Source: Candidatus Nomurabacteria bacterium
Lineage (GTDB): Bacteria > Patescibacteriota > Minisyncoccia > Phycocordibacterales > UBA9973
NCBI GenBank assembly: GCA_023267435.1
Contig: JAHFNH010000004.1
Span: 1,236 to 65,235 of the forward strand
DNA: 64,000 nt
Direction: 5' to 3'
Shown: one piece after another, positions 1-64,000 of the stretch
How the letters are laid out: every line of letters begins with the position of its first letter
Position numbering within the stretch: position 1 is the first letter of the stretch
Position numbers and translations under genes: made by a program
The notes under the pieces: generated by a model
What the model saw: only the letters and a program-made list of their open reading frames with translations
Databases searched by the model: none
What the model was told of the DNA's origin: nothing

Positions 1-204
1 GCTCGTGGAATAATTCAATTTGAAAAATGTCCCAATCCTAATTTATTAGGATTGTGGGCCTCGCCTCAAGCGAGGTTCAAAGAAATTTAATTTATTAAAC
101 TTCTGGATTTATTGAGTCGGTATTGTGTCGCTCAATTGACGACACAATAGTTTGCTTGAACTTAAAACAATCTGACAAGCGTGGAAAGACATGCACCAAA
201 AAAG

Positions 205-237
205 TTTCCGCCTCTACGGCGGATCAGCCGATGAGGC
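205..237. repeat. GC-rich hairpin repeat (HR family) copy 1: tttccgcctctacggcggatcagccgatgaggc
   Basis: Near-identical to 32726-32758 and the reverse complement of 53834-53866. Folds as a nested stem-loop gcctc/gaggc with an inner cggcg/cgccg stem. Confidence 0.7.
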
Positions 238-280
238 TGAAAGGAACGAAACAAAACAAAGCACAGCAAACTCCTAAAAA

Positions 281-310
281 ACCACCAAGAAATTGGTGGT
301 TTTTGTGTTT
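281..310 (+). terminator. Rho-independent terminator (accaccaagaaattggtggt followed by a T-run)
   Basis: 8-bp perfect stem followed by tttttgtgtttt. Confidence 0.55.
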
Positions 311-395
311 TCAGGTTACTATTGACTTTATATTAAAATATAGTATTCTAATATAGAAAATAATTAATAGTACAAATAATTTAAAAAATAATAAT

Positions 396-575
396 ATGAA
401 AATACCATTTTTGATTATCGGAGTCTTATGTGCTATTTCTATAGAAATAGGCATTTGTTTTTCATTCCCAGCAGTTGATAAATTTCTTACGTTTGGGATT
501 GGCGTTTTTGTTGTAGTAATAATTTATTTACTGGCTTGTATAGTAGATTATCTGCAAAAAATTGCTAAAAAATAA
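396..575 (+). CDS. small hydrophobic membrane protein (59 aa), hypothetical
   Basis: ATG at 396, stop TAA at 573-575. Translation MKIPFLIIGVLCAISIEIGICFSFPAVDKFLTFGIGVFVVVIIYLLACIV... shows two hydrophobic helices. Followed by a terminator. It is just below the track length cutoff, so it is not in the ORF track. Confidence 0.3.
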   Translation: MKIPFLIIGVLCAISIEIGICFSFPAVDKFLTFGIGVFVVVIIYLLACIVDYLQKIAKK

Positions 576-594
576 AAATTTACAAAAGTTTTCA

Positions 595-629
595 AAAACC
601 GTCTCAATATTGAGGCGGTTTCTTTTTAT
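595..629 (+). terminator. Rho-independent terminator
   Basis: aaaaaccgtctcaatattgaggcggtttcttttt: hairpin with a T-run. Confidence 0.55.
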
Positions 630-636
630 CAATTTG

Positions 637-647
637 TGTGTTATAAT
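637..647 (+). promoter_or_regulatory. extended -10 promoter (TGtgTTATAAT) for uvrA
   Basis: TGnTATAAT-like element about 80 nt upstream of the uvrA ATG. Confidence 0.45.
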
Positions 648-726
648 AGTCTCATAATTTAATAGTTACCCCTAAGCGCAAGCGGTGGGGATGTTTGCGT
701 ATTTGAGCTATTTTTAAAATAATTTT

Positions 727-3327
727 ATGAATAAAAAACAAACAACAGAAGGAGTAATAAGAGTTAAAGGAGCAAGAACTCACAATCTGAAAAATATCAG
801 TGTGGAAATGCCACGCGGTAAAATGATCGCCTTTACTGGACTTTCAGGTTCCGGCAAGAGTTCTTTGGCTTTCGATACTATATTTGCGGAAGGGCAGAGA
901 CGTTATGTGGAATCTTTGTCTTCTTATGCGCGTCAGTTTTTGAAACAGATGGCCAAGCCAGATGTGGATGAGATCGAAGGTTTGAGTCCAGCAATTTCCA
1001 TCGATCAAAAATCTCGTTCCAATAATCCTCGTTCGACAGTGGCGACTATCACAGAAATATACGATTATCTGCGTGTTCTTTATGCGCGCGTCGGTCGCCC
1101 GTACTGTCTGATTTGCGGAGATGAAATTAAAAAACTTTCTAATGAAGAAATAATCAGATTCGTAATGGAAAAGATTTCTAAACTTTCTAGTCCAAAGAAA
1201 AAAGTGATGGGTGTGGAATTCGACGATACTCCAATCCAAATATTTGCTCCGGTGGTACGAGGAAGAAAAGGTGAGTACTATCAGCTTCTTTATGATTTAC
1301 TCGGTAAAGGTTATGCGAAAGTGCGCGTAGACGGTGTGATGAAGAACTTGCGTGAACGCGTAGAACTCTCCAAAACTAAAAAACACGATATAGATGTATT
1401 AGTAGATGAATTTTCTGCGCACGAATTTGCAGTGAAAGATATGAAAGACATCGAGCTTCGTTTAGCTGAGTCTGTCGAACGAGCGCTTCTTGAGTCTGAC
1501 GGTTTGGTAAAAGTAGTCATTAATAAAGAAGAGTCGCTTTTGTCTGCGAAATTTTCTTGCCCGAAAGACGGCTTTTCATTTCCAGAAATAGAACCTCGTC
1601 TATTTTCTTTCAACTCTCCGCACGGAGCATGTCCGACTTGTCATGGTCTCGGCACGAAACATATGTTTGGAGATGATGCTTGTGATGAATGTCAGGGTAA
1701 AAGATTGCGTCCGGAAGCACTGCATGTGTACCTAGGTCACGGAGGAGAAAATAAAAATGGCATTAGTATCGTCGACTTCACTGCACTTTCCATCGAAGAC
1801 GCGGTCGAATATTTTAATAAACTAAAATTGACTCCTCAGGAAAAAGAAATTTCTGCGGTACTTTTGCGCGAGATCGAGTCTCGCCTGGAATTTTTGATGA
1901 ACGTCGGTTTGGAATATTTATCTCTCGATCGGAGGGCGAATACACTCTCGGGTGGAGAAGCGCAAAGAATTCGTCTCGCGTCTCAGCTCGGGTCTCGACT
2001 TGTCGGTGCACTTTATGTGTTAGATGAGCCGACGATTGGTCTTCATCAGCGCGACAATGAAAAACTCATCAAGACTCTTACCAACCTCCGAGATTTAGGA
2101 AATACGATTATTGTCGTCGAACACGATGAGGATACGATTTACTCTTCCGACTATATTGTGGACATCGGTCCGAAGGCGGGAGTGCATGGAGGAGAAATTA
2201 TTGTTGCCGACTATTTAGACAAATTACTCACCGCTCCGAAGAATACTTCGAAGTCTCGCACACTCGCATATTTGCGTGGAGAAGAAAAAATTCCCATTCC
2301 AGAAAAAAGGAGAGAAGGAGAGAAGGGGAGTTTGAAAGTTGTCGGTGGAAAAATTTTCAGTATAAAAAATTTGAATGCAGAAATTCCTCTCGGACGATTG
2401 GTCTCGATCACCGGAGTTTCTGGTTCCGGGAAATCTTCCTTCATGTACGAGATACTCCACAAAAATTTACAAGCGAAGTTCGAAAGAAAATACCGCAGTG
2501 CGCAAATTTTTAATTGCGCATCTTTTTCCGGTTCCGAATATTTACAGAGAGTCGTGCTCATCGACCAGTCACCGATCGGAAGAACTCCTCGCTCAAACAT
2601 CGCGACATACACCGGAGCGTTCGTGCATGTTCGTGATCTTTTTTCGGCGACCGAAGAGTCTCGTTTTCGTGGTTGGGGTCAGAGCAGATTTTCTTTCAAT
2701 GTGAAAGGCGGACGATGCGAAGCTTGTGAAGGAAATGGAGAGATAGCAGTCGAGATGCATTTCTTGCCGACAGTGTATGTGACATGCGATGTGTGTAATG
2801 GAAAAAGATTTGATAAAGAAACTTTGAAAGTAAAATATAAAAAGAAAAATATTTTTGAAGTTTTAGAAATGACAGTCGAAGAAGGTTTTACTTTTTTTGA
2901 AGACATACCTGCGATTTATGACAGACTAAAAACTTTGATGGATGTCGGACTCGGTTATGTGAAACTCGGACAAAGTGCGACGACACTTTCTGGCGGTGAA
3001 GCGCAACGTGTAAAAATTTCTAGTGAACTTTTCAGACCATACTTAGAAAAAACAATTTATCTTTTAGACGAGCCGACAGTCGGATTACATTATGATGATG
3101 TTCAGAATTTAATAAATGTTTTAGACAAGCTCGTGAACAAAGGAAACAGTGTTGTTGTCATCGAACACAATATGGATCTCATAAAATGCAGTGACTATAT
3201 ATTGGACTTTGGACCTGAAGGGGGAGACAAAGGTGGTACGTTAGTAGCGAAGGGAACTCCGGAAGAAGTCGCCAATCATCCTAAGTCTTTTACGGGTAAG
3301 TATCTTAAGAAAGTCTTGAGAAAATAA
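727..3327 (+). CDS. uvrA: excinuclease ABC subunit A (UvrA), compact 866-aa form
   Basis: Two ABC ATPase modules (GLSGSGKSSLAF and GVSGSGKSSF Walker A, LSGGEAQR signatures). Zinc-finger Cys clusters CPTCHG, CDEC, CEAC, CDVC. Confidence 0.92.
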   Translation: MNKKQTTEGVIRVKGARTHNLKNISVEMPRGKMIAFTGLSGSGKSSLAFDTIFAEGQRRYVESLSSYARQFLKQMAKPDVDEIEGLSPAISIDQKSRSNNPRSTVATITEIYDYLRVLYARVGRPYCLICGDEIKKLSNEEIIRFVMEKISKLSSPKKKVMGVEFDDTPIQIFAPVVRGRKGEYYQLLYDLLGKGYAKVRVDGVMKNLRERVELSKTKKHDIDVLVDEFSAHEFAVKDMKDIELRLAESVERALLESDGLVKVVINKEESLLSAKFSCPKDGFSFPEIEPRLFSFNSPHGACPTCHGLGTKHMFGDDACDECQGKRLRPEALHVYLGHGGENKNGISIVDFTALSIEDAVEYFNKLKLTPQEKEISAVLLREIESRLEFLMNVGLEYLSLDRRANTLSGGEAQRIRLASQLGSRLVGALYVLDEPTIGLHQRDNEKLIKTLTNLRDLGNTIIVVEHDEDTIYSSDYIVDIGPKAGVHGGEIIVADYLDKLLTAPKNTSKSRTLAYLRGEEKIPIPEKRREGEKGSLKVVGGKIFSIKNLNAEIPLGRLVSITGVSGSGKSSFMYEILHKNLQAKFERKYRSAQIFNCASFSGSEYLQRVVLIDQSPIGRTPRSNIATYTGAFVHVRDLFSATEESRFRGWGQSRFSFNVKGGRCEACEGNGEIAVEMHFLPTVYVTCDVCNGKRFDKETLKVKYKKKNIFEVLEMTVEEGFTFFEDIPAIYDRLKTLMDVGLGYVKLGQSATTLSGGEAQRVKISSELFRPYLEKTIYLLDEPTVGLHYDDVQNLINVLDKLVNKGNSVVVIEHNMDLIKCSDYILDFGPEGGDKGGTLVAKGTPEEVANHPKSFTGKYLKKVLRK

Positions 3328-3346
3328 GCTTTTAACAAATAAAAGT

Positions 3347-3371
3347 CCCACTTCTGGTGGGGTTTTTATTT
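3347..3371 (+). terminator. Rho-independent terminator after uvrA
   Basis: cccac-ttctg-gtggg hairpin followed by gtttttattt. Confidence 0.6.
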
Positions 3372-3707
3372 CTGGTTGCATGTATGAGTTCATTTAATTT
3401 TAATACTTATCCACAGTATAGTTATGTATTCTATTTACACTATATATACAGATTGATACAATATATGCACATACGTAGTTGTATGTTGTTTAGAAAGTTT
3501 TCGCGGAGTTGTTGCCCGGAAACAAAGTTAATTTTGGTTTTAAAAACCAATTTATTTTTTGTTTTCTGTTTGTTCGTTATTATTTATTAGTGTTTATTAT
3601 TAGTCGATTTGTTTTTATTAATAATTAGAGCTTTAATAATAAAAATTAAAGCCTAGCAAATTGCGCCGCGTTTCAATGGATAACGTTGCATGATTTAACA
3701 AAATCAT

Positions 3708-6700
3708 ATGTTTAAAAAAATATTTGTTTCTTCTTTTATTATCGTCGCATTAACTGTCGGCGCTTTTGGCATTTCACATAGTGTCGCTGCCGCTCAGACT
3801 TCTTTGTGGCAAGTTGCTCAGCAACAAGTCGGAGCAGGAGCATCATCCGATGCACTTGTTTCAGCTACAAAAAATCTTGCTACTAAGCACGATATAAAGA
3901 TCCCAGAATGGAGTTGGAATCTTTCTGGAAAATTTGATGTTCGAAAATTATCTTTGTCATTTTTGAAATCAATTGCATCTCTCGCTTCTTTTGGTAAATC
4001 AAATGTTGCGCAAGTAGTTCCCACTACTCCTACTTATACTTACCAATATAGTTTTGGAAGTGCTGGCCTTGGTAATGGACAACTTCGTTATACTCAGAAT
4101 CTTACCTCTGATTCAGACGGTAATATTTATGTTGCCGATGCTTACTACAATCGTCCACGTATTCAAAAATTTGATCAAAACGGAACCTTTCTATTAGGTT
4201 GGGGAGGTTACGGTACAGGTGACACTCAATTTGTTGACATAAGCAGTTTAACTTTCTTTAAAGGACAAATTTATGTTTCTGAAGTAAATGTTGATGATAT
4301 AAAAGTTTTTGATACTTCAGGAAATTTTGTTAGAAAAATAGCATTGAGTGTTTCTGGAGAAAGACAATATTTTGTGGCTAAGATAGCATTAGATTCAAGA
4401 GGTAACATTTATGTTCTTAGTAACAATACTACAAACGTTGTATATAAATTTACAAATTCTGGTACTTATGTTTCTTCTTTCCCTGTTGAGAATCCAAACT
4501 CTGCAAATGCCTTACAAGGCATCACAGTTGATTCCAATAATAATATTTATGTAACTGGATACAACTTTATTCGAGAATTTGATTTAAATGGTACTCTTGT
4601 AAAATCTTTTAATGTCAGTAGTTTATTCGGTTTTTATGGTATAACCGTTGATCTTTCTGGTTACGCTTTTGTTGGTGATAATAGTTACCAACAAGTGGAT
4701 GAATTTGACCCATCTGGAAATTATTTAGCAAGCTTTAAGAATCCAAGTGGTGCTGCAATTTATGGTGTGACTCGAATAGGTAATGGTAATATTTATGCTG
4801 CTGATTTTCCTAGTCAAGTAGATGTATTTATACCTTCTACTCCTTCTACAATTCCACCAATTATAACAATTAATGATCCACTTTATCCTACTGTTGTGAG
4901 TACTGGTCAGCAAATGGTTTTTGCTACTGCATTTACAAACGCAAGTGGTGCTGATATGGGAACTTGTTCATTTATATCAGGAGATGGAAGTATGGTTCCT
5001 ACATATATTGCTAAAGACAATAATCAGAATGATGTATTAGCTGCAAATTATACATATCTAAAAGATGGAACATTTTCAGCTTTATTTGAGTGTGTTTCTC
5101 CTCTCGCTGGTACTATTAGTAATACGCCTACTTCTATTATAGCTAGCACTTTAGACACAACTCCTCCAACAGTTGCTTCTACAAGTCCAACAGATTTATC
5201 TACAAATGTTTCTATTAATACAACCATTGAAGCAACCTTTAGTGAAGCGATAGATTGGAAAACTGCCAATAGCCAAAATGTTGTTCTTCTTGATCCGAAC
5301 GGTAATCAAGTTGAAGCAACCCTTTCTTCTAATAGTTCTATAGTAGGTGTTCTTTCTCCATCAGTACCACTAAATTACAACACAACTTATACAGTGATAA
5401 TTAAAAGAAATTTTAAAGATTTGGTTACAGGTGGCGTAGTAGCTGGTTTAACTGATCTAGCTGGAAATGAGATATCTGCTGATTTTGTTTGGTCATTTAC
5501 CACTGAAGCTAATCCAGTATCTGTAACAATTGGCGCAGTTCTTCCTACGGATACCACAGTCAATACAGCAACAGTATTTACTGCTAGTGTTACAAATCCA
5601 ACTGGCGTTGATTTAGGATCTTGTTATTTCTATGTAGGAATAAAATCTGTAGGTAATATACCTGCAACCTATGATGTGAAAGCTGGACAAGTCAGTGCAA
5701 CTTATACTTATGATACAGCTGGAGTTTATAATACCCAATTCTCTTGCAACGGTAGTCTTATAAGTGTTTCTGGTATTCCAACAGATGTAACTGTGACTAG
5801 TACTGTTCCTTCACCTTGTTCTATAACAATGGACAAAGCAAACCCAGATTTCGCTACATCATTAGGAACCATTTCTTTCGGTGGAGACGTTCTTGTTTCT
5901 TCCAACCCTAATTTATTATTCTCTTCAGATAACGGTGTTAAAAATGCTTGGAATAGTAAATATGATTTAAACTTGAATTCACCTACAGTCTACATGTTTG
6001 ACAAAGCAACAGGAGCGACTCTTCAGTTGACCAATGCCGCTTACGACGCAAAAACTCCTAGCTTTACATTCGACAAGCCAGCAGTAAATGTATTACTCTC
6101 AAAAGCAGCAGGTACTATGTCATACAAGTTTGATAATGGTGGAACAATCACCTTCGATGGTGGCGCCCTTGTTACATTTGCCGGACTAGAAGCATCTTTC
6201 GATGGTGGAACAACTTGGGTAACTTCTTACAAGACTGATCCTTATCCAAAAACATTCATTGTAAGAGATCCAAAAACACTAACAACTACAGACATCACAA
6301 ACGTATTACTTGATTCAAAAGCAGGAGCATTCTCTTTCTCAATAGCTCCAGTTTGTGTTGTTCCTCCTCCACCTTGTTCAACAACTACAACTCTTAACAA
6401 AGCAAACCCAGATTTCGCTACATCATTAGGAACCATTTCTTTCGGTGGAGACGTTCTTGTTTCTTCCAACCCTAATTTAGTAATGTCTGTAGACAATTCT
6501 CTTTGGGAAGGAAAACTTGATTTAAACCTTGTAGCCAAAACAAATATTGTTTATCTATGGGACAAACAAACAGGAGCTACTCTTCAGTTGACCAATGCCG
6601 CTTACGACGCAAAAACTCCTAGCTTCTCATTTGATAAACTACCTACAACAACTGTAGTTGAGTTATCAAAAATGAATACTACTTACACAGCATCAAATGG

Positions 6701-9059
6701 CGTAGTATTAACTTTTGATCCAAGTACATTCTCTTTAACTATCTTAAATGGATTAATGTCTGTAGATAATACAAAATTTGTAACCAGTCTAGGTAAAGCT
6801 GAATTATTAAAGTTCTCTACTTTGTATGTACAAGGTAAGTCAGGAGTAGTTACACCAGTAACTATGAAAGCTGATTCAAATCTAGGAATAATAGACTTTA
6901 CATTTACTACAGCAGATACTTGTGGAGTTTCTGATACAGTTGCACCAGTTACAACACTTACAAATGTTCCTGCAGTTGTAGACGGACAAAATGGTTGGTT
7001 TATAACTTCACCGGTTGTCGGCACACTTACTTGTGCTGATCTTCCAGCAGACAAAACTTCTTCCGGTTGTAACCAGACATTCTACACTCTTGATAAAGAC
7101 AGTGAAGTTTCAGGAGTCGCTCCAATAGATTTCAAAATGTACGACGGTATTCATTCTGTCTCTTATTACTCAAATGATAAAGCTGGAAATACAGAAGTTG
7201 CTCAAAGTGCTTCTTTCTACATAGATTCAGTTGCTCCTTCAACCAATGTTACTTTGATTGACAAGGACGCAGATAAGTTTATCGAAGCTGTTCAGGTTGA
7301 TGCAAAAGACGAAACTTCAGGTGTTGCTTATATGAATTATGTAGTCAGCCTAGGTGGAGTTGATGTTTACAAATCTGATCTTATAAAAGGATCATCCATA
7401 GCTATAGATCTTTCTCTTTGGACTAAAGCAGGTAAATCAATAACCATTACTTATTTCGCAACAGACAATGCTGGTAATACATCTAAAGATCAAGCTGTTG
7501 TTGCAAATTACGATATTTGTCCAGGAGTAGCAGGTCAATATCAAGGTTGTGGTAATAAGAATCATGTTATATCAATCGTTCATAATGTTAATAAAATTGC
7601 AAAATATGATGACAACGATGAATATAAGGGTGATCGAGCAAATTGCGGAATTACTACAGGTAAAGATGGAAAGAAATCAGTTACCGCAGAATGCGACAAA
7701 AATGTTTCAGGTGTAGTTGTTAAAGCCTTCCCATTTACTGTTGCTCAGAATATATTAAAGCCGATTAATGGTTGGGACGAAAATAATGATGGACAGCCTC
7801 GCCAGACATCTCTTGCTGCTCTCTATGCTTCAGGAGCTGAATCAAACTCATGTACTACTATTTCAGGTTCATGTGACATGGGTCTTCCAGTAGGAAAAGG
7901 TGTAGGTCAATTTACTAAATTCATTGATGTTGCTTTGTATACAGTTAAAGATCCATCTTCTGGTAAGAAGATTGATCTTTATCAATCAAAGGTAAAGAAT
8001 TTCATGGGTAAAGACCACGAGGATAATAAATCTGTTAGAGAAAGAGATGATAATCACAAGAGTTACTATAATTGTGACTCAAGTAGTAAATATCCTAACT
8101 TCAGTTCTGATGACTTAAGTAGAGAAAAAGTTTGTCAACAAGAAATTAATGACATGCATGGTACAAACGATGATAGTACAAACATAAATACTATCGTTAC
8201 TAAGACTTTCCGTTTCTTGAATCTTGTAAGTAAGGATTCAAATGGTAAAGAAAAAGATGAACCTTCTACAGCTGGTATTAAGAAAAATTCAGGATCAGAA
8301 CTAGATGTTATTTATCCAGAATATACTATTTGGGACGGTACAACAGCTCTTTATCCTTTCATTATGACTTCAGATTCTGATTGGACTACAGACGTATGTC
8401 TCCAAGTTCCAACAGGATATCAGATCTCGGCTGTTTATGATCAGGAAGGAAATATTATCTCAACTGATCAATGTCAACAGACATTTATCTCTGGTGAAAC
8501 TAAGACAGTTCTATTTTCAGTTAGCGATGTTGGTTCACCTGAACCTGATTTCACATTTTCTCTTCAAACCAAGCACCAAGAAGTTCAAACAGGAGGTGGA
8601 ACAGCACTTCAGCAAACTAACCAGACTCTTAGTGTAGGTGGTATCAGACAAGCAACTAAGGATGTTGTAGACACTCAGATAGCTCAAGCTATTGCTCCTG
8701 TAATCGCTCAGATTAATGCTGACAAGCAGGCTCAATTAGCTCAAGCTGTTCAAGTTCTAGCACCAGCTGTTAGTCCAGTTGTTATTGCTCAAGCTCCTAC
8801 ACCAATCAGCCAGGTTCAAGCAATAAACTTCTCTAATAATTTGAAATTAGGAAAGAAGGGAACTGATGTTAAGGCTCTTCAAGAATACCTTAACAATCAC
8901 GGCTTTGAAGTTTCCAAGTCAGGTGCAGGTTCAAATGGTATGGAATCTGAATACTTTGGAGGAAAAACAAAAGCTGCAGTCGTTAAATTCCAAAAGGCCA
9001 ACAAGCTTCCAGCTACTGGCTTCGTAGGAACAATGACTCGCTCGCTATTGAATAGATAA
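3708..9059 (+). CDS. giant secreted cell-surface protein (1783 aa): signal peptide, NHL-type beta-propeller repeats, Big_5-like Ig domain, duplicated internal domain, C-terminal PG_binding_1-like domain
   Basis: N-terminal hydrophobic signal. Repeated GNIYV(A/T)D/NxIxKF blades typical of NHL repeats. The TPPTVASTSPTDLSTNVSINTTIEATFSEAID segment matches the Big_5 pattern. The C-terminal LKLGKKGTDVKALQEYLNNHGF...VVKFQKANKLPATGFVG matches the peptidoglycan-binding domain pattern. Confidence 0.75.
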   Translation: MFKKIFVSSFIIVALTVGAFGISHSVAAAQTSLWQVAQQQVGAGASSDALVSATKNLATKHDIKIPEWSWNLSGKFDVRKLSLSFLKSIASLASFGKSNVAQVVPTTPTYTYQYSFGSAGLGNGQLRYTQNLTSDSDGNIYVADAYYNRPRIQKFDQNGTFLLGWGGYGTGDTQFVDISSLTFFKGQIYVSEVNVDDIKVFDTSGNFVRKIALSVSGERQYFVAKIALDSRGNIYVLSNNTTNVVYKFTNSGTYVSSFPVENPNSANALQGITVDSNNNIYVTGYNFIREFDLNGTLVKSFNVSSLFGFYGITVDLSGYAFVGDNSYQQVDEFDPSGNYLASFKNPSGAAIYGVTRIGNGNIYAADFPSQVDVFIPSTPSTIPPIITINDPLYPTVVSTGQQMVFATAFTNASGADMGTCSFISGDGSMVPTYIAKDNNQNDVLAANYTYLKDGTFSALFECVSPLAGTISNTPTSIIASTLDTTPPTVASTSPTDLSTNVSINTTIEATFSEAIDWKTANSQNVVLLDPNGNQVEATLSSNSSIVGVLSPSVPLNYNTTYTVIIKRNFKDLVTGGVVAGLTDLAGNEISADFVWSFTTEANPVSVTIGAVLPTDTTVNTATVFTASVTNPTGVDLGSCYFYVGIKSVGNIPATYDVKAGQVSATYTYDTAGVYNTQFSCNGSLISVSGIPTDVTVTSTVPSPCSITMDKANPDFATSLGTISFGGDVLVSSNPNLLFSSDNGVKNAWNSKYDLNLNSPTVYMFDKATGATLQLTNAAYDAKTPSFTFDKPAVNVLLSKAAGTMSYKFDNGGTITFDGGALVTFAGLEASFDGGTTWVTSYKTDPYPKTFIVRDPKTLTTTDITNVLLDSKAGAFSFSIAPVCVVPPPPCSTTTTLNKANPDFATSLGTISFGGDVLVSSNPNLVMSVDNSLWEGKLDLNLVAKTNIVYLWDKQTGATLQLTNAAYDAKTPSFSFDKLPTTTVVELSKMNTTYTASNGVVLTFDPSTFSLTILNGLMSVDNTKFVTSLGKAELLKFSTLYVQGKSGVVTPVTMKADSNLGIIDFTFTTADTCGVSDTVAPVTTLTNVPAVVDGQNGWFITSPVVGTLTCADLPADKTSSGCNQTFYTLDKDSEVSGVAPIDFKMYDGIHSVSYYSNDKAGNTEVAQSASFYIDSVAPSTNVTLIDKDADKFIEAVQVDAKDETSGVAYMNYVVSLGGVDVYKSDLIKGSSIAIDLSLWTKAGKSITITYFATDNAGNTSKDQAVVANYDICPGVAGQYQGCGNKNHVISIVHNVNKIAKYDDNDEYKGDRANCGITTGKDGKKSVTAECDKNVSGVVVKAFPFTVAQNILKPINGWDENNDGQPRQTSLAALYASGAESNSCTTISGSCDMGLPVGKGVGQFTKFIDVALYTVKDPSSGKKIDLYQSKVKNFMGKDHEDNKSVRERDDNHKSYYNCDSSSKYPNFSSDDLSREKVCQQEINDMHGTNDDSTNINTIVTKTFRFLNLVSKDSNGKEKDEPSTAGIKKNSGSELDVIYPEYTIWDGTTALYPFIMTSDSDWTTDVCLQVPTGYQISAVYDQEGNIISTDQCQQTFISGETKTVLFSVSDVGSPEPDFTFSLQTKHQEVQTGGGTALQQTNQTLSVGGIRQATKDVVDTQIAQAIAPVIAQINADKQAQLAQAVQVLAPAVSPVVIAQAPTPISQVQAINFSNNLKLGKKGTDVKALQEYLNNHGFEVSKSGAGSNGMESEYFGGKTKAAVVKFQKANKLPATGFVGTMTRSLLNR
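5833..5915 (+). repeat. intragenic repeat copy A (83 nt identical to 6397-6479)
   Basis: Exact nucleotide identity. Encodes KANPDFATSLGTISFGGDVLVSSNPNL. Confidence 0.9.
6397..6479 (+). repeat. intragenic repeat copy B (tandem domain duplication, ~564 nt periodicity)
   Basis: Exact identity to 5833-5915. A second shared block (caggagc.actcttcagttgaccaatgccgcttacgacgcaaaaactcctagctt) lies at 6010 and 6571. Confidence 0.9.
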
Positions 9060-9087
9060 TTATCCTTCTAGGATTCTTATTGCAAAA

Positions 9088-9120
9088 ACACTCCGACTTT
9101 CGTCGGAGTGTTTTTGTTTT
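9088..9120 (+). terminator. Rho-independent terminator after the giant surface protein gene
   Basis: acactccgac-tttc-gtcggagtgt hairpin followed by ttttgtttt. Confidence 0.7.
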
Positions 9121-9146
9121 AATTTTATGTTAATATTAAAACTATT

Positions 9147-10130
9147 ATGCCAGAAAAATTAGCCAAAAGGTTTATCGCAATATCTTTGATTTTAGTCGCA
9201 GTTTCTTTAGCTGTTGGTGTATATTTTGTTAAGCAAACATTTGATAATATTTTTAACAACATTAATACCGAAGTGGGACAGTCGGCTCGAGCAGTTGCAT
9301 TTGAGCAACAGAGTTGGGTACAGCGCAATCATCAATTAGCAGATGTTCTTTCAGTCCTTCCAGAAGTAGTTGGTAATGATATGACAAAATGTTCAAAAGT
9401 ATTATCGGATATTTTAAAGGCTTATCCGCAATATACAAATTTTGGAGTTGTAGACCTCAATGGTAATGTCATATGTTCTGGATTGCCTTACACTTCAAAA
9501 ATAAACTTTAGTAATGAATCGTGGTTTAAAAATGCAATTTCAAATAACAATTTTTCTATAGGTGATTTTCAAATTGGGCCAATTTCCAAGAAACCGATAA
9601 TTATTTTTGGTCATCCTATTTATGACAGTTCGTTGACTAGCGGAGGAAAAATAAAAAGAGTGATATCAATCGGACTTGATTTGAATTGGATTCATGATTT
9701 GCTTTCAAATATTGATATGAAACAAGGCGAAGTAGCTTTTGTGATAGATCGTAATGGCATTATATTAGCTGGTTTTCCAGATCAATATAATAGTGTTGGT
9801 AAGAACTTTACGGGAGGAGCATTTTTAGATCAAGTTATAAACAATGGCGCACATACTTTTAATATTATAGGCAGTGACGGTGTTCGTCGTATTTATGCTT
9901 CTACTCCTTTATCTGGAGAGGGAGAAAATGATTTATATTTTATATTTGGTGTTCCTGTAACTAGTATCATTACTCAGACGACTAAGGTTTCTATTCCGTT
10001 TATAATTATTTTTATGATTGGAATCTTTATTTTACGCGATGTTTTTCATCACCATCGAAAAGAAGCCATAATAAAAGAAGAAACAAAGGAAGAACCTAAA
10101 GAAGAACCTAAAGAAGAGAAACTAAGTTAA
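9147..10130 (+). CDS. bitopic membrane protein with a large extracytoplasmic (Cache-like?) domain and a C-terminal KEEPKEEPKEE tail; hypothetical
   Basis: N-terminal TM (IAISLILVAVSLAVGVYFV) and C-terminal TM (IPFIIIFMIGIFIL) flank a ~250-aa soluble domain. Tandem gaagaacctaaa repeat near the 3' end. Confidence 0.4.
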   Translation: MPEKLAKRFIAISLILVAVSLAVGVYFVKQTFDNIFNNINTEVGQSARAVAFEQQSWVQRNHQLADVLSVLPEVVGNDMTKCSKVLSDILKAYPQYTNFGVVDLNGNVICSGLPYTSKINFSNESWFKNAISNNNFSIGDFQIGPISKKPIIIFGHPIYDSSLTSGGKIKRVISIGLDLNWIHDLLSNIDMKQGEVAFVIDRNGIILAGFPDQYNSVGKNFTGGAFLDQVINNGAHTFNIIGSDGVRRIYASTPLSGEGENDLYFIFGVPVTSIITQTTKVSIPFIIIFMIGIFILRDVFHHHRKEAIIKEETKEEPKEEPKEEKLS

Positions 10131-10142
10131 TATATTTTTTAA

Positions 10143-11387
10143 ATGCAAACTCAAGAGTTAAAAAAATATAAAATTCCGGATAAGCCTGGAGTATATTTTT
10201 TCCTTAAAAATAAGGATATTTTTTATATTGGCAAAGCGACATCTTTAAAAGATAGAATAAAAAGTTATTTTAGTAATGATTTGTTTAATATGCGCGGACC
10301 TTTATTGGTGGATATGATAACCAAAGCGACAAGTATTAAATGGGTTGAAACTGATTCTGTTTTGGAAGCTCTGATTCTTGAGGCAAATTTTATCAAGAAA
10401 CATCAACCGATTTACAATACCAAAGAAAAGAGTGATAAGAGTTTCAATTATGTTTGTATTACAAGGGACACCTTACCTAAGGTAATTGTTGTTCGAGGAA
10501 AAGATTTAAATAAAAAACAAAAGAATTTTGGAGCCTTCGCCCTCGGAGGCATAAGGCAGGGAACCCACGACTCTGAAAATTCTTTTGTTTTTTACGATAA
10601 AGTTTTCGGCCCATATCCCAATGGTTCACAATTAAAAGAAGCACTAAAAATAGTGCGTCGCATTTTTCCATTTTTAGATGAAAAGAGTAAAAATAATTAT
10701 GAATTTTATAGACAATTAAAACTTGTTCCTGATGAGGGTAACTATAAGAAAAACATAAAAAATATAAAGTTATTTTTTGAAGGTAAAAAGAATAAAATCT
10801 TAAAAAATTTGGAAAAAGAAATGAGGGATTGTGCAAAAAGACATGAGTTTGAGAAAGCAGGGGAAATAAAAAAACAAATTTTTGCATTAAAACATATTCA
10901 AGATATTTCTTTAATTAAAGAAGATAAGATTACTAAAGAATTTTCTAAAGAAAATTTTCGCATTGAAGCTTATGACATAGCGCATATGAGCGGGGAAAAT
11001 ATGGTTGGCGTGATGGTGGTCATTGAAGATGGGGAAGTGAATAAAAAAGAATACCGGAAGTTTAAGATAAAAAATTACTCAAGTTCCAATGACGTTGGTG
11101 CATTAAAAGAAGTATTAGAGCGCAGGTTTGCTCATACAGAATGGATATACCCTAAACTAATGGTGATAGACGGAGGTAAGGCTCAGTTGAATATCGTTAA
11201 AAAATTCCAAAATGAAGTTGGTTTAGCAATACCAGTTGTGTCTGTGGTGAAAGACGAAAGACATAGGCCTAAAGCTATTTTAGGTGTTTCATCTGGTATC
11301 TCAGAGTCTTTGATACTTTTAGCTAATTCTGAAGCTCATAGATTTGCAATTTCGTATCATAGGAAATTACGTGGGAAGATTATATAA
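10143..11387 (+). CDS. uvrC: excinuclease ABC subunit C (UvrC), truncated form lacking the C-terminal HhH domain
   Basis: GIY-YIG motif (GVYFFLKNKDIFYIGKATSLKDRIKSYF). UvrBC-interaction motif (FEKAGEIKKQIFALKHIQ). RNase H-like endonuclease domain (RIEAYDIAHMSGENMVGVMVV...EAHRFAISYHRKLRGK). The ORF ends right after this domain. Confidence 0.8.
   Translation: MQTQELKKYKIPDKPGVYFFLKNKDIFYIGKATSLKDRIKSYFSNDLFNMRGPLLVDMITKATSIKWVETDSVLEALILEANFIKKHQPIYNTKEKSDKSFNYVCITRDTLPKVIVVRGKDLNKKQKNFGAFALGGIRQGTHDSENSFVFYDKVFGPYPNGSQLKEALKIVRRIFPFLDEKSKNNYEFYRQLKLVPDEGNYKKNIKNIKLFFEGKKNKILKNLEKEMRDCAKRHEFEKAGEIKKQIFALKHIQDISLIKEDKITKEFSKENFRIEAYDIAHMSGENMVGVMVVIEDGEVNKKEYRKFKIKNYSSSNDVGALKEVLERRFAHTEWIYPKLMVIDGGKAQLNIVKKFQNEVGLAIPVVSVVKDERHRPKAILGVSSGISESLILLANSEAHRFAISYHRKLRGKII
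10518..10587. repeat. palindromic element (AT-rich inverted arms caaaagaatttt, GC-rich core) inserted in frame in uvrC
   Basis: Arms caaaagaattttggag / ctctgaaaattcttttg are inverted complements. The core gccctcggaggc is itself a perfect palindrome. Related copies at 40132-40219 and 60207-60268. Confidence 0.75.
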
Positions 11388-11395
11388 TATTATAT

Positions 11396-12319
11396 ATGTC
11401 TCAAGATATTACTAATAAAATAAGAGTTGGAGTGTTGAGGGGTGGTGTGGATTCATGCTATAAAAAATCTTTAACAGAAGGCGGAAACGTTATAGCTCAC
11501 ATTCTTGAAAATTTATCGGATAAATATAAACCCGTTGATATTTTAATTGACACAAATGGTATCTGGCATGTGAATGGTGTCCCAATCGAACCAGAAGGAA
11601 TTGCGGGCAAAGTTGATGTTATTTGGAACACGTTACATCCTAATTTATCTAAAGTTTTTAAAGATTTATCTATTCCTATAGTTGGTGTAAATTATTTAAA
11701 TTTTTTATCACCAGATAATCGAGTTATGTTAGAAAAACACATGAAAGAAATTAATGTAAAAATGCCCAGGCATTTGATTCTTCCTTTATACAAAGAAGAC
11801 ATTGATGGAACAAAAGAAAAATATGCGACACAAAAAGCAAAAGATGTTTTTGAAAAGTTTTCTTCACCTTGGATAGTAAGGCCTTTAGTCTCTGATGTTA
11901 GTATGGGTGTTCATATAGCAAACACTTTTCCAGAATTAGTTAATGCTATAATGGATGGTATAAAACATAATCATGGAATTGTGGTTGAAGAATTAATAAT
12001 TGGAAAGTTTGCTTCGGTGCATACACTCGCTGGTTTTAGAAATAAAGATATATATTCTTTTCCAATTATTGAAAAGTTTTCTTCATTGGAAAAAGAAAAA
12101 CTTATATTTATTGCACAAAAAATATATGAACATATTGATACTAATGATTATTTGAAGACAGATTTAATTTTACATCCAACTAAAGGAATTTATCTTTCAG
12201 ATATTTCATCTTACCCTAGTTTAAGTGAAGATTCTCATTTGAATCAGTCTTGTGAATCTGTGGGTGCCAAAACTCATCATGCACTAGCTTCTATACTAGA
12301 AGCTAGTTTTAGCGAGTAA
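11396..12319 (+). CDS. ddl: D-alanine--D-alanine ligase-like ATP-grasp enzyme
   Basis: The N-terminal KIRVGVLRGGVDSCYKKSL resembles the Ddl N-terminus. ATP-grasp-sized (307 aa). Lies upstream of a secA-murE-murD-murC cluster. Confidence 0.55.
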   Translation: MSQDITNKIRVGVLRGGVDSCYKKSLTEGGNVIAHILENLSDKYKPVDILIDTNGIWHVNGVPIEPEGIAGKVDVIWNTLHPNLSKVFKDLSIPIVGVNYLNFLSPDNRVMLEKHMKEINVKMPRHLILPLYKEDIDGTKEKYATQKAKDVFEKFSSPWIVRPLVSDVSMGVHIANTFPELVNAIMDGIKHNHGIVVEELIIGKFASVHTLAGFRNKDIYSFPIIEKFSSLEKEKLIFIAQKIYEHIDTNDYLKTDLILHPTKGIYLSDISSYPSLSEDSHLNQSCESVGAKTHHALASILEASFSE

Positions 12320-12368
12320 AATATAGCTTTAATAATTAGAATATTTAACTAGCTGTTCTTTGTTTTTG

Positions 12369-12377
12369 TGATATAAT
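12369..12377 (+). promoter_or_regulatory. extended -10 promoter (TGaTATAAT) of a putative small-RNA unit
   Basis: Perfect TGnTATAAT in the intergenic region after ddl. Confidence 0.45.
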
Positions 12378-12383
12378 TTTAAA

Positions 12384-12519
12384 CGTAGAATTGTTTTTAT
12401 CTGTGGCGGGTTATCGCACTCACATAGGCACATATGTTGGAGGTTAGCCATAACCCGCCTCAAATGAAAGCAATTTTTAAAAAAACTACATTAAAGTAAA
12501 ACTTAATGTAGTTTTTTTA
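12384..12519 (+). ncRNA. candidate small RNA (~135 nt) with a 10-bp long-range stem (ggcgggttat...ataacccgcc) and an intrinsic terminator
   Basis: The promoter-to-terminator unit has no ORF. The inverted repeat at 12406-12460 encloses a 35-nt loop. Terminator ctacattaaagtaaaacttaatgtag plus T-run at 12486-12519. Confidence 0.35.
12486..12519 (+). terminator. Rho-independent terminator
   Basis: ctacattaaagt-aaaa-cttaatgtag followed by a 7-T run. Confidence 0.7.
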
Positions 12520-12774
12520 TTTTTTATCAAATATATGTTTGATGAAAAAGTTTTTATGATTTTTTATAAAAAATAAAATTATAGAGTTATCCACAGTTTT
12601 TGTTTTAAAAATGTTGTCTTATGGTTTGATATGCGCGATAATTAAATTAGTTCTCCGCAATAATTATTTTGAAAATGTTTTTTACTAAATATTTTTGAGG
12701 TCGTGATTATTGCAAACCAAATTAAAAATTTAATTTTCGCGAAATCTGTTTTTACAGATACAGCGACAAATAAT

Positions 12775-12846
12775 ATGGCAGCAAAAAAGAAAGCAAAGAA
12801 AGTGGCAAAGAAGGCCGCAAAGAAATCAGCAAAAAAGAGAGCTTAA
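12775..12846 (+). CDS. 23-aa lysine/alanine-rich micro-ORF (MAAKKKAKKVAKKAAKKSAKKRA)
   Basis: ATG at 12775, TAA at 12844. Followed by a hairpin plus T-run (12860-12890). Lies ~115 nt upstream of secA. Confidence 0.25.
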   Translation: MAAKKKAKKVAKKAAKKSAKKRA

Positions 12847-12893
12847 TACTCTTTTAAAAAATCTCTCGATGAAAATCGGGGGATTTTTTTATT

Positions 12894-12927
12894 GTGCATC
12901 TTCGGCACATCCGCCGTCGAGGCGGAT
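12894..12927 (+). promoter_or_regulatory. two GC-rich hairpins in the secA leader (tgtgc-atcttcg-gcaca; atccgcc-gtcga-ggcggat), related to the HR hairpin family
   Basis: ccgccgtcgaggcgg resembles ccgcctctacggcgg of the HR repeat. Located 36 nt upstream of the secA ATG. Confidence 0.4.
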
Positions 12928-12962
12928 TTATAATTAATGAAAATTATGTTATTATAGGGGTT

Positions 12963-15404
12963 ATGACATTATTCAGCAAAATTTTCGGGGATACGAGCTC
13001 AAAGTTCATAAAAGATGCTCAAAATATAGTGGAAAAAGTAAATGCCTGGGAGGCTGAAATTTCAAAGTTGCAGGATTTAGATTTTCCAAAAAAAACGCAA
13101 GAGTTTAAAGACAGACTCTTAAAAGATGAAACTTTAGATGATATTTTACCGGAAGCTTTTGCTTTAGTTCGTGAAGCAGGAAAGAGGTGTTTAAACGAGA
13201 GACATTATGATGTTCAGCTTGTTGGAGGCTTGGTTTTACATAAAGGAAAGATTTCTGAGATGAAAACAGGTGAAGGTAAAACTTTAGTTGCAACTTTGCC
13301 AGCATATCTAAATGCATTAACGGGTCTTGGTGTGCATATTGTTACAGTCAATGATTATCTTTCACGCAGAGATGCGGTTTTGATGGGTCAAGTATATAAT
13401 TTTCTCGGTCTTTCTGTTGGCGTTATAAATTCTCAAAATGTTTCTTATTTATATGACGCTAGTCATATTGAAGAAGACAAGGAACGTGACATTATTGGAG
13501 AATTTAAAATTTTTTATGATTTCTTAAAACCATGTTCACGACAGCAAGCTTATGCTGCAGACATTACCTACGGGACAAATCATGAATATGGCTTCGATTA
13601 TTTAAGAGATAATTTAGCGACATCAATAAATGATCTTGTTCAAAGAGAACACAATTTTGCAATCGTTGACGAAGTGGACTCTATTTTAATAGATGAAGCT
13701 CGTACTCCGCTTATTATTTCTTCTGCTTCCGGAGATTCTGAAGATTTTTATGTTAGATTTTATGAAATTGCCAAACAGCTCAAAAGAGATGTTGATTATA
13801 ATGTAGATGAAAAATTAAAGGCGATAACTTTGACTGACGAAGGTATAACTAAAGCAGAAAATTTGCTCGGTATTGAAAATATTTATACCGAAAAGGGTAT
13901 TAAATATGTGCATCATCTAGAGACTGCGGTAAAAGCTCAGGCTATTTTTGAACGTGATAAGGATTATGTTGTGAAAGAAGGTGAAGTGATTATAGTTGAC
14001 CCTTTTACTGGACGTCTTCAACCAGGCAGGCGCTGGTCTGAAGGAATTCACCAGGCTATTGAGGCGAAAGAAGGCGTAAAAATTGAAAAGGAAACACGTT
14101 CGTCTGGATCTATAACTTTCCAAAACTATTTCAGATTTTATAAAAAGTTATCAGGTATGACTGGTACAGCTTTGACTTCCGCGGAAGAATTTTTGAAAGT
14201 TTACGGTTTAGATGTAGTGGTGGTCCCAACTAATCGACCTGTTGTCCGTGCTGATCATTCAGATCTTATTTTCCAGACAGAAAAGGGAAAATTCCAAGCT
14301 ATTGCTAAAAAAGTAAAAGAGTTAAATAGTAAAGGTCAGCCAGTTCTTATTGGTACTATTTCCATTGAAAAGAATGAACTTTTGTCTGTTTACTTAAAAC
14401 AGGAAGGCGTGCCCCATACAATTTTAAATGCAAAAAATCACGAGAGAGAAGGTGAAATTATTGCTCAAGCTGGAAAAAGAGGCGCAGTGACTATTGCTAC
14501 AAACATGGCTGGTCGCGGAATCGACATAAAACTAGGTGGTAATCCAATGATTAAAGAAGAATGTGAAATTGTTAAAGATGCCGGTGGTCTTTTTGTTCTC
14601 GGTACTGAAAGACATGAAGCTCGAAGAATAGACAATCAGTTGAGAGGACGTGCAGGTCGTCAGGGAGATCCTGGTGAAACCCAGTTTTATGTTTCTCTTG
14701 AAGATGATTTGATGCGTATTTTCGGTTCTGAAAGAATAAAAACAATGATGGGACGTTTTGGTATTCCAGAAGAGCAGCCTATAGAGAATCGTTTTATCAA
14801 TAGAACCTTAGAAGGCGCACAAGCTAAAATCGAAGGTTTTCACTTTGATTCTCGTAAAAGTACTCTTGAATATGATGATGTTCTTAATCATCAAAGAGAA
14901 TCTATTTACGAGAGAAGGAGAAAAATGATTCACGCAGACAAGATGGAGATTGAGAATTTACTTCAAAAACTCACAGAAGAAAGAGAAGGTTCAGAAAAAA
15001 CAATAAAAGATAAAAGGGAAAAATTAGGAGACGAGGCTTTCCTTGAGACAGTACGAAGAATTGCATTGTATAGTACAGACGCGCTTTGGATGGAGCATTT
15101 GGAAGCGATGGATTATTTACGTTCATCTGTGAACTTAAGAGCTTACGGTCAGCGTGAACCTATTGTTGAGTATAAAAAAGAAGGGCTTAAAATGTTCAAG
15201 GAAATGGAAGAGGTCTTTGAAGATCAAGTTCTTTCATTAATTGAAACTATTACAGAGCCAGCTAAGCCTGAGAGTGCAGAACCTAAAGAAGTTCTAATCA
15301 CAAGCCATAATGAACCTTCTGAATTTTCTGATACTGAAGCAGGCAGAAATGATCCATGCCCTTGTGGAAGCGGTAAAAAATTCAAGAAGTGTCACGGGCA
15401 GTAA
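12963..15404 (+). CDS. secA: preprotein translocase ATPase SecA
   Basis: MTLFSKIFGD start. DEAD-like motor motifs. C-terminal zinc-binding CPCGSGKKFKKCHG. The track ORF begins at 12894, but the conserved SecA N-terminus starts at Met 12963. Confidence 0.92.
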   Translation: MTLFSKIFGDTSSKFIKDAQNIVEKVNAWEAEISKLQDLDFPKKTQEFKDRLLKDETLDDILPEAFALVREAGKRCLNERHYDVQLVGGLVLHKGKISEMKTGEGKTLVATLPAYLNALTGLGVHIVTVNDYLSRRDAVLMGQVYNFLGLSVGVINSQNVSYLYDASHIEEDKERDIIGEFKIFYDFLKPCSRQQAYAADITYGTNHEYGFDYLRDNLATSINDLVQREHNFAIVDEVDSILIDEARTPLIISSASGDSEDFYVRFYEIAKQLKRDVDYNVDEKLKAITLTDEGITKAENLLGIENIYTEKGIKYVHHLETAVKAQAIFERDKDYVVKEGEVIIVDPFTGRLQPGRRWSEGIHQAIEAKEGVKIEKETRSSGSITFQNYFRFYKKLSGMTGTALTSAEEFLKVYGLDVVVVPTNRPVVRADHSDLIFQTEKGKFQAIAKKVKELNSKGQPVLIGTISIEKNELLSVYLKQEGVPHTILNAKNHEREGEIIAQAGKRGAVTIATNMAGRGIDIKLGGNPMIKEECEIVKDAGGLFVLGTERHEARRIDNQLRGRAGRQGDPGETQFYVSLEDDLMRIFGSERIKTMMGRFGIPEEQPIENRFINRTLEGAQAKIEGFHFDSRKSTLEYDDVLNHQRESIYERRRKMIHADKMEIENLLQKLTEEREGSEKTIKDKREKLGDEAFLETVRRIALYSTDALWMEHLEAMDYLRSSVNLRAYGQREPIVEYKKEGLKMFKEMEEVFEDQVLSLIETITEPAKPESAEPKEVLITSHNEPSEFSDTEAGRNDPCPCGSGKKFKKCHGQ

Positions 15405-15407
15405 AAT

Positions 15408-16637
15408 ATGAGAGGATTGATAAAAAATCTTAAAATAAAAAGACGGGCGATCTCAACTCTAGCGGCGTTGCATTTTTATGGTAATCCATCAGCTAAATTA
15501 AAAATAGTCGGAGTGACAGGTACGAATGGTAAGACGACGACAGCGACACTTTTATATAAAATTGCTACTAGTTTAGGATATAAAGCAGGACTTATTGGAA
15601 CAGTAGAAAATATTTTGGTAGATGAAATTAGGCCATCGACACATACGACACCTGGGCCTATTCAACTCAACAAACTTCTTTCAGAAATGGCAGACAGGAG
15701 ATGCGAGTACGTTTTTATGGAAGTGTCTTCACATGCCATAGATCAAAAGCGCATTGCGGGAGTAAATTTTGTCGGAGGTATTTTTACAAATCTTACTCAT
15801 GATCATTTGGATTATCATAAGAGTTTCGAAAATTATTTTTTAGCTAAGAAGAAGTTTTTTGAGCATCTTCCTAAAGATTCTTTTGCTCTTTCAAATATGG
15901 ACGATGAACACGGTAAGGCGATGATTGAAAGTATTTCAGCTAGAAGATTTTTCTATGGATTTAATGGAGGCGAAGATTTTCATGGAGAAATTAATAAATT
16001 AGATTCTAAGGGATTAGAACTTATTTTTAATGAGGAAAAAATTAAGGTAAAACTTTTAGGTAAATTTAATGCCTATAATTTACTTTCAGTTTGGAGCACT
16101 GCAAAACTTTTAGGTTTTGATATGGAAAAGGTTAAAACAATTTTGGAAGATATTGATCCTCCAAGAGGTAGGTTTGATCATTTTATGTCTCCAAATGGTG
16201 TTTTAGTTGTTGTTGATTATGCTCACACTCCGGATGCATTAGAGAAGATACTTTTAGCGGTATTGGAATTAAAAATAGAAAAGGGCAGGATTATTTCGGT
16301 GTTTGGTTGCGGGGGAGATCGAGATCCTTTAAAACGAAGGATTATGGGAAAAATCGGAGTGACACTTTCTGACATAGCTATTTTTACATCGGACAATCCA
16401 AGGAGTGAAGATCCTGAAAAAATTCTTATTGAAATGAAAACTGATTTGTCTATTGCTGATTCAAAAAAAGTAAAAAAGATTTCAAACCGTCGTGAAGCAA
16501 TTCTTGAAGCAGTTCATTTAGCAAAGGAAGGGGATATAATTTTATGCGCCGGCAAGGGTCATGAAGATTATCAGGAAATAAAAGGAGTGAAGCATCATTT
16601 TAATGATTTAGAAGAACTTAAAAATGCCTTTAAATAA
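15408..16637 (+). CDS. murE: UDP-N-acetylmuramoyl-tripeptide synthetase (MurE-like Mur ligase), compact
   Basis: GVTGTNGKTTTA P-loop, DYAHTPDALEK and TSDNPRSEDP motifs typical of MurE. Confidence 0.75.
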   Translation: MRGLIKNLKIKRRAISTLAALHFYGNPSAKLKIVGVTGTNGKTTTATLLYKIATSLGYKAGLIGTVENILVDEIRPSTHTTPGPIQLNKLLSEMADRRCEYVFMEVSSHAIDQKRIAGVNFVGGIFTNLTHDHLDYHKSFENYFLAKKKFFEHLPKDSFALSNMDDEHGKAMIESISARRFFYGFNGGEDFHGEINKLDSKGLELIFNEEKIKVKLLGKFNAYNLLSVWSTAKLLGFDMEKVKTILEDIDPPRGRFDHFMSPNGVLVVVDYAHTPDALEKILLAVLELKIEKGRIISVFGCGGDRDPLKRRIMGKIGVTLSDIAIFTSDNPRSEDPEKILIEMKTDLSIADSKKVKKISNRREAILEAVHLAKEGDIILCAGKGHEDYQEIKGVKHHFNDLEELKNAFK

Positions 16638-17964
16638 TTACAAGAAAATCTTTAAGAATAAAAAAATAACAGTCATGGGATTGGGTATTTTAGGGCGGGG
16701 TCTTGGATATACTAAATTCTTGGCAGAATGCGGAGCGGATTTGATTGTGACGGACTTGAAAACAAAAAAACAATTAATAACTTCAGTGAAAGCTCTTTCT
16801 AAGTTTAAAAATATAAAATTTATCTTAGGTGAGCATAGACTGGAAGATTTTAGAGATAGAGATATGATTATCAAGGCAGCCGGTGTACCATTTGATTCTA
16901 TTTATATAAATGAAGCTAGAAAAAACAATATTCCAATTGAGATGGATGTTTCTCTTTTTGCTAAAACTGCACCGAAAGTAATGATTGTCGGCGTGACTGG
17001 CACGAGAGGGAAGTCAATGACGACAACTTTGATTTATGAAATTCTTAAAAAGAATGAAAAGTTCTTGAAAAGAAATGTTTTTATAGGAGGTAATCTTCGT
17101 GGTGTAGCTACATTGCCTTTATTAAAAAAGGTTAAAGCTGGCGATATTATAGTTTGTGAACTTGATTCATGGCAATTGCAGGGTTTTGGCGAAGCAAAAA
17201 TTTCTCCGCATATTTCTGTCTTTACTACTTTTATGCCGGATCATATGAATTACTATAAAAATAGTATGAAAAAGTATTTTGATGATAAAGCAAATGTTTT
17301 TAAATATCAGAAAAAAGAAGATACTTTAATTGTGCGTCCTGATATGAAGAAATTAATTCCGAAAGGTATTAAATCAAAATTAATAGTAGTAAACAAAAAA
17401 GATGTTTTAGGTTGGAAATTTAACGTGCCGGGGGAGCATCATCGAGAAAATTTGGCGTGTGCTGTGGCTGTGGCTAAAAATTTAGGAATTCCAGAAGTTA
17501 AAATTATCAAAGCTGTTGCTGATTTTAAAGATTTAGAAGGCCGCCTCCAGCTTTTGAAAGTGTATAAGGGTGTAAAAATATATAATGATAATAATGCCAC
17601 GACTCCCGAAGCGACTATTGCTGGAATTGAGGCATTAAAAAACGACAAGAAAAATATTGTTTTAATTTGTGGCGGAGCAGATAAAAAGCTTGATTTAACC
17701 AACTTTGTGAAAGTAGTAAATAAATACTGTAAGGCTGTGATACTAATACCTGGCACTGGAACAGATGTTTTATTAAATAACTATAAACTAAAAGTACCCA
17801 ATGAAGTTGGTAAAGATTTAAAAGATATAATAAAAAAGTCTTTAGGTCTTGCCTCAAGAGGAGATATTATTCTTTTCTCTCCAGCTTTTGCTTCATTTGG
17901 AATGTTTAATAATGAATACGAAAGAAATGATTTGTTTATGAAGATAGTTAAAAAGTTAAAGTAA
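16624..17964 (+). CDS. murD: UDP-N-acetylmuramoylalanine--D-glutamate ligase (MurD)
   Basis: N-terminal Rossmann-like ITVMGLGILGRGL, GVTGTRGKSMTT P-loop, Mur ligase architecture. Confidence 0.75.
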   Translation: MPLNNYKKIFKNKKITVMGLGILGRGLGYTKFLAECGADLIVTDLKTKKQLITSVKALSKFKNIKFILGEHRLEDFRDRDMIIKAAGVPFDSIYINEARKNNIPIEMDVSLFAKTAPKVMIVGVTGTRGKSMTTTLIYEILKKNEKFLKRNVFIGGNLRGVATLPLLKKVKAGDIIVCELDSWQLQGFGEAKISPHISVFTTFMPDHMNYYKNSMKKYFDDKANVFKYQKKEDTLIVRPDMKKLIPKGIKSKLIVVNKKDVLGWKFNVPGEHHRENLACAVAVAKNLGIPEVKIIKAVADFKDLEGRLQLLKVYKGVKIYNDNNATTPEATIAGIEALKNDKKNIVLICGGADKKLDLTNFVKVVNKYCKAVILIPGTGTDVLLNNYKLKVPNEVGKDLKDIIKKSLGLASRGDIILFSPAFASFGMFNNEYERNDLFMKIVKKLK

Positions 17965-17965
17965 T

Positions 17966-19288
17966 ATGCAACTAGATTTATCAAAAATTAAAAATGTTCA
18001 CTTTATTGGTATCGGTGGTATCGGTATTTCGGCTATTGCTCGAATGATGCTTCATGATGATAAAAATGTTACAGGTCAAGATATGCAAGAAGGTGAGGTT
18101 GTTAGAGAGCTTCGTAAAATAGGTGTTGATGTTATCATAGGCCAGTCATATGAAAATATCCCAAAAGATGTAGATTTGATTGTTTATACTATTGCAATAG
18201 ATAATTACGACCCCGAACTAGCTGAAAAAATAAAAAACCAAGATAAGATTCCCGTCAGGTCATATCCACAAATGCTTGGAGAAATAACTAAAAATAAATA
18301 TACTATCGCAATTTGTGGAACTCATGGAAAAACGACAACTACTGGAATGATTGCAAAAGTCTTATGTGATGCAAATAAAAAACCAACAGTAATTATTGGA
18401 AGCTTGTTAGCTGGAAAGACTAATTTTATTTCGGGTGAAGGTGATTTATTTGTCGTAGAAGCTTGCGAATACCGCAGATCATTTTTAAATATTAATCCAA
18501 AGATTTTAGTTGTTACAAATATTGATGAGGATCATTTAGACTATTACAAAGACATAGAAGATATTAAAGATGCATTTCGTGAGATGGCGATGAAAGTCCC
18601 AATTGATGGGTTTGTTGTCTGTAACCCAAATGATCCGAATATTACTGATGTACTAAAAAATATAAATGCTCAAGTAATAAACTATCACGATTTTTTTGAT
18701 GATCATTTGAAATTAAAAATTCCTGGTATCCACAATAGAAAAGATGCAGCCGCAGCTCAGGCGGTGGCAAATATTTTAGAAATTTCAAAAGAAGACTCAC
18801 AAAAATCTGTGGCTCAGTTTCCTGGGACTTGGAGGAGATTTGAACATAAAGGGGAGATTAAAGAGAGGGCGCAAGTTTACGATGATTATGCTCATCATCC
18901 AACAGAGATATCTGCGACCTTGGAGGGCTTTCGCGAACTTTATCCTAAAGAAGCCGGCTGGAATATAACCGTAATTTTTCAACCGCATCTTTTTAGTCGC
19001 ACAAAGCTATTATTGAATGAATTTGCTCAGAGTTTTGTCTTGGCTGACAACATTCTTTTGTTGCCGATTTACTATGCTCGAGAGGAAGATGATGGCACTA
19101 TTTCGTCAAAAATACTTTCCTATGAGATTAATAAATTTCAGAACAATCAAAACTCTCAAGCCTTTAATAGTTTTGAAGAGGCTGAAAAAGCTTTAAAACA
19201 AAGGGTCTTTACAGATAAAGATATTATTGTGACGATGGGAGCAGGGGAAGCTTTTAAGATTGGTGATGATTTGCTCAAATCTCAGTAA
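17966..19288 (+). CDS. murC: UDP-N-acetylmuramate--L-alanine ligase (MurC)
   Basis: VHFIGIGGIGISAIARMM N-terminus, CGTHGKTTTT P-loop. Confidence 0.85.
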   Translation: MQLDLSKIKNVHFIGIGGIGISAIARMMLHDDKNVTGQDMQEGEVVRELRKIGVDVIIGQSYENIPKDVDLIVYTIAIDNYDPELAEKIKNQDKIPVRSYPQMLGEITKNKYTIAICGTHGKTTTTGMIAKVLCDANKKPTVIIGSLLAGKTNFISGEGDLFVVEACEYRRSFLNINPKILVVTNIDEDHLDYYKDIEDIKDAFREMAMKVPIDGFVVCNPNDPNITDVLKNINAQVINYHDFFDDHLKLKIPGIHNRKDAAAAQAVANILEISKEDSQKSVAQFPGTWRRFEHKGEIKERAQVYDDYAHHPTEISATLEGFRELYPKEAGWNITVIFQPHLFSRTKLLLNEFAQSFVLADNILLLPIYYAREEDDGTISSKILSYEINKFQNNQNSQAFNSFEEAEKALKQRVFTDKDIIVTMGAGEAFKIGDDLLKSQ

Positions 19289-19412
19289 AACCTTGCATTT
19301 TAAGCTGAATATGACCATATTTAAGCCTTATTTGTCAAGGAGTATAGTGTAAAATACCCTTATTTTACAAGCTACTTTTCATTTGACAGATGACAAAAAT
19401 GTTGTTTAACTA

Positions 19413-19441
19413 TTGACTTTTGAACCCGGACATGCTAGTAT
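19413..19441 (+). promoter_or_regulatory. sigma70-type promoter TTGACT-17-TAGTAT
   Basis: Consensus-like -35 with a 17-nt spacer, upstream of the 19543 gene. Confidence 0.5.
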
Positions 19442-19542
19442 GTACGAGTATCCTTATTGAAGTCTAAAAAGACTTATCAATAAGTGATCTTCAGTCACAG
19501 CTGAATACAGATATATGGTTGGCGGAGCAAAATCGCCTTACT

Positions 19543-20166
19543 ATGCAAAATAAAAAATTAATACGGTTTGTGGAGGCGGTTATTCTTATGCCTATGATGT
19601 CAGTATCAATGTCTTCTGGAAATGTTCCAAAAGGACCAGTGATTACTGAAACTCCCCAGGTTGTATTATCACAACAAATGAATAAAGGTTTTAATGGTCT
19701 TTTAGCTTTTAACCAAGCTGAAGATCAAAAAGCCGACAAAACTCTTGAAGCTCAAGCGAAAGCCATTGATGCATATTTCAAGGCTCATGATATGCCTTTA
19801 GAAGGCACAGGTATGAAAATGGCTGTTGAGGCTCAAAAGAACAATATTGATTGGCGTCTTTTGCCAGCTATTGCCGCTCGTGAGTCAACTGGTGGCAAGC
19901 ATGCTTGTAAGAAAGTAGCTCATAGTTTTATGGGTTGGGGTTCTTGTAAGATTAGCTTTAAATCAGACGAAGAGGCGATTGAAATCGTGGCAAATAATTT
20001 AGGAGGTAATAATCCAAACACTGATCAGCATTATGCTGGTAAAACCACAAAAGAAATTCTCCGTAAGTATAATTCCGTAATACCAAAATATGTCACTCAG
20101 GTTATAACCATAATGGATGAAATAGGTGATGAAACAATTAATGTAGACCAAAAAGCCCAGGCGTAG
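19543..20166 (+). CDS. hypothetical protein (possible cell-wall-acting enzyme)
   Basis: The ORF track starts at TTG 19519; the first ATG in frame is 19543. No confident family assignment. Confidence 0.4.
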   Translation: MQNKKLIRFVEAVILMPMMSVSMSSGNVPKGPVITETPQVVLSQQMNKGFNGLLAFNQAEDQKADKTLEAQAKAIDAYFKAHDMPLEGTGMKMAVEAQKNNIDWRLLPAIAARESTGGKHACKKVAHSFMGWGSCKISFKSDEEAIEIVANNLGGNNPNTDQHYAGKTTKEILRKYNSVIPKYVTQVITIMDEIGDETINVDQKAQA

Positions 20167-20188
20167 CCGCTCGGGCTTTTTGTTTTTT
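20154..20188 (+). terminator. Rho-independent terminator overlapping the stop codon
   Basis: agccc...gggct hairpin followed by ttttgtttttt. Confidence 0.55.
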
Positions 20189-20246
20189 AGTGTATACTTA
20201 AGATATTAAAATTTAACTGTAATTAATTATTAATTTAAAAAACAAT

Positions 20247-21164
20247 ATGAAAAACAATAAAGGTTTTACGATGGTTGCGATAGCTCTGATTATGTTAGCT
20301 GTTTTTGTTGTGGGTGGCAGTGTTATTTATTTGATTACAAAAGGTTCAACACCTTCTTCACAAAATACAAACACATCAGTAAATAATTCTCCACAAGTGA
20401 ACCAGAACAGTGTTACAAATACAAATACACCTGTTCAAAATAATCCAGTTTCTAACAATCCAGCACCGACTGTCATAGGTAGTAATGCAGATATAAGTAA
20501 ACCTAAAACAGACTGTTTACCAACAACTACTCCTTCAATAACAGTTCTTTATCCAAATGGTGGAGAGGCATTTACTGTTAATCAAAAGATCATAATCAAG
20601 TGGTCGAGTTGTAATGTAAATAATGTAAATATTGCTTTACTAAGTGGAGGAAAAGATTTTGGAAATTTAACAATGACACCCATTTCTGCATCACCAGGTT
20701 CATTCCAATGGATGGCTTCGAATCCTGCTCAGGCTTTTACTCAATCAGGTACTAATAACTATCAGATTGGTATTACAAGTCAGTCACCTAATGTTCTGGT
20801 AAAAAGTAATACATTTACAATTCAACCTCAAGTTCAAACACAACCAATCACATTAATACAACCATTAGATCAAGTTGTGTGGACTGGCGGAAATCAATAC
20901 GATATAAGCTGGATTGCAGGTACAGGAAATGTAGCATTATCTGCTTGCAGTACAAACTATACAAATACAGGATATTCTCCTCAGCAATGCGTGCCTATCG
21001 TAAGCAACCTATCTTCTAGTGGTAGTTATAATTACAGTCTTCCTTCCAGTACCAGTTCGAATTCCGGTTTTGTAGAAATAAAAGCGACAGATTCAACAAG
21101 CACTTATGATAGTCATATTGTGAAAGTAAATAACTCTTCAATATTACCTTTAATAGGTGAGTAA
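20247..21164 (+). CDS. secreted pilin-like paralog 1 (prepilin-like N-terminus MKNNKGF...)
   Basis: Short basic leader ending in G then F plus a hydrophobic helix (class-III-signal-like, but no Glu at +5). Conserved DCLPTTTPS...PNGGEAFTVNQKIIIKWSSCN module shared with the next two genes. Confidence 0.55.
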   Translation: MKNNKGFTMVAIALIMLAVFVVGGSVIYLITKGSTPSSQNTNTSVNNSPQVNQNSVTNTNTPVQNNPVSNNPAPTVIGSNADISKPKTDCLPTTTPSITVLYPNGGEAFTVNQKIIIKWSSCNVNNVNIALLSGGKDFGNLTMTPISASPGSFQWMASNPAQAFTQSGTNNYQIGITSQSPNVLVKSNTFTIQPQVQTQPITLIQPLDQVVWTGGNQYDISWIAGTGNVALSACSTNYTNTGYSPQQCVPIVSNLSSSGSYNYSLPSSTSSNSGFVEIKATDSTSTYDSHIVKVNNSSILPLIGE

Positions 21165-21176
21165 TAATTAATTTTT

Positions 21177-21782
21177 ATGAAAAAATATTCAAAAGGATTT
21201 AGTAGTATTACGCTCATTGTTTTAATTGTACTGGTAGTAGGTTTTTATTATTTTTCAACAATAAAAACGAATACAAATACGAACCAAGTAAATAAAAATA
21301 TTGTTACAAATAATTCTGTAAATAGTGCAGACAGTAATGCAGAAATAAATAAACCTAAAACAGGTTGTTTATCTTCAACAACTCCCTGGATTAAGATTTT
21401 GTCCCCAAACGGTGGAGAGATATATTCTGTTGGTCAGCAGATTACAGTAACCTGGACGAGTTGTAATATACCTTCGAATTCTCTAATTTCATTTCGTCTT
21501 TATTTTAACAATAGTAGTACTATACTTGAAAATTCACTCACAGGTCCTGGTCCTGGAAATGCTGTAAATAATGGAATAAAAAATATTATTATTCCTAATA
21601 TTACAAATAACCCAACACATGGTTTAAACATTATGTGGTCTGGATGGAGTTTAGGCGGGTCTTATTTTAAAATTAAAGCATTTGTAGTTGCACCTATTTC
21701 TGTTAATGGTACTATTGTTGGCACTCCTACTTCTTCTGGAATAGAGGATTTATCTGATAATACGTTTACAATAAATCCTTAA
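21177..21782 (+). CDS. secreted pilin-like paralog 2
   Basis: MKKYSKGFSSITLIV... N-terminus. Shares the KPKTGCLSSTTPWIKILSPNGGEIYSVGQQITVTWTSCN module. Confidence 0.55.
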   Translation: MKKYSKGFSSITLIVLIVLVVGFYYFSTIKTNTNTNQVNKNIVTNNSVNSADSNAEINKPKTGCLSSTTPWIKILSPNGGEIYSVGQQITVTWTSCNIPSNSLISFRLYFNNSSTILENSLTGPGPGNAVNNGIKNIIIPNITNNPTHGLNIMWSGWSLGGSYFKIKAFVVAPISVNGTIVGTPTSSGIEDLSDNTFTINP

Positions 21783-21875
21783 TTAATTTATCTAGATTGT
21801 CTTTTTAATAGGTGAGTAAGATTATAAGTGTGTTATTACTAAATAAGTTATTAATAGTTAATAAAAAAATTTTAA

Positions 21876-22946
21876 ATGAAAAACAATAAAGGTTTTATAG
21901 GTATGGGTTTGATATTAGCAATTATTGCTGTATTAATTATCGGTGGCTGTGCGTATTACGTAGGAAAGAATTCGAATACTACTTCTAAAAATACAAATGT
22001 AAATAATTCTCAACAGGAAAATCAAAATACTGTTACAAATACTCCTGTGCAAAATAATTCAACATCTGTTGTTGTGGGTGGTGCACAAATTAATACTAGC
22101 ACTTCTTCATCACAGCCATGTGCGAAAGGTGATACACCTTGGATAAAAGTTATTTCTCCAAATGGTGGGGAAACATTTACTGCTGGTCAACAAATTACTG
22201 TAAAGTGGACGAGTTGTAATGTAACACCACCAGTTAGTCTTATGCTTGTTAAACACGATTCATCTGTAGCATATACACAAAGTGAAGGACAAAGTGATTA
22301 TGCAGGGTTTACTCTTGGTGGTTTTAATTCTAACACTGGAACACCAGATGATGGTATTCAACAAATAACATTACCTAGTAGTTTAAATACTAATTTAACA
22401 TTAGGTCAGCATTATTTTATTATAGTTGCTGGTCAAGACAATCCATCTTTCGGACCAGGATTTAGTCCAAGAGATTTGTCGGACAATTTATTTACAATAA
22501 ATAATTCAATAAAGGATGAACCGAAGATAAAACCATTTGGAGGAGTTTCTGCTCTTGCACCAGTGGTTATTTATAAGCCAAAGAACAATAATTATGCTAA
22601 TTTGGTTTGGGTTAATTTAGATTCTAGTAAAACACAAATAACATCTTTTCCTGGTCCAGGTGATGTAAGAAGTCCAGTCTCTTTACATGGTGGTTATTTT
22701 GTTAAGAGTTTTGGTGGAAAGGATTCAGTTCCTTTAAATTTAATAATTTCAACATATGCCACGTATACTTCCACTTTATCTCTTGCACAGATGTTTAATT
22801 TAATTTTGGATATGAATCCAATACTTGAATTATATGATTGTACAAATAGTTACCACCAAGATTTTATTGCAGAGGATGTTAAGGCTTCTAATTTAAATAC
22901 CTATATTGATAACAATCAACTATCTGTTAAGTGTGTACAATATTAA
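21876..22946 (+). CDS. secreted pilin-like paralog 3
   Basis: First 24 nt identical to paralog 1 (atgaaaaacaataaaggtttta). Shares the PWIKVISPNGGETFTAGQQITVKWTSCN module. Confidence 0.55.
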   Translation: MKNNKGFIGMGLILAIIAVLIIGGCAYYVGKNSNTTSKNTNVNNSQQENQNTVTNTPVQNNSTSVVVGGAQINTSTSSSQPCAKGDTPWIKVISPNGGETFTAGQQITVKWTSCNVTPPVSLMLVKHDSSVAYTQSEGQSDYAGFTLGGFNSNTGTPDDGIQQITLPSSLNTNLTLGQHYFIIVAGQDNPSFGPGFSPRDLSDNLFTINNSIKDEPKIKPFGGVSALAPVVIYKPKNNNYANLVWVNLDSSKTQITSFPGPGDVRSPVSLHGGYFVKSFGGKDSVPLNLIISTYATYTSTLSLAQMFNLILDMNPILELYDCTNSYHQDFIAEDVKASNLNTYIDNNQLSVKCVQY

Positions 22947-22996
22947 CTAATCAAATTAAAAAACCACCCGTATGGGTGGTTTTTTAATTTGATTAG
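22947..22996. terminator. bidirectional Rho-independent terminator (perfect 50-nt palindrome)
   Basis: ctaatcaaattaaaaaaccaccc-gta-tgggtggttttttaatttgattag between convergent genes. Confidence 0.8.
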
Positions 22997-23004
22997 TATT
23001 TAGA

Positions 23005-24093
23005 TTATTCTAAATACATCAATGTCATTTTGTGATCTTTTGGTTCGAACAATGTGATCTGGAAGTTGTAGGTCTTACCAAGTTCCAATTTTTCACGAAG
23101 TTTTGCTTCAGATCCAAAGGTTGAGTTGTGGACAAGTCCAGCTACTCCTTCTTTGATTGAAACTAATGCACCGTGCTTGTTGTATTTAATAACTACGCCT
23201 TTGATGATATCGCCCTTCTTTAATTTGTCTTCGTACTCTTTCCATGGGTTTTCTTTTAGAGCTTTGATAGAAAGGGAAATCTTACCATCTTTTATTTCAA
23301 TAACCTTAGCACGAACAGGATCGCCAACTTTGAATAGGGTACGAGGATCTTCTACGAGACCCCAATCAAGTTCAGAGATGTGTACGAGACCTTCTAGACC
23401 ATCTTCAAGTTTCAAGAATACTCCGAAGTCGACAAGACCTGCGACTGTACAATCTAGATCATCACCAACATTGTATTTACTTAGGATTTCTTTTTTTTCT
23501 TCAGGATTGTTGTCTTTTTCAGAGAAGATTAGTTTACCTTCTTTTGGAAGAGTAGAAATAATCATAACTGAAATTTTCTGGCCAATGAGTTTCTTTAATT
23601 CTTTTAATATTTTATCTTTATCAGAATCTAGAACGCGAGGGTAGTGATCTGCTTTAAGCTGGGAAGCTGGTAGGAATCCTTGGATACCTTGCCATTCCAA
23701 AATAAGTCCGCCTTTGTTTGCATCCTTGATTTCCAAATCCATGACAGTCTTAGCCTTGATTGCTTTCTCGGCTTCGCTCCATGTGAGGGCTTGTTTAGCT
23801 TCCTTTAGAGAAAGTTCTACATAACCGTCTTCGTTTTCTATGTCAACAACTTTTGCTTTGATAATATCACCAAGATTTATTTTCTTGATTATATCTTTTG
23901 CGTTGATAAATTCTCGTCCGTAAATAATACCTGTTCTGAAAGGTGACAAATCAACAAAGACTGATGATTTTTGGATAAGAATGACAGGACCTTCCACAAG
24001 AGAATCGACTTCCAATTTACTGGAACTTCGATCGACGATAGATTTTAAAACTGGGTTTTCTATTACTTCTACGATTGCTTCTTCTTTTTTCAT
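23005..24093 (-). CDS. rpsA: 30S ribosomal protein S1 (four S1 domains)
   Basis: Repeated S1-domain signatures (GDIIKAKVVDIE..., GDDLDCTVAGLVDFGVFLKL, VGDPVRAKVIEIKDGKISLSIK). Confidence 0.85.
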   Translation of the reverse strand: MKKEEAIVEVIENPVLKSIVDRSSSKLEVDSLVEGPVILIQKSSVFVDLSPFRTGIIYGREFINAKDIIKKINLGDIIKAKVVDIENEDGYVELSLKEAKQALTWSEAEKAIKAKTVMDLEIKDANKGGLILEWQGIQGFLPASQLKADHYPRVLDSDKDKILKELKKLIGQKISVMIISTLPKEGKLIFSEKDNNPEEKKEILSKYNVGDDLDCTVAGLVDFGVFLKLEDGLEGLVHISELDWGLVEDPRTLFKVGDPVRAKVIEIKDGKISLSIKALKENPWKEYEDKLKKGDIIKGVVIKYNKHGALVSIKEGVAGLVHNSTFGSEAKLREKLELGKTYNFQITLFEPKDHKMTLMYLE

Positions 24094-24110
24094 ATTATTT
24101 GCAACTTAAT

Positions 24111-24135
24111 AAAAAAATCCGCCAATAAAGCGGAT
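24111..24135 (-). promoter_or_regulatory. hairpin plus U-tract in the rpsA leader (possible attenuator or translational operator)
   Basis: On the minus strand, atccgctttattggcggat is followed by ttttttt, 17 nt before the rpsA ATG. Confidence 0.3.
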
Positions 24136-24254
24136 ATTAGGCTTAGGTTCTCTAAGATCGAAATCTTTGGAGGGTTACCCTAAATCCATGCTTTTAATAA
24201 ATATTTAAGTTGTACCAACATACTACTACAAAACCATAAAAATGCAACCTTTAC

Positions 24255-24322
24255 CTTGTCTATTTTGCATCCCACCCGCCTCACCCCTGACCCCTCTCCA
24301 AAATAAGATTTTAGAGAGGGGA
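24255..24322. repeat. GC-rich repeat A flanking the DUF559 cassette (…ttgcatcccacccgcctcacccc…cccctctcc-N13-gagagggg)
   Basis: About 80% similar to the left arm of 24975-25064. Contains an internal inverted repeat. Confidence 0.55.
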
Positions 24323-24394
24323 GAAATACAACCTCTTGACGTGCAGAGAGAGAGAGTATTATGAGGGTATTATTATTTTAAATAAAAAATATAT

Positions 24395-24610
24395 ATGGAA
24401 AATGCACCTGTTTCTTTAGAACAAAAAAGAAAAGATATTATCAATAATGCCAAGGGTCTGTTCGCGACTGCTCTCGATGAACTTGGGTCTACGTATGGGA
24501 CACCGATGAAAGGTATGGAAGATGACCAAAAGAATATGATAGAAATGCGTTTGAAAAATTTGGAATCTCTCATAAAAATGATAAACGAAAAACTAAAAGA
24601 GGTTTCTTGA
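24395..24610 (+). CDS. hypothetical small protein (71 aa)
   Basis: ORF with an upstream TTGACG...TATTAT promoter-like element and an (ag)5 run. No family recognised. Confidence 0.35.
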   Translation: MENAPVSLEQKRKDIINNAKGLFATALDELGSTYGTPMKGMEDDQKNMIEMRLKNLESLIKMINEKLKEVS

Positions 24611-24625
24611 TCTAATTAAAATTTT

Positions 24626-24979
24626 TTAAGAGGTATATTTTTTAATTTTCTCCAATGATTTATCTAAGTCTTTTTCTATTTCTGAATTCCAAAATCGGAT
24701 GACTTGGATATTCTTTGATTTTAAATATTCCGTGCGTGCTTTATCGTACTCTTTATTTTCTTTATGAATAGAGCCGTCTAATTCAATGGCGAGTTTTATT
24801 TTTGGTGCATAAAAATCAAGAATGAATTTCTCTATTGGGTGTTGCCTGCGAAATTTTACTCTGAGTTTATTGTTTCGTAGTTCTTTCCAAAGAATTTTTT
24901 CTGCTTCTGTTTCTTCTTTTCTGAGATAACGAGCTTTTGTTATTGATTGTAATTTTGGCATAAGATAATTATACCTCAC
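24626..24979 (-). CDS. DUF559 (Vsr/restriction-endonuclease-like) domain protein
   Basis: FRRQHPIEKFILDFYAPKIKLAIELDGSIHKENKEYDKARTEYLKSKNIQVIRFWNSEI matches the DUF559 endonuclease-domain pattern. Confidence 0.7.
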   Translation of the reverse strand: MRYNYLMPKLQSITKARYLRKEETEAEKILWKELRNNKLRVKFRRQHPIEKFILDFYAPKIKLAIELDGSIHKENKEYDKARTEYLKSKNIQVIRFWNSEIEKDLDKSLEKIKKYTS

Positions 24980-25064
24980 CCTGTCTGCTTCGCATCCACC
25001 CTCCCCATTTTTTTAAAAAAATGGGGAGGGGAAAGGGGTGGGGTGCATTTGTTTTCCTGTCTGG
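24975..25064. repeat. GC-rich palindromic repeat B (gcatccaccctcccca-T7A7-tggggagggg...ggggtggggtgc), flanked by cctgtctg direct repeats
   Basis: Near-perfect hairpin in an AT-rich context. Related to the in-frame palindrome in mnmA (60679-60724) and to repeat A. Confidence 0.65.
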
Positions 25065-25085
25065 TTTTGTTATAATATATCAACG

Positions 25086-25712
25086 ATGATAATCACATAT
25101 TTCGGCAAGCAATTTTTTAAGATAACCCAGGGCGAGATGGTTTTAGCCTTTAATCCTGTTAGCAAGAATTCCAAGTCTGGCATTTCAGCTCACTTCGGTG
25201 CAGATATAGCATTAATTACGACTAATCATCCCGACTACAACGGCATAGACCAACTTTCTCACGGAGAGAGGGAACCTTTTGCTATTAAAGGTCCAGGAGA
25301 TTATGAAGTAAAAGAAATTTTTGTTAAAGGTGTTATGTCTGAGACAACATTGTCTGGTAAAAATTATATCAACACTATTTATGCGCTTTCAGTTGATAAT
25401 ATAAATATCGCTTTTTTAGGAGCGTTATCAAATGCAGAAATTTCAAAAGAAGCGCGTGAAGCAGTCGGCGAGCCGGATATTCTTTTTGTGCCAGTCGGTG
25501 GAAATGGTTTGCTTGATACAAAACAATCCGCAAAACTCGCTTTGTCTTTCGAACCAAAAATGATTATACCGATGGATTATGATAGTGCATCGCTTAAAGC
25601 TTTCTTAAAAGAAATTGGAGAAGAAAAAGCTGAAGCAGTAGACAAGCTCACACTTAAGAGAAAAGATTTAGAAGGCAAGGAAGGGGATGTTGTAGTTTTA
25701 AAATATGATTAA
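25086..25712 (+). CDS. MBL-fold metal-dependent hydrolase (UPF0173-like)
   Basis: ITYFGKQFFKI...LITTNHPDYNG...ILFVPVGGNG... pattern of the small MBL-fold hydrolases. The track ORF starts at 25038, inside repeat B; Met 25086 is the more likely start. Confidence 0.5.
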   Translation: MIITYFGKQFFKITQGEMVLAFNPVSKNSKSGISAHFGADIALITTNHPDYNGIDQLSHGEREPFAIKGPGDYEVKEIFVKGVMSETTLSGKNYINTIYALSVDNINIAFLGALSNAEISKEAREAVGEPDILFVPVGGNGLLDTKQSAKLALSFEPKMIIPMDYDSASLKAFLKEIGEEKAEAVDKLTLKRKDLEGKEGDVVVLKYD

Positions 25713-25977
25713 TTATACTAAAACAAAAGTTAAAAAAGCAGTCCATCATTTGAGACGTCAGCCAGAAGAAACTAGAAGGCACATTTCTCATGTCATTACA
25801 GCCATAGCAGCTGTTATCATGATAATTTTGTGGACCTATTCTTTAGGCAGGAGTTTGAGTAATCCTGAAAAAAAGGTTCAAATAAAAAATGATTTGCAGC
25901 CGTTTTCAGTTTTGAAAGATAATTTAGTTGGTGGGTATAATAGTATTTCAGTACCAAGTGGTAATGTGGTAAGATAA
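25705..25977 (+). CDS. small membrane-anchored protein, hypothetical
   Basis: Single TM ([15 protein letters not shown]), immediately upstream of gyrA. Confidence 0.35.
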
Positions 25978-25982
25978 TTTTT

Positions 25983-28445
25983 ATGGCAAAGAAACCTGTA
26001 GCACCAGTTGAAGAAACACCTCGCACAGACGGAATCCTTCCAGTCAATATTGTGACAGAAATGAAAGAATCGTATTTGGCATATGCCATGTCGGTTATCA
26101 CTGCGCGTGCCTTGCCAGATGTCAGAGACGGATTGAAGCCAGTGCATAGAAGAATTCTTTTCGCTATGAATGAAATGGGCTTGACTTCTTCTTCACGTTT
26201 CAGAAAATCTGCAGCAGTAGTGGGAGATGTGTTGGGAAAATATCATCCTCATGGAGACGTCGCTGTGTATGATTCGATGGTGAATATGGCGCAAGAATTT
26301 TCTTATCGTTATCCTTTGATTTTAGGACAAGGAAATTTCGGTTCGATAGATGGCGATAACGCCGCGGCGATGCGTTATACCGAAGCCAAGATGTCAAAGA
26401 TTTCCTCTGAACTTCTACGAGATTTAGAAAAAGAAACCGTTGATTTTAGACCAAACTACGACCAGACTCGCAAAGAACCCATTGTGCTTCCTTCAGCTGT
26501 TCCAGCGCTTCTTTTGAACGGTACATTGGGTATTGCTGTCGGTATGGCGACAAATATCCCTTCACATAATTTAGCGGAGGTAATAGACGCCACAACTCAT
26601 TTAATCGATAACGAAGATGCAACCACCGAAGATTTAATGCAATTTGTGAAAGGTCCCGATTTCCCAACAGGCGGAATAGCTTATGGATACAAGGATATGC
26701 TTCATGCGTACTCGACAGGGCGCGGAGGGGTTGTTTGTCGTGGAGAAGCAGAAATCATAGAGCAAAAAGGCGGATTATTCCAAATAATAATTACGTCAAT
26801 TCCTTTCCGTGTTAATAAAGCCAATTTAATAATGGCTATTGCTGAATTGGTTCAAGAAAAGAAACTGGAAGGCATAAAGGGTTTGCGAGATGAATCTACG
26901 AGAGATATTAGAGTTGTGATTGATTTGAAGTCTGGCGCGCACCCTGAAAAAGTTTTAAATTATATTTATAAAAATACCCAGCTTGAATCAAATTTCAATT
27001 TTAATATCGTGGCCTTGGTAGATGGCGTGCCTCAGACACTCTCACTCAAATCAATTCTTTCTGAATTTATTTCACACAGAAAGGAGGTTGTAAAAAGGAG
27101 ATTACAATACGATTTACGCAGAGCAGAAGAGCGTGAGCATATTTTGCTTGGCTTGAAAAAGGCGCTCGATAAGATAGATAAAGTTATCAGTATTATTCGT
27201 GCATCCAAAGATGCAGGGCTTGCAAAACTTAATTTAATAAAAGAATTTAAATTCTCTGATTTACAAGCGACTGCAATTCTTGAAATGAAGTTGCAGAAAT
27301 TGGCAGGCCTTGAGAGGAAAGCAGTTGAGAATGAATTGGCAGAAAAGCAGAAATTCATAAAAGAAGTAAAAGAACTTTTAGCAAATGCAAAGAAGATGTT
27401 GAAAGTTATTTCAGATGAATTAAAAGAAATTCGCGATAAATATGCCGATGAAAGAAGAACCAAGATAGTGAAAGGCGGAATAAAAGAAATTTCCGACGAA
27501 GATTTAATTCCAGAAAAAGAAACAATGCTGGTGTTTACTGCGGGCGGTTATGTAAAACGCACAGATCCTTCTGAATACCGCTCACAAAAAAGAGGCGGTG
27601 TTGGAGTTGTTGATCTTGAAACAAAAGAAGAAGATTTTGTGACGATGTTGGTCAGTGGTTCTACTCATAGTGATTTATTATTTTTTACCAATTTAGGTAA
27701 AGCTTATCAGATAAAAATGTATGACATTCCAGAAGGTCGCCGTGCGACAAAAGGCAAGTCGATTATGAATTTCCTTTCACTTTCAGGCGATGAAAAAGTG
27801 ACTTCTATTTTGCCAATGCCAAAGGAACTTAAAAAATCCCCAATCTCATTGATGTTGGTTACAAAAAATGGAACAGCTAAAAAAATGTCTGGAGAGAGTT
27901 TTAAAGATGTACGCCGAAGCGGAATTATTTCTATTCGCTTGGATAAGGGCGATGAGCTTTCAACTGCTCTTTCTGTAGATAAAGGTGATGAAGTTATGAT
28001 TGCGACTGAAAATGGACAATCTATCAGATTTAAAGAATCAGATATTCGTGAAATGGGACGCACAGCCGGAGGTGTCAGAGGAATAAATCTTGGAAAAGGT
28101 GATACTGTTATCGGTGTGGATGTTGTTAAAAAAGAAAACAAAGCTGGAGCATTTTTGACAATGAGTGCAAACGGCTTGGGTAAGAAAACAAAACTTTCTG
28201 AATACAAAGTCCAGAAGCGCGGAGGTTCTGGTATTAAGACAGCGAAAGTTACTCCTAAAACAGGAAAGTTAATCGTTTCCAAAGTTCTAACAGGCGAGGA
28301 GGAAGAAATCATCGCTATGTCCAAAAAAGGACAAGTCATCAGAACAGCTCTAAAAGATATTCCATCTCTCGGCCGTCAGACACAAGGTGTTACCATAATG
28401 CGTCTACGCGGTGGCGATGGTATTGCATCTATCGCTTGTGTTTAA
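25983..28445 (+). CDS. gyrA: DNA gyrase subunit A
   Basis: [31 protein letters not shown], and GyrA box-like C-terminal repeats. Confidence 0.95.
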
Positions 28446-28473
28446 AAAGCTTTTTTAGTGTTATTATATAAAT

Positions 28474-29007
28474 ATGTTTGCCGATCCGGAAAAAATTTTA
28501 AAGCAAATTGGTATTCAGGATAATATGATTGTCGCGGACTTGGGCGCTGGTTCAGGCTTTTATTCTATTTTGGCTGCGCAAATGGCGTCAAACGGAAAAG
28601 TCTACGCTGTTGAAATACAGAAAGATTTTTTGACGACAATTAAAAATAAAGCAAACGATGCGCATTTGAATAATTTGGAAACTATTTGGGGAGATGTTGA
28701 GCAAGTTGGAGGTACAAAATTAAAAGATGAAATTATAGATAGAGTAATCGCTTCAAATGTTTTATTTCAAATCGTAAATAAACAGAAATTTATAGATGAA
28801 GCTTTTAGAATTTTAAAACCGGAAGGGAAGATACTTCTGATTGATTGGACAGATGCAATGGAAGTTTTGAGACCAAAAAAAGAGGTTATTATAAACAAAG
28901 AACAAGCCCGTGAAATGTTTGAGAAAAAAGGTTTTGTTTATGAGCGGGATATTGATGCTGGAATGCACCATTATGGTATGATATTAAAGAAGGTTGTAAA
29001 TGCGTAG
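28474..29007 (+). CDS. class I SAM-dependent methyltransferase
   Basis: VADLGAGSGFYSILAA motif I, short Rossmann-fold MTase. Confidence 0.6.
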   Translation: MFADPEKILKQIGIQDNMIVADLGAGSGFYSILAAQMASNGKVYAVEIQKDFLTTIKNKANDAHLNNLETIWGDVEQVGGTKLKDEIIDRVIASNVLFQIVNKQKFIDEAFRILKPEGKILLIDWTDAMEVLRPKKEVIINKEQAREMFEKKGFVYERDIDAGMHHYGMILKKVVNA

Positions 29008-29014
29008 ATAATAT

Positions 29015-30301
29015 ATGAAAGGAAATTTTCAAATAATACTTTTAATAGTTTTTGTTGCCGCAGCTGTTTTAGGACTTTTGGTGTTTTCAGGAGCGATACC
29101 ACTTGGTAAAAATAGCAACACAGCCGGTGGGCAGGGCACTGTCGTTTTATGGGGCACTGTTGGTCAGCAATTTATATCCAAACCCCTCGATATTCTAAAT
29201 CGTGCCAATCCAAGCTTTGTTGTGAAATATGTTCAAAAAGATCCAGCGACATTTGATCAGGATTTACTCGAAGCTTTGGCTTCAGGCAACGGTCCTGATT
29301 TATTTTTCTTGCCTGATAATTTAGCATTTCATTATAGTAATAGAATATCTGTCATACCATACGCCAGTTTTTCTTTGGCATCTTTTAAGAATTATTTTGC
29401 CGGAGCGGGCGAGGTTTTTTTAACCTCAAAAGGCATTCTTGCTTTTCCTATGTTTATTGATCCGATGGTTATGTATTACAACCGAAGCATTTTAGATTCA
29501 AACAACATAGTCAATCCTCCTGCATCTTGGGATGAATTACAAAATATGGCTCAAACTTTAACTCAAAAAGATCAGGGTAAAAAAATCATCCAGAGCGCGG
29601 TTGCTATGGGACAATTTTCAAATATAACTCATGCTAAAGACATTATCTCCACTCTTTTCATGCAAGCTGGTAATCCTATAACAACTGAAAAAAACGGTTT
29701 GTTTTCTTCGGCTTTGAAAGATACAGCTGATTTAGGTCCCGTTCTTAAGTTCTACACAGATTTTTCCGATCCATTGAATCCTGTTTATTCTTGGAATAAA
29801 TCTTTACCTCCATCCATAAATGTTTTTAGTTCTGGAGATCTGGCTTTTTATTTCGGCTATGCGAGCGAGTTACCATCTTTGATAAATCGCAATCCAAATG
29901 AAAACTTCTTGGCTGCACCTATGCCTCAATTAAAAAATTCAAATACAAAAATCACATCTGCCAGAGTCACCGGTATCGCTATTTCATCTTTTTCAAAAAA
30001 TCCGACAGCTGCTTTCACTGTGATGGGTCTTATCGCGACAGGAGATTTTGCTAAAGATCTCGCTAATGCACTTTCTACCGTACCAGCGAGACGCGATCTT
30101 TTAGCAACGAAACCAACCGATGCTTATTTCCCGATTTTTTATTCCTCCGCTCTTTTTGCTAAAAGTTGGATCGATCCATCTCCGTCAGATACTGATGATA
30201 TTTTTAGAGGAATGGTTGATAAAGTTCTTTCCAACGATATGTCACCTAGCAATGTAGTCAGCGACGCATCTGCTAAATTAGGACTTTTATTAGCTAGATA
30301 A
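29015..30301 (+). CDS. membrane-anchored extracellular solute-binding-like protein (SBP family 1-like)
   Basis: N-terminal TM anchor. PDLFFLPDN, FIDPMVMYYNRSIL and PASWDELQ resemble MalE-type SBP motifs. Confidence 0.4.
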   Translation: MKGNFQIILLIVFVAAAVLGLLVFSGAIPLGKNSNTAGGQGTVVLWGTVGQQFISKPLDILNRANPSFVVKYVQKDPATFDQDLLEALASGNGPDLFFLPDNLAFHYSNRISVIPYASFSLASFKNYFAGAGEVFLTSKGILAFPMFIDPMVMYYNRSILDSNNIVNPPASWDELQNMAQTLTQKDQGKKIIQSAVAMGQFSNITHAKDIISTLFMQAGNPITTEKNGLFSSALKDTADLGPVLKFYTDFSDPLNPVYSWNKSLPPSINVFSSGDLAFYFGYASELPSLINRNPNENFLAAPMPQLKNSNTKITSARVTGIAISSFSKNPTAAFTVMGLIATGDFAKDLANALSTVPARRDLLATKPTDAYFPIFYSSALFAKSWIDPSPSDTDDIFRGMVDKVLSNDMSPSNVVSDASAKLGLLLAR

Positions 30302-30305
30302 AATT

Positions 30306-31799
30306 GTGCCAAACATGATTTTGGTAAATCAAATGAAAAATTTAAAGAAAAAAATATTATTAATAAGCACACTTTCAATATTATTTTTTTCTTTTTTGTT
30401 TACTAATTATGCTTTTGCAAATGTTGCACTTACTAAAACATTTTCTGGATCAACCAAGGTTACAATAAAAGCAACAGGTCTTTTTTCTGGTGGAGATTAC
30501 AGTTTGGCTGTTCATAGTTCTTCTGCTTCAACTCCCGCATACAATAAAACTTTACAGCTTAAAGCAGACAGCGCTGGCATGGTTCAAGGGGATTTTATCG
30601 ACTTAGCTCCAAATGGTAGCTACTCAGCTTTCGTTATGATATATGACTCTACCAGCAGTAATGTTCAACCAGCGCTCGCTACGATTGATTTCACAGCACC
30701 AATAGCCGGTTCGGGTTCTGTTGTCATCACCACTTCATCTATAACGCAAACCTCTGCCATATTTAGGGTTTCAGGTCTTATTCCTCACAATCAATATACG
30801 ATAGGGGTTTATAATACCGATTCATCTACGCCTGCATATAACCAGCAAGTACATTTTACCGGAGCTAGCAATGACAGAATAATTTCTATTCCAAATTTAA
30901 CTCCTGATGGTCACTATACGGCTTACATAACTCCTTTTGATAATACCAGTAATGTGCAACCCAGAATTGCTACGGTTGATTTCGCGACGCTCACAAGCAA
31001 TATCACCGCTCCGAAAATTACTGCGAGTGTTTCAGAAATAACTTCAACCAGTGCAAAGATTACCGTAAACATAGAACAATTTGATCCATCTTTATTTCCA
31101 ATCAGACTCGGTTTGGCTTCCGGCAAGACCGGCGGAACAGTTTCTGTTAGATCTTTTAATACAGAAAATTTAATTCCTACTGACATTCCTCATAGCGTGG
31201 ATATCACTTTAACTTTAGATCCAGGTTCTGATTATTCATTTAGAATTATAAAATTAGGTAGCAATGCTCCTTACACAGATATTCAGACTTTCTCAACTCC
31301 AGCCACAGTCGTTACTACTCCGCCAAACAATACTCCACCAGACAATACCACTACGACAAATACTTACACTCCTCCGGCTATTTATGAACCAGTTGGCGGT
31401 CTAGTGCCATGCGGTACTGCTCGCTATAAAGCAGGAGACGTCGCTCCTAATGGAAAGGTAATTCCAAAAGATAGGCCTACAAATGATCAAGCACTTTTAG
31501 ATACTTATGCATATTTAGGACAAGTAAAAAATCCTTGTGATTTTAATTATGCTCTTACTTTGATAAATAATGTTGTTAAGTTTATTCTTTTCGGTTTAGC
31601 CATACCTCTTGCTGCGATTATGTTCATGTATGCCGGATTTGAAATGGTGACAGCTGGCGGAAGCGAGGAAAAGGCAGGGAAGGCAAGGAGAATATTCACC
31701 AACGCTGTCATAGGTTTAGCACTCGCAGCTGCTGCATGGCTTATCGTAGAGTTAATATTAACAACACTCGGGTACGACGGGTCTTGGATTGGATTTTAA
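30306..31799 (+). CDS. fusion protein: signal peptide + three ~95-aa Ig/FN3-like repeats + Pro/Thr linker + C-terminal two-helix TrbC/VirB2-like (T4SS-pilin-like) domain
   Basis: Repeats each carry ...TPAYN...NVQP(A/R)(L/I)ATxDF. The C-terminal VVKFILFGLAIPLAAIMFMYAGFEMVTAGGSEEKAGKARRIFTNAVIGLALAAAAWLIVELIL aligns with the four small proteins downstream. Confidence 0.55.
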   Translation: MPNMILVNQMKNLKKKILLISTLSILFFSFLFTNYAFANVALTKTFSGSTKVTIKATGLFSGGDYSLAVHSSSASTPAYNKTLQLKADSAGMVQGDFIDLAPNGSYSAFVMIYDSTSSNVQPALATIDFTAPIAGSGSVVITTSSITQTSAIFRVSGLIPHNQYTIGVYNTDSSTPAYNQQVHFTGASNDRIISIPNLTPDGHYTAYITPFDNTSNVQPRIATVDFATLTSNITAPKITASVSEITSTSAKITVNIEQFDPSLFPIRLGLASGKTGGTVSVRSFNTENLIPTDIPHSVDITLTLDPGSDYSFRIIKLGSNAPYTDIQTFSTPATVVTTPPNNTPPDNTTTTNTYTPPAIYEPVGGLVPCGTARYKAGDVAPNGKVIPKDRPTNDQALLDTYAYLGQVKNPCDFNYALTLINNVVKFILFGLAIPLAAIMFMYAGFEMVTAGGSEEKAGKARRIFTNAVIGLALAAAAWLIVELILTTLGYDGSWIGF

Positions 31800-32180
31800 A
31801 TGATGTATAATATAGGAATGAATAAAAAACTTTCGAAATTAATGCTTTTGGCTGTTGTGTTTTTAATGCCAGTTATTTCTTTTGCCGATGTCATAGGTGG
31901 TGCACCTGCTGATCTTTCAGGTAAAATAGTGAATCCTATAAGCTCTAGCACTTTAAATGATTTTATACAACTAATACTTAAAGGTGCCATAAAAATCGGC
32001 ATACCGATCATAGCATTAGCCATCATTTACTGTGGTTTTCTTTTTGTGAAAGCTCGTGGTAATCCGGGAGAAATAGAAGTGGCTAAAAAATCTTTGACTT
32101 ATACTATTATCGGAGCAGCGATACTTCTAGGCGCATGGGCTATCGCTCAGCTCGTGGCTAATACAATTTTAGCACTTTAA
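31800..32180 (+). CDS. TrbC/VirB2-like (T4SS-pilin-like) small protein, paralog 1
   Basis: Signal peptide (…VISFA), two hydrophobic helices separated by KARGNPGEIEVAKKS. 126 aa. Confidence 0.5.
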   Translation: MMYNIGMNKKLSKLMLLAVVFLMPVISFADVIGGAPADLSGKIVNPISSSTLNDFIQLILKGAIKIGIPIIALAIIYCGFLFVKARGNPGEIEVAKKSLTYTIIGAAILLGAWAIAQLVANTILAL

Positions 32181-32211
32181 TTTTTATTAATTTTAAACAC
32201 TATTTAAATAC

Positions 32212-32649
32212 ATGAAAAATTTTAAAAAATTTATTTACTCACTTTTAATATTATCTATTTTTATTTTACCAGCAATTTCTTTGGCTCAATATACAGGTGG
32301 TCCAGGTGGTGGCAGTGCTTCTTCAAATGTAGTCAGTTCTTCTTGTTCCTTTCCAGCCAGTCCCACATTTGGAACTTTTGTAGATTTTATTACTTGCAAT
32401 ATTAATAAATCAATTCTTCCTCTTTTGTTTACTTTAGCTTTTGCAGCTTTTGTCTGGGGAATAGTGCAGTATGTCATTCTAGGTGCTGAAGAAGAGGCGA
32501 AAAGGGAAAAAGGCAGGCAGTTTATGATTTGGGGTATTATCGCTTTGGCCGTGATGATCTCAGTTTGGGGTATTGTTAATATATTCACTAATACTTTCGG
32601 TATAAAAAACACCAGTGTTCCCATTATTCCACAGCTTCCGACGCACTAG
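32212..32649 (+). CDS. TrbC/VirB2-like small protein, paralog 2
   Basis: Signal (…AISLAQ). Helix-loop-helix with GAEEEAKREKGRQFMIWGIIALAVMISVWGIVNIFTNTFGI. Confidence 0.5.
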   Translation: MKNFKKFIYSLLILSIFILPAISLAQYTGGPGGGSASSNVVSSSCSFPASPTFGTFVDFITCNINKSILPLLFTLAFAAFVWGIVQYVILGAEEEAKREKGRQFMIWGIIALAVMISVWGIVNIFTNTFGIKNTSVPIIPQLPTH

Positions 32650-32670
32650 TGTTTGTTTCCAAGGGTTTTA

Positions 32671-32679
32671 TGTTATAAT
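32671..32679 (+). promoter_or_regulatory. extended -10 promoter (TGtTATAAT) for the 32787 pilin-like gene
   Basis: Perfect extended -10. The predicted TSS places the HR hairpin in the 5' UTR. Confidence 0.45.
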
Positions 32680-32725
32680 TAAGTCACCTATAAATATTTA
32701 GGAAATTATTATTAACAGGTCGTTT

Positions 32726-32758
32726 TTCCGCCTCTACGGCGGATCGCCGATGAGGCGA
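32726..32758. repeat. HR hairpin repeat copy 2 (ttccgcctctacggcggatcgccgatgaggcga) in the 5' UTR
   Basis: Stem gcctc/gaggc with inner cggcg-gat-cgccg. Lies 28 nt upstream of the ATG at 32787. Confidence 0.7.
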
Positions 32759-32786
32759 TATTATTAATTAGGTTTTATAAAATTAT

Positions 32787-33182
32787 ATGAAAAAGAAATT
32801 CGCTTCATTAGTCGGTTTAGGTCTAGTTATGTCAGCTCCATTATTAGCTTTCGCTCAAAGTCAGCTTCAAACTACTTGTAGTAATGCGACAGGAACAATC
32901 CAGGGAATAATTTGCGATATCAGTAAAATTCTAAATACTGTTATCCCAGTTATCATCGTCTTGGGTGTTGTTTATTTCGTTTGGGGTGTTGTTACTTATG
33001 TTATCTCCAGTGAAGAGGAAGCAAAAGCAGCTGGTAAAAACAGAATGATTTGGGGAATCATCGGTCTTGTTGTTATTGTATCAATGTGGGGCTTGGTAAA
33101 TATTGTTGTTAATACTTTCGGATTACAGAGTTCTTCCATCCAAGTAAACGTCCCTTGTATTACCGGCACACCTGGCTGTTAA
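32787..33182 (+). CDS. TrbC/VirB2-like small protein, paralog 3
   Basis: Signal (…LLAFAQ). SSEEEAKAAGKNRMIWGIIGLVVIVSMWGLVNIVVNTFGL. Confidence 0.5.
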   Translation: MKKKFASLVGLGLVMSAPLLAFAQSQLQTTCSNATGTIQGIICDISKILNTVIPVIIVLGVVYFVWGVVTYVISSEEEAKAAGKNRMIWGIIGLVVIVSMWGLVNIVVNTFGLQSSSIQVNVPCITGTPGC

Positions 33183-33186
33183 TCTT

Positions 33187-33564
33187 ATGAATTTTTTATT
33201 TACCAATGTCGCTTATGCAGCCAATGCAGCGAGTGGTGAAAGTTTGGATAAGTTCATTCAGAATGTAAACAAGCTCATCATCAATCCGCTCATCATGTTG
33301 TTGTTCGCTTTGGCTCTAGTTTATTTTGTTTATGGACTTGTTCAGTTTATTGCAAATGCTGAAAACGAAGAGGAAAGATCAACAGGCAAGAAGCATATGA
33401 TTTGGGGGGTGATTGGTTTGACTATCATGCTGGGAGTTTGGACTCTTATAGCAATCATTACGAATACTTTAGGTATATCTTCATCAGATATAAATCCTCA
33501 AACAGGTACGGTAGATCTAAAGAATTATACTCCACCTCCAGGAAGCGGATTGTTAAATTTTTAA
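33187..33564 (+). CDS. TrbC/VirB2-like small protein, paralog 4
   Basis: ANAENEEERSTGKKHMIWGVIGLTIMLGVWTLIAIITNTLGI, same topology. Confidence 0.5.
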   Translation: MNFLFTNVAYAANAASGESLDKFIQNVNKLIINPLIMLLFALALVYFVYGLVQFIANAENEEERSTGKKHMIWGVIGLTIMLGVWTLIAIITNTLGISSSDINPQTGTVDLKNYTPPPGSGLLNF

Positions 33565-33624
33565 TTAGAAAATAAAAAGACCATTCACAATGTGTGAATG
33601 GTCTTTTTGCATCGGGCAATGCGA

Positions 33625-34530
33625 TTATACGCCCTCTTTGATCTCTACAACTTTGAATACTTTAGCCCAAACACTCGGTTTGTTTTCATTGTTGGAAGTT
33701 ATGACAGCATTTCCAGAAAGATAATTCGGAGGAACGTTAATTTCTCCTTTTCCTGAATATGCTACCGGATCTCTTATTCCCTGTAGTTTTACATTAATAG
33801 GTTCTCCATCTGTTTGGATGTGGAACGCGTATTCAATATCAACTGTAAGGGGAGTCCATCCTTCCTGCATAAGTACCAGAGCTGTCGGAACTTTTTCTGT
33901 CTTTTTTGTACTGTTATCAGCCTTGTTGCCGCTTTGAGATAAGTCTTTCATAAACTCTTTCATTTCTTTTGAAAGCTCATCTTTTTTTGCAGCGCTAGTG
34001 CTGGATGGGTATGAAAAATTTAAAAAAATAATTGCTACCATCGCACTTACAGCAAGTTTCCATGACTCTTTAAAGGCAAACAAAACAATGACAACGATAA
34101 CATTTGTGATCCAGAATAATTCCGCAGGGTTGTTCCACGCTTCCCAAATTCTTGGGAATTGTGTATATATGAGCCGTAGGCTTAATACATATATAGCAAA
34201 CGCTGCGATTCTTTTAACTAAATTACCTTGTTCCACTTTTCCGTTAAAAAAATCAATTACTCCAAAGTAAATCTTTAGTATTAAAGAACTTAAAAGCATG
34301 AAAGCTGTTATGTCGAATATAACCGCATTCATAGCGCTAAAAACATGTAATCCTTCTTCCTTTCCTTTGAATGATTCTGAAATTACAGGATAGGAATCAG
34401 CTGCTATAAATAACCAGATGTGCCAATTAAAGATGATTGATTCAGCAAGTTCTTTTAGCTTTTCTGCGCTACTCATCGCTCCCTTTATTCTTTTAAGGAA
34501 GTTGATGAATTTTTCAAACAATTTTTTCAT
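33625..34530 (-). CDS. polytopic membrane protein with a C-terminal beta-rich soluble domain (NfeD-like partner of an SPFH protein?)
   Basis: Four to five TM helices, then a ~90-aa C-terminal domain. Overlaps the upstream SPFH-like gene by 4 nt. Confidence 0.3.
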   Translation of the reverse strand: MKKLFEKFINFLKRIKGAMSSAEKLKELAESIIFNWHIWLFIAADSYPVISESFKGKEEGLHVFSAMNAVIFDITAFMLLSSLILKIYFGVIDFFNGKVEQGNLVKRIAAFAIYVLSLRLIYTQFPRIWEAWNNPAELFWITNVIVVIVLFAFKESWKLAVSAMVAIIFLNFSYPSSTSAAKKDELSKEMKEFMKDLSQSGNKADNSTKKTEKVPTALVLMQEGWTPLTVDIEYAFHIQTDGEPINVKLQGIRDPVAYSGKGEINVPPNYLSGNAVITSNNENKPSVWAKVFKVVEIKEGV

Positions 34531-35663
34531 TTTCGTGTCCTCCTTTTAGGTTTAGTTTTTTTACCATCAACACTTGTTGTGGCCATTACTTTAACATCAG
34601 ATGATGCTCCTCCTCCATAGCTTAGTAATTCAGTATCCTTTACTTGTTCCAGTTTCATAAACTCTGCAAGTTGAGGATTATTTTTCATTACTTTACCCAT
34701 TGAGTTAAAATAAGCTCCATCTGCATCTGCATCAATTAAACGAGCTTCTCTTCTTTTTTCAGCTGTTTTAACCAAAGCAGAACCTTCATTCTCTGCTATA
34801 AGTTTGGCAACTTGAGATTTCTCCACCTCTGCATTTGCGGGGCTCTTAACCATTTCATAGAATTTAAGCTCTACAAGATGAACTTTGATACCGAGCGCTT
34901 TTTCTGTAACAGCATCCACAGCTTCTATGATTGTTGTAGCAAGCTTAGAATTTTGGTCAAGCTTTCCCATATTTTGAAAAGTTTCCCAATCTTGATCGTT
35001 TGCAAAATCTTCAAAAGCTGTTTCTACGGCAGTTGAGGCTTGAGTAAAAATGATTCCCTGAGGGGGAACTTTAAAGATAACTTTAATAATGTTCATTACT
35101 TGAAATGTAACAATTAGAACAGCATTAATTTTAATAGTACCTTCATCTTTACCATCAACATTTTTACTAGCACCTTTTTTGCTTCTTGTGGCAGTTTTTT
35201 TAGCAGGTTTTGATTTCATTGCTTTCATTTCTACATCTGTAATTTCTACAGCGTGGGCATAAAAGCGGCTAAAAGAAGTACAATCTTCTTTTTCTTCCAA
35301 TTTTATGAAAGATTTTGCTTCAGGTGTTCTGTTTTCTACAAACTCACACCAAGAACGTTTGAAATGCATAATGCTAAAAATAGGACTTAAACCGATGTCA
35401 GTTATTCCAAGAAAGTTGAATAAACGACCTAATTTTTGTTTTTCACCAGGTTTCCAATCACCATGTTCGTCATAATGACCATCTTCTGAGTTAAATAATA
35501 TTTTTACAACATTTTCTCCTTTTACGACAACTTTCCCAGTTTCTGGTGCAAGTTGTGTATAGTTCCAGTCTCTTTTTGCCCAAGCTTTTAAAACTTGTAT
35601 AATAATAACAACTACTGTCATTATTCCAAAAAGAATGCTAAATGTAATAATGTGCGTTTCCAT
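34527..35663 (-). CDS. SPFH/band-7 (stomatin/HflC-like) membrane protein
   Basis: N-terminal TM. Central beta/alpha SPFH-like region and a C-terminal coiled coil (AKLIAENEGSALVKTAEKRREARLIDADADGAYFNSMGKVMKNNPQLAEFMKLEQ). Confidence 0.4.
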   Translation of the reverse strand: METHIITFSILFGIMTVVVIIIQVLKAWAKRDWNYTQLAPETGKVVVKGENVVKILFNSEDGHYDEHGDWKPGEKQKLGRLFNFLGITDIGLSPIFSIMHFKRSWCEFVENRTPEAKSFIKLEEKEDCTSFSRFYAHAVEITDVEMKAMKSKPAKKTATRSKKGASKNVDGKDEGTIKINAVLIVTFQVMNIIKVIFKVPPQGIIFTQASTAVETAFEDFANDQDWETFQNMGKLDQNSKLATTIIEAVDAVTEKALGIKVHLVELKFYEMVKSPANAEVEKSQVAKLIAENEGSALVKTAEKRREARLIDADADGAYFNSMGKVMKNNPQLAEFMKLEQVKDTELLSYGGGASSDVKVMATTSVDGKKTKPKRRTRK

Positions 35664-35705
35664 TGTTTGTTTCTCCTTTTTATTTTAGGTTAGTTTATTA
35701 TTTTT

Positions 35706-35762
35706 AGTTATGTTCAGCTAAATGCTCAAAATGAATTGAGCTACTTGGCTGAACATAACTAT
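35706..35762. repeat. nested inverted repeat (agttatgttcagc ... gctgaacataact, enclosing ctcaa-aatgaa-ttgag)
   Basis: 13-bp perfect outer stem with an inner 5-bp hairpin. Intergenic, upstream of the SPFH gene. Confidence 0.6.
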
Positions 35763-35816
35763 TTTTCTAACCAGTTTTCAAATAACTTATTACGCTTAAA
35801 GTATATCATAAACAAA

Positions 35817-35850
35817 CAAAAAAGTCAAGCCTTTCGGCTCGACTTTTTTG
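35817..35850. terminator. bidirectional-type terminator (A-run, gtcaagcc-tttc-ggctcgac, T-run)
   Basis: Hairpin flanked by A6 and T6, downstream of the minus-strand IPT gene. Confidence 0.5.
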
Positions 35851-35867
35851 TTATATTTTATAGCTTT

Positions 35868-36596
35868 TTAAGCGTGTTTTGGATGCAGTTCTTGTTTGGG
35901 TTTTTCTTGGGCGAAAGCCTTTCGAGCCAATATTACTATCAAGAGAATTAGGGCCAAAAGCAGTAACCATTGAGTCAAAGTTGTAGGCATTAAACCATTT
36001 GCTCCGAAGAGTGCGCCTGCAGCAAGACTGTTGCCGGTATTAGTTGATTTAGTTGGTGTACTTTTAGTGGTTGCAGCTGGAGGTGTTTTCTTTGGAGTTG
36101 TAGTTGTTGCAGTAGTAGTTGGTTTGTTTAAATGAAACAAAGCTGCGTTTGACATTCCGCCTCCTGGTTGAGGGCTTAATACAGTTACTGAGTAAGCACC
36201 TACACCCGCCATATCTGATGTGGTAAGAGTCATGGTAAGAGTGTTTGAATTTATAAAAGTTGTAGCTCTTTCTGCACTATTCCATCTAGCCATAGATCCA
36301 GGTACAAAGTTTGCTCCAGTGATCACTACGGTTACAGGATTACTTGTTGTATTTGCAGAATTTGGACTGATTGAATAGATAACTGGAGTAGGGTTGCTGT
36401 AAGTTGGTGTTGGGTTTGTAACAGGAGGATAGGAAGGATTTGGATTGGTAGGATTAGATGGTGCTGAAGTTCCACTACCTGCAGAATAGAAGCCTGCATT
36501 AGCATGCATAGGCAAGACAAACATAACACTGAAAATAGAAACAGCCAGTATCCCCAAGGCGTTTAATATTAAGTTGTTATTTGTTTTAGTTTTCAT
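35868..36596 (-). CDS. cell-surface protein with an IPT/TIG-like domain and C-terminal membrane anchor
   Basis: Signal peptide. Pro/Thr/Asn-rich linker. IYSISPNSANTTSNPVTVVITGANFVPGSMARW is IPT-like. The C-terminal TTLTQWLLLLALILLIVILARK resembles a sorting-signal/TM anchor. Confidence 0.5.
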   Translation of the reverse strand: MKTKTNNNLILNALGILAVSIFSVMFVLPMHANAGFYSAGSGTSAPSNPTNPNPSYPPVTNPTPTYSNPTPVIYSISPNSANTTSNPVTVVITGANFVPGSMARWNSAERATTFINSNTLTMTLTTSDMAGVGAYSVTVLSPQPGGGMSNAALFHLNKPTTTATTTTPKKTPPAATTKSTPTKSTNTGNSLAAGALFGANGLMPTTLTQWLLLLALILLIVILARKAFAQEKPKQELHPKHA

Positions 36597-36652
36597 ACAG
36601 AAAGTATATCATATATAAATACAAAAGTCAAGCCTTACGATAACCTATTTTG

Positions 36653-36734
36653 TGCCGGGAGGGAGACTCGAACTCCCAAGGGTTGCCCCACTAGTTCCTA
36701 AGACTAGCGCGTATACCAATTCCGCCATCCCGGC
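36653..36734 (-). tRNA. tRNA-Leu (anticodon TAG)
   Basis: Cloverleaf read manually: acceptor GCCGGGA/TCCCGGC, anticodon stem CTAGT/ACTAG, loop CTTAGGA, long variable arm, T-arm GGGAG-TTCGAGT-CTCCC. Confidence 0.8.
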
Positions 36735-36737
36735 AAT

Positions 36738-36916
36738 GTATTAAACTCTAACATTAAAACAGTGCTTACGCACTCCGTCTCGCACAAGGATATTGTGGTC
36801 ACAAGTATTTTTCTACTGAAAAATCTCGCGAAGCCTATCGTATTAATAGGCACCTGTAGACGGCCCGCTCTCGGCACCGTCGTGCCTGCGGCTCGCACAA
36901 AGCATCCCATGCTTTG
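36738..36916 (-). ncRNA. 179-nt highly structured spacer between tRNA-Lys and tRNA-Leu (candidate small RNA)
   Basis: On the minus strand: GCACAAAGCAT-GGG-ATGCTTTGTGC, GGCAC-GACG-GTGCC, CCTAT-TAATACG-ATAGG hairpins. GC-rich relative to surroundings. Confidence 0.3.
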
Positions 36917-36989
36917 TGCGCCCACCAGGGATCGAACCTGGGACATTCTCCTTAAGAGGGAGCTACTCTACCAGCTGAGTTATGGGCGC
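36917..36989 (-). tRNA. tRNA-Lys (anticodon CTT)
   Basis: Acceptor GCGCCCA/TGGGCGC, D-stem ACTC/GAGT, anticodon loop CTCTTAA, T-arm CCAGG-TTCGATC-CCTGG. 73 nt. Confidence 0.8.
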
Positions 36990-37036
36990 ATGAAATATTC
37001 AGTTATCGGCGTATAAAAACAAAACTTAAACACCGG

Positions 37037-37118
37037 TGCCCGGAGTGGGGGTCGAACCCACATCCCTTGCGAGACACGATTTTAAGTCGTGCGCGTATAC
37101 CAATTCCGCCATCCGGGC
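37037..37118 (-). tRNA. tRNA-Leu (anticodon TAA)
   Basis: Acceptor GCCCGGA/TCCGGGC, anticodon stem CACGA/TCGTG, loop CTTAAAA, long variable arm. Confidence 0.8.
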
Positions 37119-37166
37119 AATTTTTAAATTATAATTCAAAACTATTCTTTTCTCAAATTACAATTG

Positions 37167-37238
37167 AGGCCTGGGGCGGAATTGAACCGCCGCATAGAGA
37201 TTTTGCAGATCTCTGCCTTACCACTTGGCTACCAGGCC
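37167..37238 (-). tRNA. tRNA-Cys (anticodon GCA)
   Basis: Acceptor GGCCTGG/CCAGGCC, anticodon stem GAGAT/ATCTC, loop CTGCAAA, T-arm GGCGG-TTCAATT-CCGCC. Confidence 0.8.
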
Positions 37239-37268
37239 TAATATTATATTTATACTAACCAACTCATC

Positions 37269-37592
37269 TTACTTTTCTCTCAGCAATTCGTCAATTTTTT
37301 GTCTGTTCTTTTCTCCGCGATCTATCTCAATATCAATAAAAGGAATTGTCTTTACTTCCATATTCTTTTTTAAATAATCTCGCAAGTCTGCTCTTTTGCG
37401 TTTTGCGAAGTCTAATGCATCGTGTTCTTTTGATTCTGGCAGGACTGTGATAAATATAGTTGCGCGTTTCATATCAGGAGAGGTATTACAAGAGGTGACG
37501 GTGATGAGTGAAGTTCTATTATTTTCACGTGCTAAAAATTGAGCTGCGAGCTCTTTGACATATTGCGCTATTTTTTCATTTCTTGGAATCAT
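37269..37592 (-). CDS. rbfA: ribosome-binding factor A
   Basis: RNEKIAQYVKELAAQFLARE...SLITVTSCNTSPDMKRATIFITVL pattern of RbfA. The track start at 37631 overlaps infB; Met 37592 fits the family. Confidence 0.7.
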   Translation of the reverse strand: MIPRNEKIAQYVKELAAQFLARENNRTSLITVTSCNTSPDMKRATIFITVLPESKEHDALDFAKRKRADLRDYLKKNMEVKTIPFIDIEIDRGEKNRQKIDELLREK

Positions 37593-37593
37593 A

Positions 37594-39099
37594 TTATTTT
37601 TGTGTGATTGAGAACGATTCAAGAATATCACCGGATACTATTTCGATCTTTGATTCGATCATAGTACCGAATTCAGATCCTTCTTCGACTTTGCTTGTTT
37701 TCTGTTTACTCTTTTCAAGATTTACTATTTTACCTTTGCCTATTTCGAATTCTCGGCGAATTATTTTTACAGTTTCACCCAGAGAGATGCTTCCTTCGGT
37801 GACTTTTCCGCCGACAACTTGTCTTTCTTTTGTACGACTGAACGCTTTGATTATTTTTGCTCGTCCGGTCGTTTCAACTGTTTCCACTCTTGGGCGTCTT
37901 TTTTCCATTTCTTCTGCAAGCCACTCGGTCATTTTATAAATAATATCAAAGAAAAGAACCGGTATGTTTTGTTTTAACGCTAGGTCATTTGCACCTTTGT
38001 CAGCTTTGACATTGAAACCGATTACGATAATGTCTGAACTTCCTTGAGATGATTTTATATCAGATTCATTGATAGGCCCGACACCTTTTTGAATTATTTT
38101 GAATTCTGCACCATCACTTTTGATTTTACCTATTTCTTTTTCAATCGCTTCAATGGATCCCATGACGTCTGCACGTAAAATTATCGGAATGATTTTTTTA
38201 TCGCTTACTTCTCTTTTTTCAGTTTTTGTTATTTTTCCAGTTAGTATGTCTTTTGCATATTCTTCCGCATCACTTTTCTTTTCAAAAGATTTAAACATTG
38301 CTCCAACTTTGGGAACTTTATTAAAACCAACGAGTCGGACAGGGGAGGAAAATGTAGCATCGTTAACCATCTTACCTAAAAAGTTTTCCATGATGCGGGT
38401 AGAACACAAAGCATCTTCCACTGCCACAGTCATTCCTTTTTTGAGTTTTCCATCCTTGATTACTAAAGTTGCTTGAACTCCACGTTTTGAATCCAAATTT
38501 GCTTCTATCACATAACCACTTGCTCCTTCTTCAGTGTTTGCTGTGAAATTTTCCATCTCAGCAAGTAAAAGAATAAGAGTTAAAAGATTATCTACACCAG
38601 TGCCTACTTTGGCAGATATTTCTGCGACAGGTGTTTTACCTCCATAACCCTCAATATATATTTCATTTTCTGCGAGCTCCATTTTTGTTTTTTCAATATT
38701 GGCTGCTGGTCTGTCGATTTTATTAATAGCAACGATAAATGGAATCTTGCTTTCCAGAATTGTTTTGTAAGCTTCCACTGTTTGTGGTTTTACTCCGTCT
38801 TCAGCTGAGACGACTAAGATAGCAATATCAGCAGCTTCTGCTCCGCGTTCGCGCATTTTGGAAAAAGCTTCGTGACCGGGAGTATCTAGGAATGTTATTT
38901 TTTTATCTTTGCCGTGCTCATCTTTATGAACAACTTCATAAGCGGAAATATGCTGGGTAATTCCTCCAGCTTCACGGTCTACTATATTTGTCTTTCGAAT
39001 ATAATCCAACAATGTAGATTTACCGTGGTCGATATGACCCATAACCACCACGATTGGCGGACGCTCTGTTATATTTGTTTTTTCTTTTGAATCTTTCAT
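37594..39099 (-). CDS. infB: translation initiation factor IF-2 (short form lacking the N-terminal domains)
   Basis: G-domain GHIDHGKSTLLD, DTPGHEAF, NKID. C-terminal beta-barrel domains. 501 aa. Confidence 0.9.
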   Translation of the reverse strand: MKDSKEKTNITERPPIVVVMGHIDHGKSTLLDYIRKTNIVDREAGGITQHISAYEVVHKDEHGKDKKITFLDTPGHEAFSKMRERGAEAADIAILVVSAEDGVKPQTVEAYKTILESKIPFIVAINKIDRPAANIEKTKMELAENEIYIEGYGGKTPVAEISAKVGTGVDNLLTLILLLAEMENFTANTEEGASGYVIEANLDSKRGVQATLVIKDGKLKKGMTVAVEDALCSTRIMENFLGKMVNDATFSSPVRLVGFNKVPKVGAMFKSFEKKSDAEEYAKDILTGKITKTEKREVSDKKIIPIILRADVMGSIEAIEKEIGKIKSDGAEFKIIQKGVGPINESDIKSSQGSSDIIVIGFNVKADKGANDLALKQNIPVLFFDIIYKMTEWLAEEMEKRRPRVETVETTGRAKIIKAFSRTKERQVVGGKVTEGSISLGETVKIIRREFEIGKGKIVNLEKSKQKTSKVEEGSEFGTMIESKIEIVSGDILESFSITQK

Positions 39100-39146
39100 T
39101 TGATTTATTTTATAGCCTAGCTACGAATTTACTAATTCGAATCACG

Positions 39147-39620
39147 CTAGGCGTGAACTTCTGCTCTTTTAAGAGTTTCTTTTTCTTCCGCCGTTAATTC
39201 ATATTCTGATTTTCCTTTTTTAACAGGCTTGGCGAATACACTCATGCGTTCACGGGAATATAAACTTGAAATAACCACACCATCGCCTTCTTCGTTTAAT
39301 AATCCAATTGCAAAACTTTGATTACTGCCTTGGTCAGGGAATGGATTGAAGCGCACAGTCTCAAGTCCGCGAATACTTTTCTTGAGTTTTGAATTTATTA
39401 AGACTAACTCTTTCTCGTGTTCTTCTTTTGATTTTTTTAACTTAGCAATGTCACTCTCTAGAGCAATAATAGTATCTTCCAAATCTTTAGCCTTTTTGCC
39501 GATAAAAAATCTTTTCAAGCGTTTTTCGGTTTTAATAACCCAAATAACGCCGACAATGATGGCGATCCCAGTTAAAACAAAAAAAGCCAAGAAAATAATA
39601 TTGTCGAGCTTTATATTCAT
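39147..39620 (-). CDS. membrane-anchored protein, DUF4446-like
   Basis: N-terminal TM, coiled coil, RFNPFPDQGSNQSFAIGLLNEEGDGVVISSL motif. Confidence 0.3.
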   Translation of the reverse strand: MNIKLDNIIFLAFFVLTGIAIIVGVIWVIKTEKRLKRFFIGKKAKDLEDTIIALESDIAKLKKSKEEHEKELVLINSKLKKSIRGLETVRFNPFPDQGSNQSFAIGLLNEEGDGVVISSLYSRERMSVFAKPVKKGKSEYELTAEEKETLKRAEVHA

Positions 39621-39644
39621 GCCTTTTCAATATATACTATTTTT

Positions 39645-40868
39645 ATGGTTAAATCAAACAAAATATATATGGATTACGCCAGTGGCGCTTGTTCAGATCC
39701 AGCCAACCCGGGGGCTATCCATGAATTTGGAGTAAAAGCAAAGAAAAGATTGAATGAAGCAAGAGAAGAAATTGCTGGAATTTTAGGCGCGCATTCTGAT
39801 GAAATAATTTTTACCTCTGGAGCAACTGAAAGTAACAATTTGGTGATTTTAGGTGTTTTGAAAAAGTATCTTCAAAATTTTTCCCATTTGCCACACATTG
39901 TAACTACCAACATAGAACACGCATCCGTATTGGAAGTTTGTAAATATTTAGAGAAAACAAAACAAGCAGAGATAACTTTTGTGCCAGTTGAATCAAACGG
40001 AATAGTTTCTCCAGAAAAAATAAAAAAAGCGTTGAAAAAAAATACTATTTTAGTTTCTGTGATGTATGCGAATAATGAAATTGGCACAATCCAACCAATA
40101 CGAGAAATTGCAAAAGAAATTAGGCACTTTAGGAAAACGAAAAATTCAGCAGAATTTTCTCGGGTCCTCGGAAGGGGGTCAGCCAGACCACTCGAAAATT
40201 CTCTGAATTTCTCGTTTCCCATTTTTCATACTGATGCTACTCAGGCGATAAATTATTTGCCGATCAATGTCGAGAAGCTCGGTGTTGATTTGTTATCCTT
40301 CAATGGATTAAAAATTTACGGACCGAGCGGTGTTGGAGTTTTGTATGAAAAAAGGAATACGCCCATCAGTAGTATTATGTTTGGTGGTGATCAAGAAAGA
40401 GGATTGAGACCCGGAACAGAAAATATTAATGGAATTATTGCTTTGGCTAAAGCTTTGAAAATTACTGAACAAATAAAAGATAAAGAAGTAAAACGCTTAA
40501 CCAAGCTTCGAGATTATTTTACTAAAAAATTATTAAAATTTAATTTTGTTGTTAATGGTAGTTTGGAAAATAGATTACCCAATAATATAAATATCACTAT
40601 TCCAAAAACCCCGAGTGATCTTTTAGTAATAGAACTTTCAGCAAAGGGAATTATGGCTTCTGTAAAAAGCGCTTGTAAGTCTGGCGATGAAAAATCTTCT
40701 CATGTCATACAAGCTATTCGTGAAGCGAAAACAGGGAAGTCTTTGTTGGATAAAGAAGTAGACGGATCTATTAGATTTTCTCTGGGCAGACAGACGACTA
40801 AGGCTGATATTGATTACACAGTTAAAGCTTTGTCTCAAATTTTGACTAAACTAAAAAAATGGTACTAA
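39645..40868 (+). CDS. cysteine desulfurase (IscS/NifS, class V aminotransferase) with an internal palindromic-element insertion
   Basis: TSGATESNN, HASVLE, FHTDATQA, SFNGLKIYGP (PLP-Lys) motifs. An extra ~30-aa segment (FRKTKNSAEFSRVLGRGSARPLENSLNFSFP) sits between the conserved EIRH and FHTDATQ. Confidence 0.8.
   Translation: MVKSNKIYMDYASGACSDPANPGAIHEFGVKAKKRLNEAREEIAGILGAHSDEIIFTSGATESNNLVILGVLKKYLQNFSHLPHIVTTNIEHASVLEVCKYLEKTKQAEITFVPVESNGIVSPEKIKKALKKNTILVSVMYANNEIGTIQPIREIAKEIRHFRKTKNSAEFSRVLGRGSARPLENSLNFSFPIFHTDATQAINYLPINVEKLGVDLLSFNGLKIYGPSGVGVLYEKRNTPISSIMFGGDQERGLRPGTENINGIIALAKALKITEQIKDKEVKRLTKLRDYFTKKLLKFNFVVNGSLENRLPNNINITIPKTPSDLLVIELSAKGIMASVKSACKSGDEKSSHVIQAIREAKTGKSLLDKEVDGSIRFSLGRQTTKADIDYTVKALSQILTKLKKWY
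40132..40219. repeat. palindromic element (arms ggaaaacgaaaaattcagcagaattttctcg / cgaaaattctctgaatttctcgtttcc, GC-rich core) in frame inside the cysteine desulfurase gene
   Basis: 27 of 31 arm positions are complementary. The core cctcggaag...ccactcgaaaattct resembles the uvrC copy. Confidence 0.75.
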
Positions 40869-40890
40869 AGTACTGCGATTTCTACAATCC

Positions 40891-40919
40891 TTGAGGGATT
40901 AAGAAATCGGGAGTATAAT
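40891..40919 (+). promoter_or_regulatory. promoter TTGAGG-17-TATAAT, 7 nt upstream of the ATG (leaderless mRNA likely)
   Basis: The -10 ends at 40919; the ATG is at 40927. Confidence 0.45.
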
Positions 40920-40926
40920 TAAAACT

Positions 40927-41736
40927 ATGGACATTCAAGATTTAAATAAAACACAACTAATACTATTAGCTTTACTTTTAAGTTTCGTTACTTCGATCGC
41001 GACAGGTATAACGACTGTGACTTTAATGCAACAAGCTCCAGCATCCGTGACTGTGCCTATTAATAGAATTATCAGACAAACAGTTGAAAAGATTGTGCCA
41101 GCAGAAATAGGAAAGCCAGCAGTGCAGACAATAGTCATAAAAGAAGAAGATTTAGTGGTGGATGCAATTGCAAAAAATCAATCCGCTATTTTTTCAATAA
41201 TCAAAGAGACGACCGATGGGTCTGGTCTTGTTACTGAAGTTTCTGCCGGTAGAGGATTTGTTATTTCAACTGACGGTATGATTGTAGCCGATGCGGCATT
41301 GGTGCCGGATAAGGAGGTCTATTACGTAAGCAATGATTCAGGAAAATTTAAAGCAGATTTTGTTTCTGCTAAAGATGGATTTTCATTTTTAAAAATAGGC
41401 GCACCGTTGGATGAAAAAAATAAAGTGTCGTTTGCAGTGCCAACTTTCGGTGATATTAAAAATATGAAAATAGGACAAAAAGTGATAACACTAGGGAGTT
41501 CGATATCTTCATTTATTTATGACGGATCGAAAGATCTTAAATTGAATGTTACAAAATCAAATGCAGGAGGCATGATACTCGACCTTGATGGAGATGTTCT
41601 TGGCATTGCTTTGTCTGGTGAGACTGCATCCTTTGCTTCAATTTCTACTATTACTGATGCGTTAAAAACAGCAACGATAGTAACACCAGTATCAACAGGC
41701 GCAGCGGCAGCGATAGAGGCTCCAAAAGTACAGTAG
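40927..41736 (+). CDS. membrane-anchored trypsin/HtrA-like domain protein with a degenerate catalytic triad (pseudo-protease)
   Basis: GRGFVISTDGMIVADAALV aligns with the GSGFII.dGyIlTNaHVv of HtrA but lacks the His. NAGGMILDLDGDVLGIAL sits in the place of GNSGGPL, with the Ser replaced. Confidence 0.4.
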   Translation: MDIQDLNKTQLILLALLLSFVTSIATGITTVTLMQQAPASVTVPINRIIRQTVEKIVPAEIGKPAVQTIVIKEEDLVVDAIAKNQSAIFSIIKETTDGSGLVTEVSAGRGFVISTDGMIVADAALVPDKEVYYVSNDSGKFKADFVSAKDGFSFLKIGAPLDEKNKVSFAVPTFGDIKNMKIGQKVITLGSSISSFIYDGSKDLKLNVTKSNAGGMILDLDGDVLGIALSGETASFASISTITDALKTATIVTPVSTGAAAAIEAPKVQ

Positions 41737-41737
41737 C

Positions 41738-41765
41738 TTGACATTTAGTCTGTTTATTTTATTAT
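41738..41765 (+). promoter_or_regulatory. sigma70-type promoter TTGACA-16-TATTAT for clpB
   Basis: Consensus -35. Overlaps the stop codon of the upstream gene. Confidence 0.5.
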
Positions 41766-41782
41766 CTAGTATCTAAAAACAT

Positions 41783-44479
41783 ATGCCACCATTAACCAGA
41801 TTTACAACTAAAGCTAAAGATGCGATAAAAAAAGCTCACGAGCTGGCTATTGAACGCGGGCAAAATCACGTTTCTTCAATGCATTTACTAGCGGCACTCT
41901 TATTACAAGAAGAAAGCATGGTGAATTCTATTTTAGATAAAATGGAAATAGATACTATGCTTTTGACTGATTCCGTATTAGAAGCGATTGAATCACCTGA
42001 AGCACAGACAACGATGTCTGCTTCGTATCAGATTTATCTCAATCCTGACTTGGCTCAGTCTATCGAGCATTCAGTGAAAATGGCGGAATCTTTAAAAGAT
42101 GAATTTGTTTCAACTGAGCATCTTTTTATTGCTATGCTCGATGTGCCCAGCGAGGCGCGCGAGACTTTAGCGAGATTTAGAATTCATAAAGATTTAGTGA
42201 TGAAGATTTTGGAAGAACTTCGCAGTCAAAATATTACCGACACGACAGAGACAAAAAAGTTTCGTTTACTTTCGAAATATACTCGCAATTTAACCAAACT
42301 TGCGAAAGAAGATAAGCTTGATCCAGTCATTGGGCGTGATAATGAAATTATGCGCATAATGCAGATTTTATCTCGACGAACAAAAAACAATCCTATCTTG
42401 ATAGGCGAAGCGGGGACTGGTAAGACTGCTGTCGTAGAAGGACTAGCGCAGAGAATTGCTAAGAATGACGTTTCTGAATCTTTGAAAGAAAAAGAACTTG
42501 TTTCTCTTGACTTAGGTTCACTCATTGCCGGTACAAAATATCGCGGAGAATTTGAAGAAAGATTGAAGGGTATTATGAAAGAAATAGAAAGGGCTGATGG
42601 AAAAATAATTCTTTTTATTGATGAGATACACACCATCGTCGGTGCTGGAGGTGCAGAAGGAACGATGGATGCTTCAAATATGTTAAAGCCCGCACTGGCT
42701 CGTGGAGAATTGCGTGCTATTGGAGCGACGACCTTAAAAGAATATCAGAAACATATTGAAAAAGATCCAGCCTTGGCTCGTCGTTTTCAGCCTGTTTATA
42801 TAGATGAACCTTCGTTGGAAGATACGATTGCTATTTTGCGCGGACTGAAAGAAAAATATGAACTTTTTCATGGTGTGCGCATTACTGATGACGCGATACT
42901 TTCAGCTGTTAATTTGAGCACTCGATATATTACAAATAGATTCTTGCCGGATAAAGCTGTCGATTTGATCGATGAAGCTTCTTCTTCATTGAAAATAGCT
43001 CTTGAAAATAAGCCTCCAGTTTTAGAAGAAGCTCATAGAAAAATAATGCGTTTGGAAATTGAAAAAGAAGCATTAAAAAAGGAAAGTGAAGAAAATAAAG
43101 ATGCTAAAATTAGAGTGAAAGATATCGATAAAGAAATAGGAAATTTGCGTGAGAAAACAAAAGAGCTTGAATTAAAATGGCAGAATGAAAAAAATATTGT
43201 TATTGAAATACGTTCTATTAAAAAAGAACTTGAAACTTTACGTTTAGAAGCGGAGAGTGCTGAAATGCGCGCGGATCTTTCTCGTGCGGCAGAAATACGT
43301 TATGGCAAAATTCCTAGTTTGAAAAAAGATCTTGAAACAAAACTTACTCGTTTAAAAAAATTACAGAAGTCTCGCAGAATATTAAAAGAAGAAATTAACG
43401 CTGAGGATATTGCAGAAGTTGTCGCACGTTGGACGGGTATACCACTTGCGAAAATGCTAGAAGAAGAACGCGCGAAGTTGGAAAAAATGGAAGAAGAATT
43501 GCGAAAGCGTGTCATTGGACAAGATGAAGCTATCAAGCGCGTGGCAGATGTTATACGCCGTTCACGAGCTGGAATTTCTGATCCAAATCGTCCGATCGGT
43601 TCCTTCATTTTCTTGGGTCCGACGGGTGTCGGGAAAACAGAGCTTACCAAAGCTTTGGCACAATTTATGTTTAATGATGATAAGGCTCTTATCCGAGTGG
43701 ATATGTCAGAATATATGGAACGTCATTCTATTTCAAAACTTATTGGTTCTCCACCAGGATATGTCGGTTATGATGAATCTGGTCAATTAACAGAATCAGT
43801 CAGACATCGTCCTTATGCGGTGATACTTTTTGATGAAGTTGAAAAAGCGCATCCGGAAGTTTTCAATATGCTTTTGCAAGTTCTTGATGAAGGCAGATTG
43901 ACCGATGGAAAGGGTAGAGTGGTTAATTTCAAAAATACAATTATCATTCTTACATCAAACATCGGTTCTCAATTTATCGATAAGATGGAGTCTATTGGAT
44001 TTTCCAATAATTCAGATAAGCAAAATTACAGCAATATGAAAGAAAAAGTAATGGAAACATTAAAGGACCATTTTCGTCCGGAGTTTTTGAATCGTCTGGA
44101 TGAAACTATTGTCTTCGATGTTTTGCCTGAAGAAGCAATCAGAGAAATTGTGAACTTAAGAATTAAAGTTGTGAAAGAGCGCTTAGCTTCTAAAGATATC
44201 GGATTGGAGATTTCAAATGAAGCTCTCGATTATCTGGCAAAGGAAGGATACAATCCGCATTACGGTGCAAGACCATTAAATCGTCTGATTCAAAATAAAA
44301 TTCTAAATCCTGTAGCCTCATATATTCTTTCTAGTGGAGCAAAGAAAGGTGATGTTGTTCATGTTTCGGTAAAAGCGAGAGAGCTTTTGATTGAAACTAA
44401 AAAAGGGAAAAGCTCGTCCCGCCCTGGCGGGGTAAAAAGTTCTGTGCGAGTTCGGGCTAGTTCTGGAGCTAGGTCATAA
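41783..44479 (+). CDS. clpB: ATP-dependent chaperone ClpB with a ~25-aa basic/Ser-rich C-terminal extension
   Basis: N-domain, two AAA+ modules ([24 protein letters not shown]), long middle coiled coil. The C-terminal [26 protein letters not shown] is encoded by a GC-rich stretch. Confidence 0.92.
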
Positions 44480-44567
44480 ATTTTTACAGTAAAAAAGATG
44501 CAAAAATAATAATTTTATGCTATTTTATAGTCTATGGAAGGTGATCAGTAAATAAATAAAAACTAAT

Positions 44568-44650
44568 GCGTCGGTGGTGGAGTGGTCTATCACAACAGAC
44601 TGTAAATCTGTCGGCTTCGGCCTTCGAAGGTTCGAATCCTTCCCGACGCA
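44568..44650 (+). tRNA. tRNA-Tyr (anticodon GTA)
   Basis: Acceptor GCGTCGG/CCGACGC, anticodon stem ACAGA/TCTGT, loop CTGTAAA, long variable arm. T-arm GAAGG-TTCGAAT-CCTTC is near-identical to E. coli tRNA-Tyr. Confidence 0.85.
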
Positions 44651-44772
44651 CAATTGACAAATAAACTTAATAATGCTATTATTTTAATGTAATAATAGTT
44701 CTTTGATATTTGTTTTTATTGGTTTCCAGAGTAGGTTTATACCTTTTATGGTAACTAATAAAAACTATTCAT

Positions 44773-45264
44773 ATGAAGAAAATTATATGTTTGTTAATTC
44801 TTTGTTTTAATTTTTTATGTGGCCAGTCACAAATTTATGTGACAAAAACAAAAACTTCATCAAATAATAATGGTGATAATTTACATAAAATAGCAAATGA
44901 ATTTTCTAAAGAAGTCGGGAATAAATTAAAAGAATTATATCCCGCTAAGATAAATAATATTTCAGTCAAACTCAAAGTAGTTAATGGAATGTTGAGTCTA
45001 ACTTACATAGCACAAATAATAAAGTGCAATAAACAGGAAGCTCAATATTATTTTGATCACCGAGGAGCATTAAGTGCAAGCAATAAAAAATTAAATGCCC
45101 TTAATAATGCAAAAAGTCGTGTTGAACAACAAAAAACAGAGGTTGTTTTTGAGTTTAAAAAATTTTATAACAACGTGACTGTTGTTTCTCAAAATATTGA
45201 TCAAATAGAATATTCAGGTATGTTTTGGGTAATAAATGAATTATTTATAGCAAGTAGTAAATAA
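44773..45264 (+). CDS. secreted hypothetical protein (very AT-rich)
   Basis: Signal peptide MKKIICLLILCFNFLCGQSQ. No family recognised. Confidence 0.35.
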   Translation: MKKIICLLILCFNFLCGQSQIYVTKTKTSSNNNGDNLHKIANEFSKEVGNKLKELYPAKINNISVKLKVVNGMLSLTYIAQIIKCNKQEAQYYFDHRGALSASNKKLNALNNAKSRVEQQKTEVVFEFKKFYNNVTVVSQNIDQIEYSGMFWVINELFIASSK

Positions 45265-45289
45265 AACAATAATTTTAAAATCACAAATC

Positions 45290-45508
45290 ATGGGAAAGAA
45301 AAATAAAAATTTTCTAAAGGAAATACAAAAAGACCCTGAGCTTTTAGGAATCTATGAAGCCAGAGTAAATGAAAAAGGATCAGTAGAAAAATCATTCAAA
45401 CAGGAAATGAATGATTCTATTAAGCCGACGGATTGGATGAGAGTGAGTAAGTTTGAGTTTGAATTTAACAATTCCGGTTTTACAGGAAAATGCAGATCAG
45501 CAATGTGA
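45290..45508 (+). CDS. hypothetical small protein (72 aa)
   Basis: ORF followed by a strong terminator. Confidence 0.3.
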   Translation: MGKKNKNFLKEIQKDPELLGIYEARVNEKGSVEKSFKQEMNDSIKPTDWMRVSKFEFEFNNSGFTGKCRSAM

Positions 45509-45521
45509 CAAAATTATTATA

Positions 45522-45556
45522 AAAGAGCGACGTAATATTATGTCGCTCTTTTTTAT
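45522..45556 (+). terminator. Rho-independent terminator
   Basis: aagagcgac-gtaatattat-gtcgctctt followed by tttt. Confidence 0.7.
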
Positions 45557-45596
45557 ATACTAACGTTTTTTTTCTAGTCTATGTTATTATGTTTTA

Positions 45597-46454
45597 GTGA
45601 AAAAGTTTTTAATTATAATTTTATTGCTGATAGCCGTCTTAATAATAGGATTTCCAGCTCATACTGTTGAAACACTTAAGACGACAGAAGGTTTTCCAGA
45701 TTATCTTAAAGGTTTACCGAAAGAGCTTTCTGTACAAGAAATTCCATCTAATGAAAAAGTATCAAGTCATTCTATAAGAGTGCCTATTTTGGTTTATCAT
45801 AGTATTAGGCCAGAACGTCCGACTGATACCGATTTTATTAAAAGTTTTAATACCGAGCCTCAATCTTTTGAAAAACAAATGCAATATTTAAAAGATAATG
45901 GCTACTCAGTTGTTTCTTTAAACGATCTTTACGACGCTTTGACTGCCGGTAAAAAATTACCAGAAAAATCAGTTATTCTAAATTTTGATGATGGTTGGCA
46001 AGATCAATACGACAACGCTTTTCCTATTTTGAAAAAATTTAATTATACTGCCACATTTTTTATTTTTTCTAGTGCGCCTGAACATAAATATTTTATGACT
46101 TGGGATGAAATAAAAGAGCTGGATGCTGCTGGTATGACGATAGGCAGTCATACATTGAATCATCCATATCTTGAAAAAATAACCGACGAAAAAGAATTAG
46201 AAAAACAGATTTTTTATGGTAAAAAATCTTTAGAAAAGCATATCGGCAAAACTGCTGATTTATTCGCTTATCCTTTCGGTGAATATAATGATCAAATAAT
46301 AAGTGTGGTAAAAAGTGCCGGTTTTAAAATGGCCAGAAGTATTCACAATGGCAGATATCATAGTTTAGAGGATCTTTATACTATCAAGGCCATTATTACC
46401 AATAGCGATTACAATAGATTTGTAAGAGAATTGGAAAAAGTTACTAAATCGTAA
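45597..46454 (+). CDS. polysaccharide deacetylase (NodB-homology domain), secreted
   Basis: ILNFDDGWQDQYDNAFPILKKFNYTATFFIF...MTIGSHTLNHP NodB motifs. N-terminal signal/TM. Confidence 0.7.
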   Translation: MKKFLIIILLLIAVLIIGFPAHTVETLKTTEGFPDYLKGLPKELSVQEIPSNEKVSSHSIRVPILVYHSIRPERPTDTDFIKSFNTEPQSFEKQMQYLKDNGYSVVSLNDLYDALTAGKKLPEKSVILNFDDGWQDQYDNAFPILKKFNYTATFFIFSSAPEHKYFMTWDEIKELDAAGMTIGSHTLNHPYLEKITDEKELEKQIFYGKKSLEKHIGKTADLFAYPFGEYNDQIISVVKSAGFKMARSIHNGRYHSLEDLYTIKAIITNSDYNRFVRELEKVTKS

Positions 46455-46476
46455 ATATATAGCATATAATATAACT

Positions 46477-49104
46477 ATGAATTGGCTTCGGCATATTTTT
46501 CTAAAAATCAAAGAAGGAGGAGATGAAACAAATTCTTCTAAAAAAGAGTTTTTGGATAAATTGTTGGAATTTGCAAAAAATGATTCTAATTTTGCATTAG
46601 ATAGATTGGATTCTCGAGTAAATGGATTAAACGATGAAGAAGTAAAAAAAAGAATAAAAACTTTTGGCTTCAATGATTTAAATGGTGAGAAAAAAACAAA
46701 CCATCTTTTAAGATTATTAATAATTTTAAAAAATCCGTTAAATTTACTTTTGTCTATTTTAGCGATAGTTTCTTTGTTTGTCGGTGATGTTAAAGCAGCT
46801 ATCATTGTGGTGGTGATGGTATTACTCAGCGTAGTTTTGAATTTTTATCAAGAAACAAAAGCTGAAATAGCTGCGGATAAATTAAAATCAATCATTCATG
46901 CGAAAGCTACCGTTATAAGAAATGGAATTAAAAATGAAGTTCTTTTAAGAGATGTTGTTCCGGGAGATATTGTGTCTCTATATTCTGGAACGATTATACC
47001 GGGTGATGTAAAAATACTTTCTTCAAAAGATTTATTTATAAACCAAGCGATGCTGACTGGTGAATCAATGCCGGTAGAAAAACATGTTCTCGATGCTGAT
47101 TTAGAAAATAAAAGTATAATAGAATTTAATAATTTGTGTTTCTTGGGAACCAGTGTCGAGAGCGGTATGGCGATGGCCCTTGTTTTAAGCACTGGAAAAA
47201 ATACTTATCTAGGCAGTATTGCTTCTGATATTAATAAAAACGATCATGTTTCTGATTTTAATAAAGAACTGCAGCAATTTGTAATTTTGATTTTGAAGTT
47301 TATGGCCGTGATGGTGCCGGCAGTATTTTTATTGAACGGAATTTTTAAAGGGAATTGGTTTGAAGCATTTTTGTTCGCATTGGCTGTGGCTGTCGGCATG
47401 GCTCCAGAAATGATTCCGACGATTGTAGCTGTGAATTTATCAAAAGGAGCTTTAGCTTTGGCAAAAAATAAAGTAATTGTAAAACATTTGGAAGCGATAG
47501 AAAATCTAGGTGTGATGGACGTATTGTGTACAGACAAGACTGGTACCTTAACAGAAGGGAAGATTGTTTTGGAAAAACACTTGGATATTAATGGTAAAGA
47601 AAGCACTGAAGCATTACATTACGCTTTTTTAAATAGTTATTTTCAGACGGGTCTTTATGACATTATTGATGACGCTATTTTGAAACACGAAGAAATAAAA
47701 GAAAAATCAGAAATATCAAATTATAAAAAAATAGATGAAATTCCTTTTGATTATGACAGGAGAAAAATGTCAGTAATAGTATCAAATAACGTGGATAAGC
47801 ATTTATTTGTTTGTAAGGGAGCTGTGGAGGAAATTTTCAATTCTTGTACAAGTGTCTTGGTTGATAATAAAAAAGTTACCTTGAGTAATTTCAGTGAAGA
47901 TAAAAAAATACTAATAGAAAAAGAATTAAACAAAGAAGGTTTTCGAGTTATTGCTGTCGCTTATAAGGAAGTTGATAAGAATAAAAAAGTTTTTACAGTT
48001 GATGATGAAGAGGGTCTGACTTTTGTCGGATTTTTAGCTTTTTTTGATCCTCCGAAACAAAGTGTCACTGAAACGATAGAAGATTTGAAAGAATTAGGTG
48101 TGACGGTAAAAATTTTAACAGGGGACAATGAGATAGTTACCAATAAGATATGTGAGGAAGTCGGTATGCATGTTGACAGAATTCTTTTAGGCAAAGATAT
48201 AGAACATATGACTGATGAGGAACTGGCAAAAGAAGTAGAACTAGTGTCAATTTTTGCAAAACTTTCTCCTTATGATAAAGAAAGAATTATAAAAACTTTG
48301 CGTAAGAATAATCATATTGTCGGTTTCTTAGGAGACGGTATCAACGATTCTCTTTCTTTGATTGCGGCGGATGTCGGTATATCTGTCGACACTGCGGCAG
48401 ATATTGCCAAAGAATCTTCCGACATGATTTTGCTCGAAAAAAGCTTATTGGTTCTAAAAGATGGAATAAAAGAAGGAAGAAGAATTTTCGACAATATAAT
48501 CAAATATATAAAGATGGCGGCTAGTTCGAATTTTGGAAATATGTTTAGTGTTGTCGGTGGTAGTATTTTCTTACCATTTTTGCCTATGTTGCCGGTGCAA
48601 ATTTTGACCAATAATATGCTTTATGATTTTTCTCAGATGACCATACCGACGGATAATGTAGATGAGGAAAGATTGTTGAAACCTAAAAAATGGGATTTTA
48701 AAAATATCAAAAGATTTATTTTATTCTTTGGTCCGATAAGTTCCTTGTTTGATTATGCTACATTTTTCGTAATGCTTTATGTATTTCATGCTTGGGGTAA
48801 TCCAGAACTTTTCCATACTGGTTGGTTCGTAGAATCGCTTCTTACTCAGACTTTGATCGTGCATATTATCAGAACGAGCAAGATCCCATTTTTCCAAAGT
48901 ATGGCGAGCTGGCCACTCGTTGTCTCGACTTTGTGTGTGATTGGAGTTGGAATTTATCTACCATTTTCACCATTTGCGGGAGCATTTAAAATGGTCGCAT
49001 TACCGCCATTGTATTTCTGTTTGTTGTTTATCGGTCTTGTTTTGTATTTCTTAATAACTCAATTCCTAAAAATGTGGTTTATTAAAAAATACGAGTGGAT
49101 ATAA
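46477..49104 (+). CDS. mgtA: P-type ATPase, Mg2+-importing MgtA-like
   Basis: DKTGTLT phosphorylation site, TGDN, GDGINDSL hinge. N-terminal LLRLLIILKNPLNLL typical of MgtA. Confidence 0.7.
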   Translation: MNWLRHIFLKIKEGGDETNSSKKEFLDKLLEFAKNDSNFALDRLDSRVNGLNDEEVKKRIKTFGFNDLNGEKKTNHLLRLLIILKNPLNLLLSILAIVSLFVGDVKAAIIVVVMVLLSVVLNFYQETKAEIAADKLKSIIHAKATVIRNGIKNEVLLRDVVPGDIVSLYSGTIIPGDVKILSSKDLFINQAMLTGESMPVEKHVLDADLENKSIIEFNNLCFLGTSVESGMAMALVLSTGKNTYLGSIASDINKNDHVSDFNKELQQFVILILKFMAVMVPAVFLLNGIFKGNWFEAFLFALAVAVGMAPEMIPTIVAVNLSKGALALAKNKVIVKHLEAIENLGVMDVLCTDKTGTLTEGKIVLEKHLDINGKESTEALHYAFLNSYFQTGLYDIIDDAILKHEEIKEKSEISNYKKIDEIPFDYDRRKMSVIVSNNVDKHLFVCKGAVEEIFNSCTSVLVDNKKVTLSNFSEDKKILIEKELNKEGFRVIAVAYKEVDKNKKVFTVDDEEGLTFVGFLAFFDPPKQSVTETIEDLKELGVTVKILTGDNEIVTNKICEEVGMHVDRILLGKDIEHMTDEELAKEVELVSIFAKLSPYDKERIIKTLRKNNHIVGFLGDGINDSLSLIAADVGISVDTAADIAKESSDMILLEKSLLVLKDGIKEGRRIFDNIIKYIKMAASSNFGNMFSVVGGSIFLPFLPMLPVQILTNNMLYDFSQMTIPTDNVDEERLLKPKKWDFKNIKRFILFFGPISSLFDYATFFVMLYVFHAWGNPELFHTGWFVESLLTQTLIVHIIRTSKIPFFQSMASWPLVVSTLCVIGVGIYLPFSPFAGAFKMVALPPLYFCLLFIGLVLYFLITQFLKMWFIKKYEWI

Positions 49105-49118
49105 GCCGGTTTATTTTT

Positions 49119-50285
49119 CTAATGATGATGTTCATAATGTTCTAAATTTTCTTTTTCTTTTTCCAACATTGAATTATTTTCCGATTTTTTTATTTTAACT
49201 AATATAAAAGTCGCTAAAAGTGTTGTGATTGGAACGGCAAGTACTAATCCTATGCTTCCAATTAGTATTCTTATTATCTCTGTAGCAAAGATTTCTCTAT
49301 TCATAGTCATTAATATATTAATTGGCGGAGTTGAAAAGAAAAGAAGAAGTGGTAATGAAGCACCTACATATGCAATAGCCAATGTATTCACTAAAGCCCC
49401 AATATGTTCTCGTCCCATCCTCATTGCTCTTTTGAAGATTATTTTTCTTGGAATATGGGGAGCAATATGATGAAGTTCTTCTACTGAAATTGCCTGTCCA
49501 ATAGCCACATCATATAAAACACCCAAAAGACCAATCATTATTCCACCAATTAATACTCCAACTAAATTAATATTTCCATGAGTATTTAAATTTAAATAAA
49601 CCGCCTCTTCGCTTGCAAAACCACTAAATTCTGACATATGCACAGCTGAGTAAGCCATAATTCCAGTAAAAATAACTGTAATAATCATTCCAATAACGGC
49701 AGAAGAAGTTGTCTTGTTAAATCCATGTGTTACATACGATCCTAAAATTATAATAAAAGAAGAAACAGCAATACTTATTAATACCGGCGAATAACCATGA
49801 AGAATGCCTGGTAAAAGAACATACATAATCAATACAAAACTTCCTGCTAAACTGATAAGCCCACGGATTCCCTGTATGCCACCAATCAATAAAACTAGAA
49901 CAACAAACAATATAGCAAAAAAATAAATTACTGGCAGACGATAAGTATCTTCTACGTTGTAATAGGTTTCACCCGTATCTGCTGATACGGTATAGTTTAA
50001 ATAAAAAATATCACCCTTTTTAAGCTGAGTAAAGTCATTATTAAATGTTGCTGTTTCTCCTTCTTTTTCTCCTTCTAAAATTTGTGCTGTAATTATTTGA
50101 CTAGTACTCGGTACATCTAATACAGGTATATTTTCTGTACCTTTAGCTTGTACTTCTAAAACTTTAGCTTTGACTATGTCAGTTTTGTCTGGGACTATTT
50201 CTGAAGCTTTTACTTGGTAAGGAACAAGTAAGGAGTATAAAAAGATGGAAAAAAGTATTAATGAAAATATTTTTAATTTTGTCAT
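49119..50285 (-). CDS. YibE/F-family polytopic membrane protein
   Basis: N-terminal extracytoplasmic segment, then ~7 TM helices with YibE/F-like pattern (…GIQGIRGLISLAGSFVLIMYVLLPGIL…AYVGASLPLLLF). His-rich C-terminus. Confidence 0.5.
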   Translation of the reverse strand: MTKLKIFSLILFSIFLYSLLVPYQVKASEIVPDKTDIVKAKVLEVQAKGTENIPVLDVPSTSQIITAQILEGEKEGETATFNNDFTQLKKGDIFYLNYTVSADTGETYYNVEDTYRLPVIYFFAILFVVLVLLIGGIQGIRGLISLAGSFVLIMYVLLPGILHGYSPVLISIAVSSFIIILGSYVTHGFNKTTSSAVIGMIITVIFTGIMAYSAVHMSEFSGFASEEAVYLNLNTHGNINLVGVLIGGIMIGLLGVLYDVAIGQAISVEELHHIAPHIPRKIIFKRAMRMGREHIGALVNTLAIAYVGASLPLLLFFSTPPINILMTMNREIFATEIIRILIGSIGLVLAVPITTLLATFILVKIKKSENNSMLEKEKENLEHYEHHH

Positions 50286-50322
50286 TATAAATTTATAACA
50301 TATTTAATATACTAATACTAGT

Positions 50323-50337
50323 TGCAAATCATTTGCA
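50323..50337. promoter_or_regulatory. perfect 7-1-7 palindrome TGCAAATcATTTGCA: candidate Fur/Zur-family operator in the divergent promoter region
   Basis: Located 20 nt upstream of the Fur-family gene start, between divergently transcribed YibE/F and the fur-znu operon. Confidence 0.45.
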
Positions 50338-50356
50338 TTTATGATAAATTTTATTC

Positions 50357-50755
50357 ATGAGAAATTTATTAAAAGGTAAGGGATATAAGGCTACGCCAGC
50401 AAGGATTGAAATACTTGATATTTTAAACAAAAGTAAGAAGCCACTTAATGCAGAATTGGTGTACCAAAAAATAAAAAATAAAAATATCAACAAAACAACT
50501 GTGTATCGAACCCTCTCTTCTCTTTCAGAATCTGAAATTTTGAAAATAGTTGATTTACATAAAGATTCTGTATTTTTTGAACTGCAAAACAAGCACCATC
50601 ATCATATAATTTGCACCGACTGTGATTTGGTGGAAGACATAGAAAACATAGAGGTGGAAAAAGTATTATCAAAAATTAAAATAAGCTCGTCGAAATTTAA
50701 AAACATTAAAGAACATTCATTGGAATTTTTTGGAATTTGCAAAGAGTGTTCGTAA
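50357..50755 (+). CDS. Fur-family metalloregulator (probably Zur-like, given the linked transporter)
   Basis: The winged-helix N-terminus ATPARIEILDILN..VYRTLSSL is Fur-like. HHHH and CxxC...CxxC metal sites. Confidence 0.65.
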   Translation: MRNLLKGKGYKATPARIEILDILNKSKKPLNAELVYQKIKNKNINKTTVYRTLSSLSESEILKIVDLHKDSVFFELQNKHHHHIICTDCDLVEDIENIEVEKVLSKIKISSSKFKNIKEHSLEFFGICKECS

Positions 50756-50766
50756 GATTAAAAAGT

Positions 50767-51696
50767 ATGAATATTAATAAAAAATATATTATTGTTGGGG
50801 TTTTAATTGTTCTAGTTATTTTTATTTTAGCTTTTTCGTTGCGCGGGCAAAAACAAATATCAAATCAATCTGGTAAGTTACAAGTTGTTACGAGTTTTTA
50901 TCCTTTGTATTTTTTCTCTTCAGTAATTGGCGGAGATAAGGCAGATGTTAAAAACATTACACCCTCTGGCACTGAACCTCATGATTATGAACCTACTTCC
51001 GGTGATATTGCTAACATAGAAAATAGTAAACTTCTTATATTACAAGGTACCGGTCTTGAAGCGTGGGGAGACAATATAAAAAAAAATATTAATCCGAATC
51101 ATACAACCGTTGTTGTTGCAGGACAGGAATTTATGAATCTCTCTATTTTAGAGAATGGTGTAACTATCACCGACCCGCATGTGTGGCTCTCTCCGCCACT
51201 CGCAGAAAAAATGGCAGATAAGATACTTGCTGGATTTATAGCTGTTGATCCTTTAAATGCGACTTATTATACAATTAATGAAACAAAACTAAAGACAGAT
51301 TTGTCTGCGCTTGATTCTGAGTATAAACAGGGACTAGCAACCTGCGCTTCAAAAGATATTATTACTTCTCATGCCGCCTTTGGGTATCTAGCGACAACTT
51401 ACGGGCTTAATCAAGTATCAATTGCCGGACTTTCTCCCGATGCCGAGCCGTCACCGAAACAATTGGTAGATATTGTAAATTTTGCTAAACTTAATAATGT
51501 TAAGTATATATTTTTCGAGAGTCTGGTCAGTCCGAAATTATCAGAGACAATAGCCAATGAAATAGGCGCGCAGACGAGTGTATTGAATCCAATTGAAGGT
51601 TTGACTACAAATGAATTAGCACAAGGCAAAGATTATTTTTCTGAAATGGAAAATAATTTATTAAACTTAGAAACAGCTTTACAATGCAAAAAGTAG
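50767..51696 (+). CDS. metal (Zn/Mn) ABC transporter substrate-binding protein (ZnuA/TroA family)
   Basis: VVTSFYPLYFF...PHDYEP...DPHVWLSP cluster-9 SBP motifs. Start taken as Met 50767 (the track ORF starts at 50737, overlapping fur). Confidence 0.65.
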   Translation: MNINKKYIIVGVLIVLVIFILAFSLRGQKQISNQSGKLQVVTSFYPLYFFSSVIGGDKADVKNITPSGTEPHDYEPTSGDIANIENSKLLILQGTGLEAWGDNIKKNINPNHTTVVVAGQEFMNLSILENGVTITDPHVWLSPPLAEKMADKILAGFIAVDPLNATYYTINETKLKTDLSALDSEYKQGLATCASKDIITSHAAFGYLATTYGLNQVSIAGLSPDAEPSPKQLVDIVNFAKLNNVKYIFFESLVSPKLSETIANEIGAQTSVLNPIEGLTTNELAQGKDYFSEMENNLLNLETALQCKK

Positions 51697-52454
51697 ATCA
51701 TACAAAAAATATTATCGAAGTTAATGATATTTCATTTTCTTACAATAAAGAAAAGGTTTTAAAAAACATTACGCTGGGCATACACCAAGGCGACTATCTT
51801 TGTCTTGTCGGTCCGAACGGAGCAGGGAAGACAACATTATTGAAAATAATGCTTGGGCTTCTTTCTAGTGAAACTGGATCGGTTAAATTATTTAATCAAG
51901 ATATAAAAGATTTCAAAGATTGGCAGAGGATAGGTTATGTTCCGCAAAAAGCTACGAGTTTCGATATCAATTTTCCAGCGACAGTGAAAGAGGTAGTACT
52001 AATGGGCAGATATGCGCACGCGGGACTTTTTCATAGAATGACGGAAAAAGATTTAGAATTGGTTAAAAAATCTTTAGAACAAGTTGAAATGTGGGAATAT
52101 CGAGACAGGCTTATCGGAGATCTTTCCGGTGGACAGCAACAGCGCGTATTTATAGCACGAGCGCTTGTCACGGAGCCAGAAATTATTTTTCTAGATGAGC
52201 CGACAGCTGGTGTTGATGAAAAAACTCAAAATGAATTTTATGCGCTTCTGAAAAAATTAAATCAGGAATTTTCTTTGACGCTTGTTTTGATATCGCATGA
52301 CATAGAAAGAATTACTAAAGAGGTGATGCACATAGCTTGCATCGATAAGACTTTGGTTTGTCATACCTCACCGGAAGAATATTTAAAAGATAGTCATTCA
52401 CTAGATATATCCGGTCAGCCAGTAAAAATTATTACTTCACATCATCACAATTAA
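51684..52454 (+). CDS. metal ABC transporter ATP-binding protein
   Basis: GPNGAGKTTLL Walker A, LSGGQQQRV signature, ILDEPT Walker B. Confidence 0.75.
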   Translation: MQKVDHTKNIIEVNDISFSYNKEKVLKNITLGIHQGDYLCLVGPNGAGKTTLLKIMLGLLSSETGSVKLFNQDIKDFKDWQRIGYVPQKATSFDINFPATVKEVVLMGRYAHAGLFHRMTEKDLELVKKSLEQVEMWEYRDRLIGDLSGGQQQRVFIARALVTEPEIIFLDEPTAGVDEKTQNEFYALLKKLNQEFSLTLVLISHDIERITKEVMHIACIDKTLVCHTSPEEYLKDSHSLDISGQPVKIITSHHHN

Positions 52455-52457
52455 TAT

Positions 52458-53261
52458 ATGTTAGAAAATCTTTTACAATATGGTTTTGTGGTCAGGGGAT
52501 TGGAAGCTGGTATTATCGTGGCTATTATTGCTCCACTTATTGGTATTTTTCTAGTGCTTAGACGCTACTCACTCATTGCTGATACTCTCGCTCATGTATC
52601 ACTCGCAGGTATTGCTGTTGGATTACTCTTTGGTTGGAACCCAGCAGTGACTGCATTGGGTTCGACCCTTTTGGCTTCATTCGGTATAGAAAGACTTAGA
52701 AATTCTAAAAAAGTATATGGCGAATCTGCCTTGGCTTTATTTCTTTCCGGTAGTTTAGCTTTAGCTATCGTTTTGCTCAGTCTCTCTCATGGTTTGAATG
52801 CAAATCTTTTTAATTATTTATTTGGTAGTATTGTGACAGTAACTTCAAATGATGTATTATCTATTGCGTTGGTAGCTATTCTGGTAGTTGTAACTTTATT
52901 TAGTTTTTATAAAGAGCTTGTCTATGTTTCTTTTGACGAAGAAGCTGCGAAGGTGAGTGGTATTCCTGTTCGTTTTATAAATACAGTTCTTATTTTCTTA
53001 ACTGCCCTCACTGTTTCTCTGGCAATACCGATCGTTGGAGTTCTACTTATTGCTGCATTGATAGTCGTTCCAGTGGTCACCGCGCTTCAGTTGAAAAAAA
53101 GTTTTATTAAAACAATTTTCTGGGCGGAAATAATTTCTATTTTTTCAGTTATTTCAGGAATTATAATTTCTTTTTATCTCAACCTTGCTACAGGTGGAAC
53201 AATAGTTCTCCTAATGCTTTCAATTTTCTCTATTGTTTTTTTCCTAAAGCGTAATAATTAG
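52458..53261 (+). CDS. metal ABC transporter permease (ZnuB-like)
   Basis: Eight hydrophobic helices. ABC-3 family pattern (…DTLAHVSLAGIAVG…). Confidence 0.65.
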   Translation: MLENLLQYGFVVRGLEAGIIVAIIAPLIGIFLVLRRYSLIADTLAHVSLAGIAVGLLFGWNPAVTALGSTLLASFGIERLRNSKKVYGESALALFLSGSLALAIVLLSLSHGLNANLFNYLFGSIVTVTSNDVLSIALVAILVVVTLFSFYKELVYVSFDEEAAKVSGIPVRFINTVLIFLTALTVSLAIPIVGVLLIAALIVVPVVTALQLKKSFIKTIFWAEIISIFSVISGIIISFYLNLATGGTIVLLMLSIFSIVFFLKRNN

Positions 53262-53419
53262 CTATTGACTTTTTAGATAAAACGTTATAAACTGTTGAAT
53301 AGTAATTGTTATTTGAAATTAGTGATTTTAATTTATATTTGTTTGAGTTATTTTGTATTTCTCTATGTTGGAATTCAAGATAATTCAAATAAATAGTAAT
53401 AATCTAAAAATCACAAAAA

Positions 53420-53713
53420 ATGAAAAAGCCTATTTCACATCAAGCTAAATTTGGTATAACCTTATTGCTTGCAGTTATCATCTTCTCTACATCTTGTGAG
53501 AAAAGACGCCCAACAACAATTTATGACAATCGATATCAGAATGCTAATGTAATAATTAATGATACATCAAGAAGTAGAATTGACACTTCTTCAGATGGAA
53601 ATATTACAGTTTATGATAATACAAGACAAAACGCTAATGTTATTATTAATCAACCGCAGGTAAATAATATTGATATTGATTCTAATGGAAAGATTGTAAC
53701 ACGGCGAAAATAA
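53420..53713 (+). CDS. small secreted/lipoprotein-like protein with two internal repeats (YDN(R/T)xQNANVIIN)
   Basis: Signal peptide with Cys (…IFSTSC). Duplicated 25-aa module. Confidence 0.4.
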   Translation: MKKPISHQAKFGITLLLAVIIFSTSCEKRRPTTIYDNRYQNANVIINDTSRSRIDTSSDGNITVYDNTRQNANVIINQPQVNNIDIDSNGKIVTRRK

Positions 53714-53726
53714 AAAATAAGTTTTT

Positions 53727-53763
53727 TAAAAACCTTACTTAATATTAAAAGTAAGGTTTTTTT
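53727..53763 (+). terminator. Rho-independent terminator
   Basis: aaaaaccttactt-aatattaaa-agtaaggttttttt. Confidence 0.7.
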
Positions 53764-53785
53764 ATTTGCTGTTTTATAAAAAGTA

Positions 53786-53794
53786 TGCTATTAT
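53786..53794 (+). promoter_or_regulatory. extended -10 promoter (TGcTATTAT) for typA
   Basis: TGn-TATTAT about 100 nt upstream of typA. Confidence 0.4.
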
Positions 53795-53833
53795 GGATCT
53801 ATTCGAATGAAGCCCTTGGGCTTTTTTTGTTTA

Positions 53834-53866
53834 TCGCCTCAACGGCGATCCGTCGAAGAGGCGGAA
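53834..53866. repeat. HR hairpin repeat copy 3 (reverse orientation) in the typA leader, preceded by a hairpin plus T-run (53808-53830)
   Basis: tcgcctcaacggcgatccgtcgaagaggcggaa is the reverse complement of copy 2 with a few mismatches. Lies 28 nt upstream of the typA ATG. Confidence 0.65.
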
Positions 53867-53893
53867 TTATTATTTTAAAAGAAATATACAAAA

Positions 53894-55708
53894 ATGGAAA
53901 TCAGAAATATCGCAATCATAGCTCACGTGGACCACGGCAAGACGACCTTGACCGACGCTTTAATGAAGCAAAATGGAGGACTTCAAGATGAAGGAATATC
54001 AATGGACTCAAACGCCCTAGAAAAAGAGCGCGGTATTACTATTTATTCAAAAAATACTTCGATCAATTACAAGGGAACAAAGATAAATATCGTTGATACG
54101 CCAGGGCACGCTGATTTCGGTTCTGAAGTTGAACGCGTTTTAAGAGCGATTGATTCTGTGCTTCTTTTAGTTGACGCTGTTGAAGGACCTATGCCTCAAA
54201 CTAGATTCGTTTTGAAGAAATCTTTAGAGTTAGGTTTGAAGCCAATCGTTGTTATCAATAAAATTGATAAGCCAGCTGCTGATCCGCATAGAGTTCATGA
54301 TGAAGTCTTGGAATTATTTTTCGAGCTTGGTGCTAATGAAGATCAGGCAAATTTCGAAACAGTCTATGCTATCGGGCGCCAAGGTCTAGCGAAGAAAAAA
54401 CTTACAGATGAATCTTCTGACCTTTCTCCTTTGTTAGATGTAATTTTAGAAAAAGTTCCGCCGGCTTCCGTCAACGAAGAAGGAAAAATGTCTGCGCAGG
54501 TTTTCAATCTTGGTTATGACAACTTCTTAGGCAGAATGGCTGTCGCTAGAATTTACTCTGGAAAAATGACACAAGGAAGCCAGCTTTTTATAAAAGGTGA
54601 GAATGGTACAAGAACAGGAAAGATAACGAAACTTTTCACTTTTGAAGGAATAAACAGAAAAGATGTTTCAGAAGCGACGTCAGGTGATATCGTGCTTCTT
54701 GCCGGTATTCCAGATATTTATATCGGTGAGACAATTTGCGGAGATGAGAGCGTTGAACCATTACCGCATATCGCGATCGATGAACCAACTATTTCGTTGA
54801 ATTTTTTAGTGAACGATTCTCCGTTTGCCGGTAAAGAAGGAAAATTTGTCACCTCCAGACAAATCAAAGAAAGATTAGAAAAAGAACTTGAAATAAACGT
54901 CGGACTTAAAGTTGATTTTTCTCCCGACCAAGGAGAGGCGAAGTTCGGTCCAAGCTTCTTTAAGATTTATGGAAGAGGCGAACTTCACATTGCAATACTT
55001 TTGGAAAATATGCGCCGAGAAGGATTTGAAATGCAGGTCTCTCAACCAGAAGTAATTATTAAAGAAGAAAACGGACAAAAGACGGAACCTTATGAAGAAT
55101 TAGTTATTGATGTTCCGATGGAATCTTCTGGAGGAGTTATTGAAAAAATCGGCAAGCGCCGAGGTATCATGAAAGACATGACAGAGAAGGAAGGCATAGC
55201 TAGAATTGTTTTTGATATACCGACACGCGGACTTCTGGGTTATCGCGGAGAATTTACTGTCGATACGAAAGGTGAGGGCATAATGTCTTCACGAGTTATC
55301 GGTTTTAAGGAGTATGCGGGAGAAATAAAGAAACGCGAATACGGTTCCATGACTTCCATGGTTTCCGGCAAGGCGGTGGCTTTTGCACTTGCAAATTTAC
55401 AGGAACGTGGTATTATGTATATTGAACACGGAACGGAGGTTTACGAAGGTATGGTTATCGGAAATGTTCTTAAAGGAGAAGATATGGCTGTGAACCCCAC
55501 AAAAGGCAAGCAGCTTACCAATATGCGAGCTTCGGGAACTGATGAAGCCTTATTTTTAAAGCCTGCTTTCATTTTAACCATTGAAAGAGGTCTTGAGGTT
55601 ATGAATGCCGATGAGTACCTAGAAATCACTCCAAAGTCAGTCAGACTCCGAAAAAAGTACTTAACAGAGCTGGATCGCATCAAAGCCGGACGAGGAGGCA
55701 AGAATTAA
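53894..55708 (+). CDS. typA: translational GTPase TypA/BipA
   Basis: [39 protein letters not shown]-like domains. 604 aa. Confidence 0.9.
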
Positions 55709-55820
55709 CACAATTATGTCAATAGTAAGTTTGACATCGAATTAAAAGAGTGTAATATATATAGTATAAAAAGAAATAAAGTTTTATTAAAAATCATTAT
55801 AAATTATTTTATCAAAAATT

Positions 55821-56849
55821 ATGTCAACAATATCATTTAAACCAAAACAAGTTACCAAAAAAATCACATCACATCTTCAAGACCGCGCCAGCGATGTCAT
55901 CATGAATCGTTTTGGTTTAACTTCCGAAGCTGAAAGAAAAACTTTGGAAGAGATAGGCAAGAAATACGGCATCACTCGAGAACGTGTCAGACAGATAGAA
56001 GACGCAGCTTTATCTTCGATCAAAAAATCTGATTCTTATAAAGCTGAACAAGCGATTTTTGATGAAATAAAACAATTGATAAATTCTTTAGGTTCAATCG
56101 TAGCAGAACACGAATTTTTGCCTAGCATCTCAAAAGACAAAGCTACTCAGAACCATATACATTTTTATTTGGTTTTAGGAGATGCTTTCAAGAAACACCG
56201 CGAAGACGATCATTTTCAGACACGATGGAGTGTTGATGATGAAATGGCAACCAAAGTCCATGATTCTTTGAAAAAACTTTACTCAAGTTTGAGTGATGTT
56301 GATCTTGTTCCTGAAAGTGAAATGATTAAAAGATTTTTTGATCAAATGAAAGATGTTTCTGATCAATACAGAGATGAAGAAGTTGCTCGAAGATGGCTTG
56401 CTATTTCTAAAAATATTTCTAAAAATCCTCTTGGTGAATGGGGTAAATCTACATCACCAAACGTTCACACGCGCGGAGTCAAAGATTACGCATTCTTAGT
56501 TATGAGAAAACACGGTTCTCCTATGCATTTCCGAGAAGTAGCTGATTCCATTTCTAAAACTTTCGGCAGAAAGACACATTATGCGACTTGTCACAATGAA
56601 CTTATTAAAGATCCTAGATTCGTTTTGGTTGGACGCGGAATGTATGCTCTAGCTGAATGGGGTTATAAGACAGGCATTGCACGTGAAGTTATTCGCGATA
56701 TTCTAAAAAGAGAAGGACCGCTTTCTAAAGAAGATGTGGTAGATCGAGTGATGAAAGAAAGATATTTCAAGAAAAATACTATTTTGGTAAATCTTCAGAA
56801 TCCAAAATATTTCAAGAAGAATAAAAACGGACTTTATACTTTAGCTTAA
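55821..56849 (+). CDS. protein with an N-terminal sigma-70 region-4-like HTH (TLEEIGKKYGITRERVRQIEDAAL) and an uncharacterised C-terminal domain
   Basis: The motif matches the sigma70 region 4 helix-turn-helix. No regions 2 or 3. Confidence 0.35.
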   Translation: MSTISFKPKQVTKKITSHLQDRASDVIMNRFGLTSEAERKTLEEIGKKYGITRERVRQIEDAALSSIKKSDSYKAEQAIFDEIKQLINSLGSIVAEHEFLPSISKDKATQNHIHFYLVLGDAFKKHREDDHFQTRWSVDDEMATKVHDSLKKLYSSLSDVDLVPESEMIKRFFDQMKDVSDQYRDEEVARRWLAISKNISKNPLGEWGKSTSPNVHTRGVKDYAFLVMRKHGSPMHFREVADSISKTFGRKTHYATCHNELIKDPRFVLVGRGMYALAEWGYKTGIAREVIRDILKREGPLSKEDVVDRVMKERYFKKNTILVNLQNPKYFKKNKNGLYTLA

Positions 56850-56855
56850 TTGATC

Positions 56856-56990
56856 ATGAAAGATAATAGGGGTATCGCTCATATTATTATAATAATAGTT
56901 GGTATCCTGGTTATCTTGGTGCTTTTTGGTTTTTTCTCTGTAAAGCGCGGATCAGGTTCTGGTCCCAGCTCTTTGCAAGCTGGACAATAA
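56856..56990 (+). CDS. 44-aa small membrane protein (MKDNRGIAHIIIIIVGILVILVLFGFFSVKRGSGSGPSSLQAGQ)
   Basis: ATG at 56856, TAA at 56988. One strong TM helix. Not in the ORF track (too short). Confidence 0.3.
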   Translation: MKDNRGIAHIIIIIVGILVILVLFGFFSVKRGSGSGPSSLQAGQ

Positions 56991-57045
56991 TAATCTGTCC
57001 CCAATTTATTTTGATTTACTTCTATTTTGTATTAAAATATAACCA

Positions 57046-58308
57046 ATGATTAATTCATTGGGTTTTTTTGTTTCTTATGTTTTTTCGGCAGTTTGGCCTG
57101 TCCTTGGATTGGCGTTTCTTGGCTATCTTGCTTGGCTTTTTTGGCATCATTATGTAGAACACGATTTTATTTCTGGAATTGATTGGGTCTTGCTTGAAAT
57201 AGTTCCTCCACGAGATGTGTTAAGGTCTCCCAAGGCAATGGAACTTTTTTTCACTAACGGTCTTTACCATTTGAGCAATAAGGGGTTTGTTGAAAAATAT
57301 TGGCTTGGAGCAGTTCAGTTGTGGTTCTCGCTTGAGATAGTTTCAATTGGCGGACAAGTTCATTTTTATATTAGAACACCTTCTCGTTTGAAAGGATTGA
57401 TTGAAACGCAGTTGTACGCGCAATATCCTCAAGCACAAGTAAAATTAGCCGAGGATTATACTTTAGCTGTAAATAATATTTCCCCTGAAAGCGGATGGGA
57501 TCTTTGGGGCTGTGAATTTACTTTGGCAAAACCTGATGCGTATCCGATAAAAACTTATGTTGATTTCGGTTTAGATAAAGATCCAAAAGAAGAATATAAA
57601 GTTGATCCTATTTCTCCGGTAATAGAACTTTTTGGTTCTATCGAAAAAGGTGAACAAGTATGGATGCAGATAGTCATAGCGCCTTCACAGAAAAAATATC
57701 ATACTCACGGCACATGGTTTGGACATCATGGATGGGTGGAAGAATCAGAGCATATGATGAAGGAGCTGACAGAAAAATATACAAAGAGTAAAGAAGCAGG
57801 TGAGGATGGTTTTGCTCAAATGTTACCAAAGTGGGTAAGTCCAGTTTTGGAAGGTATGAATACTAAAAGTACTAAAGCTGGATTTGATACTGGTATCAGA
57901 GTTTGTTATGTGGCAAAAAAAGAAAATTTTCAAAACAACAGCAAGCGTAATCTACGTTTGATTTTTCGACAATATGATATATCGACTCTCAATAGTTTCA
58001 AGCGTGTGAATACGACGAGCTTCAGTCATTTTTGGCAGTTTTCTCCATCTGCGCTTTTTAAATTGAAAGAAAGAATGCTTTTAGAATACAGAGAAAGAGC
58101 TTTTCTTTATCCTCCGCTTATTCATCATATTCCTATTCCGTTTCCTGTTTCATTATTTTTTCCAAAATATAATCATTCCAATATTAGCGTTCTAAACACA
58201 GAAGAGCTGGCTACGATTTTCCATTTCCCAGGTCAGATATTGAAAGTACCTACCCTCGAACGTATCGAGTCCAAAGAAGCTGCTCCTCCAACTAATTTGC
58301 CTATGTAG
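57046..58308 (+). CDS. hypothetical membrane protein (420 aa)
   Basis: Two N-terminal TM helices then a large soluble domain. No family recognised. Confidence 0.4.
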   Translation: MINSLGFFVSYVFSAVWPVLGLAFLGYLAWLFWHHYVEHDFISGIDWVLLEIVPPRDVLRSPKAMELFFTNGLYHLSNKGFVEKYWLGAVQLWFSLEIVSIGGQVHFYIRTPSRLKGLIETQLYAQYPQAQVKLAEDYTLAVNNISPESGWDLWGCEFTLAKPDAYPIKTYVDFGLDKDPKEEYKVDPISPVIELFGSIEKGEQVWMQIVIAPSQKKYHTHGTWFGHHGWVEESEHMMKELTEKYTKSKEAGEDGFAQMLPKWVSPVLEGMNTKSTKAGFDTGIRVCYVAKKENFQNNSKRNLRLIFRQYDISTLNSFKRVNTTSFSHFWQFSPSALFKLKERMLLEYRERAFLYPPLIHHIPIPFPVSLFFPKYNHSNISVLNTEELATIFHFPGQILKVPTLERIESKEAAPPTNLPM

Positions 58309-58311
58309 TTT

Positions 58312-59253
58312 ATGGAAACTTCTCCAACAAATAATCCAGTTATTTTTCCCGATAATAATTTTAACCAAGATAACTTTTTAAAGAAGGCGATCTTTTATGT
58401 TTTTGGAATAATTTTTGTTTTAATTTGTTTTTATTTTTTATTTTTCAGTGCACCTGGTAATTTTCCAGCAGGTCAAATATTAAACATCGAACAGGGAGCA
58501 AGCTTGAGACATATCTCCAAAGATTTTCAAGCAAAGCATATTATTACTTCCAGAATAGCTTTTGAAACCTTTGTTATTTTTTATGGAGGTGAAAAACATA
58601 TAGTGCCCGGAGATTATCTTTTTGAAAATAAAACTTCTGTTTTTGAAGTGGCTCGAAGAATTTCATACGGAGATCATCATTTATTGCCGAATAAAGTTAC
58701 AATTCCGGAAGGATTTAATGTTTCGGATATTAGTAATGCTATGTCTTTGAAATTGCCAAGTTTCAATAAAGATAAATTCTTGTCAGAGGCAAAACCTAAA
58801 GAAGGTTATCTTTTTCCAGACACTTATTTTTTCTTCTCCACAGCAAATGAAGGAGATGTTTTAAAAGCGATGAGTGATAATTTTGATAAAAAAATAAAAC
58901 CTATTTTGCCTGAAATTAATTCTTCCGGCAAGTCTGAAAAAGATATTATTACCATGGCATCAATCATTGAACGTGAAGCGAAAGGTGATGCGGACAGAGG
59001 AGTTATATCTGGTATTCTTTGGAATAGGTTGAGTAAAGACATGCCACTTCAGGTGGATGCTGCACCGGAGACTTACAAGACAAAAGGATTACCAAGTAGT
59101 CCGATTTCAAACCCAGGACTTGAAGCGATAAAGGCTGCAATTCATCCAGAAAATTCACCTTATCTTTTTTATCTACATGACAAAAATGGTATTATTCATT
59201 ATGCAGTTAATTTCACTGAGCATAAGAAAAATATTGCAAAATATCTCAAATAG
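58312..59253 (+). CDS. mltG: endolytic murein transglycosylase MltG (YceG-like)
   Basis: N-terminal TM. IIEREAKGDADRGVISGILWNRL...LQVDAAPETYKTKGLPSSPISNPG...HYAVNFTEHKKN matches the YceG pattern. Confidence 0.7.
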   Translation: METSPTNNPVIFPDNNFNQDNFLKKAIFYVFGIIFVLICFYFLFFSAPGNFPAGQILNIEQGASLRHISKDFQAKHIITSRIAFETFVIFYGGEKHIVPGDYLFENKTSVFEVARRISYGDHHLLPNKVTIPEGFNVSDISNAMSLKLPSFNKDKFLSEAKPKEGYLFPDTYFFFSTANEGDVLKAMSDNFDKKIKPILPEINSSGKSEKDIITMASIIEREAKGDADRGVISGILWNRLSKDMPLQVDAAPETYKTKGLPSSPISNPGLEAIKAAIHPENSPYLFYLHDKNGIIHYAVNFTEHKKNIAKYLK

Positions 59254-59258
59254 ATATC

Positions 59259-59789
59259 ATGAAAAAACACAACTTATCTTTTATTGATATAGAAACCACT
59301 GGGCTCAATTTAGTTGAAAATGAGATTATTGAAATTGGTTGTGTTATTGTGGATACTTCTTTAAATATAGTCGAAGAGTTTGAGTTAAAAATAAAACCAC
59401 TACATATTAAAACTGCTGATCCTGTATCTCTTAAAATAACTCACTATGATCCAAAAAATTGGGAAGAGGCTATTACCCTGAATGAAGCTATAAAAATTTT
59501 AGCTGATAAAACAGAGAACACTACATTGGTTGGACATAATATTTCTTTCGACGCTTCTTTTTTAGAAAAAGCTTTTTGTGATACTGGAATTAAAAAGAAA
59601 TTTTTCCATTATCATTTGCTTGATACTGTTTCGATTGCTTTTACTAAGTTGCATGACAAAAGTGATATTGAGAAACTTACTCTTCATGAATTATGTGAAT
59701 ATTTCAATATAAAAAATGAACATGAACACACCGCGCTTTCAGATGCTCGTGCAGACTTCGAGCTTTACAAAAAGCTGATGAACTTGTAA
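59259..59789 (+). CDS. DnaQ-like 3'-5' exonuclease (DEDDh, Pol III epsilon family)
   Basis: Exo I SFIDIETTGL, Exo II VGHNISFDASFL, Exo III HTALSDAR. Confidence 0.65.
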   Translation: MKKHNLSFIDIETTGLNLVENEIIEIGCVIVDTSLNIVEEFELKIKPLHIKTADPVSLKITHYDPKNWEEAITLNEAIKILADKTENTTLVGHNISFDASFLEKAFCDTGIKKKFFHYHLLDTVSIAFTKLHDKSDIEKLTLHELCEYFNIKNEHEHTALSDARADFELYKKLMNL

Positions 59790-59801
59790 AATCGAAACAT
59801 C

Positions 59802-60950
59802 TTGATAAAGCAAAAGAAAACTATATTTGTCGGTATGTCGGGTGGGGTGGATTCTTCTGTTTCCGCTGCTATTTTAAAAGACCAAGGATATGATGTCGTT
59901 GGGGTTTTTATTCGTACCTGGCATCCTGATTTTTTGGTTTGTAATGAAGAAGACGAACGCCGCGACGCTATGCGCGTCGCGGCGCATTTAGATATTCCAT
60001 TTCTGACTTTCGATCTTGCAGATGTATATAAAAAAGAAGTGGCTGATTATATGATTTCTGAATATAAGGCAGGACGCACTCCAAACCCAGATGTGATGTG
60101 TAATAAAGAAGTGAAGTTTGGCGCTTTTCTAAAAAAGGCACTAGAGATGGGTGCGGATTATGTGGCGACAGGGCATTATGCGCAGGTTTCATTAAATAAA
60201 AATTTAAAAGATTTTGGAGCCTTCGCCCTTGGAGAATTAAAGAGAGGGGGCTCTAAAAATCTTTCAAATTTTTCTTTAATTAAAGGCAAAGACCCTTCCA
60301 AAGATCAATGTTATTTTTTGTGGACATTAAAACAAGAACAACTAAAACATATTTTATTTCCAGTGGGACATTTAAATAAAACAGCTGTGAGAAAACTGGC
60401 GAAGAAATATAAATTACCAGTAGCAGAAAAGAAAGATAGTCAGGGTATATGTTTCTTGGGTGATATTGATTTGAAAGATTTTTTGAAACACTATATTAAA
60501 GAAAAAAGAGGGAAAATTTTGCTAGAAAATGGTGAAGAAATTGGATTCCATGACGGTGCGGTTTTCCATACTCTCGGTGAACGTCATGGTTTTACAATTA
60601 CCAAAAAAGGTCCGAATGATAGTGCGTATTATATTGTCGGAAAAGACGTAAAGAAAAATATTTTAGTTGTTTCGCAGAACCCCTCCCAACCCTCCCCTTA
60701 TCAAGGGGAGGGCGAGGGTGGGGTAATTAAAAAATTAGATAATGTGAATTTTATTTCAGGTATTCCAAATGAAAATAAAAATTATACAGCGCAGATAAGA
60801 TATCACGGAGAATTTTTAGATTGTAAAATTAAAATTACTGGAAAAACAACCGTTGAAGTAATTTTTGAAAAACCAGTATTAGTAGCGGGAGGTCAATCGG
60901 TAGTCTTTTATGATAAAGATATTTGTCTTGGCGGGGGAGTAATTATTTAG
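59802..60950 (+). CDS. mnmA: tRNA-specific 2-thiouridylase MnmA, carrying two in-frame palindromic-element insertions
   Basis: PP-loop VGMSGGVDSSV. CNKEVKFGAFL…ATGHYA, DPSKDQCYFL motifs. Extra segments FGAFALGELKRGGSKNLSNF and PSQPSPYQGEGEGG. Confidence 0.85.
   Translation: MIKQKKTIFVGMSGGVDSSVSAAILKDQGYDVVGVFIRTWHPDFLVCNEEDERRDAMRVAAHLDIPFLTFDLADVYKKEVADYMISEYKAGRTPNPDVMCNKEVKFGAFLKKALEMGADYVATGHYAQVSLNKNLKDFGAFALGELKRGGSKNLSNFSLIKGKDPSKDQCYFLWTLKQEQLKHILFPVGHLNKTAVRKLAKKYKLPVAEKKDSQGICFLGDIDLKDFLKHYIKEKRGKILLENGEEIGFHDGAVFHTLGERHGFTITKKGPNDSAYYIVGKDVKKNILVVSQNPSQPSPYQGEGEGGVIKKLDNVNFISGIPNENKNYTAQIRYHGEFLDCKIKITGKTTVEVIFEKPVLVAGGQSVVFYDKDICLGGGVII
60207..60268. repeat. palindromic element (arms aaaagattttggagcc / ggctctaaaaatcttt) in frame inside mnmA
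   Basis: Shares ttttggagccttcgccct with the uvrC copy. Inverted AT-rich arms around a GC-rich core. Confidence 0.75.
60679..60724. repeat. GC-rich palindrome (cccaaccctcccc-ttatcaa-ggggagggcgagggtgggg) in frame inside mnmA
   Basis: Same arm motif (accctcccc / ggggaggg..gggtgggg) as repeat B at 24975-25064. Sharp GC spike within an AT-rich gene. Confidence 0.7.
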
Positions 60951-60958
60951 AAATGAAG

Positions 60959-61001
60959 CATACGGAGGAAAATCCTCCGTATGTTGAGCTTGCTTTTTGA
61001 A
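60959..61001 (+). terminator. Rho-independent terminator after mnmA
   Basis: gcatacggagg-aaaa-cctccgtatg followed by a T-rich tract. Confidence 0.5.
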
Positions 61002-61069
61002 CTTTTTATGGTATACTTTTTGTAGATAGCAATATTGCTATTTGATAATTAAAAAAAGGAGGACAAACC

Positions 61070-61804
61070 ATGAAAAATGGAACCGATTCCCAAAAGCCGA
61101 GCCTGTCAGACAGAATACAGCAACTCGGATCACTTGCTGGATTTATCGTAGATTTTCTAGCAACAATTTTATCCTATGAACAAGTCAAATATTGGCTTGA
61201 ACATAAAACAGAATTAAAGAAAAATCTTATAGAAGCTTTTAAAATTGTAGATGAGTATGCTGATACCCGCGAAGAATGGCAAGAATTTTACAAAATAAAA
61301 TTTGGTTGGGATGTAGATTTTAGTCGAGTAATTATTCCAACAATGCCAATAGAAGGCAAATGGAGATTACTTATTCTTCCGAGAAGAATGGGACTCGATC
61401 TTGCTTTTGAAGCTTGCACAAAACTTTTTAAAACATGTAGGTATAATGATAACTTGGATGGTGCAGTTACAGAAAATATTCGCACAACTAGTGACCATTA
61501 TGCAGTGTGGGTACGAGATGAAATAGAACCCGATAAAGAATTTTTAGGAAAATCCACTCGTCAAGCGGATCCTGATATGAAAATCGGTGTTACTCTACTA
61601 GAAAGAATTATTTTTGAAATTAAGTATTTTACCGAAACAGGTAAGCATCTTGATGTAAAAGGATTAACTTTTTGTAGCGGTTCTCGGCCTTCCGTGGGTC
61701 TTGTGCCGTGCGCGGATTGGTACGGTGACAAGTTCAGGGTGGACTGGAGCGGCCTAGACAATTCTGATTCGGGCTACGGTATCCGTTCAGCAGTTGCTCT
61801 TTAG
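61070..61804 (+). CDS. hypothetical protein (244 aa), preceded by a canonical AAAGGAGG Shine-Dalgarno; GC-rich 3' end
   Basis: Only strong SD in the window (aaaaaaaggaggacaaaccATG). The 3' third is notably GC-rich. No family recognised. Confidence 0.5.
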   Translation: MKNGTDSQKPSLSDRIQQLGSLAGFIVDFLATILSYEQVKYWLEHKTELKKNLIEAFKIVDEYADTREEWQEFYKIKFGWDVDFSRVIIPTMPIEGKWRLLILPRRMGLDLAFEACTKLFKTCRYNDNLDGAVTENIRTTSDHYAVWVRDEIEPDKEFLGKSTRQADPDMKIGVTLLERIIFEIKYFTETGKHLDVKGLTFCSGSRPSVGLVPCADWYGDKFRVDWSGLDNSDSGYGIRSAVAL

Positions 61805-61825
61805 TTTTTTAACTTTTAATATTAG

Positions 61826-61860
61826 AACCGTTTGCAAAATTTGCAGGCGGTTTTTTCTTT
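61826..61860 (+). terminator. Rho-independent terminator
   Basis: aaccgtttgcaaaatttgcaggcggtt followed by ttttttcttttt. Confidence 0.6.
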
Positions 61861-61889
61861 TTGCATTCATTTTTGGCTTAAAGTATAAT
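61861..61889 (+). promoter_or_regulatory. sigma70-type promoter TTGCAT-17-TATAAT, 6 nt upstream of the mgtC ATG (leaderless)
   Basis: The -10 ends at 61889; the ATG is at 61896. Confidence 0.5.
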
Positions 61890-61895
61890 GGTTCT

Positions 61896-62366
61896 ATGTC
61901 TCAATATTTAATGCAAAATAGTGATTTAATTTTAAGGTTAGTGGTGGCTGTAGTGCTCGGTATGGTTATCGGAGCAGAAAGGCTTTTAGTGCACAAAGAA
62001 GCTGGAATGAAGACTCACGCGCTTGTTTCTATGGGTGCAGCGGTTTTTATGTTGGTCTCTGAAGCAATGGTAGTTAAATATATTAATCTTCCCGGTATGA
62101 ATCCAGTAATGATGCCTTCACAGATTATCGTCGGTATCGGTTTTCTTGGTGCTGGTTTAATTATTTTACAAGGCAATAGACTTATGGGCCTTACGACAGC
62201 TGGAGGGCTTTGGGTTACAGCTGGCATAGGTATGGCGGCAGGTTTCGGACTTTATAGTCTCGCAATTATTTCAACTATTTTGGTACTCTTTATTTTTATT
62301 GCTATGAATATTTTAGAGAAGCCACTCAGAAAAATTTCAGACGGTATGGAAAATCATTCTGATTAG
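61896..62366 (+). CDS. mgtC: MgtC/SapB-family membrane protein
   Basis: VVAVVLGMVIGAERLLVHKEAGMKTHALVSMGAAVFMLVS matches the MgtC N-terminal motif. The track ORF starts earlier, at 61794. Confidence 0.6.
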   Translation: MSQYLMQNSDLILRLVVAVVLGMVIGAERLLVHKEAGMKTHALVSMGAAVFMLVSEAMVVKYINLPGMNPVMMPSQIIVGIGFLGAGLIILQGNRLMGLTTAGGLWVTAGIGMAAGFGLYSLAIISTILVLFIFIAMNILEKPLRKISDGMENHSD

Positions 62367-62381
62367 ATAATCATCTTTTAA

Positions 62382-64000
62382 ATGGAATCAAAAAAGTTTT
62401 TGGATTATCTAAATAAAAAGTATTTTAATCTTCATAAAAATTACGAAGAACTTTTTTGGATTTCTTATATGGGTGATCATTCTGTCGACAATAAAAAAGA
62501 TGAAGCTCAAAAATTGCGCGATGAATTTAGGTCAGATCCAATACTTCTCGATAAGGTAAATATTTTTTTACGAAAAGACAATAATAAAGACAAGAAGCGC
62601 CTTTTGGCTTGGAAAATGTTTTTTGAAAGACACCAGACTCCGATAGAGCTCTTGAGTTTGAAAAATAAAATTATCAAATTAGAATCCGAAATAATGCGCA
62701 AAAGGGCTGCAAGAAAGGAAGGATATATCGAACCAAAAACAAAAAAATTCGTTAATGCATCCGAGAATGAAATGAGAATGATTAAGAGCACTCATTCGAA
62801 CGAAGATGTTCGCAAGGCCGCCTTTTATGCGATGGAGAACCTTGCTGTAACGTCTCTAAAAGAATATGTTCAATTGGTGGCATTGTTAAATCAATATGCC
62901 AAGAAAATGGGTTTTGAAGATTTTTATGCTTATAAGATAAACATAGAAGAAGGTTTAACTAAAAAAGAACTTTTTAAAATATTTGATGAGATTTTTGAAA
63001 AAACAAAATATGCCTATAAAGATATCAGAAAAATGGAAAAAAAAATACAAGGCTTGAGAAAGCCGTGGAATTTCAGTTATATGCTTTCGGGTGATTTTAC
63101 TAAAGAAGAAGATCCATATTTCCAATTTGAAGATGCGCTTATGAGATGGGGTCAATCTTTTTCAGCTTTAAATATAAAATATAGGGGCGGGGAATTGAAA
63201 CTTGATTTACTCGACCGCAAGGGAAAATGGAGTAATGGTTTTTGTCATTGGCCGAGGATAGTTTATTACGAAAATAATAAGAGATTTCCCGGTGCTTCGA
63301 ATTTTACTTGCAACGTTGTTTTTGGGCAAGTCGGTTCTGGTGCTCAAGGAATACACACTCTTTTCCATGAGGGCGGACATGCAGCACATCTTTTGAATTC
63401 TACTGAAACAGAATCATGTTTAAATCAGGAATATCCTCCAATGTCGACAGCTTGGGCTGAAACTCAAAGTATGTTTCTAGATACGCTTTTTTCAAGTATT
63501 GAATGGAAAACAAGATATGCTAAAAACAAAAATGGAGATCTTTATCCTTTTAGTTTATTTGAACGCAAAGCGAAAAAACTTTATCCTCTTTGGCCTCTCT
63601 CTATGAGAAGTATAATGTATGTCATGAATTTTGAGAAAGAAATTTATGAAGCGAAAAATTTAACTGAAGATAAAGTGAAGCTCATTTCTAAAAAGATTTA
63701 TAAAAAATATATGGATTTTACCGAAGACTCGCTTTCTATTCTCAATGTTCCGCATATTTATTCTTGGGAAAGTATTTGTTCTTATCATTCGTACGGTTTA
63801 GCTGAAATTTCTTTGTCACAATGGAGGGATTATTTTTATAAAAAATACGGATATATTGTAGATAATCCTAATGTGGGAAAAGAAATGACTAAAGTTTGGA
63901 AATTCGCGGCTTCAAAAAGTTATAAAGAAACAGTGAAGATTGCCACAGGGGAAAATCTTTCCGCGAAAAGTTATATAAATAATGTTACGATGAGTTTATC
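62382..64000 (+). CDS. M3-family oligoendopeptidase (PepF-like), 3'-partial (runs off the window)
   Basis: Open frame from ATG 62382 to the window end. HEGGHAAH zinc-binding HExxH motif at ~63365. Confidence 0.55.
   Translation, partial: MESKKFLDYLNKKYFNLHKNYEELFWISYMGDHSVDNKKDEAQKLRDEFRSDPILLDKVNIFLRKDNNKDKKRLLAWKMFFERHQTPIELLSLKNKIIKLESEIMRKRAARKEGYIEPKTKKFVNASENEMRMIKSTHSNEDVRKAAFYAMENLAVTSLKEYVQLVALLNQYAKKMGFEDFYAYKINIEEGLTKKELFKIFDEIFEKTKYAYKDIRKMEKKIQGLRKPWNFSYMLSGDFTKEEDPYFQFEDALMRWGQSFSALNIKYRGGELKLDLLDRKGKWSNGFCHWPRIVYYENNKRFPGASNFTCNVVFGQVGSGAQGIHTLFHEGGHAAHLLNSTETESCLNQEYPPMSTAWAETQSMFLDTLFSSIEWKTRYAKNKNGDLYPFSLFERKAKKLYPLWPLSMRSIMYVMNFEKEIYEAKNLTEDKVKLISKKIYKKYMDFTEDSLSILNVPHIYSWESICSYHSYGLAEISLSQWRDYFYKKYGYIVDNPNVGKEMTKVWKFAASKSYKETVKIATGENLSAKSYINNVTMSL

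What the first reader, a model, noticed from the sequence alone, without database searches (positions are those of the whole stretch)
3708..9059. 1783-aa surface protein with NHL propeller, Ig-like and peptidoglycan-binding domains and a recent internal tandem duplication
The largest gene in the window encodes a secreted multi-domain protein. It has an NHL-repeat beta-propeller at the N-terminus, a Big_5-like Ig domain, a duplicated ~188-aa module, a Cys/Asp/Lys-rich region, and a C-terminal PG_binding_1-like domain that would tether it to the wall. Within the duplicated module, two stretches (83 nt at 5833/6397 and ~57 nt at 6010/6571) are identical or nearly so at the nucleotide level while flanking sequence has diverged. 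This indicates ongoing gene conversion or very recent duplication, a hallmark of adhesins under selection. The gene sits between uvrA and uvrC, which are often adjacent or co-regulated elsewhere.
Basis: partly seen in the sequence, partly recalled or inferred. Interest (0 to 1): 0.55.

Follow-up and report, generated by a model that had tools for sequence, protein, structure and literature searches.

The report
Wall-anchored surface fibre protein, mosaic repeats
This is a real 1783-residue, adhesin-like surface protein of an uncultivated Nomurabacteria (CPR) bacterium, whose two internal modules are an old duplication kept partly identical by recent gene conversion; it is well explained rather than a new kind of system.

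Summary
ORF 3708-9059 (+) encodes 1783 aa: signal peptide, six-bladed NHL propeller, Big_5, two ~188-aa modules, two OmpL47-type domains, a Cys/Asp/Lys-rich region and a C-terminal PG_binding_1 domain. Exact 83-nt (5833-5915 = 6397-6479) and 47-nt (6018-6064 = 6579-6625) repeats exist.

Each module is an A+B pair of ~93-aa beta domains. B1 and B2 each group with B units of other proteins (bootstrap 100% and 93%) and never with each other, so the duplication is ancient. Only the A halves are homogenised. In tract 1, 27 of 27 codons are identical (11.8 expected), while codon choice outside the tracts is at chance. This indicates recent, patchy gene conversion.

An independent assembly of run SRR14366756 breaks exactly at the first k-mer unique to copy 2, which argues against an assembly artefact.

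The gene and a dCache_1 gene form a 6.8-kb insertion. In the closest relative, uvrA and uvrC are 4 nt apart.

The A/B module has no Pfam or PDB sequence match and no Foldseek match to its confident model. The C-terminal cassette, apart from a TSP3-like repeat, has no Pfam or PDB sequence match. The cassette recurs in 33 metagenome loci under different head domains.

Best reading: a peptidoglycan-tethered fibrillar adhesin-like protein. Binding function is inferred, not shown. Interest is modest.

The parts
3328..10142 (+). Lineage-specific 6.8-kb insertion between uvrA and uvrC (big gene plus dCache_1 gene)
   Evidence: In L006 (Minisyncoccia MAG; UvrA 93%, SecA 86% identical) the uvrA stop lies 4 nt before the uvrC start. 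In L009 the gap is 477 nt. None of 80 secA loci from related genomes carries a homologue of either inserted gene.
3434..3462 (+). Promoter-like site upstream of the gene (TTTACA-17-TACAAT with TG), following a uvrA terminator-like hairpin at 3347-3361
   Evidence: Consensus scan, 10 of 12 matches. This is a consensus match only. The total number of promoter-like sites in the region is not above the shuffle expectation.
3708..9059 (+). Gene for the 1783-aa surface protein
   Evidence: An identical protein, P0001, is in NCBI/ENA on a 75,728-bp contig. No other full-length homologue was found.
3708..3794 (+). Signal peptide, aa 1-29; likely cleavage AAA|Q; no lipobox Cys
   Evidence: Read directly from the translation. 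No signal-peptide predictor was available.
4023..4841 (+). Six-bladed NHL beta-propeller, aa ~106-378 (distal head)
   Evidence: Pfam NHL, SBBP, Mala_s_1-like and DUF5128. PDB NHL domains at E 1.8e-19. Blade-motif DNA repeats D4/D8. Internal blade similarity.
4842..5147 (+). Unassigned ~100-aa Cys-pair domain, aa 379-480; paralogous to aa 600-700
   Evidence: Self-comparison: aa 374-477 against 593-694, 28% identical, E 3e-07. No Pfam hit. Cys420/Cys462.
5154..5504 (+). Big_5 bacterial Ig-like domain, aa 483-599
   Evidence: Pfam E 2.3e-20.
5505..5807 (+). Second copy of the unassigned ~100-aa domain, aa 600-700
   Evidence: The only Pfam signal is a sub-threshold Filamin hit, E 0.056. Cys639/Cys680.
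5808..6365 (+). Module 1: A1 (aa 701-794, nt 5808-6089) plus B1 (aa 795-886, nt 6090-6365); bracketed by Cys704 and Cys883
   Evidence: B1 groups with the B units of P0126/P0127, bootstrap 100%.
6366..6929 (+). Module 2: A2 (aa 887-981, nt 6366-6650) plus B2 (aa 982-1074, nt 6651-6929); bracketed by Cys890 and Cys1072
   Evidence: AF2 model with mean pLDDT 88.6: two ~90-aa all-beta domains of similar strand order. B2 groups with P0125_Ma at 93%. No Pfam, PDB-sequence or Foldseek match.
5833..5915 (+). Conversion tract 1, copy 1 (83 nt, identical to 6397-6479)
   Evidence: 27 of 27 codons identical against 11.8 expected from codon usage.
6397..6479 (+). Conversion tract 1, copy 2
6018..6064 (+). 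Conversion tract 2, copy 1 (47 nt exact; 56 nt with one mismatch from 6009), identical to 6579-6625
   Evidence: 17 of 19 codons identical against 8.5 expected.
6579..6625 (+). Conversion tract 2, copy 2. The independent Logan contig L005 begins at 6596, the first 31-mer unique to copy 2
6933..7511 (+). Two OmpL47-type beta-barrel / Big_13-like domains, aa 1076-1268
   Evidence: NCBIfam NF047446, 53.7 bits against a cutoff of 40, two stretches. Pfam Big_13 at E 7e-05, below threshold.
7512..8267 (+). Cys/Asp/Lys-rich domain, aa 1269-1520; first part of a conserved C-terminal cassette. It starts with the remnant of a TSP3-type repeat (D-x-CP...GC) and carries a ~45-aa acidic insertion
   Evidence: Homologues P0122 and P0123 (P0124 covers only the end of this region) and the cassette alignment of 20 metagenome ORFs drawn from the 33 loci. 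Profile A3 hits only the TSP3 repeats of PDB 5wtl. No Pfam hit.
8268..8627 (+). Highly conserved 'YPFI(M/F)TSDSDW..DVC..P.GY' beta domain, aa 1521-1640; second part of the cassette
   Evidence: 73-76% identical to L001/L002 and 41% to L004. Invariant columns listed. No Pfam or PDB match.
8628..8858 (+). Ala/Gln/Val-rich linker, aa 1641-1717
   Evidence: Composition A 18%, Q 14%, V 13%. Predicted helical, but in a low-confidence model.
8859..9050 (+). PG_binding_1 domain, aa 1718-1781 (wall tether)
   Evidence: Pfam E 1.9e-13. PDB PG-binding domains via profile A1. The window also encodes Ddl, MurE, MurD and MurC.
9082..9117 (+). Strong intrinsic-terminator-like hairpin (16-bp stem plus T run) after the stop codon
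9147..10130 (+). Co-inserted gene: 327-aa membrane protein with an extracytoplasmic dCache_1 domain, two TM helices and no output domain
   Evidence: Pfam dCache_1 E 1.1e-22. Sequence. Absent from L006 and L009.

Best explanation
The gene encodes a Sec-exported surface protein of a Candidatus Nomurabacteria (Patescibacteria/CPR) bacterium, tethered non-covalently to peptidoglycan and built like a monoderm fibrillar adhesin.

Shown: domain order and polarity.
- The C-terminal PG_binding_1 domain would hold the protein on the wall.
- An Ala/Gln-rich linker and a conserved anchor-proximal cassette (Cys-rich domain plus 'TSDSDW' domain) form the base.
- About ten beta-sandwich-type domains form a stalk: two OmpL47-type domains, four A/B units, Big_5 and two unassigned Cys-pair domains.
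- A six-bladed NHL propeller sits at the distal N-terminal tip.

Inferred, not shown: the propeller is the ligand-binding head, and the ligand is a host cell or other surface.

Shown: the 'duplicated module' is an old tandem pair of two different module types, A-B(alpha) and A-B(beta). Each has closer relatives in other proteins than in its neighbour.

Inferred from codon and tree evidence:
- The A halves undergo concerted evolution by intragenic gene conversion.
- An older homogenisation left them 49% identical outside the tracts.
- Two very recent conversion patches (83 nt and 47-56 nt) have not yet accumulated a single synonymous change in tract 1.

Shown by synteny: the gene, with its own promoter-like site and terminator, and the neighbouring orphan dCache_1 sensor-like gene lie in a 6.8-kb segment. 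That segment is absent from the closest relatives, where uvrA abuts uvrC. It is therefore lineage-specific accessory DNA, not part of the uvr unit.
For: Architecture:
- Domain and family hits.
- The window encodes Ddl, MurE, MurD and MurC, so a peptidoglycan wall is made.
- Taxon: 80 SecA relatives at 78-86% identity, mostly titled Nomurabacteria, Paceibacterota or Patescibacteria.
- The same head-to-anchor architecture (signal peptide, NHL propellers, C-terminal PG_binding_1) recurs in P0004, P0012, P0038 (Candidatus Paceibacterota) and P0113.
- L102 has NHL + Ig-like + TSP3 + the same cassette.
- The polarity (head N-terminal, anchor C-terminal) matches what PMC8286594 reports for Gram-positive fibrillar adhesin-like proteins. 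That study lists PG_binding_1 among anchors.

Gene conversion:
- Tract 1 has 27 of 27 identical codons against 11.8 expected (P about 1e-10). Tract 2 has 17 of 19.
- Outside the tracts, codons for identical residues match at chance: 11 of 21 against 10.4 expected in A, and 14 of 27 against 12.4 in B.
- A1 and A2 are 78% identical, against 23-51% for all other A pairs, including pairs within the same protein.
- In the multiple alignment, M1 against M2 is 100% in the tracts, 49% in A outside the tracts and 30% in B.
- NJ bootstraps: A halves M1+M2 100%; B halves M1+M2 0%; M1 with P0126/P0127 100%; M2 with P0125_Ma 93%. A outside the tracts still groups M1+M2 at 71%.

The repeat is real:
- Logan contig L005, assembled independently from run SRR14366756, equals window 6596-12442 at 100% identity.
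- It begins exactly at the first 31-mer unique to copy 2, which is the position expected for a graph branch at a true two-copy repeat if that assembler uses k=31. The k value is my own knowledge; no tool output states it.

Insertion.
Against: - No experiment or binding-domain annotation shows adhesion. NHL propellers also occur in enzymes and sensors.
- The signal peptide was judged by eye.
- About 40% of the protein has no family assignment: aa 30-105, 379-480, 600-1075 and 1269-1640.
- The AF2 model of the C-terminal cassette was poor (pLDDT 44).
- Stalk rigidity and the orientation relative to the wall are not tested.
- Gene conversion is inferred from one sequence, with no population data. 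The units in the trees are only ~90 aa long, and trees were NJ only.
- 'Insertion' rather than 'deletion in relatives' rests on only two relatives that keep uvrA next to uvrC.
Confidence: 0.62

Rival explanations
1. Very recent tandem duplication of the whole ~188-aa module, followed by rapid divergence everywhere except two constrained stretches.
For: The two modules are adjacent, in frame and collinear over their full length. The identical tracts are also the most conserved peptide stretches of the A unit in relatives.
Against: - The B halves are 30% identical to each other, and each is closer to B units of other proteins (41-48%). B1+B2 group together in 0% of bootstraps.
- Codon choice at identical residues outside the tracts is at chance, which means old divergence.
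- Relatives P0125 and P0128-P0130 already carry two modules.
Confidence: 0.04
2. Assembly artefact. Two strain alleles (one A-B-alpha, one A-B-beta) were threaded into an artificial tandem, or the repeat was expanded or collapsed by the assembler.
For: The source is a metagenome-assembled contig. The exact protein is a singleton seen on one contig.
Against: - The B1-to-A2 junction (…SIAPVCVVPPPPCSTTTTLNK, ~6340-6400) is unique sequence, different from the junction upstream of A1. A bubble between alleles would not create it.
- An independent assembly of SRR14366756 matches the downstream 5.8 kb at 100% and breaks exactly at the k-mer boundary of the 47-nt repeat, as expected for a genuine two-context repeat.
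- Relatives from other samples have the same two-module layout.
- A de Bruijn assembler cannot create sequence identity between two copies that differ.
Confidence: 0.04
3. The identical tracts are maintained by selection as in-frame recombination sites. The stalk could then switch between one, two or three modules, giving periscope-protein-like length or antigenic variation. They would not be mere by-products of conversion.
For: - Both offsets (564 and 561 nt) are multiples of three. Unequal exchange at either tract would give an in-frame 188- or 187-aa deletion or duplication.
- Repeat-number variation by homologous recombination is documented for wall-anchored stalk proteins (PMC9704523).
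Against: - Only two modules are present, and only 83 + 47 nt are identical. Periscope proteins have arrays of highly identical whole-domain repeats.
- In-frame offsets follow automatically from homology between codon-aligned copies.
- No variant alleles were seen, since only one contig exists.
Confidence: 0.1
4. The protein is not an adhesin. It could be an envelope enzyme, an S-layer-like structural protein, or a sensor that works with the adjacent dCache_1 protein, with the NHL propeller as a catalytic or ligand-sensing unit.
For: - Propeller hits include families annotated as lactonase/SGL, Vgb lyase or phytase-like in homologues.
- PG_binding_1 is most often found on wall hydrolases.
- The gene was co-inserted with an extracytoplasmic sensor-like protein.
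Against: - No catalytic family reaches its threshold in this protein.
- About 1,300 of 1,783 residues are spacer-type beta domains, which suits projection of a head away from the wall.
- The dCache protein has no output domain, and a strong terminator separates the two genes.
Confidence: 0.2

Closest known systems
Fibrillar adhesin-like (FA-like) proteins of monoderm bacteria (Monzon et al. 2021, PMC8286594)
   Same: - A single long chain.
- Exported.
- Putative binding domain at the N-terminus.
- Long run of Ig-like or beta-sandwich stalk domains.
- Wall anchor at the C-terminus. PG_binding_1 is on that study's anchor list.
   Different: - The head is an NHL propeller, which is not mentioned in that paper's main text (0 occurrences).
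- The anchor is non-covalent, not LPxTG.
- Much of the stalk is made of families absent from Pfam (the A/B units and the cassette).
- The organism is a CPR bacterium.
- Adhesion is untested.
Periscope proteins (SasG/Aap, Rib/Alpha C, SHIRT-repeat proteins; PMC9704523)
   Same: - Wall-attached stalk protein.
- Tandem repeated domains.
- DNA-level identity between repeats that could support homologous recombination.
   Different: - Only two modules.
- Identity is confined to 83 + 47 nt patches (A halves 78% at the amino-acid level, B halves 30%).
- No evidence of copy-number variation.
Large NHL-propeller proteins with a C-terminal PG_binding_1 domain in Paceibacteria/CPR metagenomes (P0004, P0012, P0038, P0113)
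   Same: - Signal or TM start.
- NHL propeller(s) 25-37% identical.
- PG_binding_1 tail 37-53% identical.
   Different: - They share nothing with aa 379-1640 of this protein.
- Several carry multiple propellers.
- They are unnamed and uncharacterised.
Metagenomic proteins carrying the TSP3 + Cys-rich + 'TSDSDW' C-terminal cassette (e.g. L102, L090, L092, L099; P0122-P0124, P0126)
   Same: - The cassette sits in the same position, just before the C-terminal anchor or tail.
- L102 also has an NHL head.
- P0126 combines an A/B module with the cassette.
   Different: - Heads differ: SBBP, beta-helix/NosD, Kelch.
- Most end in a hydrophobic helix plus basic tail, or in a Lys-rich tail, instead of PG_binding_1.
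- The window protein has a degenerate TSP3 repeat and a 45-aa acidic insertion.

Membership tests
Fibrillar adhesin-like proteins (criteria of PMC8286594) | Extracellular | tested here: met
   N-terminal n-h-c signal sequence with AAA|Q and no other hydrophobic segment, read. The extracytoplasmic domain types support this. No signal-peptide predictor was available.
Fibrillar adhesin-like proteins (criteria of PMC8286594) | Adhesive region, usually at a terminus | not testable with these tools
   A six-bladed NHL propeller is at the N-terminus. Whether it binds a surface ligand is unknown.
Fibrillar adhesin-like proteins (criteria of PMC8286594) | Stalk-like region forming a rod | tested here: inconclusive
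   About ten tandem beta domains: Big_5, two OmpL47-type and four A/B units. The AF2 model of A2-B2 has pLDDT 88.6 and is all-beta. Rigidity was not assessed.
Fibrillar adhesin-like proteins (criteria of PMC8286594) | Surface-anchoring motif or domain | tested here: met
   PG_binding_1 at aa 1718-1781, 50.8 bits against a cutoff of 23. Listed as an anchor in PMC8286594.
Periscope proteins (PMC9704523) | Array of highly identical tandem repeat domains | tested here: not met
   Two modules only. A halves are 78% identical and B halves 30%. DNA identity is limited to 83 + 47 nt.
Periscope proteins (PMC9704523) | Repeat-number variation between closely related strains | not testable with these tools
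   The protein is a singleton on one contig. No reads were available.
NHL-repeat six-bladed beta-propeller | Profile match above threshold and six blades | tested here: met
   Pfam NHL 28.8 against 20 and SBBP 30.2 against 20.5. PDB NHL domains at E 1.8e-19. Six '(D)xxGNIYV/xxYVxD'-type blade motifs spaced about 45 aa apart, read with support.
PG_binding_1 (PF01471) | Profile match above the gathering score | tested here: met
   E 1.9e-13, full-length match to profile positions 2-57 of 57.
OmpL47-type beta-barrel domain (NF047446) | Profile match above the curated cutoff | tested here: met
   53.7 bits against 40, two stretches. The full-length OmpL47 equivalog is not met (33 against 250).
Diversity-generating retroelement target (VR/TR pair) | Repeat mismatches confined to adenines of one copy, with a nearby reverse transcriptase | tested here: not met
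   The 18 mismatches in D1/D2 involve all four bases. The flanking genes are uvrA, dCache_1 and uvrC.

The most novel reading that the evidence does not exclude
Three more novel readings are not excluded.

1. The stalk units and the anchor-proximal cassette are previously undescribed domain families.
- The A/B unit gives a confident AF2 model (pLDDT 88.6) with no Foldseek match in PDB or BFVD. Only nine other representative proteins among 1.84 billion match it at E <= 1e-3; seven of those were confirmed by pairwise comparison, one is weaker and one is probably spurious.
- The 'TSDSDW' cassette recurs under Kelch, SBBP, beta-helix and NHL heads in 33 metagenome loci.

2. The cassette is a dedicated envelope-attachment or export module of uncultivated ultrasmall microbes.

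3. The two in-frame identical tracts act as a recombination switch that changes the stalk length of a host-attachment protein in a CPR episymbiont.
Probability: 0.15. Interest if true: 0.55.

Novelty: new member of a known kind. Interest (0 to 1): 0.3.

Why it matters
How CPR/Patescibacteria recognise and hold on to hosts or surfaces is largely unknown beyond type IV pili. This lineage-specific, wall-tethered protein with a propeller head is a concrete candidate attachment factor.

It also defines two unannotated domain families that could be added to domain databases: the A/B unit and the TSP3 + Cys-rich + TSDSDW cassette.

The module pair is a clean example of how patchy gene conversion can make an ancient duplication look recent. 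That is a useful caution for genome scans.

None of this overturns current ideas.

Tried and rejected
Searches that found nothing:
- Full-length homologue search: only the propeller finds relatives.
- Word-index search with the module: nothing. The exhaustive search was needed to find relatives.
- First genome-contig scan with aa 665-1714: nothing.
- Exact look-up of P0001 on contigs: not on record.
- Cluster look-ups gave no names. All 12 window proteins found in the collection are singletons at 90% identity; the SecA query was not found.
- IMG/VR scan for the cassette: none. The module alignment was too variable for a pattern scan.
- No paralogues of any part of the protein elsewhere in the window.

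Structure work:
- The AF2 model of the C-terminal cassette from 4 sequences had pLDDT 44 and was unusable, so it was not used for fold search.
- Foldseek of the good module model against PDB (best E 0.16, TM <= 0.21) and BFVD (best E 0.011, TM <= 0.19) gave no match.
- PDB profile searches found only PG_binding_1 (A1), only the TSP3 repeats of 5wtl (A3), and nothing significant for A2.

Ideas rejected:
- DGR target: mismatches are not adenine-specific and there is no reverse transcriptase nearby.
- Tandem Repeats Finder sees no array in the gene because the period exceeds 500.
- Antisense ORFs at 6242-6538 and 6683-7054 were not searched; I assumed they are chance ORFs.
Full report
**1. The observation**

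The window has an intact ORF at 3708-9059 on the + strand. It encodes 1783 aa and is the largest ORF in the 64 kb.

- Pfam gives Big_5 at aa 483-599 (E 2.3e-20) and PG_binding_1 at aa 1718-1781 (E 1.9e-13). It also gives NHL, SBBP and six-bladed-propeller families over aa ~110-370, all above their gathering scores.
- The propeller matches solved NHL domains (Thin, TRIM71, Brat) down to E 1.8e-19.
- NCBIfam adds two OmpL47-type beta-barrel domains at aa ~1076-1268.
- The Cys/Asp/Lys-rich region is aa 1269-1520, with 8 Cys, 10% Lys and 10% Asp.

The repeat is real. Direct repeats lie at offsets 564 and 561 nt. The exact runs are 83 nt (5833-5915 = 6397-6479) and 47 nt (6018-6064 = 6579-6625). 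The second extends to 56 nt with one mismatch.

**2. Whose gene it is**

GC content is about 34%. SecA finds 80 relatives at 78-86% identity, mostly titled Candidatus Nomurabacteria, Paceibacterota or Patescibacteria. All twelve window proteins found in the collection are singletons at 90% identity, on one 75.7-kb NCBI/ENA contig. The window also encodes Ddl, MurE, MurD and MurC, so the organism makes peptidoglycan and a PG_binding_1 tether is plausible.

**3. Anatomy of the 'duplicated module'**

Self-comparison shows each ~188-aa module is two ~93-aa units. These are A1 (aa 701-794), B1 (795-886), A2 (887-981) and B2 (982-1074). A and B are weakly similar to each other (29-31%). A cysteine brackets each module: Cys704/Cys883 and Cys890/Cys1072.

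The word-index search found no relative of the module. The exhaustive search of 1.84 billion representatives returned nine other proteins at E <= 1e-3 (P0125-P0133). Pairwise comparison confirmed A/B units in seven of them (P0125-P0131). P0132 is a weaker match (E 2e-4), and P0133 (E 9e-4) looks like a spurious hit to a repeat protein. Most of the confirmed relatives are 550-614 aa. They have an N-terminal hydrophobic anchor, one or two A-B modules, a thrombospondin-type-3-like repeat and a Cys/acidic tail. Apart from sub-threshold TSP_3 hits they have no Pfam assignment.

**4. Old duplication, recent conversion**

Three lines of evidence separate the history of the A and B halves.

| Comparison (M1 vs M2) | Identity | Source |
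|---|---|---|
| Within the two tracts | 100% | |
| A halves outside the tracts | 49% | |
| B halves | 30% | |
| A1 vs A2 overall (pairwise) | 78%, against 23-51% for every other A pair | |

- B1 is 41-44% identical to the B units of P0126 and P0127. B2 is 36-48% identical to those of P0125, P0128 and P0130.
- Neighbour-joining bootstraps on the B halves put B1 with P0126/P0127 in 100% of replicates and B2 with P0125_Ma in 93%. B1 and B2 group together in 0%.
- On the A halves, A1+A2 group in 100% of replicates. With the tract columns removed they still group in 71%.

The codon evidence points the same way.

| Region | Identical codons at identical residues | Expected from codon usage |
|---|---|---|
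| Tract 1 | 27 of 27 (P about 1e-10) | 11.8 |
| Tract 2 | 17 of 19 | 8.5 |
| Rest of A | 11 of 21 | 10.4 |
| B halves | 14 of 27 | 12.4 |

So the two-module arrangement is ancient, and relatives already carry it. The A halves evolve in concert. The two tracts are very recent conversion patches laid over older, eroded homogenisation. 'Very recent duplication' of the module is not.

A diversity-generating retroelement was considered and rejected. The mismatches involve all four bases and no reverse transcriptase is nearby.

**5. Not an assembly artefact, as far as can be told without reads**

- The B1-to-A2 junction is unique sequence that a bubble between two alleles would not produce.
- Logan contig L005, an independent assembly of run SRR14366756, equals window 6596-12442 at 100% identity.
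- Its first base, 6596, starts the first 31-mer unique to copy 2 after the shared 47-nt repeat (6579-6625). A unitig should break there if that repeat has two right-hand contexts in the reads. That this assembly uses k=31 is my own knowledge, not a tool output.
- Relatives from other samples have the same layout.

**6. The C-terminal cassette**

Residues 1266-1783 have three homologues, P0122-P0124. All end in PG_binding_1.

The central ~110 aa carries the motif YPFI(M/F)TSDSDW..DVC..P.GY…GSPEP. It is 73-76% identical in L001 and L002 and 41% in L004, which encodes the module-bearing protein P0126.

A metagenome scan found 33 loci with this domain. In every ORF that could be read it lies near the C-terminus, in proteins of up to 2007 aa on contigs of GC 0.34-0.66.

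The aligned cassette has three parts: a TSP3-type repeat, a ~170-aa Cys-containing domain and the TSDSDW domain. It sits below very different heads: SBBP propeller, NosD-type beta-helix, Kelch propeller and NHL propeller. It is followed there by a hydrophobic helix with a basic tail, or by a Lys-rich tail.

A 21-sequence profile hits only the TSP3 repeats of PDB 5wtl. No member has a Pfam hit in the cassette proper. None occurs in IMG/VR. The AF2 model from four sequences was too poor to use (pLDDT 44).

**7. Genomic setting**

The gene looks monocistronic. A terminator-like hairpin follows uvrA (3347-3361). A promoter-like site lies at 3434-3462. A 16-bp-stem terminator lies at 9082-9117.

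Downstream is a 327-aa protein with two TM helices, an extracytoplasmic dCache_1 domain and no output domain. After it come uvrC, ddl and secA.

In the closest relative with context, L006 (UvrA 93% identical), the uvrA stop is 4 nt from the uvrC start. In L009 the gap is 477 nt. No homologue of the big gene or the dCache gene occurs in any of the 80 secA loci. Window 3328-10142 is therefore a lineage-specific 6.8-kb segment. Insertion is favoured over loss, but that rests on only two relatives.

**8. What it most likely does**

The order of parts is: signal peptide; NHL propeller; about ten beta domains; conserved cassette; Ala/Gln-rich linker; PG_binding_1. This is the polarity reported for monoderm fibrillar adhesin-like proteins, with the head N-terminal and the anchor C-terminal. 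PG_binding_1 is among the recognised anchors (PMC8286594).

The same head-and-anchor pairing recurs in other large Paceibacteria-type proteins: P0004, P0012, P0038 and P0113.

I therefore read the protein as a wall-tethered fibre that presents a propeller head away from the cell. Attachment to a host or surface is likely but unproven. All cultivated Patescibacteria are episymbionts whose attachment factors, beyond type IV pili, are poorly known.

It is not a periscope protein in the defined sense (PMC9704523), because it lacks an array of highly identical repeats. The in-frame identical tracts could still permit rare 188- or 187-aa length changes.

**9. Verdict**

The protein is a new member of a known kind (a fibrillar, wall-anchored surface protein). 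It carries two unannotated domain families and a clear example of patchy intragenic gene conversion. Interest is modest at 0.3. The more novel readings (new folds, an envelope-attachment cassette, a recombinational length switch) remain possible at roughly 15%.

Noticed in passing
window 9147-10130: Orphan dCache_1 membrane protein: two TM helices, an extracytoplasmic Cache domain, and only a short Lys/Glu/Pro-rich cytoplasmic tail with no transmitter domain. It was co-inserted with the big gene and is absent from relatives L006 and L009.
   Followed up: partly
L086-L118 (e.g. L090 6440-10558, L092 5075-7990, L099 1290-4106, L102 7814-10447, L112 4496-10519): An unannotated C-terminal cassette (TSP3 repeat + Cys-rich domain + 'TSDSDW' domain) sits under very different heads (SBBP, beta-helix/NosD, Kelch, NHL) in 33 metagenome loci of GC 0.34-0.66. 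It is followed by a hydrophobic helix with a basic tail, or by a Lys-rich tail. It looks like a shared anchor-proximal module. The taxonomy of the carriers was not resolved; L108 is bacterial, as it encodes Mfd.
   Followed up: partly
P0125-P0131 (L003 316-2058, L004 660-2321): The A/B module family is very rare: nine other representative proteins among 1.84 billion score E <= 1e-3, of which seven were confirmed by pairwise comparison, P0132 is weaker and P0133 is probably spurious. Four (P0125, P0128-P0130) start with an N-terminal hydrophobic anchor beginning MHKIHHK. P0125 comes from the same sequencing run (SRR14366756) as the window organism, so it may be a paralogue or belong to a co-resident relative.
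   Followed up: no
window 3708-9059, Cys positions aa 420/462, 639/680, 704/883, 890/1072, 1109/1121, 1564/1589: All 20 cysteines come in even numbers per domain. Each A-B module is bracketed by one Cys at its first and last residues, which suggests a disulfide clasp joining the two ends of the module. This could not be checked because no model coordinates were available.
   Followed up: no
window 727-3327 and 10143-11387: UvrA (866 aa) and especially UvrC (414 aa) are, from my own knowledge, shorter than the usual bacterial proteins. UvrC ends after the RNase H-like endonuclease domain. Relatives L006 and L009 align over the same length.
   Followed up: no
window 3328-3707: A 380-nt AT-rich intergenic region upstream of the gene contains a 24-nt tandem repeat (3520-3565, 1.9 copies) and an AT-rich palindrome (3594-3645). 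No Rfam family matches anywhere in the window except the 5 tRNAs.
   Followed up: no
window 5000-7000: GC skew turns negative (to -0.13) inside the gene, while all neighbouring + strand genes have positive skew (0.1-0.27). This may reflect Thr/Ser/Pro-rich composition or a foreign origin of the inserted segment.
   Followed up: no
window 11396-19288: Cell-wall gene cluster ddl - secA - murE - murD - murC on the + strand. The ddl-secA adjacency is conserved in 61 of 80 related loci.
   Followed up: partly
L001 1-260: P0123 (449 aa; cassette + PG_binding_1) begins at an ATG just after an in-frame stop and has no signal peptide. It may be a split or frameshifted C-terminal piece of a larger surface-protein gene rather than a stand-alone protein.
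   Followed up: partly

What the first reader, a model, noticed from the sequence alone, without database searches (positions are those of the whole stretch)
10518..10587. Palindromic element inserted in frame in uvrC (family also in iscS-like and mnmA)
Within the conserved linker after the UvrC GIY-YIG domain sits a 70-nt unit. It has AT-rich inverted arms (caaaagaattttggag / ctctgaaaattcttttg) around a GC-rich core that includes the perfect 12-nt palindrome gccctcggaggc. The reading frame is preserved, and it adds QKNFGAFALGGIRQGTHDSENSFV before the conserved VFGPYP motif. Two further copies with the same architecture and shared sequence (ttttggagccttcgccct; cctcgga[ag]g…ccac..ctcgaaaattct) lie inside the cysteine desulfurase gene (40132-40219) and mnmA (60207-60268). 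These peptide-coding palindromes in housekeeping genes parallel the Rickettsia palindromic elements.
Basis: partly seen in the sequence, partly recalled or inferred. Interest (0 to 1): 0.85.

Follow-up and report, generated by a model that had tools for sequence, protein, structure and literature searches.

The report
In-frame hairpin repeats in housekeeping genes
Small hairpin-forming DNA repeats sit in frame inside essential genes (uvrC, a cysteine desulfurase, mnmA) of this tiny-genome CPR bacterium and its relatives, adding about 22 extra amino acids each, much as the "palindromic elements" of Rickettsia do but with features of their own.

Summary
All three sites are long AT-armed hairpins with GC-rich loops, in frame, and missing from orthologues. 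Details need correction. "gccctcggaggc" is not a palindrome. The hairpins are longer than stated (10511-10594, 40132-40220, 60198-60273). The iscS copy belongs to a different loop family.

Collection scans found 31 non-redundant canonical copies of the uvrC-type core in Nomurabacteria/Paceibacteria genomes. Twenty-five lie in genes (PheT, LeuRS, AspRS, RsmH, LigA, PolA, MnmA, UvrC, an FAD oxidase), all sense and in one frame. Six lie in intergenic spacers.

Filled versus empty orthologues differ by exactly 66 nt in uvrC (two comparisons), and the iscS-like site holds 22 inserted codons. The central core is nearly invariant. The outer arm positions are copy-specific yet complementary: 10.5 of 12 positions pair within a copy, against 3.6 of 12 between copies. 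The right arm includes a mirror copy of the host's left flank.

In two related genomes the same element has its loop inverted and its arms re-homogenised. That is the signature of replication template switching. The iscS loop recurs with 34 of 34 identical bases in another gene, read in another frame, so this is a DNA repeat and not a protein module.

Best reading: selfish, translated, RPE-like repeats. I found no description of them in CPR.

The parts
10143..11387 (+). uvrC host gene. It is a short form of 414 aa: GIY-YIG, UVR motif and RNaseH-like endonuclease domain, with no C-terminal HhH.
   Evidence: ORF and translation; Pfam; PDB matches to UvrC domains.
10511..10594 (+). Complete uvrC hairpin element (type A, 'GGAGCC' subtype): 19-bp perfect stem and 46-nt loop.
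   Evidence: Hairpin scan; fold -30.4 kcal/mol, z = -4.4; 89.6% identity over 48 nt to the type A consensus from other genomes.
10511..10529 (+). Left arm TAAAAAACAAAAGAATTTT. It encodes KKQKNF and aligns codon for codon with the host sequence of empty orthologues.
10530..10575 (+). GC-rich loop or core, GGAGCCTTCGCCCTCGGAGGCATAAGGCAGGGAACCCACGACTCTG. It encodes GAFALGGIRQGTHDS.
10576..10594 (+). Right arm AAAATTCTTTTGTTTTTTA. It is the mirror (reverse-complement) copy of the left arm, encodes ENSFVF, and has no counterpart in empty orthologues.
10530..10595 (+). The 66 nt (22 codons, GAFALGGIRQGTHDSENSFVFY) that are extra relative to the empty sites of the nearest relatives L003 and L004.
   Evidence: Codon alignment. 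The AF2 model gives residues 125-147 pLDDT below 50 and no secondary structure.
39645..40868 (+). IscS/NifS-like cysteine desulfurase host gene (Aminotran_5).
40132..40220 (+). Complete iscS hairpin element ('type D' loop family): 27-28-nt arms and a 34-nt loop.
   Evidence: Fold -35.0 kcal/mol on the + strand and -44.3 kcal/mol (z = -7.7) on the - strand.
40160..40193 (+). Type D loop TCGGGTCCTCGGAAGGGGGTCAGCCAGACCACTC. It is 34/34 identical to a copy inside a ComM/Mg-chelatase-like gene on another metagenome contig (L037 7411-7444), where it is read in a different frame.
40149..40214 (+). The 22 codons (AEFSRVLGRGSARPLENSLNFS) that the empty orthologue L047 lacks. They comprise an 11-nt inner left stem, the 34-nt loop, an 11-nt inner right stem and a ~10-nt mirror copy of the host's left flank.
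   Evidence: Codon alignment with L047 (empty) and L048 (filled); orthologue alignment.
59802..60950 (+). mnmA host gene (tRNA 2-thiouridylase).
60198..60273 (+). Complete mnmA hairpin element, a decayed type A copy: 18-bp stem (one mismatch) and a 40-nt loop at 60216-60255.
   Evidence: nhmmer E = 1.3e-5. A canonical type A copy sits at the same site in L026.
60204..60266 (+). Roughly the 21 codons (LKDFGAFALGELKRGGSKNLS) that are extra relative to the MnmA of L008. The boundary is ambiguous by a few nt because of the AT-rich repeats.
   Evidence: a 20-aa gap against solved MnmA structures.

Best explanation
These are copies of small, non-autonomous, selfish palindromic DNA repeats that live inside the genes of Paceibacteria-type CPR bacteria.

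Structure. Each family has a GC-rich core of 34-48 nt with a short conserved AT-rich inner stem (consensus about R-A-W-T-T-Y / R-A-A-W-T-Y). Several families exist: type A in uvrC and mnmA, type D in iscS, and type B and others in relatives. A new copy adds about 66 nt (22 codons) at an AT-rich Lys/Asn/Phe codon run in a loop or inter-domain linker. Because the length is a multiple of three and the used frame has no stop, the gene stays intact. The element is simply translated as a disordered surface loop.

Shown here:
- The element is repeated DNA found in many unrelated genes and in intergenic spacers.
- It is gained and lost as a 66-nt unit.
- It is always in frame.
- Its outer arms are copy-specific and complementary.
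- The right arm contains a mirror copy of the host's left flank.
- Loops can invert in place while the arms stay complementary.

Inferred:
- The hairpin is created, extended and kept perfect by replication template switching. The nascent strand folds back on itself, which copies one flank into the other, homogenises the arms and flips the loop.
- Cores spread between sites by the same copy-choice route. A nascent strand jumps by AATT-type microhomology onto another copy, copies the loop, snaps back and returns. Resident hairpins act as preferred landing pads.
- No benefit to the host is required.
For: Repeated DNA, not chance:
- The 18-mer is shared exactly by uvrC and mnmA (0.05 expected).
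- The type A core was found 15 times in eight genomes and in 25 more metagenome loci, giving 31 non-redundant copies.
- The hosts are PheT, RsmH, an FAD oxidase, PolA and AspRS (Pfam); LeuRS, LigA, MnmA and UvrC; and six operon spacers.

Gain and loss:
- uvrC differs by +66 nt from L003/L004.
- L002 differs by +66 nt from L045/L046, with all flanking host codons aligned.
- IscS has 22 inserted codons relative to L047.
- MnmA has +21 codons relative to L008.
- LigA has +22 aa relative to E. coli LigA.
- Fourteen of 40 UvrC orthologues have no insert here or at most four extra residues, and many IscS orthologues are empty.

DNA level, not protein level:
- The iscS loop is 34/34 identical in a ComM-like gene, with different arms and a different reading frame.

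Translated and tolerated:
- Of the 31 copies, 25 lie in genes, all in one frame and none disrupting its gene; the other six lie in intergenic spacers.
- The inserts sit in linkers or loops.
- The AF2 model gives pLDDT below 50 at residues 125-147.
- The dominant stem mismatch pairs a synonymous third-position A in the left arm with a second-position C in the right arm. This turns mirror-coded Phe/Leu into Ser/Pro (14 cases).

Arms:
- Outer positions 9-20 pair at 10.5/12 within a copy and 3.6/12 between copies.
- 82% of cells are paired against 60% in shuffles (0/500), with 195 double-change cells against 77.

Template-switch signature:
- At UvrC site 2, L003 and L004 carry the same loop in opposite orientation (40/42 identical). 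The segment length is the same, and the arms are 19 bp and 26 bp, different between the two genomes but complementary within each.
- Arm homogenisation and spacer inversion are the published outcomes of template switching between inverted repeats (PMC8604942, PMC8794818).

Hot-spot reuse by different families:
- UvrC site 1, the IscS site, MnmA sites 1 and 2, and LeuRS site b each hold different families in different lineages.

No known RNA family matches.
Against: - The central ~33 nt of type A are almost invariant, third codon positions included, in species whose host proteins are only 60-80% identical. Ten of these positions were not part of the metagenome search pattern. A purely passive copy-choice process does not explain such constraint. 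It suggests a trans-acting factor that reads the core, or very recent spread.
- All 31 type A copies are co-oriented with transcription, including all six intergenic ones. Peptide selection cannot explain the intergenic six.
- Copy number per genome is low: three in this 64-kb window, and four or five canonical copies per MAG.
- No donor-to-recipient event was observed directly.
- Translation was not shown experimentally.
- It is not resolved whether the mirror copy of the flank is made at insertion or later.
- Copies were found by exact match to the core. This inflates the apparent conservation of the core.
Confidence: 0.5

Rival explanations
1. Same selfish in-frame repeat, but mobilised by a dedicated enzyme rather than by replication errors. 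Candidates are a single-strand (HUH/Y1, IS200/IS605-type) transposase or another nuclease/recombinase. It would recognise the conserved core or hairpin and nick at a measured distance, producing the inverted flank copy much as terminal resolution of a hairpin end does.
For: - The ~33-nt core is near-invariant across genera, as expected for a protein recognition site.
- Geometry is constant: all 28 aligned copies fit a gapless 96-nt frame, with pairing fading 18-20 bp from the loop.
- Orientation bias is strict, 31/31. That is typical of ssDNA transposons coupled to replication (own knowledge of IS608/ISDra2).
- An OrfB_IS605 (TnpB)-like gene lies next to uvrC in one relative (L045), so IS200/IS605 relatives do exist in this clade.
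Against: - No transposase was found in the window or in any other of the ~416 kb of related loci; tblastn with the L045 TnpB-like protein matched only L045 itself.
- The TnpB Pfam hit is weak, and TnpB is not the transposase.
- The core does not occur in viral contigs.
- IS200/IS605 derivatives have subterminal hairpins at both ends and no terminal inverted repeats, unlike these elements.
- The loop inversion and arm re-homogenisation in L003/L004 need no enzyme (PMC8604942).
Confidence: 0.25
2. The hairpin is a functional cis-acting nucleic-acid signal kept by selection. It would present a conserved 33-nt loop on mRNAs or on single-stranded DNA, for example as a binding or processing site for a CPR-specific protein. 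Being in frame would then be just the price of sitting in compact genomes.
For: - It shows the classic pattern of a functional structured element: invariant loop plus covarying stem.
- The core is conserved at synonymous positions across species.
- All copies are in sense orientation, including the six in operon spacers.
- The same sites are occupied in many species: PheT in seven or more, and RsmH in at least five non-redundant orthologues.
Against: - Many copies have decayed loops but intact stems, such as the window's mnmA copy and many UvrC and IscS orthologues.
- Close relatives lack the element altogether.
- The same site holds unrelated loop families in different lineages.
- The type B loop is found in both orientations.
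- Stem pairs are broken at synonymous sites.
- Related sequences can show covariation without any structural selection, and template switching produces it mechanically (PMC8794818).
- No Rfam family matches.
Confidence: 0.15
3. The segment is an ordinary, lineage-specific protein linker or a functional peptide module (AFALGDIGQGTH), selected at the protein level. The DNA palindromy would be incidental.
For: The peptide AFALGDIGQGTH is conserved in all 25 genic type A copies, always in one frame.
Against: - Intergenic copies carry the same DNA.
- The type D loop is identical in DNA but read in two different frames in two genes.
- The type B loop is read on either strand.
- Third codon positions are conserved.
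- The insert is predicted to be disordered.
- The nearest relatives lack it.
Confidence: 0.03
4. The element is not translated. It would be excised from the mRNA, or bypassed by the ribosome as the 'byp' GC-hairpins of Magnusiomyces mitochondria and T4 gene 60 are.
For: - It is a GC-rich hairpin in an AT-rich genome.
- Matching AAT codons flank the core on both sides.
- The hairpin is strong, -27 to -44 kcal/mol.
Against: - Every genic copy keeps the frame and is free of stops (25/25), and inserted lengths are multiples of three. That constraint would be unnecessary if the segment were removed or skipped.
- The mismatch pattern shows selection at the amino-acid level on the arms.
Confidence: 0.03
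5. Chance similarity or an assembly artefact.
For: None found.
Against: The same elements occur in independent assemblies from NCBI, ENA, JGI and Logan. All statistics lie far beyond shuffled controls.
Confidence: 0.01

Closest known systems
Rickettsia palindromic elements (RPE-1 to RPE-10; Ogata et al. 2000/2002, as summarised in PMC2229807 and PMC10969869)
   Same: - Short palindromic repeats that form long stem-loops.
- Inserted in frame in conserved housekeeping genes of a reduced, AT-rich genome.
- Also present in intergenic DNA.
- Encode a family-specific peptide.
- Tolerated in loops, with no associated transposase known.
   Different: - Different phylum (Patescibacteria/CPR, not Rickettsia).
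- Smaller: a 66-nt gain and an 84-96-nt hairpin, against 105-146 bp.
- The conserved part is the loop, not the arms.
- The outer arms are copy-specific and partly copied from the host flank.
- Loops flip in place.
- The same sites are reused by several families.
- Copy number per genome is low.
- Sequence homology to RPEs could not be tested here.
Bacterial MITEs (Correia/NEMIS, ERIC, RUP, BOX)
   Same: Small, non-coding for a transposase, with inverted ends and stem-loop transcripts. [quoted passage not shown]
   Different: - MITEs have family-wide conserved TIRs matching a parent IS, and direct target-site duplications (often TA).
- Here only about 8-9 bp of the stem are conserved.
- No direct duplication beyond the palindromic AATT is visible.
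- The flank is duplicated in inverted orientation.
- No parent IS was found.
Template-switch mutations at inverted repeats (quasipalindrome correction; PMC8604942, PMC8794818, PMC7202029)
   Same: They create reverse-complement copies of neighbouring sequence, homogenise the arms and invert spacers. All three are seen here.
   Different: Template switching is a local mutational process. It is not known as a way of spreading a conserved 34-48-nt core to many unlinked genes and species.
IS200/IS605-derived palindrome-associated elements (PATEs) and REP/REPIN-RAYT systems
   Same: Hairpin-based, single-strand-DNA logic, with strong orientation bias and small non-autonomous units.
   Different: - REPs are extragenic, 20-40 bp, with conserved arms and GTAG/CGTC tags (PMC3733652).
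- PATEs have separate left-end and right-end hairpins.
- Neither produces in-frame coding inserts with flank-derived arms.
- No TnpA or RAYT was seen.
Mobile GC clusters, double-hairpin elements and 'byp' elements of fungal mitochondria (own knowledge: Weiller 1989; Paquin 2000; Lang 2014)
   Same: GC-rich palindromic mini-elements that invade AT-rich, reduced genomes, including coding regions.
   Different: Byps break the frame and are skipped by the ribosome. Here the frame is always kept. The organisms and sequences are unrelated.

Membership tests
Rickettsia palindromic elements (RPE) | Occurs in Rickettsia, with sequence homology to one of the RPE consensus families | not testable with these tools
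   No Rickettsia or RPE sequences are available in the collections or in Rfam. The host is a Paceibacteria/Nomurabacteria-type CPR bacterium, so common descent is unlikely.
Rickettsia palindromic elements (RPE) | Length 105-146 bp with ~12-bp conserved terminal inverted repeats (PMC2229807) | tested here: not met
   The gain is 66 nt and the hairpin 76-96 nt. Only ~8-9 bp of the stem are conserved, and the outer stem is copy-specific.
Rickettsia palindromic elements (RPE) | In-frame insertion in conserved protein genes, encoding a family-specific peptide, plus intergenic copies | tested here: met
   25/25 genic copies are in one frame and 6 copies are intergenic. Hosts were confirmed by Pfam and PDB.
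Rickettsia palindromic elements (RPE) | Insert lies on the protein surface, away from catalytic residues | tested here: met
   AF2 gives pLDDT below 50 with no secondary structure at UvrC residues 125-147. The inserts lie in inter-domain linkers or loops in IscS, MnmA, PheT, PolA, the FAD oxidase and ComM. This rests on prediction and alignment, not experiment.
MITE (classical, transposase-mobilised) | Family-wide conserved terminal inverted repeats matching a parent insertion sequence | tested here: not met
   Cross-copy complementarity of arm positions 9-20 is at background, 3.6/12. No parent IS was found in ~416 kb of related DNA.
MITE (classical, transposase-mobilised) | Direct target-site duplication | tested here: inconclusive
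   Only the palindromic AATT(Y) is repeated at both ends, and it is direct and inverted at once. The longer duplicated flank is inverted, not direct.
MITE (classical, transposase-mobilised) | Small (<300 bp), no ORF of its own, multiple copies, presence/absence polymorphism | tested here: met
REP / REPIN (RAYT-mobilised) | Extragenic 20-40-bp palindromes with a conserved GTAG or CGTC tag, and a RAYT gene in the genome | tested here: not met
   Most copies are intragenic (25 of 31). No such tag is visible at the ends in the aligned copies, though this was not searched for formally. The presence of a RAYT could not be assessed because whole genomes were not available.
IS200/IS605-derived PATE | Distinct subterminal hairpins at the left and right ends, insertion 3' of a fixed tetra- or pentanucleotide, and TnpA (Y1) in the genome | tested here: inconclusive
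   The left junction is always R-A-W-T-T-Y and orientation bias is 31/31. However, the element is a single hairpin, and no TnpA was seen. Only a weak TnpB-like gene was found, in L045.
Integron attC site | R''/L''...L'/R' boxes with the GTTRRRY core, downstream of cassettes | tested here: not met
   No GTTRRRY/RYYYAAC boxes are visible in the aligned copies, though this was not searched for formally. The conserved part is central rather than terminal, and the copies sit inside housekeeping genes.
Template-switch-generated hairpins (TSM) | Reverse-complement copy of adjacent sequence, arm homogenisation, spacer inversion | tested here: met
   The right arm mirrors the host's left flank. Arms are complementary within a copy but differ between orthologues. 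The loop is inverted between L003 and L004.
Translational bypass elements (byp / T4 gene 60 type) | The insert interrupts the frame or carries stops and is skipped between matched codons | tested here: not met
   The frame is kept and there are no stops in 25/25 genic copies, and the inserted lengths are multiples of three.
Known RNA families (Rfam 15) | Match to a curated covariance model | tested here: not met
   In the whole window only tRNAs reach the gathering score. Around the elements there are only sub-threshold miRNA-like hairpin matches.

The most novel reading that the evidence does not exclude
The near-invariant 33-nt core may be read by a dedicated, still unknown CPR factor. There are two versions of this reading.

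(a) A structure-specific nuclease or transposase inserts a hairpin and creates an inverted target-site duplication. That transposition chemistry has not been described for bacterial repeats.

(b) A host protein or RNA uses the sense-strand hairpin as a tag on mRNAs or single-stranded DNA of information-processing genes. The genes carrying it include aminoacyl-tRNA synthetases, LigA, PolA, UvrC, RsmH and MnmA. That would amount to a regulon or processing signal embedded in coding sequence.

The strict sense orientation (31/31, including the intergenic copies), the constant geometry and the conservation across genera are not excluded by, and are only weakly explained by, the passive template-switch model.
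Probability: 0.2. Interest if true: 0.9.

Novelty: new variant of a known kind. Interest (0 to 1): 0.72.

Why it matters
- CPR/Patescibacteria have some of the smallest and most streamlined genomes known. Even so, their core replication, repair and translation genes carry several families of translated hairpin repeats.
- This extends the 'selfish DNA inside protein-coding genes' phenomenon beyond Rickettsia to a major uncultured radiation.
- It explains much of the puzzling length variation among CPR orthologues: 393-503 aa for UvrC and 368-478 aa for IscS in this clade.
- It warns annotators and structure predictors that such ~22-aa segments are repeat-derived.
- It gives a natural system in which template switching visibly builds, maintains and flips hairpins inside genes.
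- The flank-mirroring arms and the invariant core are features that, if enzyme-driven, would point to a new insertion mechanism.
- The elements could also serve as strain-level markers in metagenomes.

Tried and rejected
- **Short-peptide protein searches.** A concatenated type A + type B peptide profile found nothing, with only 13 word candidates. The exhaustive HMMER search with the 32-aa uvrC insert gave 0 hits at E <= 0.001. The peptides are too short for database-scale E-values, so host range had to be obtained from DNA pattern scans instead.
- **Rfam.** There is no family match.
- **Viral contigs.** The core is absent, so there is no hint of a phage vector.
- **TnpB lead.** The OrfB_IS605-like gene next to uvrC in L045 has no relative in the window or the other loci. 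It is not linked to the element.
- **Core similarity to other DNA.** A blastn-short search of the three loop cores against all held DNA returned only other element copies and short chance matches; tRNAs and other RNAs were not compared specifically.
- **'Arms are a long ancestral TIR'.** Rejected. The outer arms show no cross-copy similarity, and the left arm aligns with host codons of the empty alleles.
- **'Both arms are brought in by the element'.** Rejected, because the net gain is 66 nt and not loop plus two arms.
- **'Pure mirror model, with the whole left arm being host sequence'.** Rejected for type D, where 11 nt of the inner left stem are part of the insert.
- **G·U-wobble asymmetry as evidence for an RNA-level stem.** The excess of A:C over G:T mismatches (25 against 7) turned out to be a codon-position effect, not a strand-of-folding signal.
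- **Other long-loop hairpins in the window** (11993-12072 and 55835-55922). They show no similarity to the families and no length difference from orthologues where checked. They are treated as chance.
Full report
**1. What is at the coordinates**

They lie in frame in a 414-aa UvrC at 10143-11387. Pfam places GIY-YIG at residues 15-91, the UVR motif at 218-251 and the RNaseH-like endonuclease domain at 268-403. There is no HhH domain.

The inverted repeat is longer than reported. A perfect 19-bp stem, TAAAAAACAAAAGAATTTT / AAAATTCTTTTGTTTTTTA, encloses a 46-nt GC-rich loop, spanning 10511-10594.

The two other sites have the same build:
- 40132-40220, in an Aminotran_5 cysteine desulfurase (39645-40868). 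It has 27-28-nt arms and a 34-nt loop.
- 60198-60273, in mnmA (59802-60950). It has 18-nt arms and a 40-nt loop.

All three fold much better than dinucleotide shuffles on either strand (z = -3.3 to -7.7, with 0 of 200 shuffles as stable). The 18-mer TTTTGGAGCCTTCGCCCT is shared exactly by the uvrC and mnmA copies, where 0.05 occurrences are expected by chance.

One stated detail is wrong. gccctcggaggc is not self-complementary.

An HMM built from the three copies finds no fourth copy in the 64-kb window.

**2. The inserts are absent from orthologues**

Solved IscS structures align on both sides of residues 161-192 and have about 6 residues where the window protein has 32. Solved MnmA structures show a 20-residue gap at the mnmA element.

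The best UvrC relatives in the protein collection are named Minisyncoccia, Paceibacterota or Nomurabacteria (CPR). Their lengths range from 393 to 503 aa.

In an alignment of 40 of them, 14 have nothing at this site or at most four extra residues. These include the two nearest relatives, at 81% and 80% identity. The others carry 20-35 extra residues that fall into recognisable peptide families:
- type A, NFGAFALGDIGQGTHxSxNS
- type B, NFSRSSLPRVRGGAHTxKNF
- type C, NFYARGSQPVLGEGRRTKNL
- decayed or nested versions of these

The IscS site behaves likewise. Many orthologues read IRHFNKINSKKVLFHTDAT. Others hold at least six different insert families.

**3. Size and content of the gain**

Codon-level comparisons give clean junctions.
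- The window uvrC has exactly 22 extra codons (66 nt) relative to L003 and L004. There are nine aligned codons on the left (DLNKKQKNF against DLLQNRGNF) and six on the right.
- In a second clade, L002 (type A) has exactly 22 extra codons relative to L045 and L046. Here DLQKKKKN aligns with DLAKKKEK, and FSSVFGP aligns with FSSVFGP.
- In IscS the window has 22 inserted codons relative to L047, which has one extra codon of its own.
- MnmA has +21 codons relative to L008.
- A LigA copy is +22 aa relative to E. coli LigA.

In each case the left arm, or its outer part, is host sequence that is also present in the empty allele. The right arm has no counterpart and is the reverse complement of that left flank. 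For type D the insert breaks down as an 11-nt inner left stem, the 34-nt loop, an 11-nt inner right stem and a ~10-nt mirror of the host flank.

**4. A wider family**

One scan of species-representative genomes with the uvrC-type core gave 15 matches in eight Nomurabacteria/Paceibacterota/Patescibacteria MAGs, with up to five per genome. One scan of JGI metagenomes gave 25 more loci. After removing near-duplicates and adding the window's own uvrC copy, 31 copies remain.

Twenty-five of them lie in long ORFs:
- PheT, at the same site in seven or more species
- RsmH
- LigA
- LeuRS
- AspRS
- the PolA 5'-3' exonuclease region
- an FAD-linked oxidase
- MnmA, at two sites, one of which is the window's own site (L026)
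- UvrC, at two sites

These hosts were identified. All 25 are in sense orientation and in the same reading frame. Four of the six frames of the core are free of stops.

Six copies lie in short spacers between co-oriented genes. By motif inspection these are rpmE-prfA, gatC-gatA, rnc-smc, purH-guaA and two others. All six are co-oriented with the flanking genes.

No copy disrupts a gene. Where Pfam domains could be placed, the inserts fall in inter-domain linkers or loops. An AlphaFold model of the window UvrC, built on the 40-sequence alignment, gives pLDDT below 50 and no secondary structure for residues 125-147, between confidently folded parts.

**5. Anatomy: constant core, private arms**

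Twenty-eight copies align without a single gap in a 96-nt frame. Columns 32-64 are invariant or nearly so. This includes about ten positions that were not part of the metagenome search pattern. Only the innermost ~8 arm positions (R-A-W-T-T-Y) are conserved.

A short inner helix covaries between copies: GGCG/CGCC, AGCG/CGCT, GCCG/CGGC, AGAAAA/TTTTCT.

Further out the arms have essentially random sequence but pair within each copy:
- Positions 9-20 pair at 10.5 of 12 within a copy and 3.6 of 12 between copies.
- On the named structure, 82% of cells pair against 60% in shuffles (0 of 500 shuffles reach this).
- There are 195 cells with changes on both sides, against 77 ± 7 in shuffles.
- Sliding the partner by one to three columns drops pairing to 38-52%.
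- Pairing fades 18-20 bp from the loop.

The commonest stem defect pairs a left-arm A at a synonymous third codon position with a right-arm C at a second codon position. There the exact mirror would encode Phe or Leu, and the observed codon encodes Ser or Pro (14 cases). This pattern makes sense only if the arms are translated. It also shows that perfect pairing is not rigidly selected.

**6. The iscS copy is a different family, and the unit is DNA**

The type A model does not detect the iscS element. Its peptide (EFSRVLGRGSARPLEN) resembles inserts at the same site in IscS orthologues (FSRVLGLEPDQLEN, FFQVLGSPRPARPD). It also resembles inserts in some UvrC orthologues.

Its 34-nt loop is 100% identical to a segment inside a ComM/Mg-chelatase-like gene on an unrelated metagenome contig (L037). 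There it has different private arms (CAGCAATCCCGATGAAATTTTT / AAAAATTTATCGGGATTGCTG). It is also read in another frame: SGPRKGVSQTTQ instead of SRVLGRGSARPLE.

The repeated unit is therefore nucleotide sequence, not a protein module.

**7. Hairpin dynamics seen directly**

At a second UvrC site, L003 and L004 carry the same type B element with the loop in opposite orientations. Their uvrC genes are 82.5% identical in DNA. The reverse complement of the L004 loop matches the L003 loop at 40 of 42 positions.

The segment has the same length in both genomes and the ORF is intact in both (HDIFPRLTLPGVPGGAHTQKKYYD against HDIFSACGPHSVLREGLSAEKYHE). The arms differ between the two genomes but are complementary within each: 19 bp in L003 and a perfect 26 bp in L004.

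Orthologous PheT and IscS copies likewise have diverged arms that still pair.

[quoted passage not shown] The same process is known to create reverse-complement copies of neighbouring sequence and to keep stems perfect (PMC8794818).

The type C peptides in some UvrC orthologues look like flipped B-type loops.

**8. Hot spots**

The same positions are occupied by different loop families in different lineages:
- UvrC site 1 holds types A, B and C, and nested copies.
- The IscS site holds at least six families.
- MnmA site 1 holds type A in the window and in L026 and another family in L020. In L008 there is only a short remnant with an 8-bp inverted repeat.
- MnmA site 2 holds type A in L008 and L020, another family in L026, and a small GC hairpin in the window.
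- LeuRS site b holds type A in L007 and type B in L027.

These are documented. Sites are therefore reused or overwritten, not hit once and inherited.

**9. Most likely mechanism**

Shown: the element is a repeated DNA unit that is gained as about 66 nt. It stays in frame, carries a flank-derived mirror arm, and has arms and loop that are remodelled in place.

Inferred: the elements are selfish. They persist because a 22-codon, stop-free, mostly hydrophilic insert in a linker is nearly neutral.

Also inferred is that the hairpin is built and maintained by template switching. A plausible route for spread runs as follows:
1. A nascent strand ending in an A-rich ...RAATT run leaves its template.
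2. It pairs by microhomology with the inner stem of another copy.
3. It copies the loop and the right inner stem.
4. It snaps back on its own left stem and copies 10-16 nt of its own flank.
5. It returns to the original template.

Resident hairpins would be favoured landing pads. This would explain both hot-spot reuse and family replacement.

I rate this whole package at about 0.5.

**10. What it does not explain, and the rivals**

Three observations are not well explained by a purely passive process:
- the near-invariant core across genera
- the strict sense orientation, including six of six intergenic copies
- the constant geometry

They keep two rivals alive.

The first is mobilisation by a dedicated enzyme that reads the core (0.25). 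A weak OrfB_IS605-like gene sits next to uvrC in L045. However, nothing similar is present in the window or in the other ~416 kb examined.

The second is a host function for the sense-strand hairpin (0.15). Evidence against a function includes:
- decayed loops with intact stems
- empty close relatives
- replacement of one family by another at the same site
- type B loops found in both orientations
- stem pairs broken at synonymous sites

A protein-level module, RNA excision or ribosomal bypass, and artefact are each contradicted by the data (sections 4-6).

A caveat applies throughout. Copies were ascertained by exact match to the core, so core conservation is overstated. Orthologue alignments show that many copies have decayed.

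**11. Comparison with known systems, and novelty**

In behaviour the elements are the CPR counterpart of Rickettsia palindromic elements, whose features are summarised in PMC2229807 and PMC10969869. They are not members of that family by size or TIR structure, and homology could not be tested.

They fail the classical MITE criteria: there is no family-wide TIR, no direct target duplication and no parent IS. They do not match REP/REPIN elements, attC sites, byp elements or any Rfam family.

Full-text searches for such elements in Patescibacteria, CPR or Parcubacteria found nothing. That does not prove they are undescribed.

I classify them as a new variant of a known kind: in-frame palindromic repeats with a conserved loop, flank-mirrored private arms, in-place loop inversion and multi-family hot spots.

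**12. Verdict**

The open question is how the core spreads and why it is so conserved. Interest 0.72.

Noticed in passing
window 60678-60722 (mnmA, residues ~293-307): A second, unrelated insert lies in the same mnmA gene: a small GC-rich hairpin encoding NPSQPSPYQGEGEGG (CCCTCCCC...GGGGAGGG). It sits exactly where L008 and L020 carry a type A element and L026 another family. Similar 'PSPL.KGEG' or 'PLLIKERG' inserts occur in PheT (L012), LeuRS (L007) and UvrC orthologues.
   Followed up: partly
window 208-228 (+), 12905-12925 (-), 32726-32760 (+), 53832-53866 (-): A GC-rich motif, CCGCCTCTACGGCGGATC..., occurs four times where 0.03 are expected. Two copies extend to a 35-nt double mini-hairpin. 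The 32726 and 53832 copies lie in AT-rich spacers ~30 nt upstream of ORF starts; the 12905 copy overlaps the predicted start of the 12894 ORF and the 208 copy lies ~500 nt upstream of the 727 ORF. It could be a 5'-leader or promoter-associated element, or another repeat family.
   Followed up: partly
UvrC orthologue alignment A2; no window coordinates: Further recurrent insert peptides occur at other UvrC positions in relatives: KPARIATQNVAGG, IFxPAPFSDYRVGPSD(RKISHENK), RSDLKGAQGPTF / LDLKGVQDPTL, TPWR, and a ~30-aa insert inside the GIY-YIG domain. These suggest several more repeat families in this clade.
   Followed up: no
L045 106-1431 (-), immediately upstream of uvrC: A 441-aa gene with a weak OrfB_IS605 (TnpB) Pfam hit lies in a relative whose uvrC is empty at site 1. 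No homologue was found in the window or the other loci.
   Followed up: partly
L018 3236-3292 (= L040 10653-10709, L042 6003-6059): A 16-bp inverted repeat, GAGGATTTTCCTTCAT...ATGAAAGAAAATCCTC, lies inside the conserved RsmH motif GFSFMKQEPLLMTMKENP. It is a hairpin in core coding sequence, not an insert, and may be an in-situ template-switch product.
   Followed up: no
window 10143-11387: The UvrC of this clade is short (393-503 aa; 414 aa here) and lacks the C-terminal (HhH)2 DNA-binding domain of canonical UvrC. uvrA (727-3327) lies upstream, separated by a 1783-aa Big_5/PG_binding surface protein and a dCache protein.
   Followed up: partly
window 5821-6637; 20478-22223; 32524-33473: There are internal direct repeats (90% identical, ~560-nt spacing) in the giant 3708-9059 ORF. 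Three consecutive paralogous ORFs (20247-22946) share 60-88% identical segments. Three small adjacent ORFs (32212-33564) share a conserved C-terminal membrane-like segment.
   Followed up: no
window 36653-37238 (-) and 44568-44650 (+): There is a cluster of four tRNA genes on the minus strand plus one on the plus strand. These are the only Rfam matches in the window that reach the gathering score.
   Followed up: no
L008 MnmA site 1 (codons NLKQSTVSSL): The 'empty' allele still has an 8-bp inverted repeat (AACTTGAA ... TTCAAGTT) around a 12-nt spacer, at the position where other species carry full elements. It may be a solo-stem remnant left after loop loss.
   Followed up: partly

What the first reader, a model, noticed from the sequence alone, without database searches (positions are those of the whole stretch)
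20247..22946. Three tandem diversifying paralogs with prepilin-like N-termini and a fossil 3' end
Three adjacent genes begin with short basic leaders ending in Gly-Phe followed by a hydrophobic helix (MKNNKG|FTMVAIAL…, MKKYSKG|FSSITLIV…, MKNNKG|FIGMGLIL…). This resembles class III (type IV prepilin) signals but lacks the usually invariant Glu+5. They share a Cys-bracketed module (…C…PNGGE.FT.GQ.I.V.WTSCN…) but otherwise diverge strongly. Genes 1 and 3 share their first 24 nt exactly. The 3' end of gene 1 including its stop codon (tttaataggtgagtaa, 21149-21164) recurs as a relic in the spacer after gene 2 (21804-21819). Together these point to recent duplication or recombination, i.e. a surface-protein cassette system under diversifying selection.
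Basis: seen in the sequence. Interest (0 to 1): 0.6.

Follow-up and report, generated by a model that had tools for sequence, protein, structure and literature searches.

The report
Variable surface-protein islet, pilin-like signal
Three neighbouring genes of an ultra-small (CPR/Paceibacteria-type) bacterium encode cell-surface proteins that share a strongly conserved, pilin-like but glutamate-less N-terminal signal. This signal is unannotated yet heads over a thousand protein clusters in that lineage, and the locus gains and loses such genes between relatives.

Summary
Three co-directional ORFs (20247-21164, 21177-21782, 21876-22946) each have a short basic leader ending in Gly|Phe, then 22-24 hydrophobic residues, a disordered N/Q/T-rich stalk, and a Cys-bracketed Ig-like beta-sandwich. 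g1 and g3 share 22 starting nt, not 24. The 16-nt relic is real and extends to about 22 nt against a relative's allele.

The N-terminus belongs to a lineage-wide module, M-K-[YN]-N-K-G|F…VGG.AY(F/Y).GK. It is absent from Pfam and NCBIfam. It matches 1281 representative clusters, always at residue 1, on varied extracytoplasmic domains in Paceibacteria/Nomurabacteria MAGs. It aligns in register with genuine CPR pilin signals but never has Glu+5, has no N_methyl hit and no pilin fold. It is therefore pilin-like in form, not a pilin. PilD cleavage is inferred, not shown.

In relatives the same lysozyme-like→rpsA interval holds 0, 1, 2 or 3 such genes. However, the three genes are old paralogs and their Ig domains are under purifying selection (dN/dS ≈ 0.2). 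I found no cassette-switching machinery. The locus is best read as a gain/loss and domain-shuffling islet, not a diversifying cassette system.

The parts
20149..20182 (+). Hairpin plus T-run ending the upstream lysozyme-like gene; left border of the islet
   Evidence: Inverted repeat I10, followed by TTTTTGTTTTTT.
20247..21164 (+). g1, 305 aa. Leader MKNNKG (20247-20264); hydrophobic helix FTMVAIALIMLAVFVVGGSVIYLI (20265-20336); N/Q/T/P-rich stalk (about 20337-20501); Ig-like domain 1 (about 20502-20834); second beta domain (about 20835-21161).
   Evidence: Orthologue P0002 (L008) is 71% identical by BLAST (77% over aligned codons).
21177..21782 (+). g2, 201 aa. Leader MKKYSKG (21177-21197); hydrophobic helix (21198-21263); stalk; a single Ig-like domain (about 21354-21779).
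   Evidence: AF2 model: helix 8-29, disordered 30-60, beta-sandwich 71-200. Foldseek returns generic Ig-like/CBM hits only.
21796..21819 (+). Fossil 3' end ('LSLIGE-stop', frame broken by a 2-nt insertion) of a g1-type gene, in the g2-g3 spacer
   Evidence: Exact 16-mer repeat. Extended match to the L008 gene end.
21876..22946 (+). g3, 356 aa. Leader MKNNKG (21876-21893); hydrophobic helix FIGMGLILAIIAVLIIGGCAYYVG (21894-21965); stalk; Ig-like domain (22113-22511); C-terminal domain of unknown fold (22512-22943).
   Evidence: AF2: helix 9-24, residues 33-75 disordered, residues 80-212 at pLDDT 91-96 except two blocks at 74-82, C-terminal part below 50. Weak Kre9_KNH hit, E=0.0047. The C-terminal domain recurs in P0218.
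22946..22997 (.). Bidirectional terminator hairpin shared with the convergent rpsA (S1) gene; right border of the islet. Its core is conserved in relatives.
   Evidence: (I1).
19519..20166 (+). Conserved left flank: lysozyme-like 215-aa gene, used as anchor for the synteny comparison
   Evidence: Weak Glucosaminidase/SLT hits. 56-81% identical in 15+ related loci.
23005..24093 (-). Conserved right flank: ribosomal protein S1 (rpsA)
   Evidence: Four S1 domains. 86-97% identical in relatives.

Best explanation
The region is a small variable islet in a Paceibacteria/Nomurabacteria-type (CPR) chromosome, wedged between a lysozyme-like gene and rpsA. It encodes three paralogous cell-surface proteins.

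Each protein is built from four kinds of part:
1. A lineage-specific N-terminal module of class III (prepilin-like) form: a 6-7-residue basic leader ending in invariant Gly, then Phe+1, then 22-24 hydrophobic residues ending in GG-x-(A)-Y-(Y/F)-x-x-K.
2. A disordered Asn/Gln/Thr/Pro-rich stalk of 40-60 residues.
3. One Kre9/KNH-type Ig-like beta-sandwich with a conserved Cys pair.
4. Optional extra C-terminal domains.

Proposed mechanism:
- The module inserts N-in/C-out (inferred from the positive-inside rule and helix length).
- The leader is probably removed at G|F by the prepilin peptidase that CPR bacteria generally carry. This step is inferred; I put it at about 45%.
- The mature protein stays tethered in the membrane by its N-terminal helix. 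The stalk carries the Ig-like domain through the wall for binding or adhesion (inferred).
- It is not a filament-forming pilin.

The locus evolves by gain and loss of whole genes, domain shuffling, stalk indels and exchange of 5' ends among paralogs. It does not evolve by positive selection on the fold or by programmed cassette switching (shown).
For: Architecture:
- ORFs and alignment.
- AF2 gives a helix, a disordered linker and a confident beta-sandwich.
- Foldseek returns only Ig-like/CBM/FN3-like folds and no pilin.
- Kre9_KNH is found in 23 of 126 relatives.

The N-terminal module is a family-wide unit:
- The leader is exactly 6 aa in 96 of 111 sequences.
- N-3 is present in 99 of 111, K-2 in 106 of 111 and F+1 in 103 of 111. 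G-1 is 111 of 111, but only by construction: the sequences were anchored on a [KRQN]-G motif.
- G17 and G18, Y21 and K25 are conserved. Position +5 is never Glu.
- A 40-aa profile finds 1281 representative clusters at E<=1e-3 and 183 at E<=1e-10, nearly all at residues 1-39.
- The passenger domains are diverse and extracytoplasmic: Kre9_KNH, PsbP_2, Germane, TIG, SpaA, PD40, chagasin.
- Named hits are all Paceibacterota, Nomurabacteria or Patescibacteria.

Likeness to class III signals:
- hhalign against 110 genuine CPR pilin N-termini gives probability 92.8 and score 30.2 with K-G-F in register. None of 150 column permutations reaches that score (mean 8.8, sd 2.6).
- CPR pilins use [KR]G|F leaders. 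One Paceibacterota pilin (P0282) has the leader MKKYSKG|F, identical to that of g2.
- The definition of a class III signal is met except for Glu5 (PMC8179133).
- PilD is widespread in CPR (PMC6744442). pilBCDMT and arrays of genes with pilin signal peptides have been reported in Paceibacteria (PMC9763046).

Not an ordinary Sec signal:
- Other exported proteins in the window, and family members P0083, P0102 and P0109, have hydrophobic regions of roughly 13-20 residues followed by an AXA site.

Locus variability:
- The interval holds 0 genes in 9 relatives, 1 in L004-L008 and L042, 2 in L038, and 3 here. L040 and L047 carry different cargo plus an IS200-like ORF.
- There is a rearrangement scar.
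- Modules are shared in different combinations in P0005, P0185 and P0218.
- dN/dS is about 0.2 in the Ig domains.
Against: - Glu+5 is absent in all members.
- There is no PF07963 or TIGR02532 hit even at E<=1.
- No PilD or other T4P gene lies in the 64-kb window.
- No genuine pilin ORF lies within ±10 kb of 24 family loci.
- No T4P family recurs among 149 neighbouring proteins.
- The leader is far more conserved than the leaders of genuine pilins, which range from 4 to 31 aa. This may point to a different recognition partner.
- GG-x-A|Y fits the SPase I -3/-1 rule in about 80% of members.
- The pilin set used for hhalign was retrieved with a query carrying the MKYNKGF leader, so the leader's share of that score is biased.
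- Cleavage, localisation and ligand are all untested.
Confidence: 0.6

Rival explanations
1. Uncleaved signal anchor. The module is simply a conserved N-terminal transmembrane helix (type II topology) inserted by Sec/YidC. Neither a prepilin peptidase nor the pilus machinery is involved. The K-G-F motif and the GG-AY motif serve membrane positioning or helix-helix packing.
For: - The hydrophobic stretch of 22-24 residues has transmembrane length, with an aromatic belt and Lys at its outer end.
- AF2 predicts a single helix.
- There is no Glu5, no N_methyl match and no T4P linkage.
- Parcubacteria are reported to have many TM proteins, few recognisable signal peptides and no SRP (PMC4508563).
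Against: - A plain anchor does not need Gly-1 and Phe+1 to be so strongly conserved, a fixed 6-residue leader, or conserved Asn-3/Lys-2.
- The module aligns in register with pilin signals beyond permutation controls.
Confidence: 0.3
2. Conventional Sec signal peptide cut by signal peptidase I after the conserved GG-x-A (…VGGVA|YF…), which would release a soluble or wall-associated protein.
For: - Gly at -3 is present in 98 of 111 sequences. A small residue (A, G or S) is at -1 in 91 of 111. A helix-breaking Gly sits at -4.
- The total length of about 26 residues is typical of monoderm signal peptides.
- g3 has GCA|Y.
Against: - g1 (GGSV|I) and g2 (VGFY|Y) lack an allowed -1 residue.
- Hydrophobicity and conservation continue 4-7 residues past the putative site (Y-F-A-G-K-S-S).
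- The c-region is not polar.
- Ordinary Sec signals in the same genome and family look different.
Confidence: 0.08
3. Genuine modular or minor type IV pilins. After PilD cleavage the proteins are loaded by the T4P machinery and displayed on or at the tip of pili.
For: - Modular pilins with grafted adhesive domains are widespread, including in CPR (PMC8179133).
- Some minor pseudopilins such as GspK lack Glu5 (own knowledge).
- JGI labelled one member (P0044) as PilV.
- There is in-register similarity to pilin signals.
Against: - There is no pilin module. The helix stops at about residue 29, and in most family members (65 of 111) a Pro follows at mature position +29. A 40-60-residue disordered linker comes next, and nothing packs against the helix.
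- Foldseek finds no pilin structures.
- Glu5 is absent in all 111 sequences.
- The genes are never next to T4P genes in the loci examined.
Confidence: 0.07
4. Programmed antigenic or phase-variation cassette system, with expression-site and silent copies exchanged by recombination.
For: - Tandem paralogs share identical 5' ends, and there is a rearrangement scar.
- The 5' end of the L008 orthologue resembles g3 rather than g1.
Against: - All three are complete ORFs with their own start codons.
- Identity is only 32-46%.
- There are no long direct or inverted repeats and no recombinase or invertase nearby.
- The Ig domains are under purifying selection.
Confidence: 0.03

Closest known systems
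Bacterial class III (type IV prepilin) signal peptides, e.g. P. aeruginosa PilA MKAQKG|FTLIEL and CPR pilins (PF07963/IPR012902)
   Same: - A short basic leader ending in Lys-Gly, then Phe+1, then about 21-24 hydrophobic residues.
- An in-register profile match.
- The same leader length, 6 aa, as PilA (own knowledge).
   Different: - No Glu+5 and no HMM match.
- A different, separately conserved hydrophobic consensus (…LLIVLGVLAVGGVAYFAGK).
- The leader itself is highly conserved.
- No alpha1-C/beta-sheet pilin domain.
Archaeal non-pilin proteins with class III signals (Sulfolobus sugar-binding proteins of the 'bindosome', PibD/FlaK substrates)
   Same: A class III-type signal heads ordinary extracytoplasmic domains rather than pilins. 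Lys-2 and Gly-1 are conserved, and Glu5 is not required (own knowledge).
   Different: - The organism is a bacterium.
- There is no PF04021 or TIGR02537 match. Only a sub-threshold TIGR04205 hit was found for g2 (E=0.0056).
- No assembly system was identified.
Modular type IV pilins (S. sanguinis PilB/PilC; PMC8179133)
   Same: An N-terminal pilin-type signal is followed by a grafted binding domain. The architectures are very diverse and include CPR examples.
   Different: Modular pilins keep a complete pilin module and Glu5. Here only the signal/helix part is present, joined to the domain by a long disordered stalk.
Lineage-specific conserved signal motifs such as YSIRK-G/S and KxYKxGKxW of Firmicutes, and the conserved signal peptides of Mycoplasma variable lipoprotein families
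   Same: A strongly conserved N-terminal export signal is shared by many otherwise unrelated or rapidly changing surface proteins within one lineage.
   Different: Those are cleaved by SPase I or II and have shorter hydrophobic cores. There is no sequence match (no NCBIfam hit).
Kre9/KNH-like N-terminal Ig-like domain (PF10342)
   Same: The motif (S/T)PNGGE…G…I.W is shared, and the fold is a beta-sandwich.
   Different: The window proteins score below the Pfam gathering threshold. A bracketing Cys pair is conserved in this family.

Membership tests
Type IV pilin / class III signal peptide (PF07963, TIGR02532, IPR012902) | Hydrophilic leader ending in Gly or Ala | tested here: met
   The leaders are MKNNKG, MKKYSKG and MKNNKG. 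G-1 is present in 111 of 111 relatives (by construction, since the sequences were anchored on the K-G motif), and K-2 in 106 of 111.
Type IV pilin / class III signal peptide (PF07963, TIGR02532, IPR012902) | About 21 predominantly hydrophobic residues directly after the cleavage site | tested here: met
   There are 22-24 hydrophobic residues, predicted as a helix.
Type IV pilin / class III signal peptide (PF07963, TIGR02532, IPR012902) | Glu at mature position +5 | tested here: not met
   Position +5 is V, A, G, L or I and never E in 111 sequences. None of the top 150 representatives has it.
Type IV pilin / class III signal peptide (PF07963, TIGR02532, IPR012902) | Match to the N-terminal methylation-motif HMMs | tested here: not met
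   There is no PF07963 or TIGR02532 hit at E<=1 for g1-g3. All 120 genuine CPR pilins carry PF07963.
Type IV pilin / class III signal peptide (PF07963, TIGR02532, IPR012902) | Pilin fold: alpha1 of about 50 residues whose C-terminal half packs on a beta-sheet | tested here: not met
   The helix ends at residue 24-29 and is followed by a linker with pLDDT below 50. The globular part is an Ig-like sandwich, and Foldseek returns no pilin.
Type IV pilin / class III signal peptide (PF07963, TIGR02532, IPR012902) | Cleavage and N-methylation by prepilin peptidase PilD | not testable with these tools
   This needs proteomics or a heterologous processing assay.
Type IV pilin / class III signal peptide (PF07963, TIGR02532, IPR012902) | Prepilin peptidase encoded in the genome | tested here: inconclusive
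   None was found among all ORFs of at least 100 aa in the window. The rest of the genome is not available. PilD is reported as widespread in CPR (PMC6744442, PMC9763046).
Kre9/KNH-like Ig-like domain (PF10342) | HMM score above the gathering threshold (24.6 bits) | tested here: not met
   g3 scores 18.1 bits (E=0.0047). g1 and g2 give no hit. 23 of 126 relatives match at E<=1e-3.
Kre9/KNH-like Ig-like domain (PF10342) | Beta-sandwich (Ig-like) fold | tested here: met
   AF2 gives pLDDT 91-96 over most of g3 residues 80-212, with two blocks at 74-82. Foldseek returns Ig, FN3 and CBM matches.
Sec/SPase I signal peptide | Short hydrophobic region (about 7-15 residues), polar c-region, small residues at -3 and -1 | tested here: inconclusive
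   GG-x-A|Y fits the -3/-1 rule in g3 and in about 80% of relatives, but not in g1 or g2. The hydrophobic stretch is 22-24 residues and continues past the putative site. SignalP was not available.
Antigenic-variation cassette systems (pilE/pilS, vls and Mycoplasma vsp types) | Silent partial copies, high-identity recombination blocks or a site-specific recombinase | tested here: not met
   There are three complete ORFs at 32-46% identity. The only exact repeats are 22 nt and 16 nt. No recombinase lies nearby.

The most novel reading that the evidence does not exclude
The MK(Y/N)NKG|F…VGG-AY module may be a previously undescribed, Paceibacteria-specific class III-type sorting signal. It would be processed by the prepilin peptidase and would tether, or hand to a type-IV-filament-like machinery, over a thousand clusters of non-pilin surface proteins. 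That would make it a bacterial counterpart of the archaeal class III-signal surface proteins ('bindosome'). It could also explain why Parcubacteria appear poor in recognisable signal peptides.
Probability: 0.3. Interest if true: 0.75.

Novelty: new variant of a known kind. Interest (0 to 1): 0.5.

Why it matters
CPR/Patescibacteria live attached to other microbes, and their surface proteins are the likely determinants of host recognition, yet most are annotated 'hypothetical'.

A conserved, easily recognised N-terminal module would give a simple handle for cataloguing the Paceibacteria surface proteome. It heads more than 1000 protein clusters and is absent from Pfam and NCBIfam.

If the module is cut by PilD, it extends the substrate range of bacterial prepilin peptidases to non-pilin, Glu5-less proteins. 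If it is not cut, it is a lineage-specific membrane anchor.

The lysozyme-like→rpsA islet is a compact, well-anchored marker locus. It could be used to follow surface-protein gain and loss in populations.

Tried and rejected
- Pfam and NCBIfam on g1-g3 gave only sub-threshold hits: Kre9_KNH, TIGR04205, FliL and similar. These are not informative beyond the Ig-like hint.
- The search for a PilD or T4P gene in the window found none. All ORFs of at least 100 aa were scanned.
It was repeated with the narrow A4, which biases the 24 loci towards the MKYNKGFAP subfamily.
- The regex search for genuine pilins (GF[TS]L[IV]E) near family genes found none.
- Pfam on 149 neighbouring proteins showed housekeeping genes and no recurrent partner.
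- A sortase-type reading of the g1 C-terminus LPLIGE was rejected. There is no Thr, no downstream TM or charged tail, and the orthologue has LSLIGE.
- A lipobox reading of g3 IGGC was rejected because it is not conserved in g1, g2 or relatives.
- The 16-mer as a Shine-Dalgarno element was rejected. The second copy lies 57 nt upstream of the g3 start.
- Literature searches for this motif or for SPIII signals in Patescibacteria found nothing specific.
- AF2 of the g3 C-terminal domain was low-confidence, so no fold was assigned.
Full report
**1. What is in the sequence**

Three + strand ORFs lie at 20247-21164 (g1, 305 aa), 21177-21782 (g2, 201 aa) and 21876-22946 (g3, 356 aa). A hairpin that ends the upstream gene (20149-20182) and a perfect 24-bp bidirectional terminator (22946-22997) bound them. 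No terminator-like site separates the three genes.

They begin MKNNKG|FTMVAIALIMLAVFVVGGSVIYLI, MKKYSKG|FSSITLIVLIVLVVGFYYFSTI and MKNNKG|FIGMGLILAIIAVLIIGGCAYYVG. No other ORF in the window has a K-G-F start followed by a hydrophobic stretch.

The three proteins are 32-46% identical. They share the block C…(S/Y)PNGGE…Q.I…W.SCN.

The exact repeats are as follows:
- The 16-mer TTTAATAGGTGAGTAA occurs at the end of g1 and again 24 nt after the g2 stop.
- With up to two mismatches the 16-mer is expected 0.07 times in the window, and no shuffle gave two copies.

**2. Genomic setting**

The window carries uvrA, uvrC, ddl, secA, murD and murC. It also carries S1, gyrA, IF-2, ClpB, a Znu transporter and five tandem T4SS_pilin genes. 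It is 31-41% G+C.

Named homologues of the three proteins come only from Candidatus Nomurabacteria, Parcubacteria, Paceibacterota and Patescibacteria MAGs. The organism is therefore a CPR bacterium of the Paceibacteria type.

No prepilin peptidase or other type IV pilus gene is present in the 64 kb.

**3. Architecture of the proteins**

AlphaFold2 results:
- g2 (10-sequence alignment): helix 8-29, a linker with pLDDT below 50 at residues 30-60, and a beta-sandwich at 71-200.
- g3 (72 sequences): helix 9-24, disordered 33-75, a beta-sandwich at 80-212 with pLDDT 91-96 except two blocks at 74-82, and an unresolved C-terminal 145 residues.

Foldseek against the PDB returns only generic Ig, FN3 and carbohydrate-binding-module sandwiches, plus an S-layer protein. 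It returns no pilin.

Pfam gives a sub-threshold Kre9_KNH hit for g3. The same family is found in 23 of 126 relatives.

Each protein therefore consists of an N-terminal helix, a low-complexity stalk, an Ig-like domain with a conserved Cys pair, and optional further domains.

**4. The N-terminus is a lineage-wide module**

A profile search with the N-terminus plus first domain returned 239 proteins. Many matched only through their first 40 or so residues, yet scored 88-100 bits.

Conservation in 111 non-identical N-termini:

| Feature | Count or state |
|---|---|
| Leader exactly six residues | 96 of 111 |
| Consensus | M-K-[YN]-N-K-G\|F-[AI]-[PG]-h-h-h-L-L-I-V-L-G-V-L-A-V-G-G-V-A-Y-F-A-G-K-S-S |
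| N-3 | 99 of 111 |
| K-2 | 106 of 111 |
| F+1 | 103 of 111 |
| Position +5 | never Glu |

A 40-residue profile of the module alone was searched against 1.84 billion representative proteins. It found 1281 clusters at E<=1e-3 and 183 at E<=1e-10, almost always at residues 1-39.

The domains behind the module are varied and all extracytoplasmic in character. They include Kre9_KNH, PsbP-like, Germane, TIG, SpaA-like, PD40 propeller, chagasin-type inhibitor and DPPIV_N.

Neither Pfam nor NCBIfam has a model for the module.

**5. Is it a class III signal?**

In form it is. The published definition is a hydrophilic leader ending in Gly or Ala, followed by about 21 hydrophobic residues that normally include Glu5 (PMC8179133). 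Everything but Glu5 is present.

I retrieved 120 genuine CPR pilins, all with PF07963. Their leaders are 4-31 residues long and end in [KR]-G|F-T-L-I-E. One Paceibacterota pilin, P0282, has exactly the leader of g2, MKKYSKG|F.

A profile-profile comparison of the module with 110 of these pilin N-termini gives probability 92.8% and score 30.2. K-G-F is in register, and the module's Gly12 aligns with pilin Gly14. The permutation controls were:
- None of 150 full column permutations reached the real score (mean 8.8, sd 2.6).
- Scrambling only the hydrophobic columns lowered the score to 19.0.
- Scrambling only the leader lowered it to 16.4.

One caveat applies. The pilin set was fetched with a query carrying the MKYNKGF leader, so the leader's contribution is inflated. 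The hydrophobic part's contribution is not affected.

Against membership:
- Glu5 is absent.
- There is no N_methyl or TIGR02532 hit at E<=1.
- There is no pilin fold.
- No genuine pilin ORF lies within ±10 kb of 24 family loci.
- No T4P family recurs among 149 neighbouring proteins.

I therefore do not file these proteins as pilins. Whether PilD cuts them is open. PilD is widespread in CPR (PMC6744442), and pilBCDMT has been described in Paceibacteria together with gene arrays bearing 'pilin signal peptides' (PMC9763046). The enzyme is thus plausibly present in trans.

**6. Rival readings of the N-terminus**

*Ordinary Sec signal peptide.* The conserved GG-x-A|Y fits the -3/-1 rule in g3 and in about 80% of relatives. 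Four points count against it:
- g1 and g2 do not fit the rule.
- The hydrophobic, conserved sequence runs on past that point.
- Other exported proteins of this same genome have hydrophobic regions of roughly 13-20 residues ending in AXA, for example …SHSVAAA|Q, …LLAFA|Q and …HANA|G.
- Family members P0083, P0102 and P0109 carry ordinary signals in place of the module.

*Uncleaved signal anchor.* This remains the main rival. It explains the helix length and the aromatic/Lys belt. It does not explain the strongly conserved Gly-Phe, the fixed leader length, or the conserved Asn-3/Lys-2.

**7. The locus across relatives**

Contigs carrying close homologues show the same order, murC then the lysozyme-like gene, followed by the islet and then the convergent rpsA. 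Flank identities are murC about 80%, the lysozyme-like gene about 80% and S1 94-97%.

A metagenome scan anchored on the lysozyme-like gene gave 15 more loci. The interval content is:

| Interval content | Loci |
|---|---|
| No gene | L034, L035, L037, L039, L041, L043, L044, L045, L046 |
| One module-bearing gene | L004-L008, L042 |
| Two module-bearing genes | L038 |
| Sec-signal PG-binding protein, small membrane protein, IS200-like ORF and one module gene | L040, L047 |
| Three module-bearing genes | this window |

Tandem sets also occur elsewhere: three genes in L022, and three within 18 kb in L010.

**8. How the array arose**

The three genes are not recent duplicates. Each Ig-like domain belongs to a different subtype, and g1 and g3 have closer relatives in other genomes:
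- The g3 domain is 71% identical to P0035.
- The g1 domain is 62% identical to P0038 and to the second domain of P0005.
- The second domain of g1 recurs directly behind the module in P0185.
- The C-terminal domain of g3 recurs directly behind the module in P0218.

So the domains are shuffled behind a constant N-terminal module.

The relic after g2 matches the end of the g1-type gene of L008 over 22 nt (ATTGTCTTT[TT]AATAGGTGAGTAA). It matches L008 better than the window's own g1, because it has TCT rather than CCT. It is a scar of a deletion or replacement that removed the second domain of a g1-type gene.

The identical 22-nt starts simply reflect the conserved leader. L008 has the same 22-mer and matches g3 for 31 nt.

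dN/dS (Nei-Gojobori) between g1 and its L008 orthologue:

| Region | dN/dS |
|---|---|
| g1, whole gene | 0.31 |
| g1, first Ig-like domain | 0.19 |
| g1, second domain | 0.20 |
| g1, first 33 codons | 1.26 |
| Lysozyme-like gene | 0.19 |
| murC | 0.11 |

The value above 1 for the first 33 codons arises because the L008 N-terminus resembles g3 rather than g1. That indicates exchange of 5' ends among paralogs rather than positive selection.

There are no silent cassettes, no long repeats and no recombinase in the window.

**9. Verdict**

The best-supported reading is a gain/loss and domain-shuffling islet. It encodes membrane-tethered, stalked, Ig-like surface proteins that carry a Paceibacteria-specific, class III-like, Glu5-less N-terminal module.

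What each part of the reading rests on:
- *Shown:* the architecture, the family-wide module and its likeness to pilin signals, the distinction from ordinary Sec signals, locus variability, and purifying selection on the fold.
- *Inferred:* topology, PilD cleavage (about 45%), surface display and an adhesive role.
- *Not supported:* pilin identity, recent duplication, diversifying selection and cassette switching.

Noticed in passing
window 30306-33564: Five consecutive genes carry the T4SS_pilin (PF18895/TrbC-VirB2-like) domain. The first is a 497-aa fusion. All have ordinary Sec signal peptides.
   Followed up: partly
window 29015-30301: A solute-binding protein (SBP_bac_1/8) starts MKGNFQIILLIVFVAAAVLGLLVF…GKNSNT. 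This is an N-terminal hydrophobic anchor rather than a lipobox, loosely like the module studied here.
   Followed up: no
L040 2302-4120 and L047 352-2170: In two relatives the same lysozyme-like→rpsA interval also carries three other ORFs ahead of the module gene. These are a Sec-signal PG-binding protein, a 116-aa membrane protein and a 222-aa ORF that I read as IS200/Y1-transposase-like from an HFHFIL motif (no family scan was run). This suggests the interval is an insertion hot spot.
   Followed up: partly
proteins P0334 and P0261: Two genuine CPR pilins have long leaders that themselves begin like the module (MNKKYNKGFTPL…LTG|FTLIELL; MNKKGFTPLEIL…LTG|FTLIELL). This may be a trace of an evolutionary link between the two kinds of N-terminus.
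   Followed up: no
window 24626-24979 (- strand): A DUF559 (very-short-patch-repair/restriction endonuclease-like) gene is inserted between rpsA and a metallo-beta-lactamase-fold gene.
   Followed up: no
window 3708-9059: A 1783-aa secreted protein has NHL/beta-propeller repeats, Big_5 and a C-terminal PG_binding_1 domain. It carries an ordinary Sec signal.
   Followed up: no
alignment A5 (126 module-bearing proteins): One member hits Pfam Arch_flagellin (PF01917) at E=1.5e-4, presumably through the N-terminal hydrophobic region. I did not identify which member.
   Followed up: no
window 19676-19698: The upstream lysozyme-like gene contains an internal …QQMNKGFNG… whose DNA resembles the start of g3 (83% over 23 nt, D14). 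No hydrophobic stretch follows it, so I judged it coincidental.
   Followed up: partly
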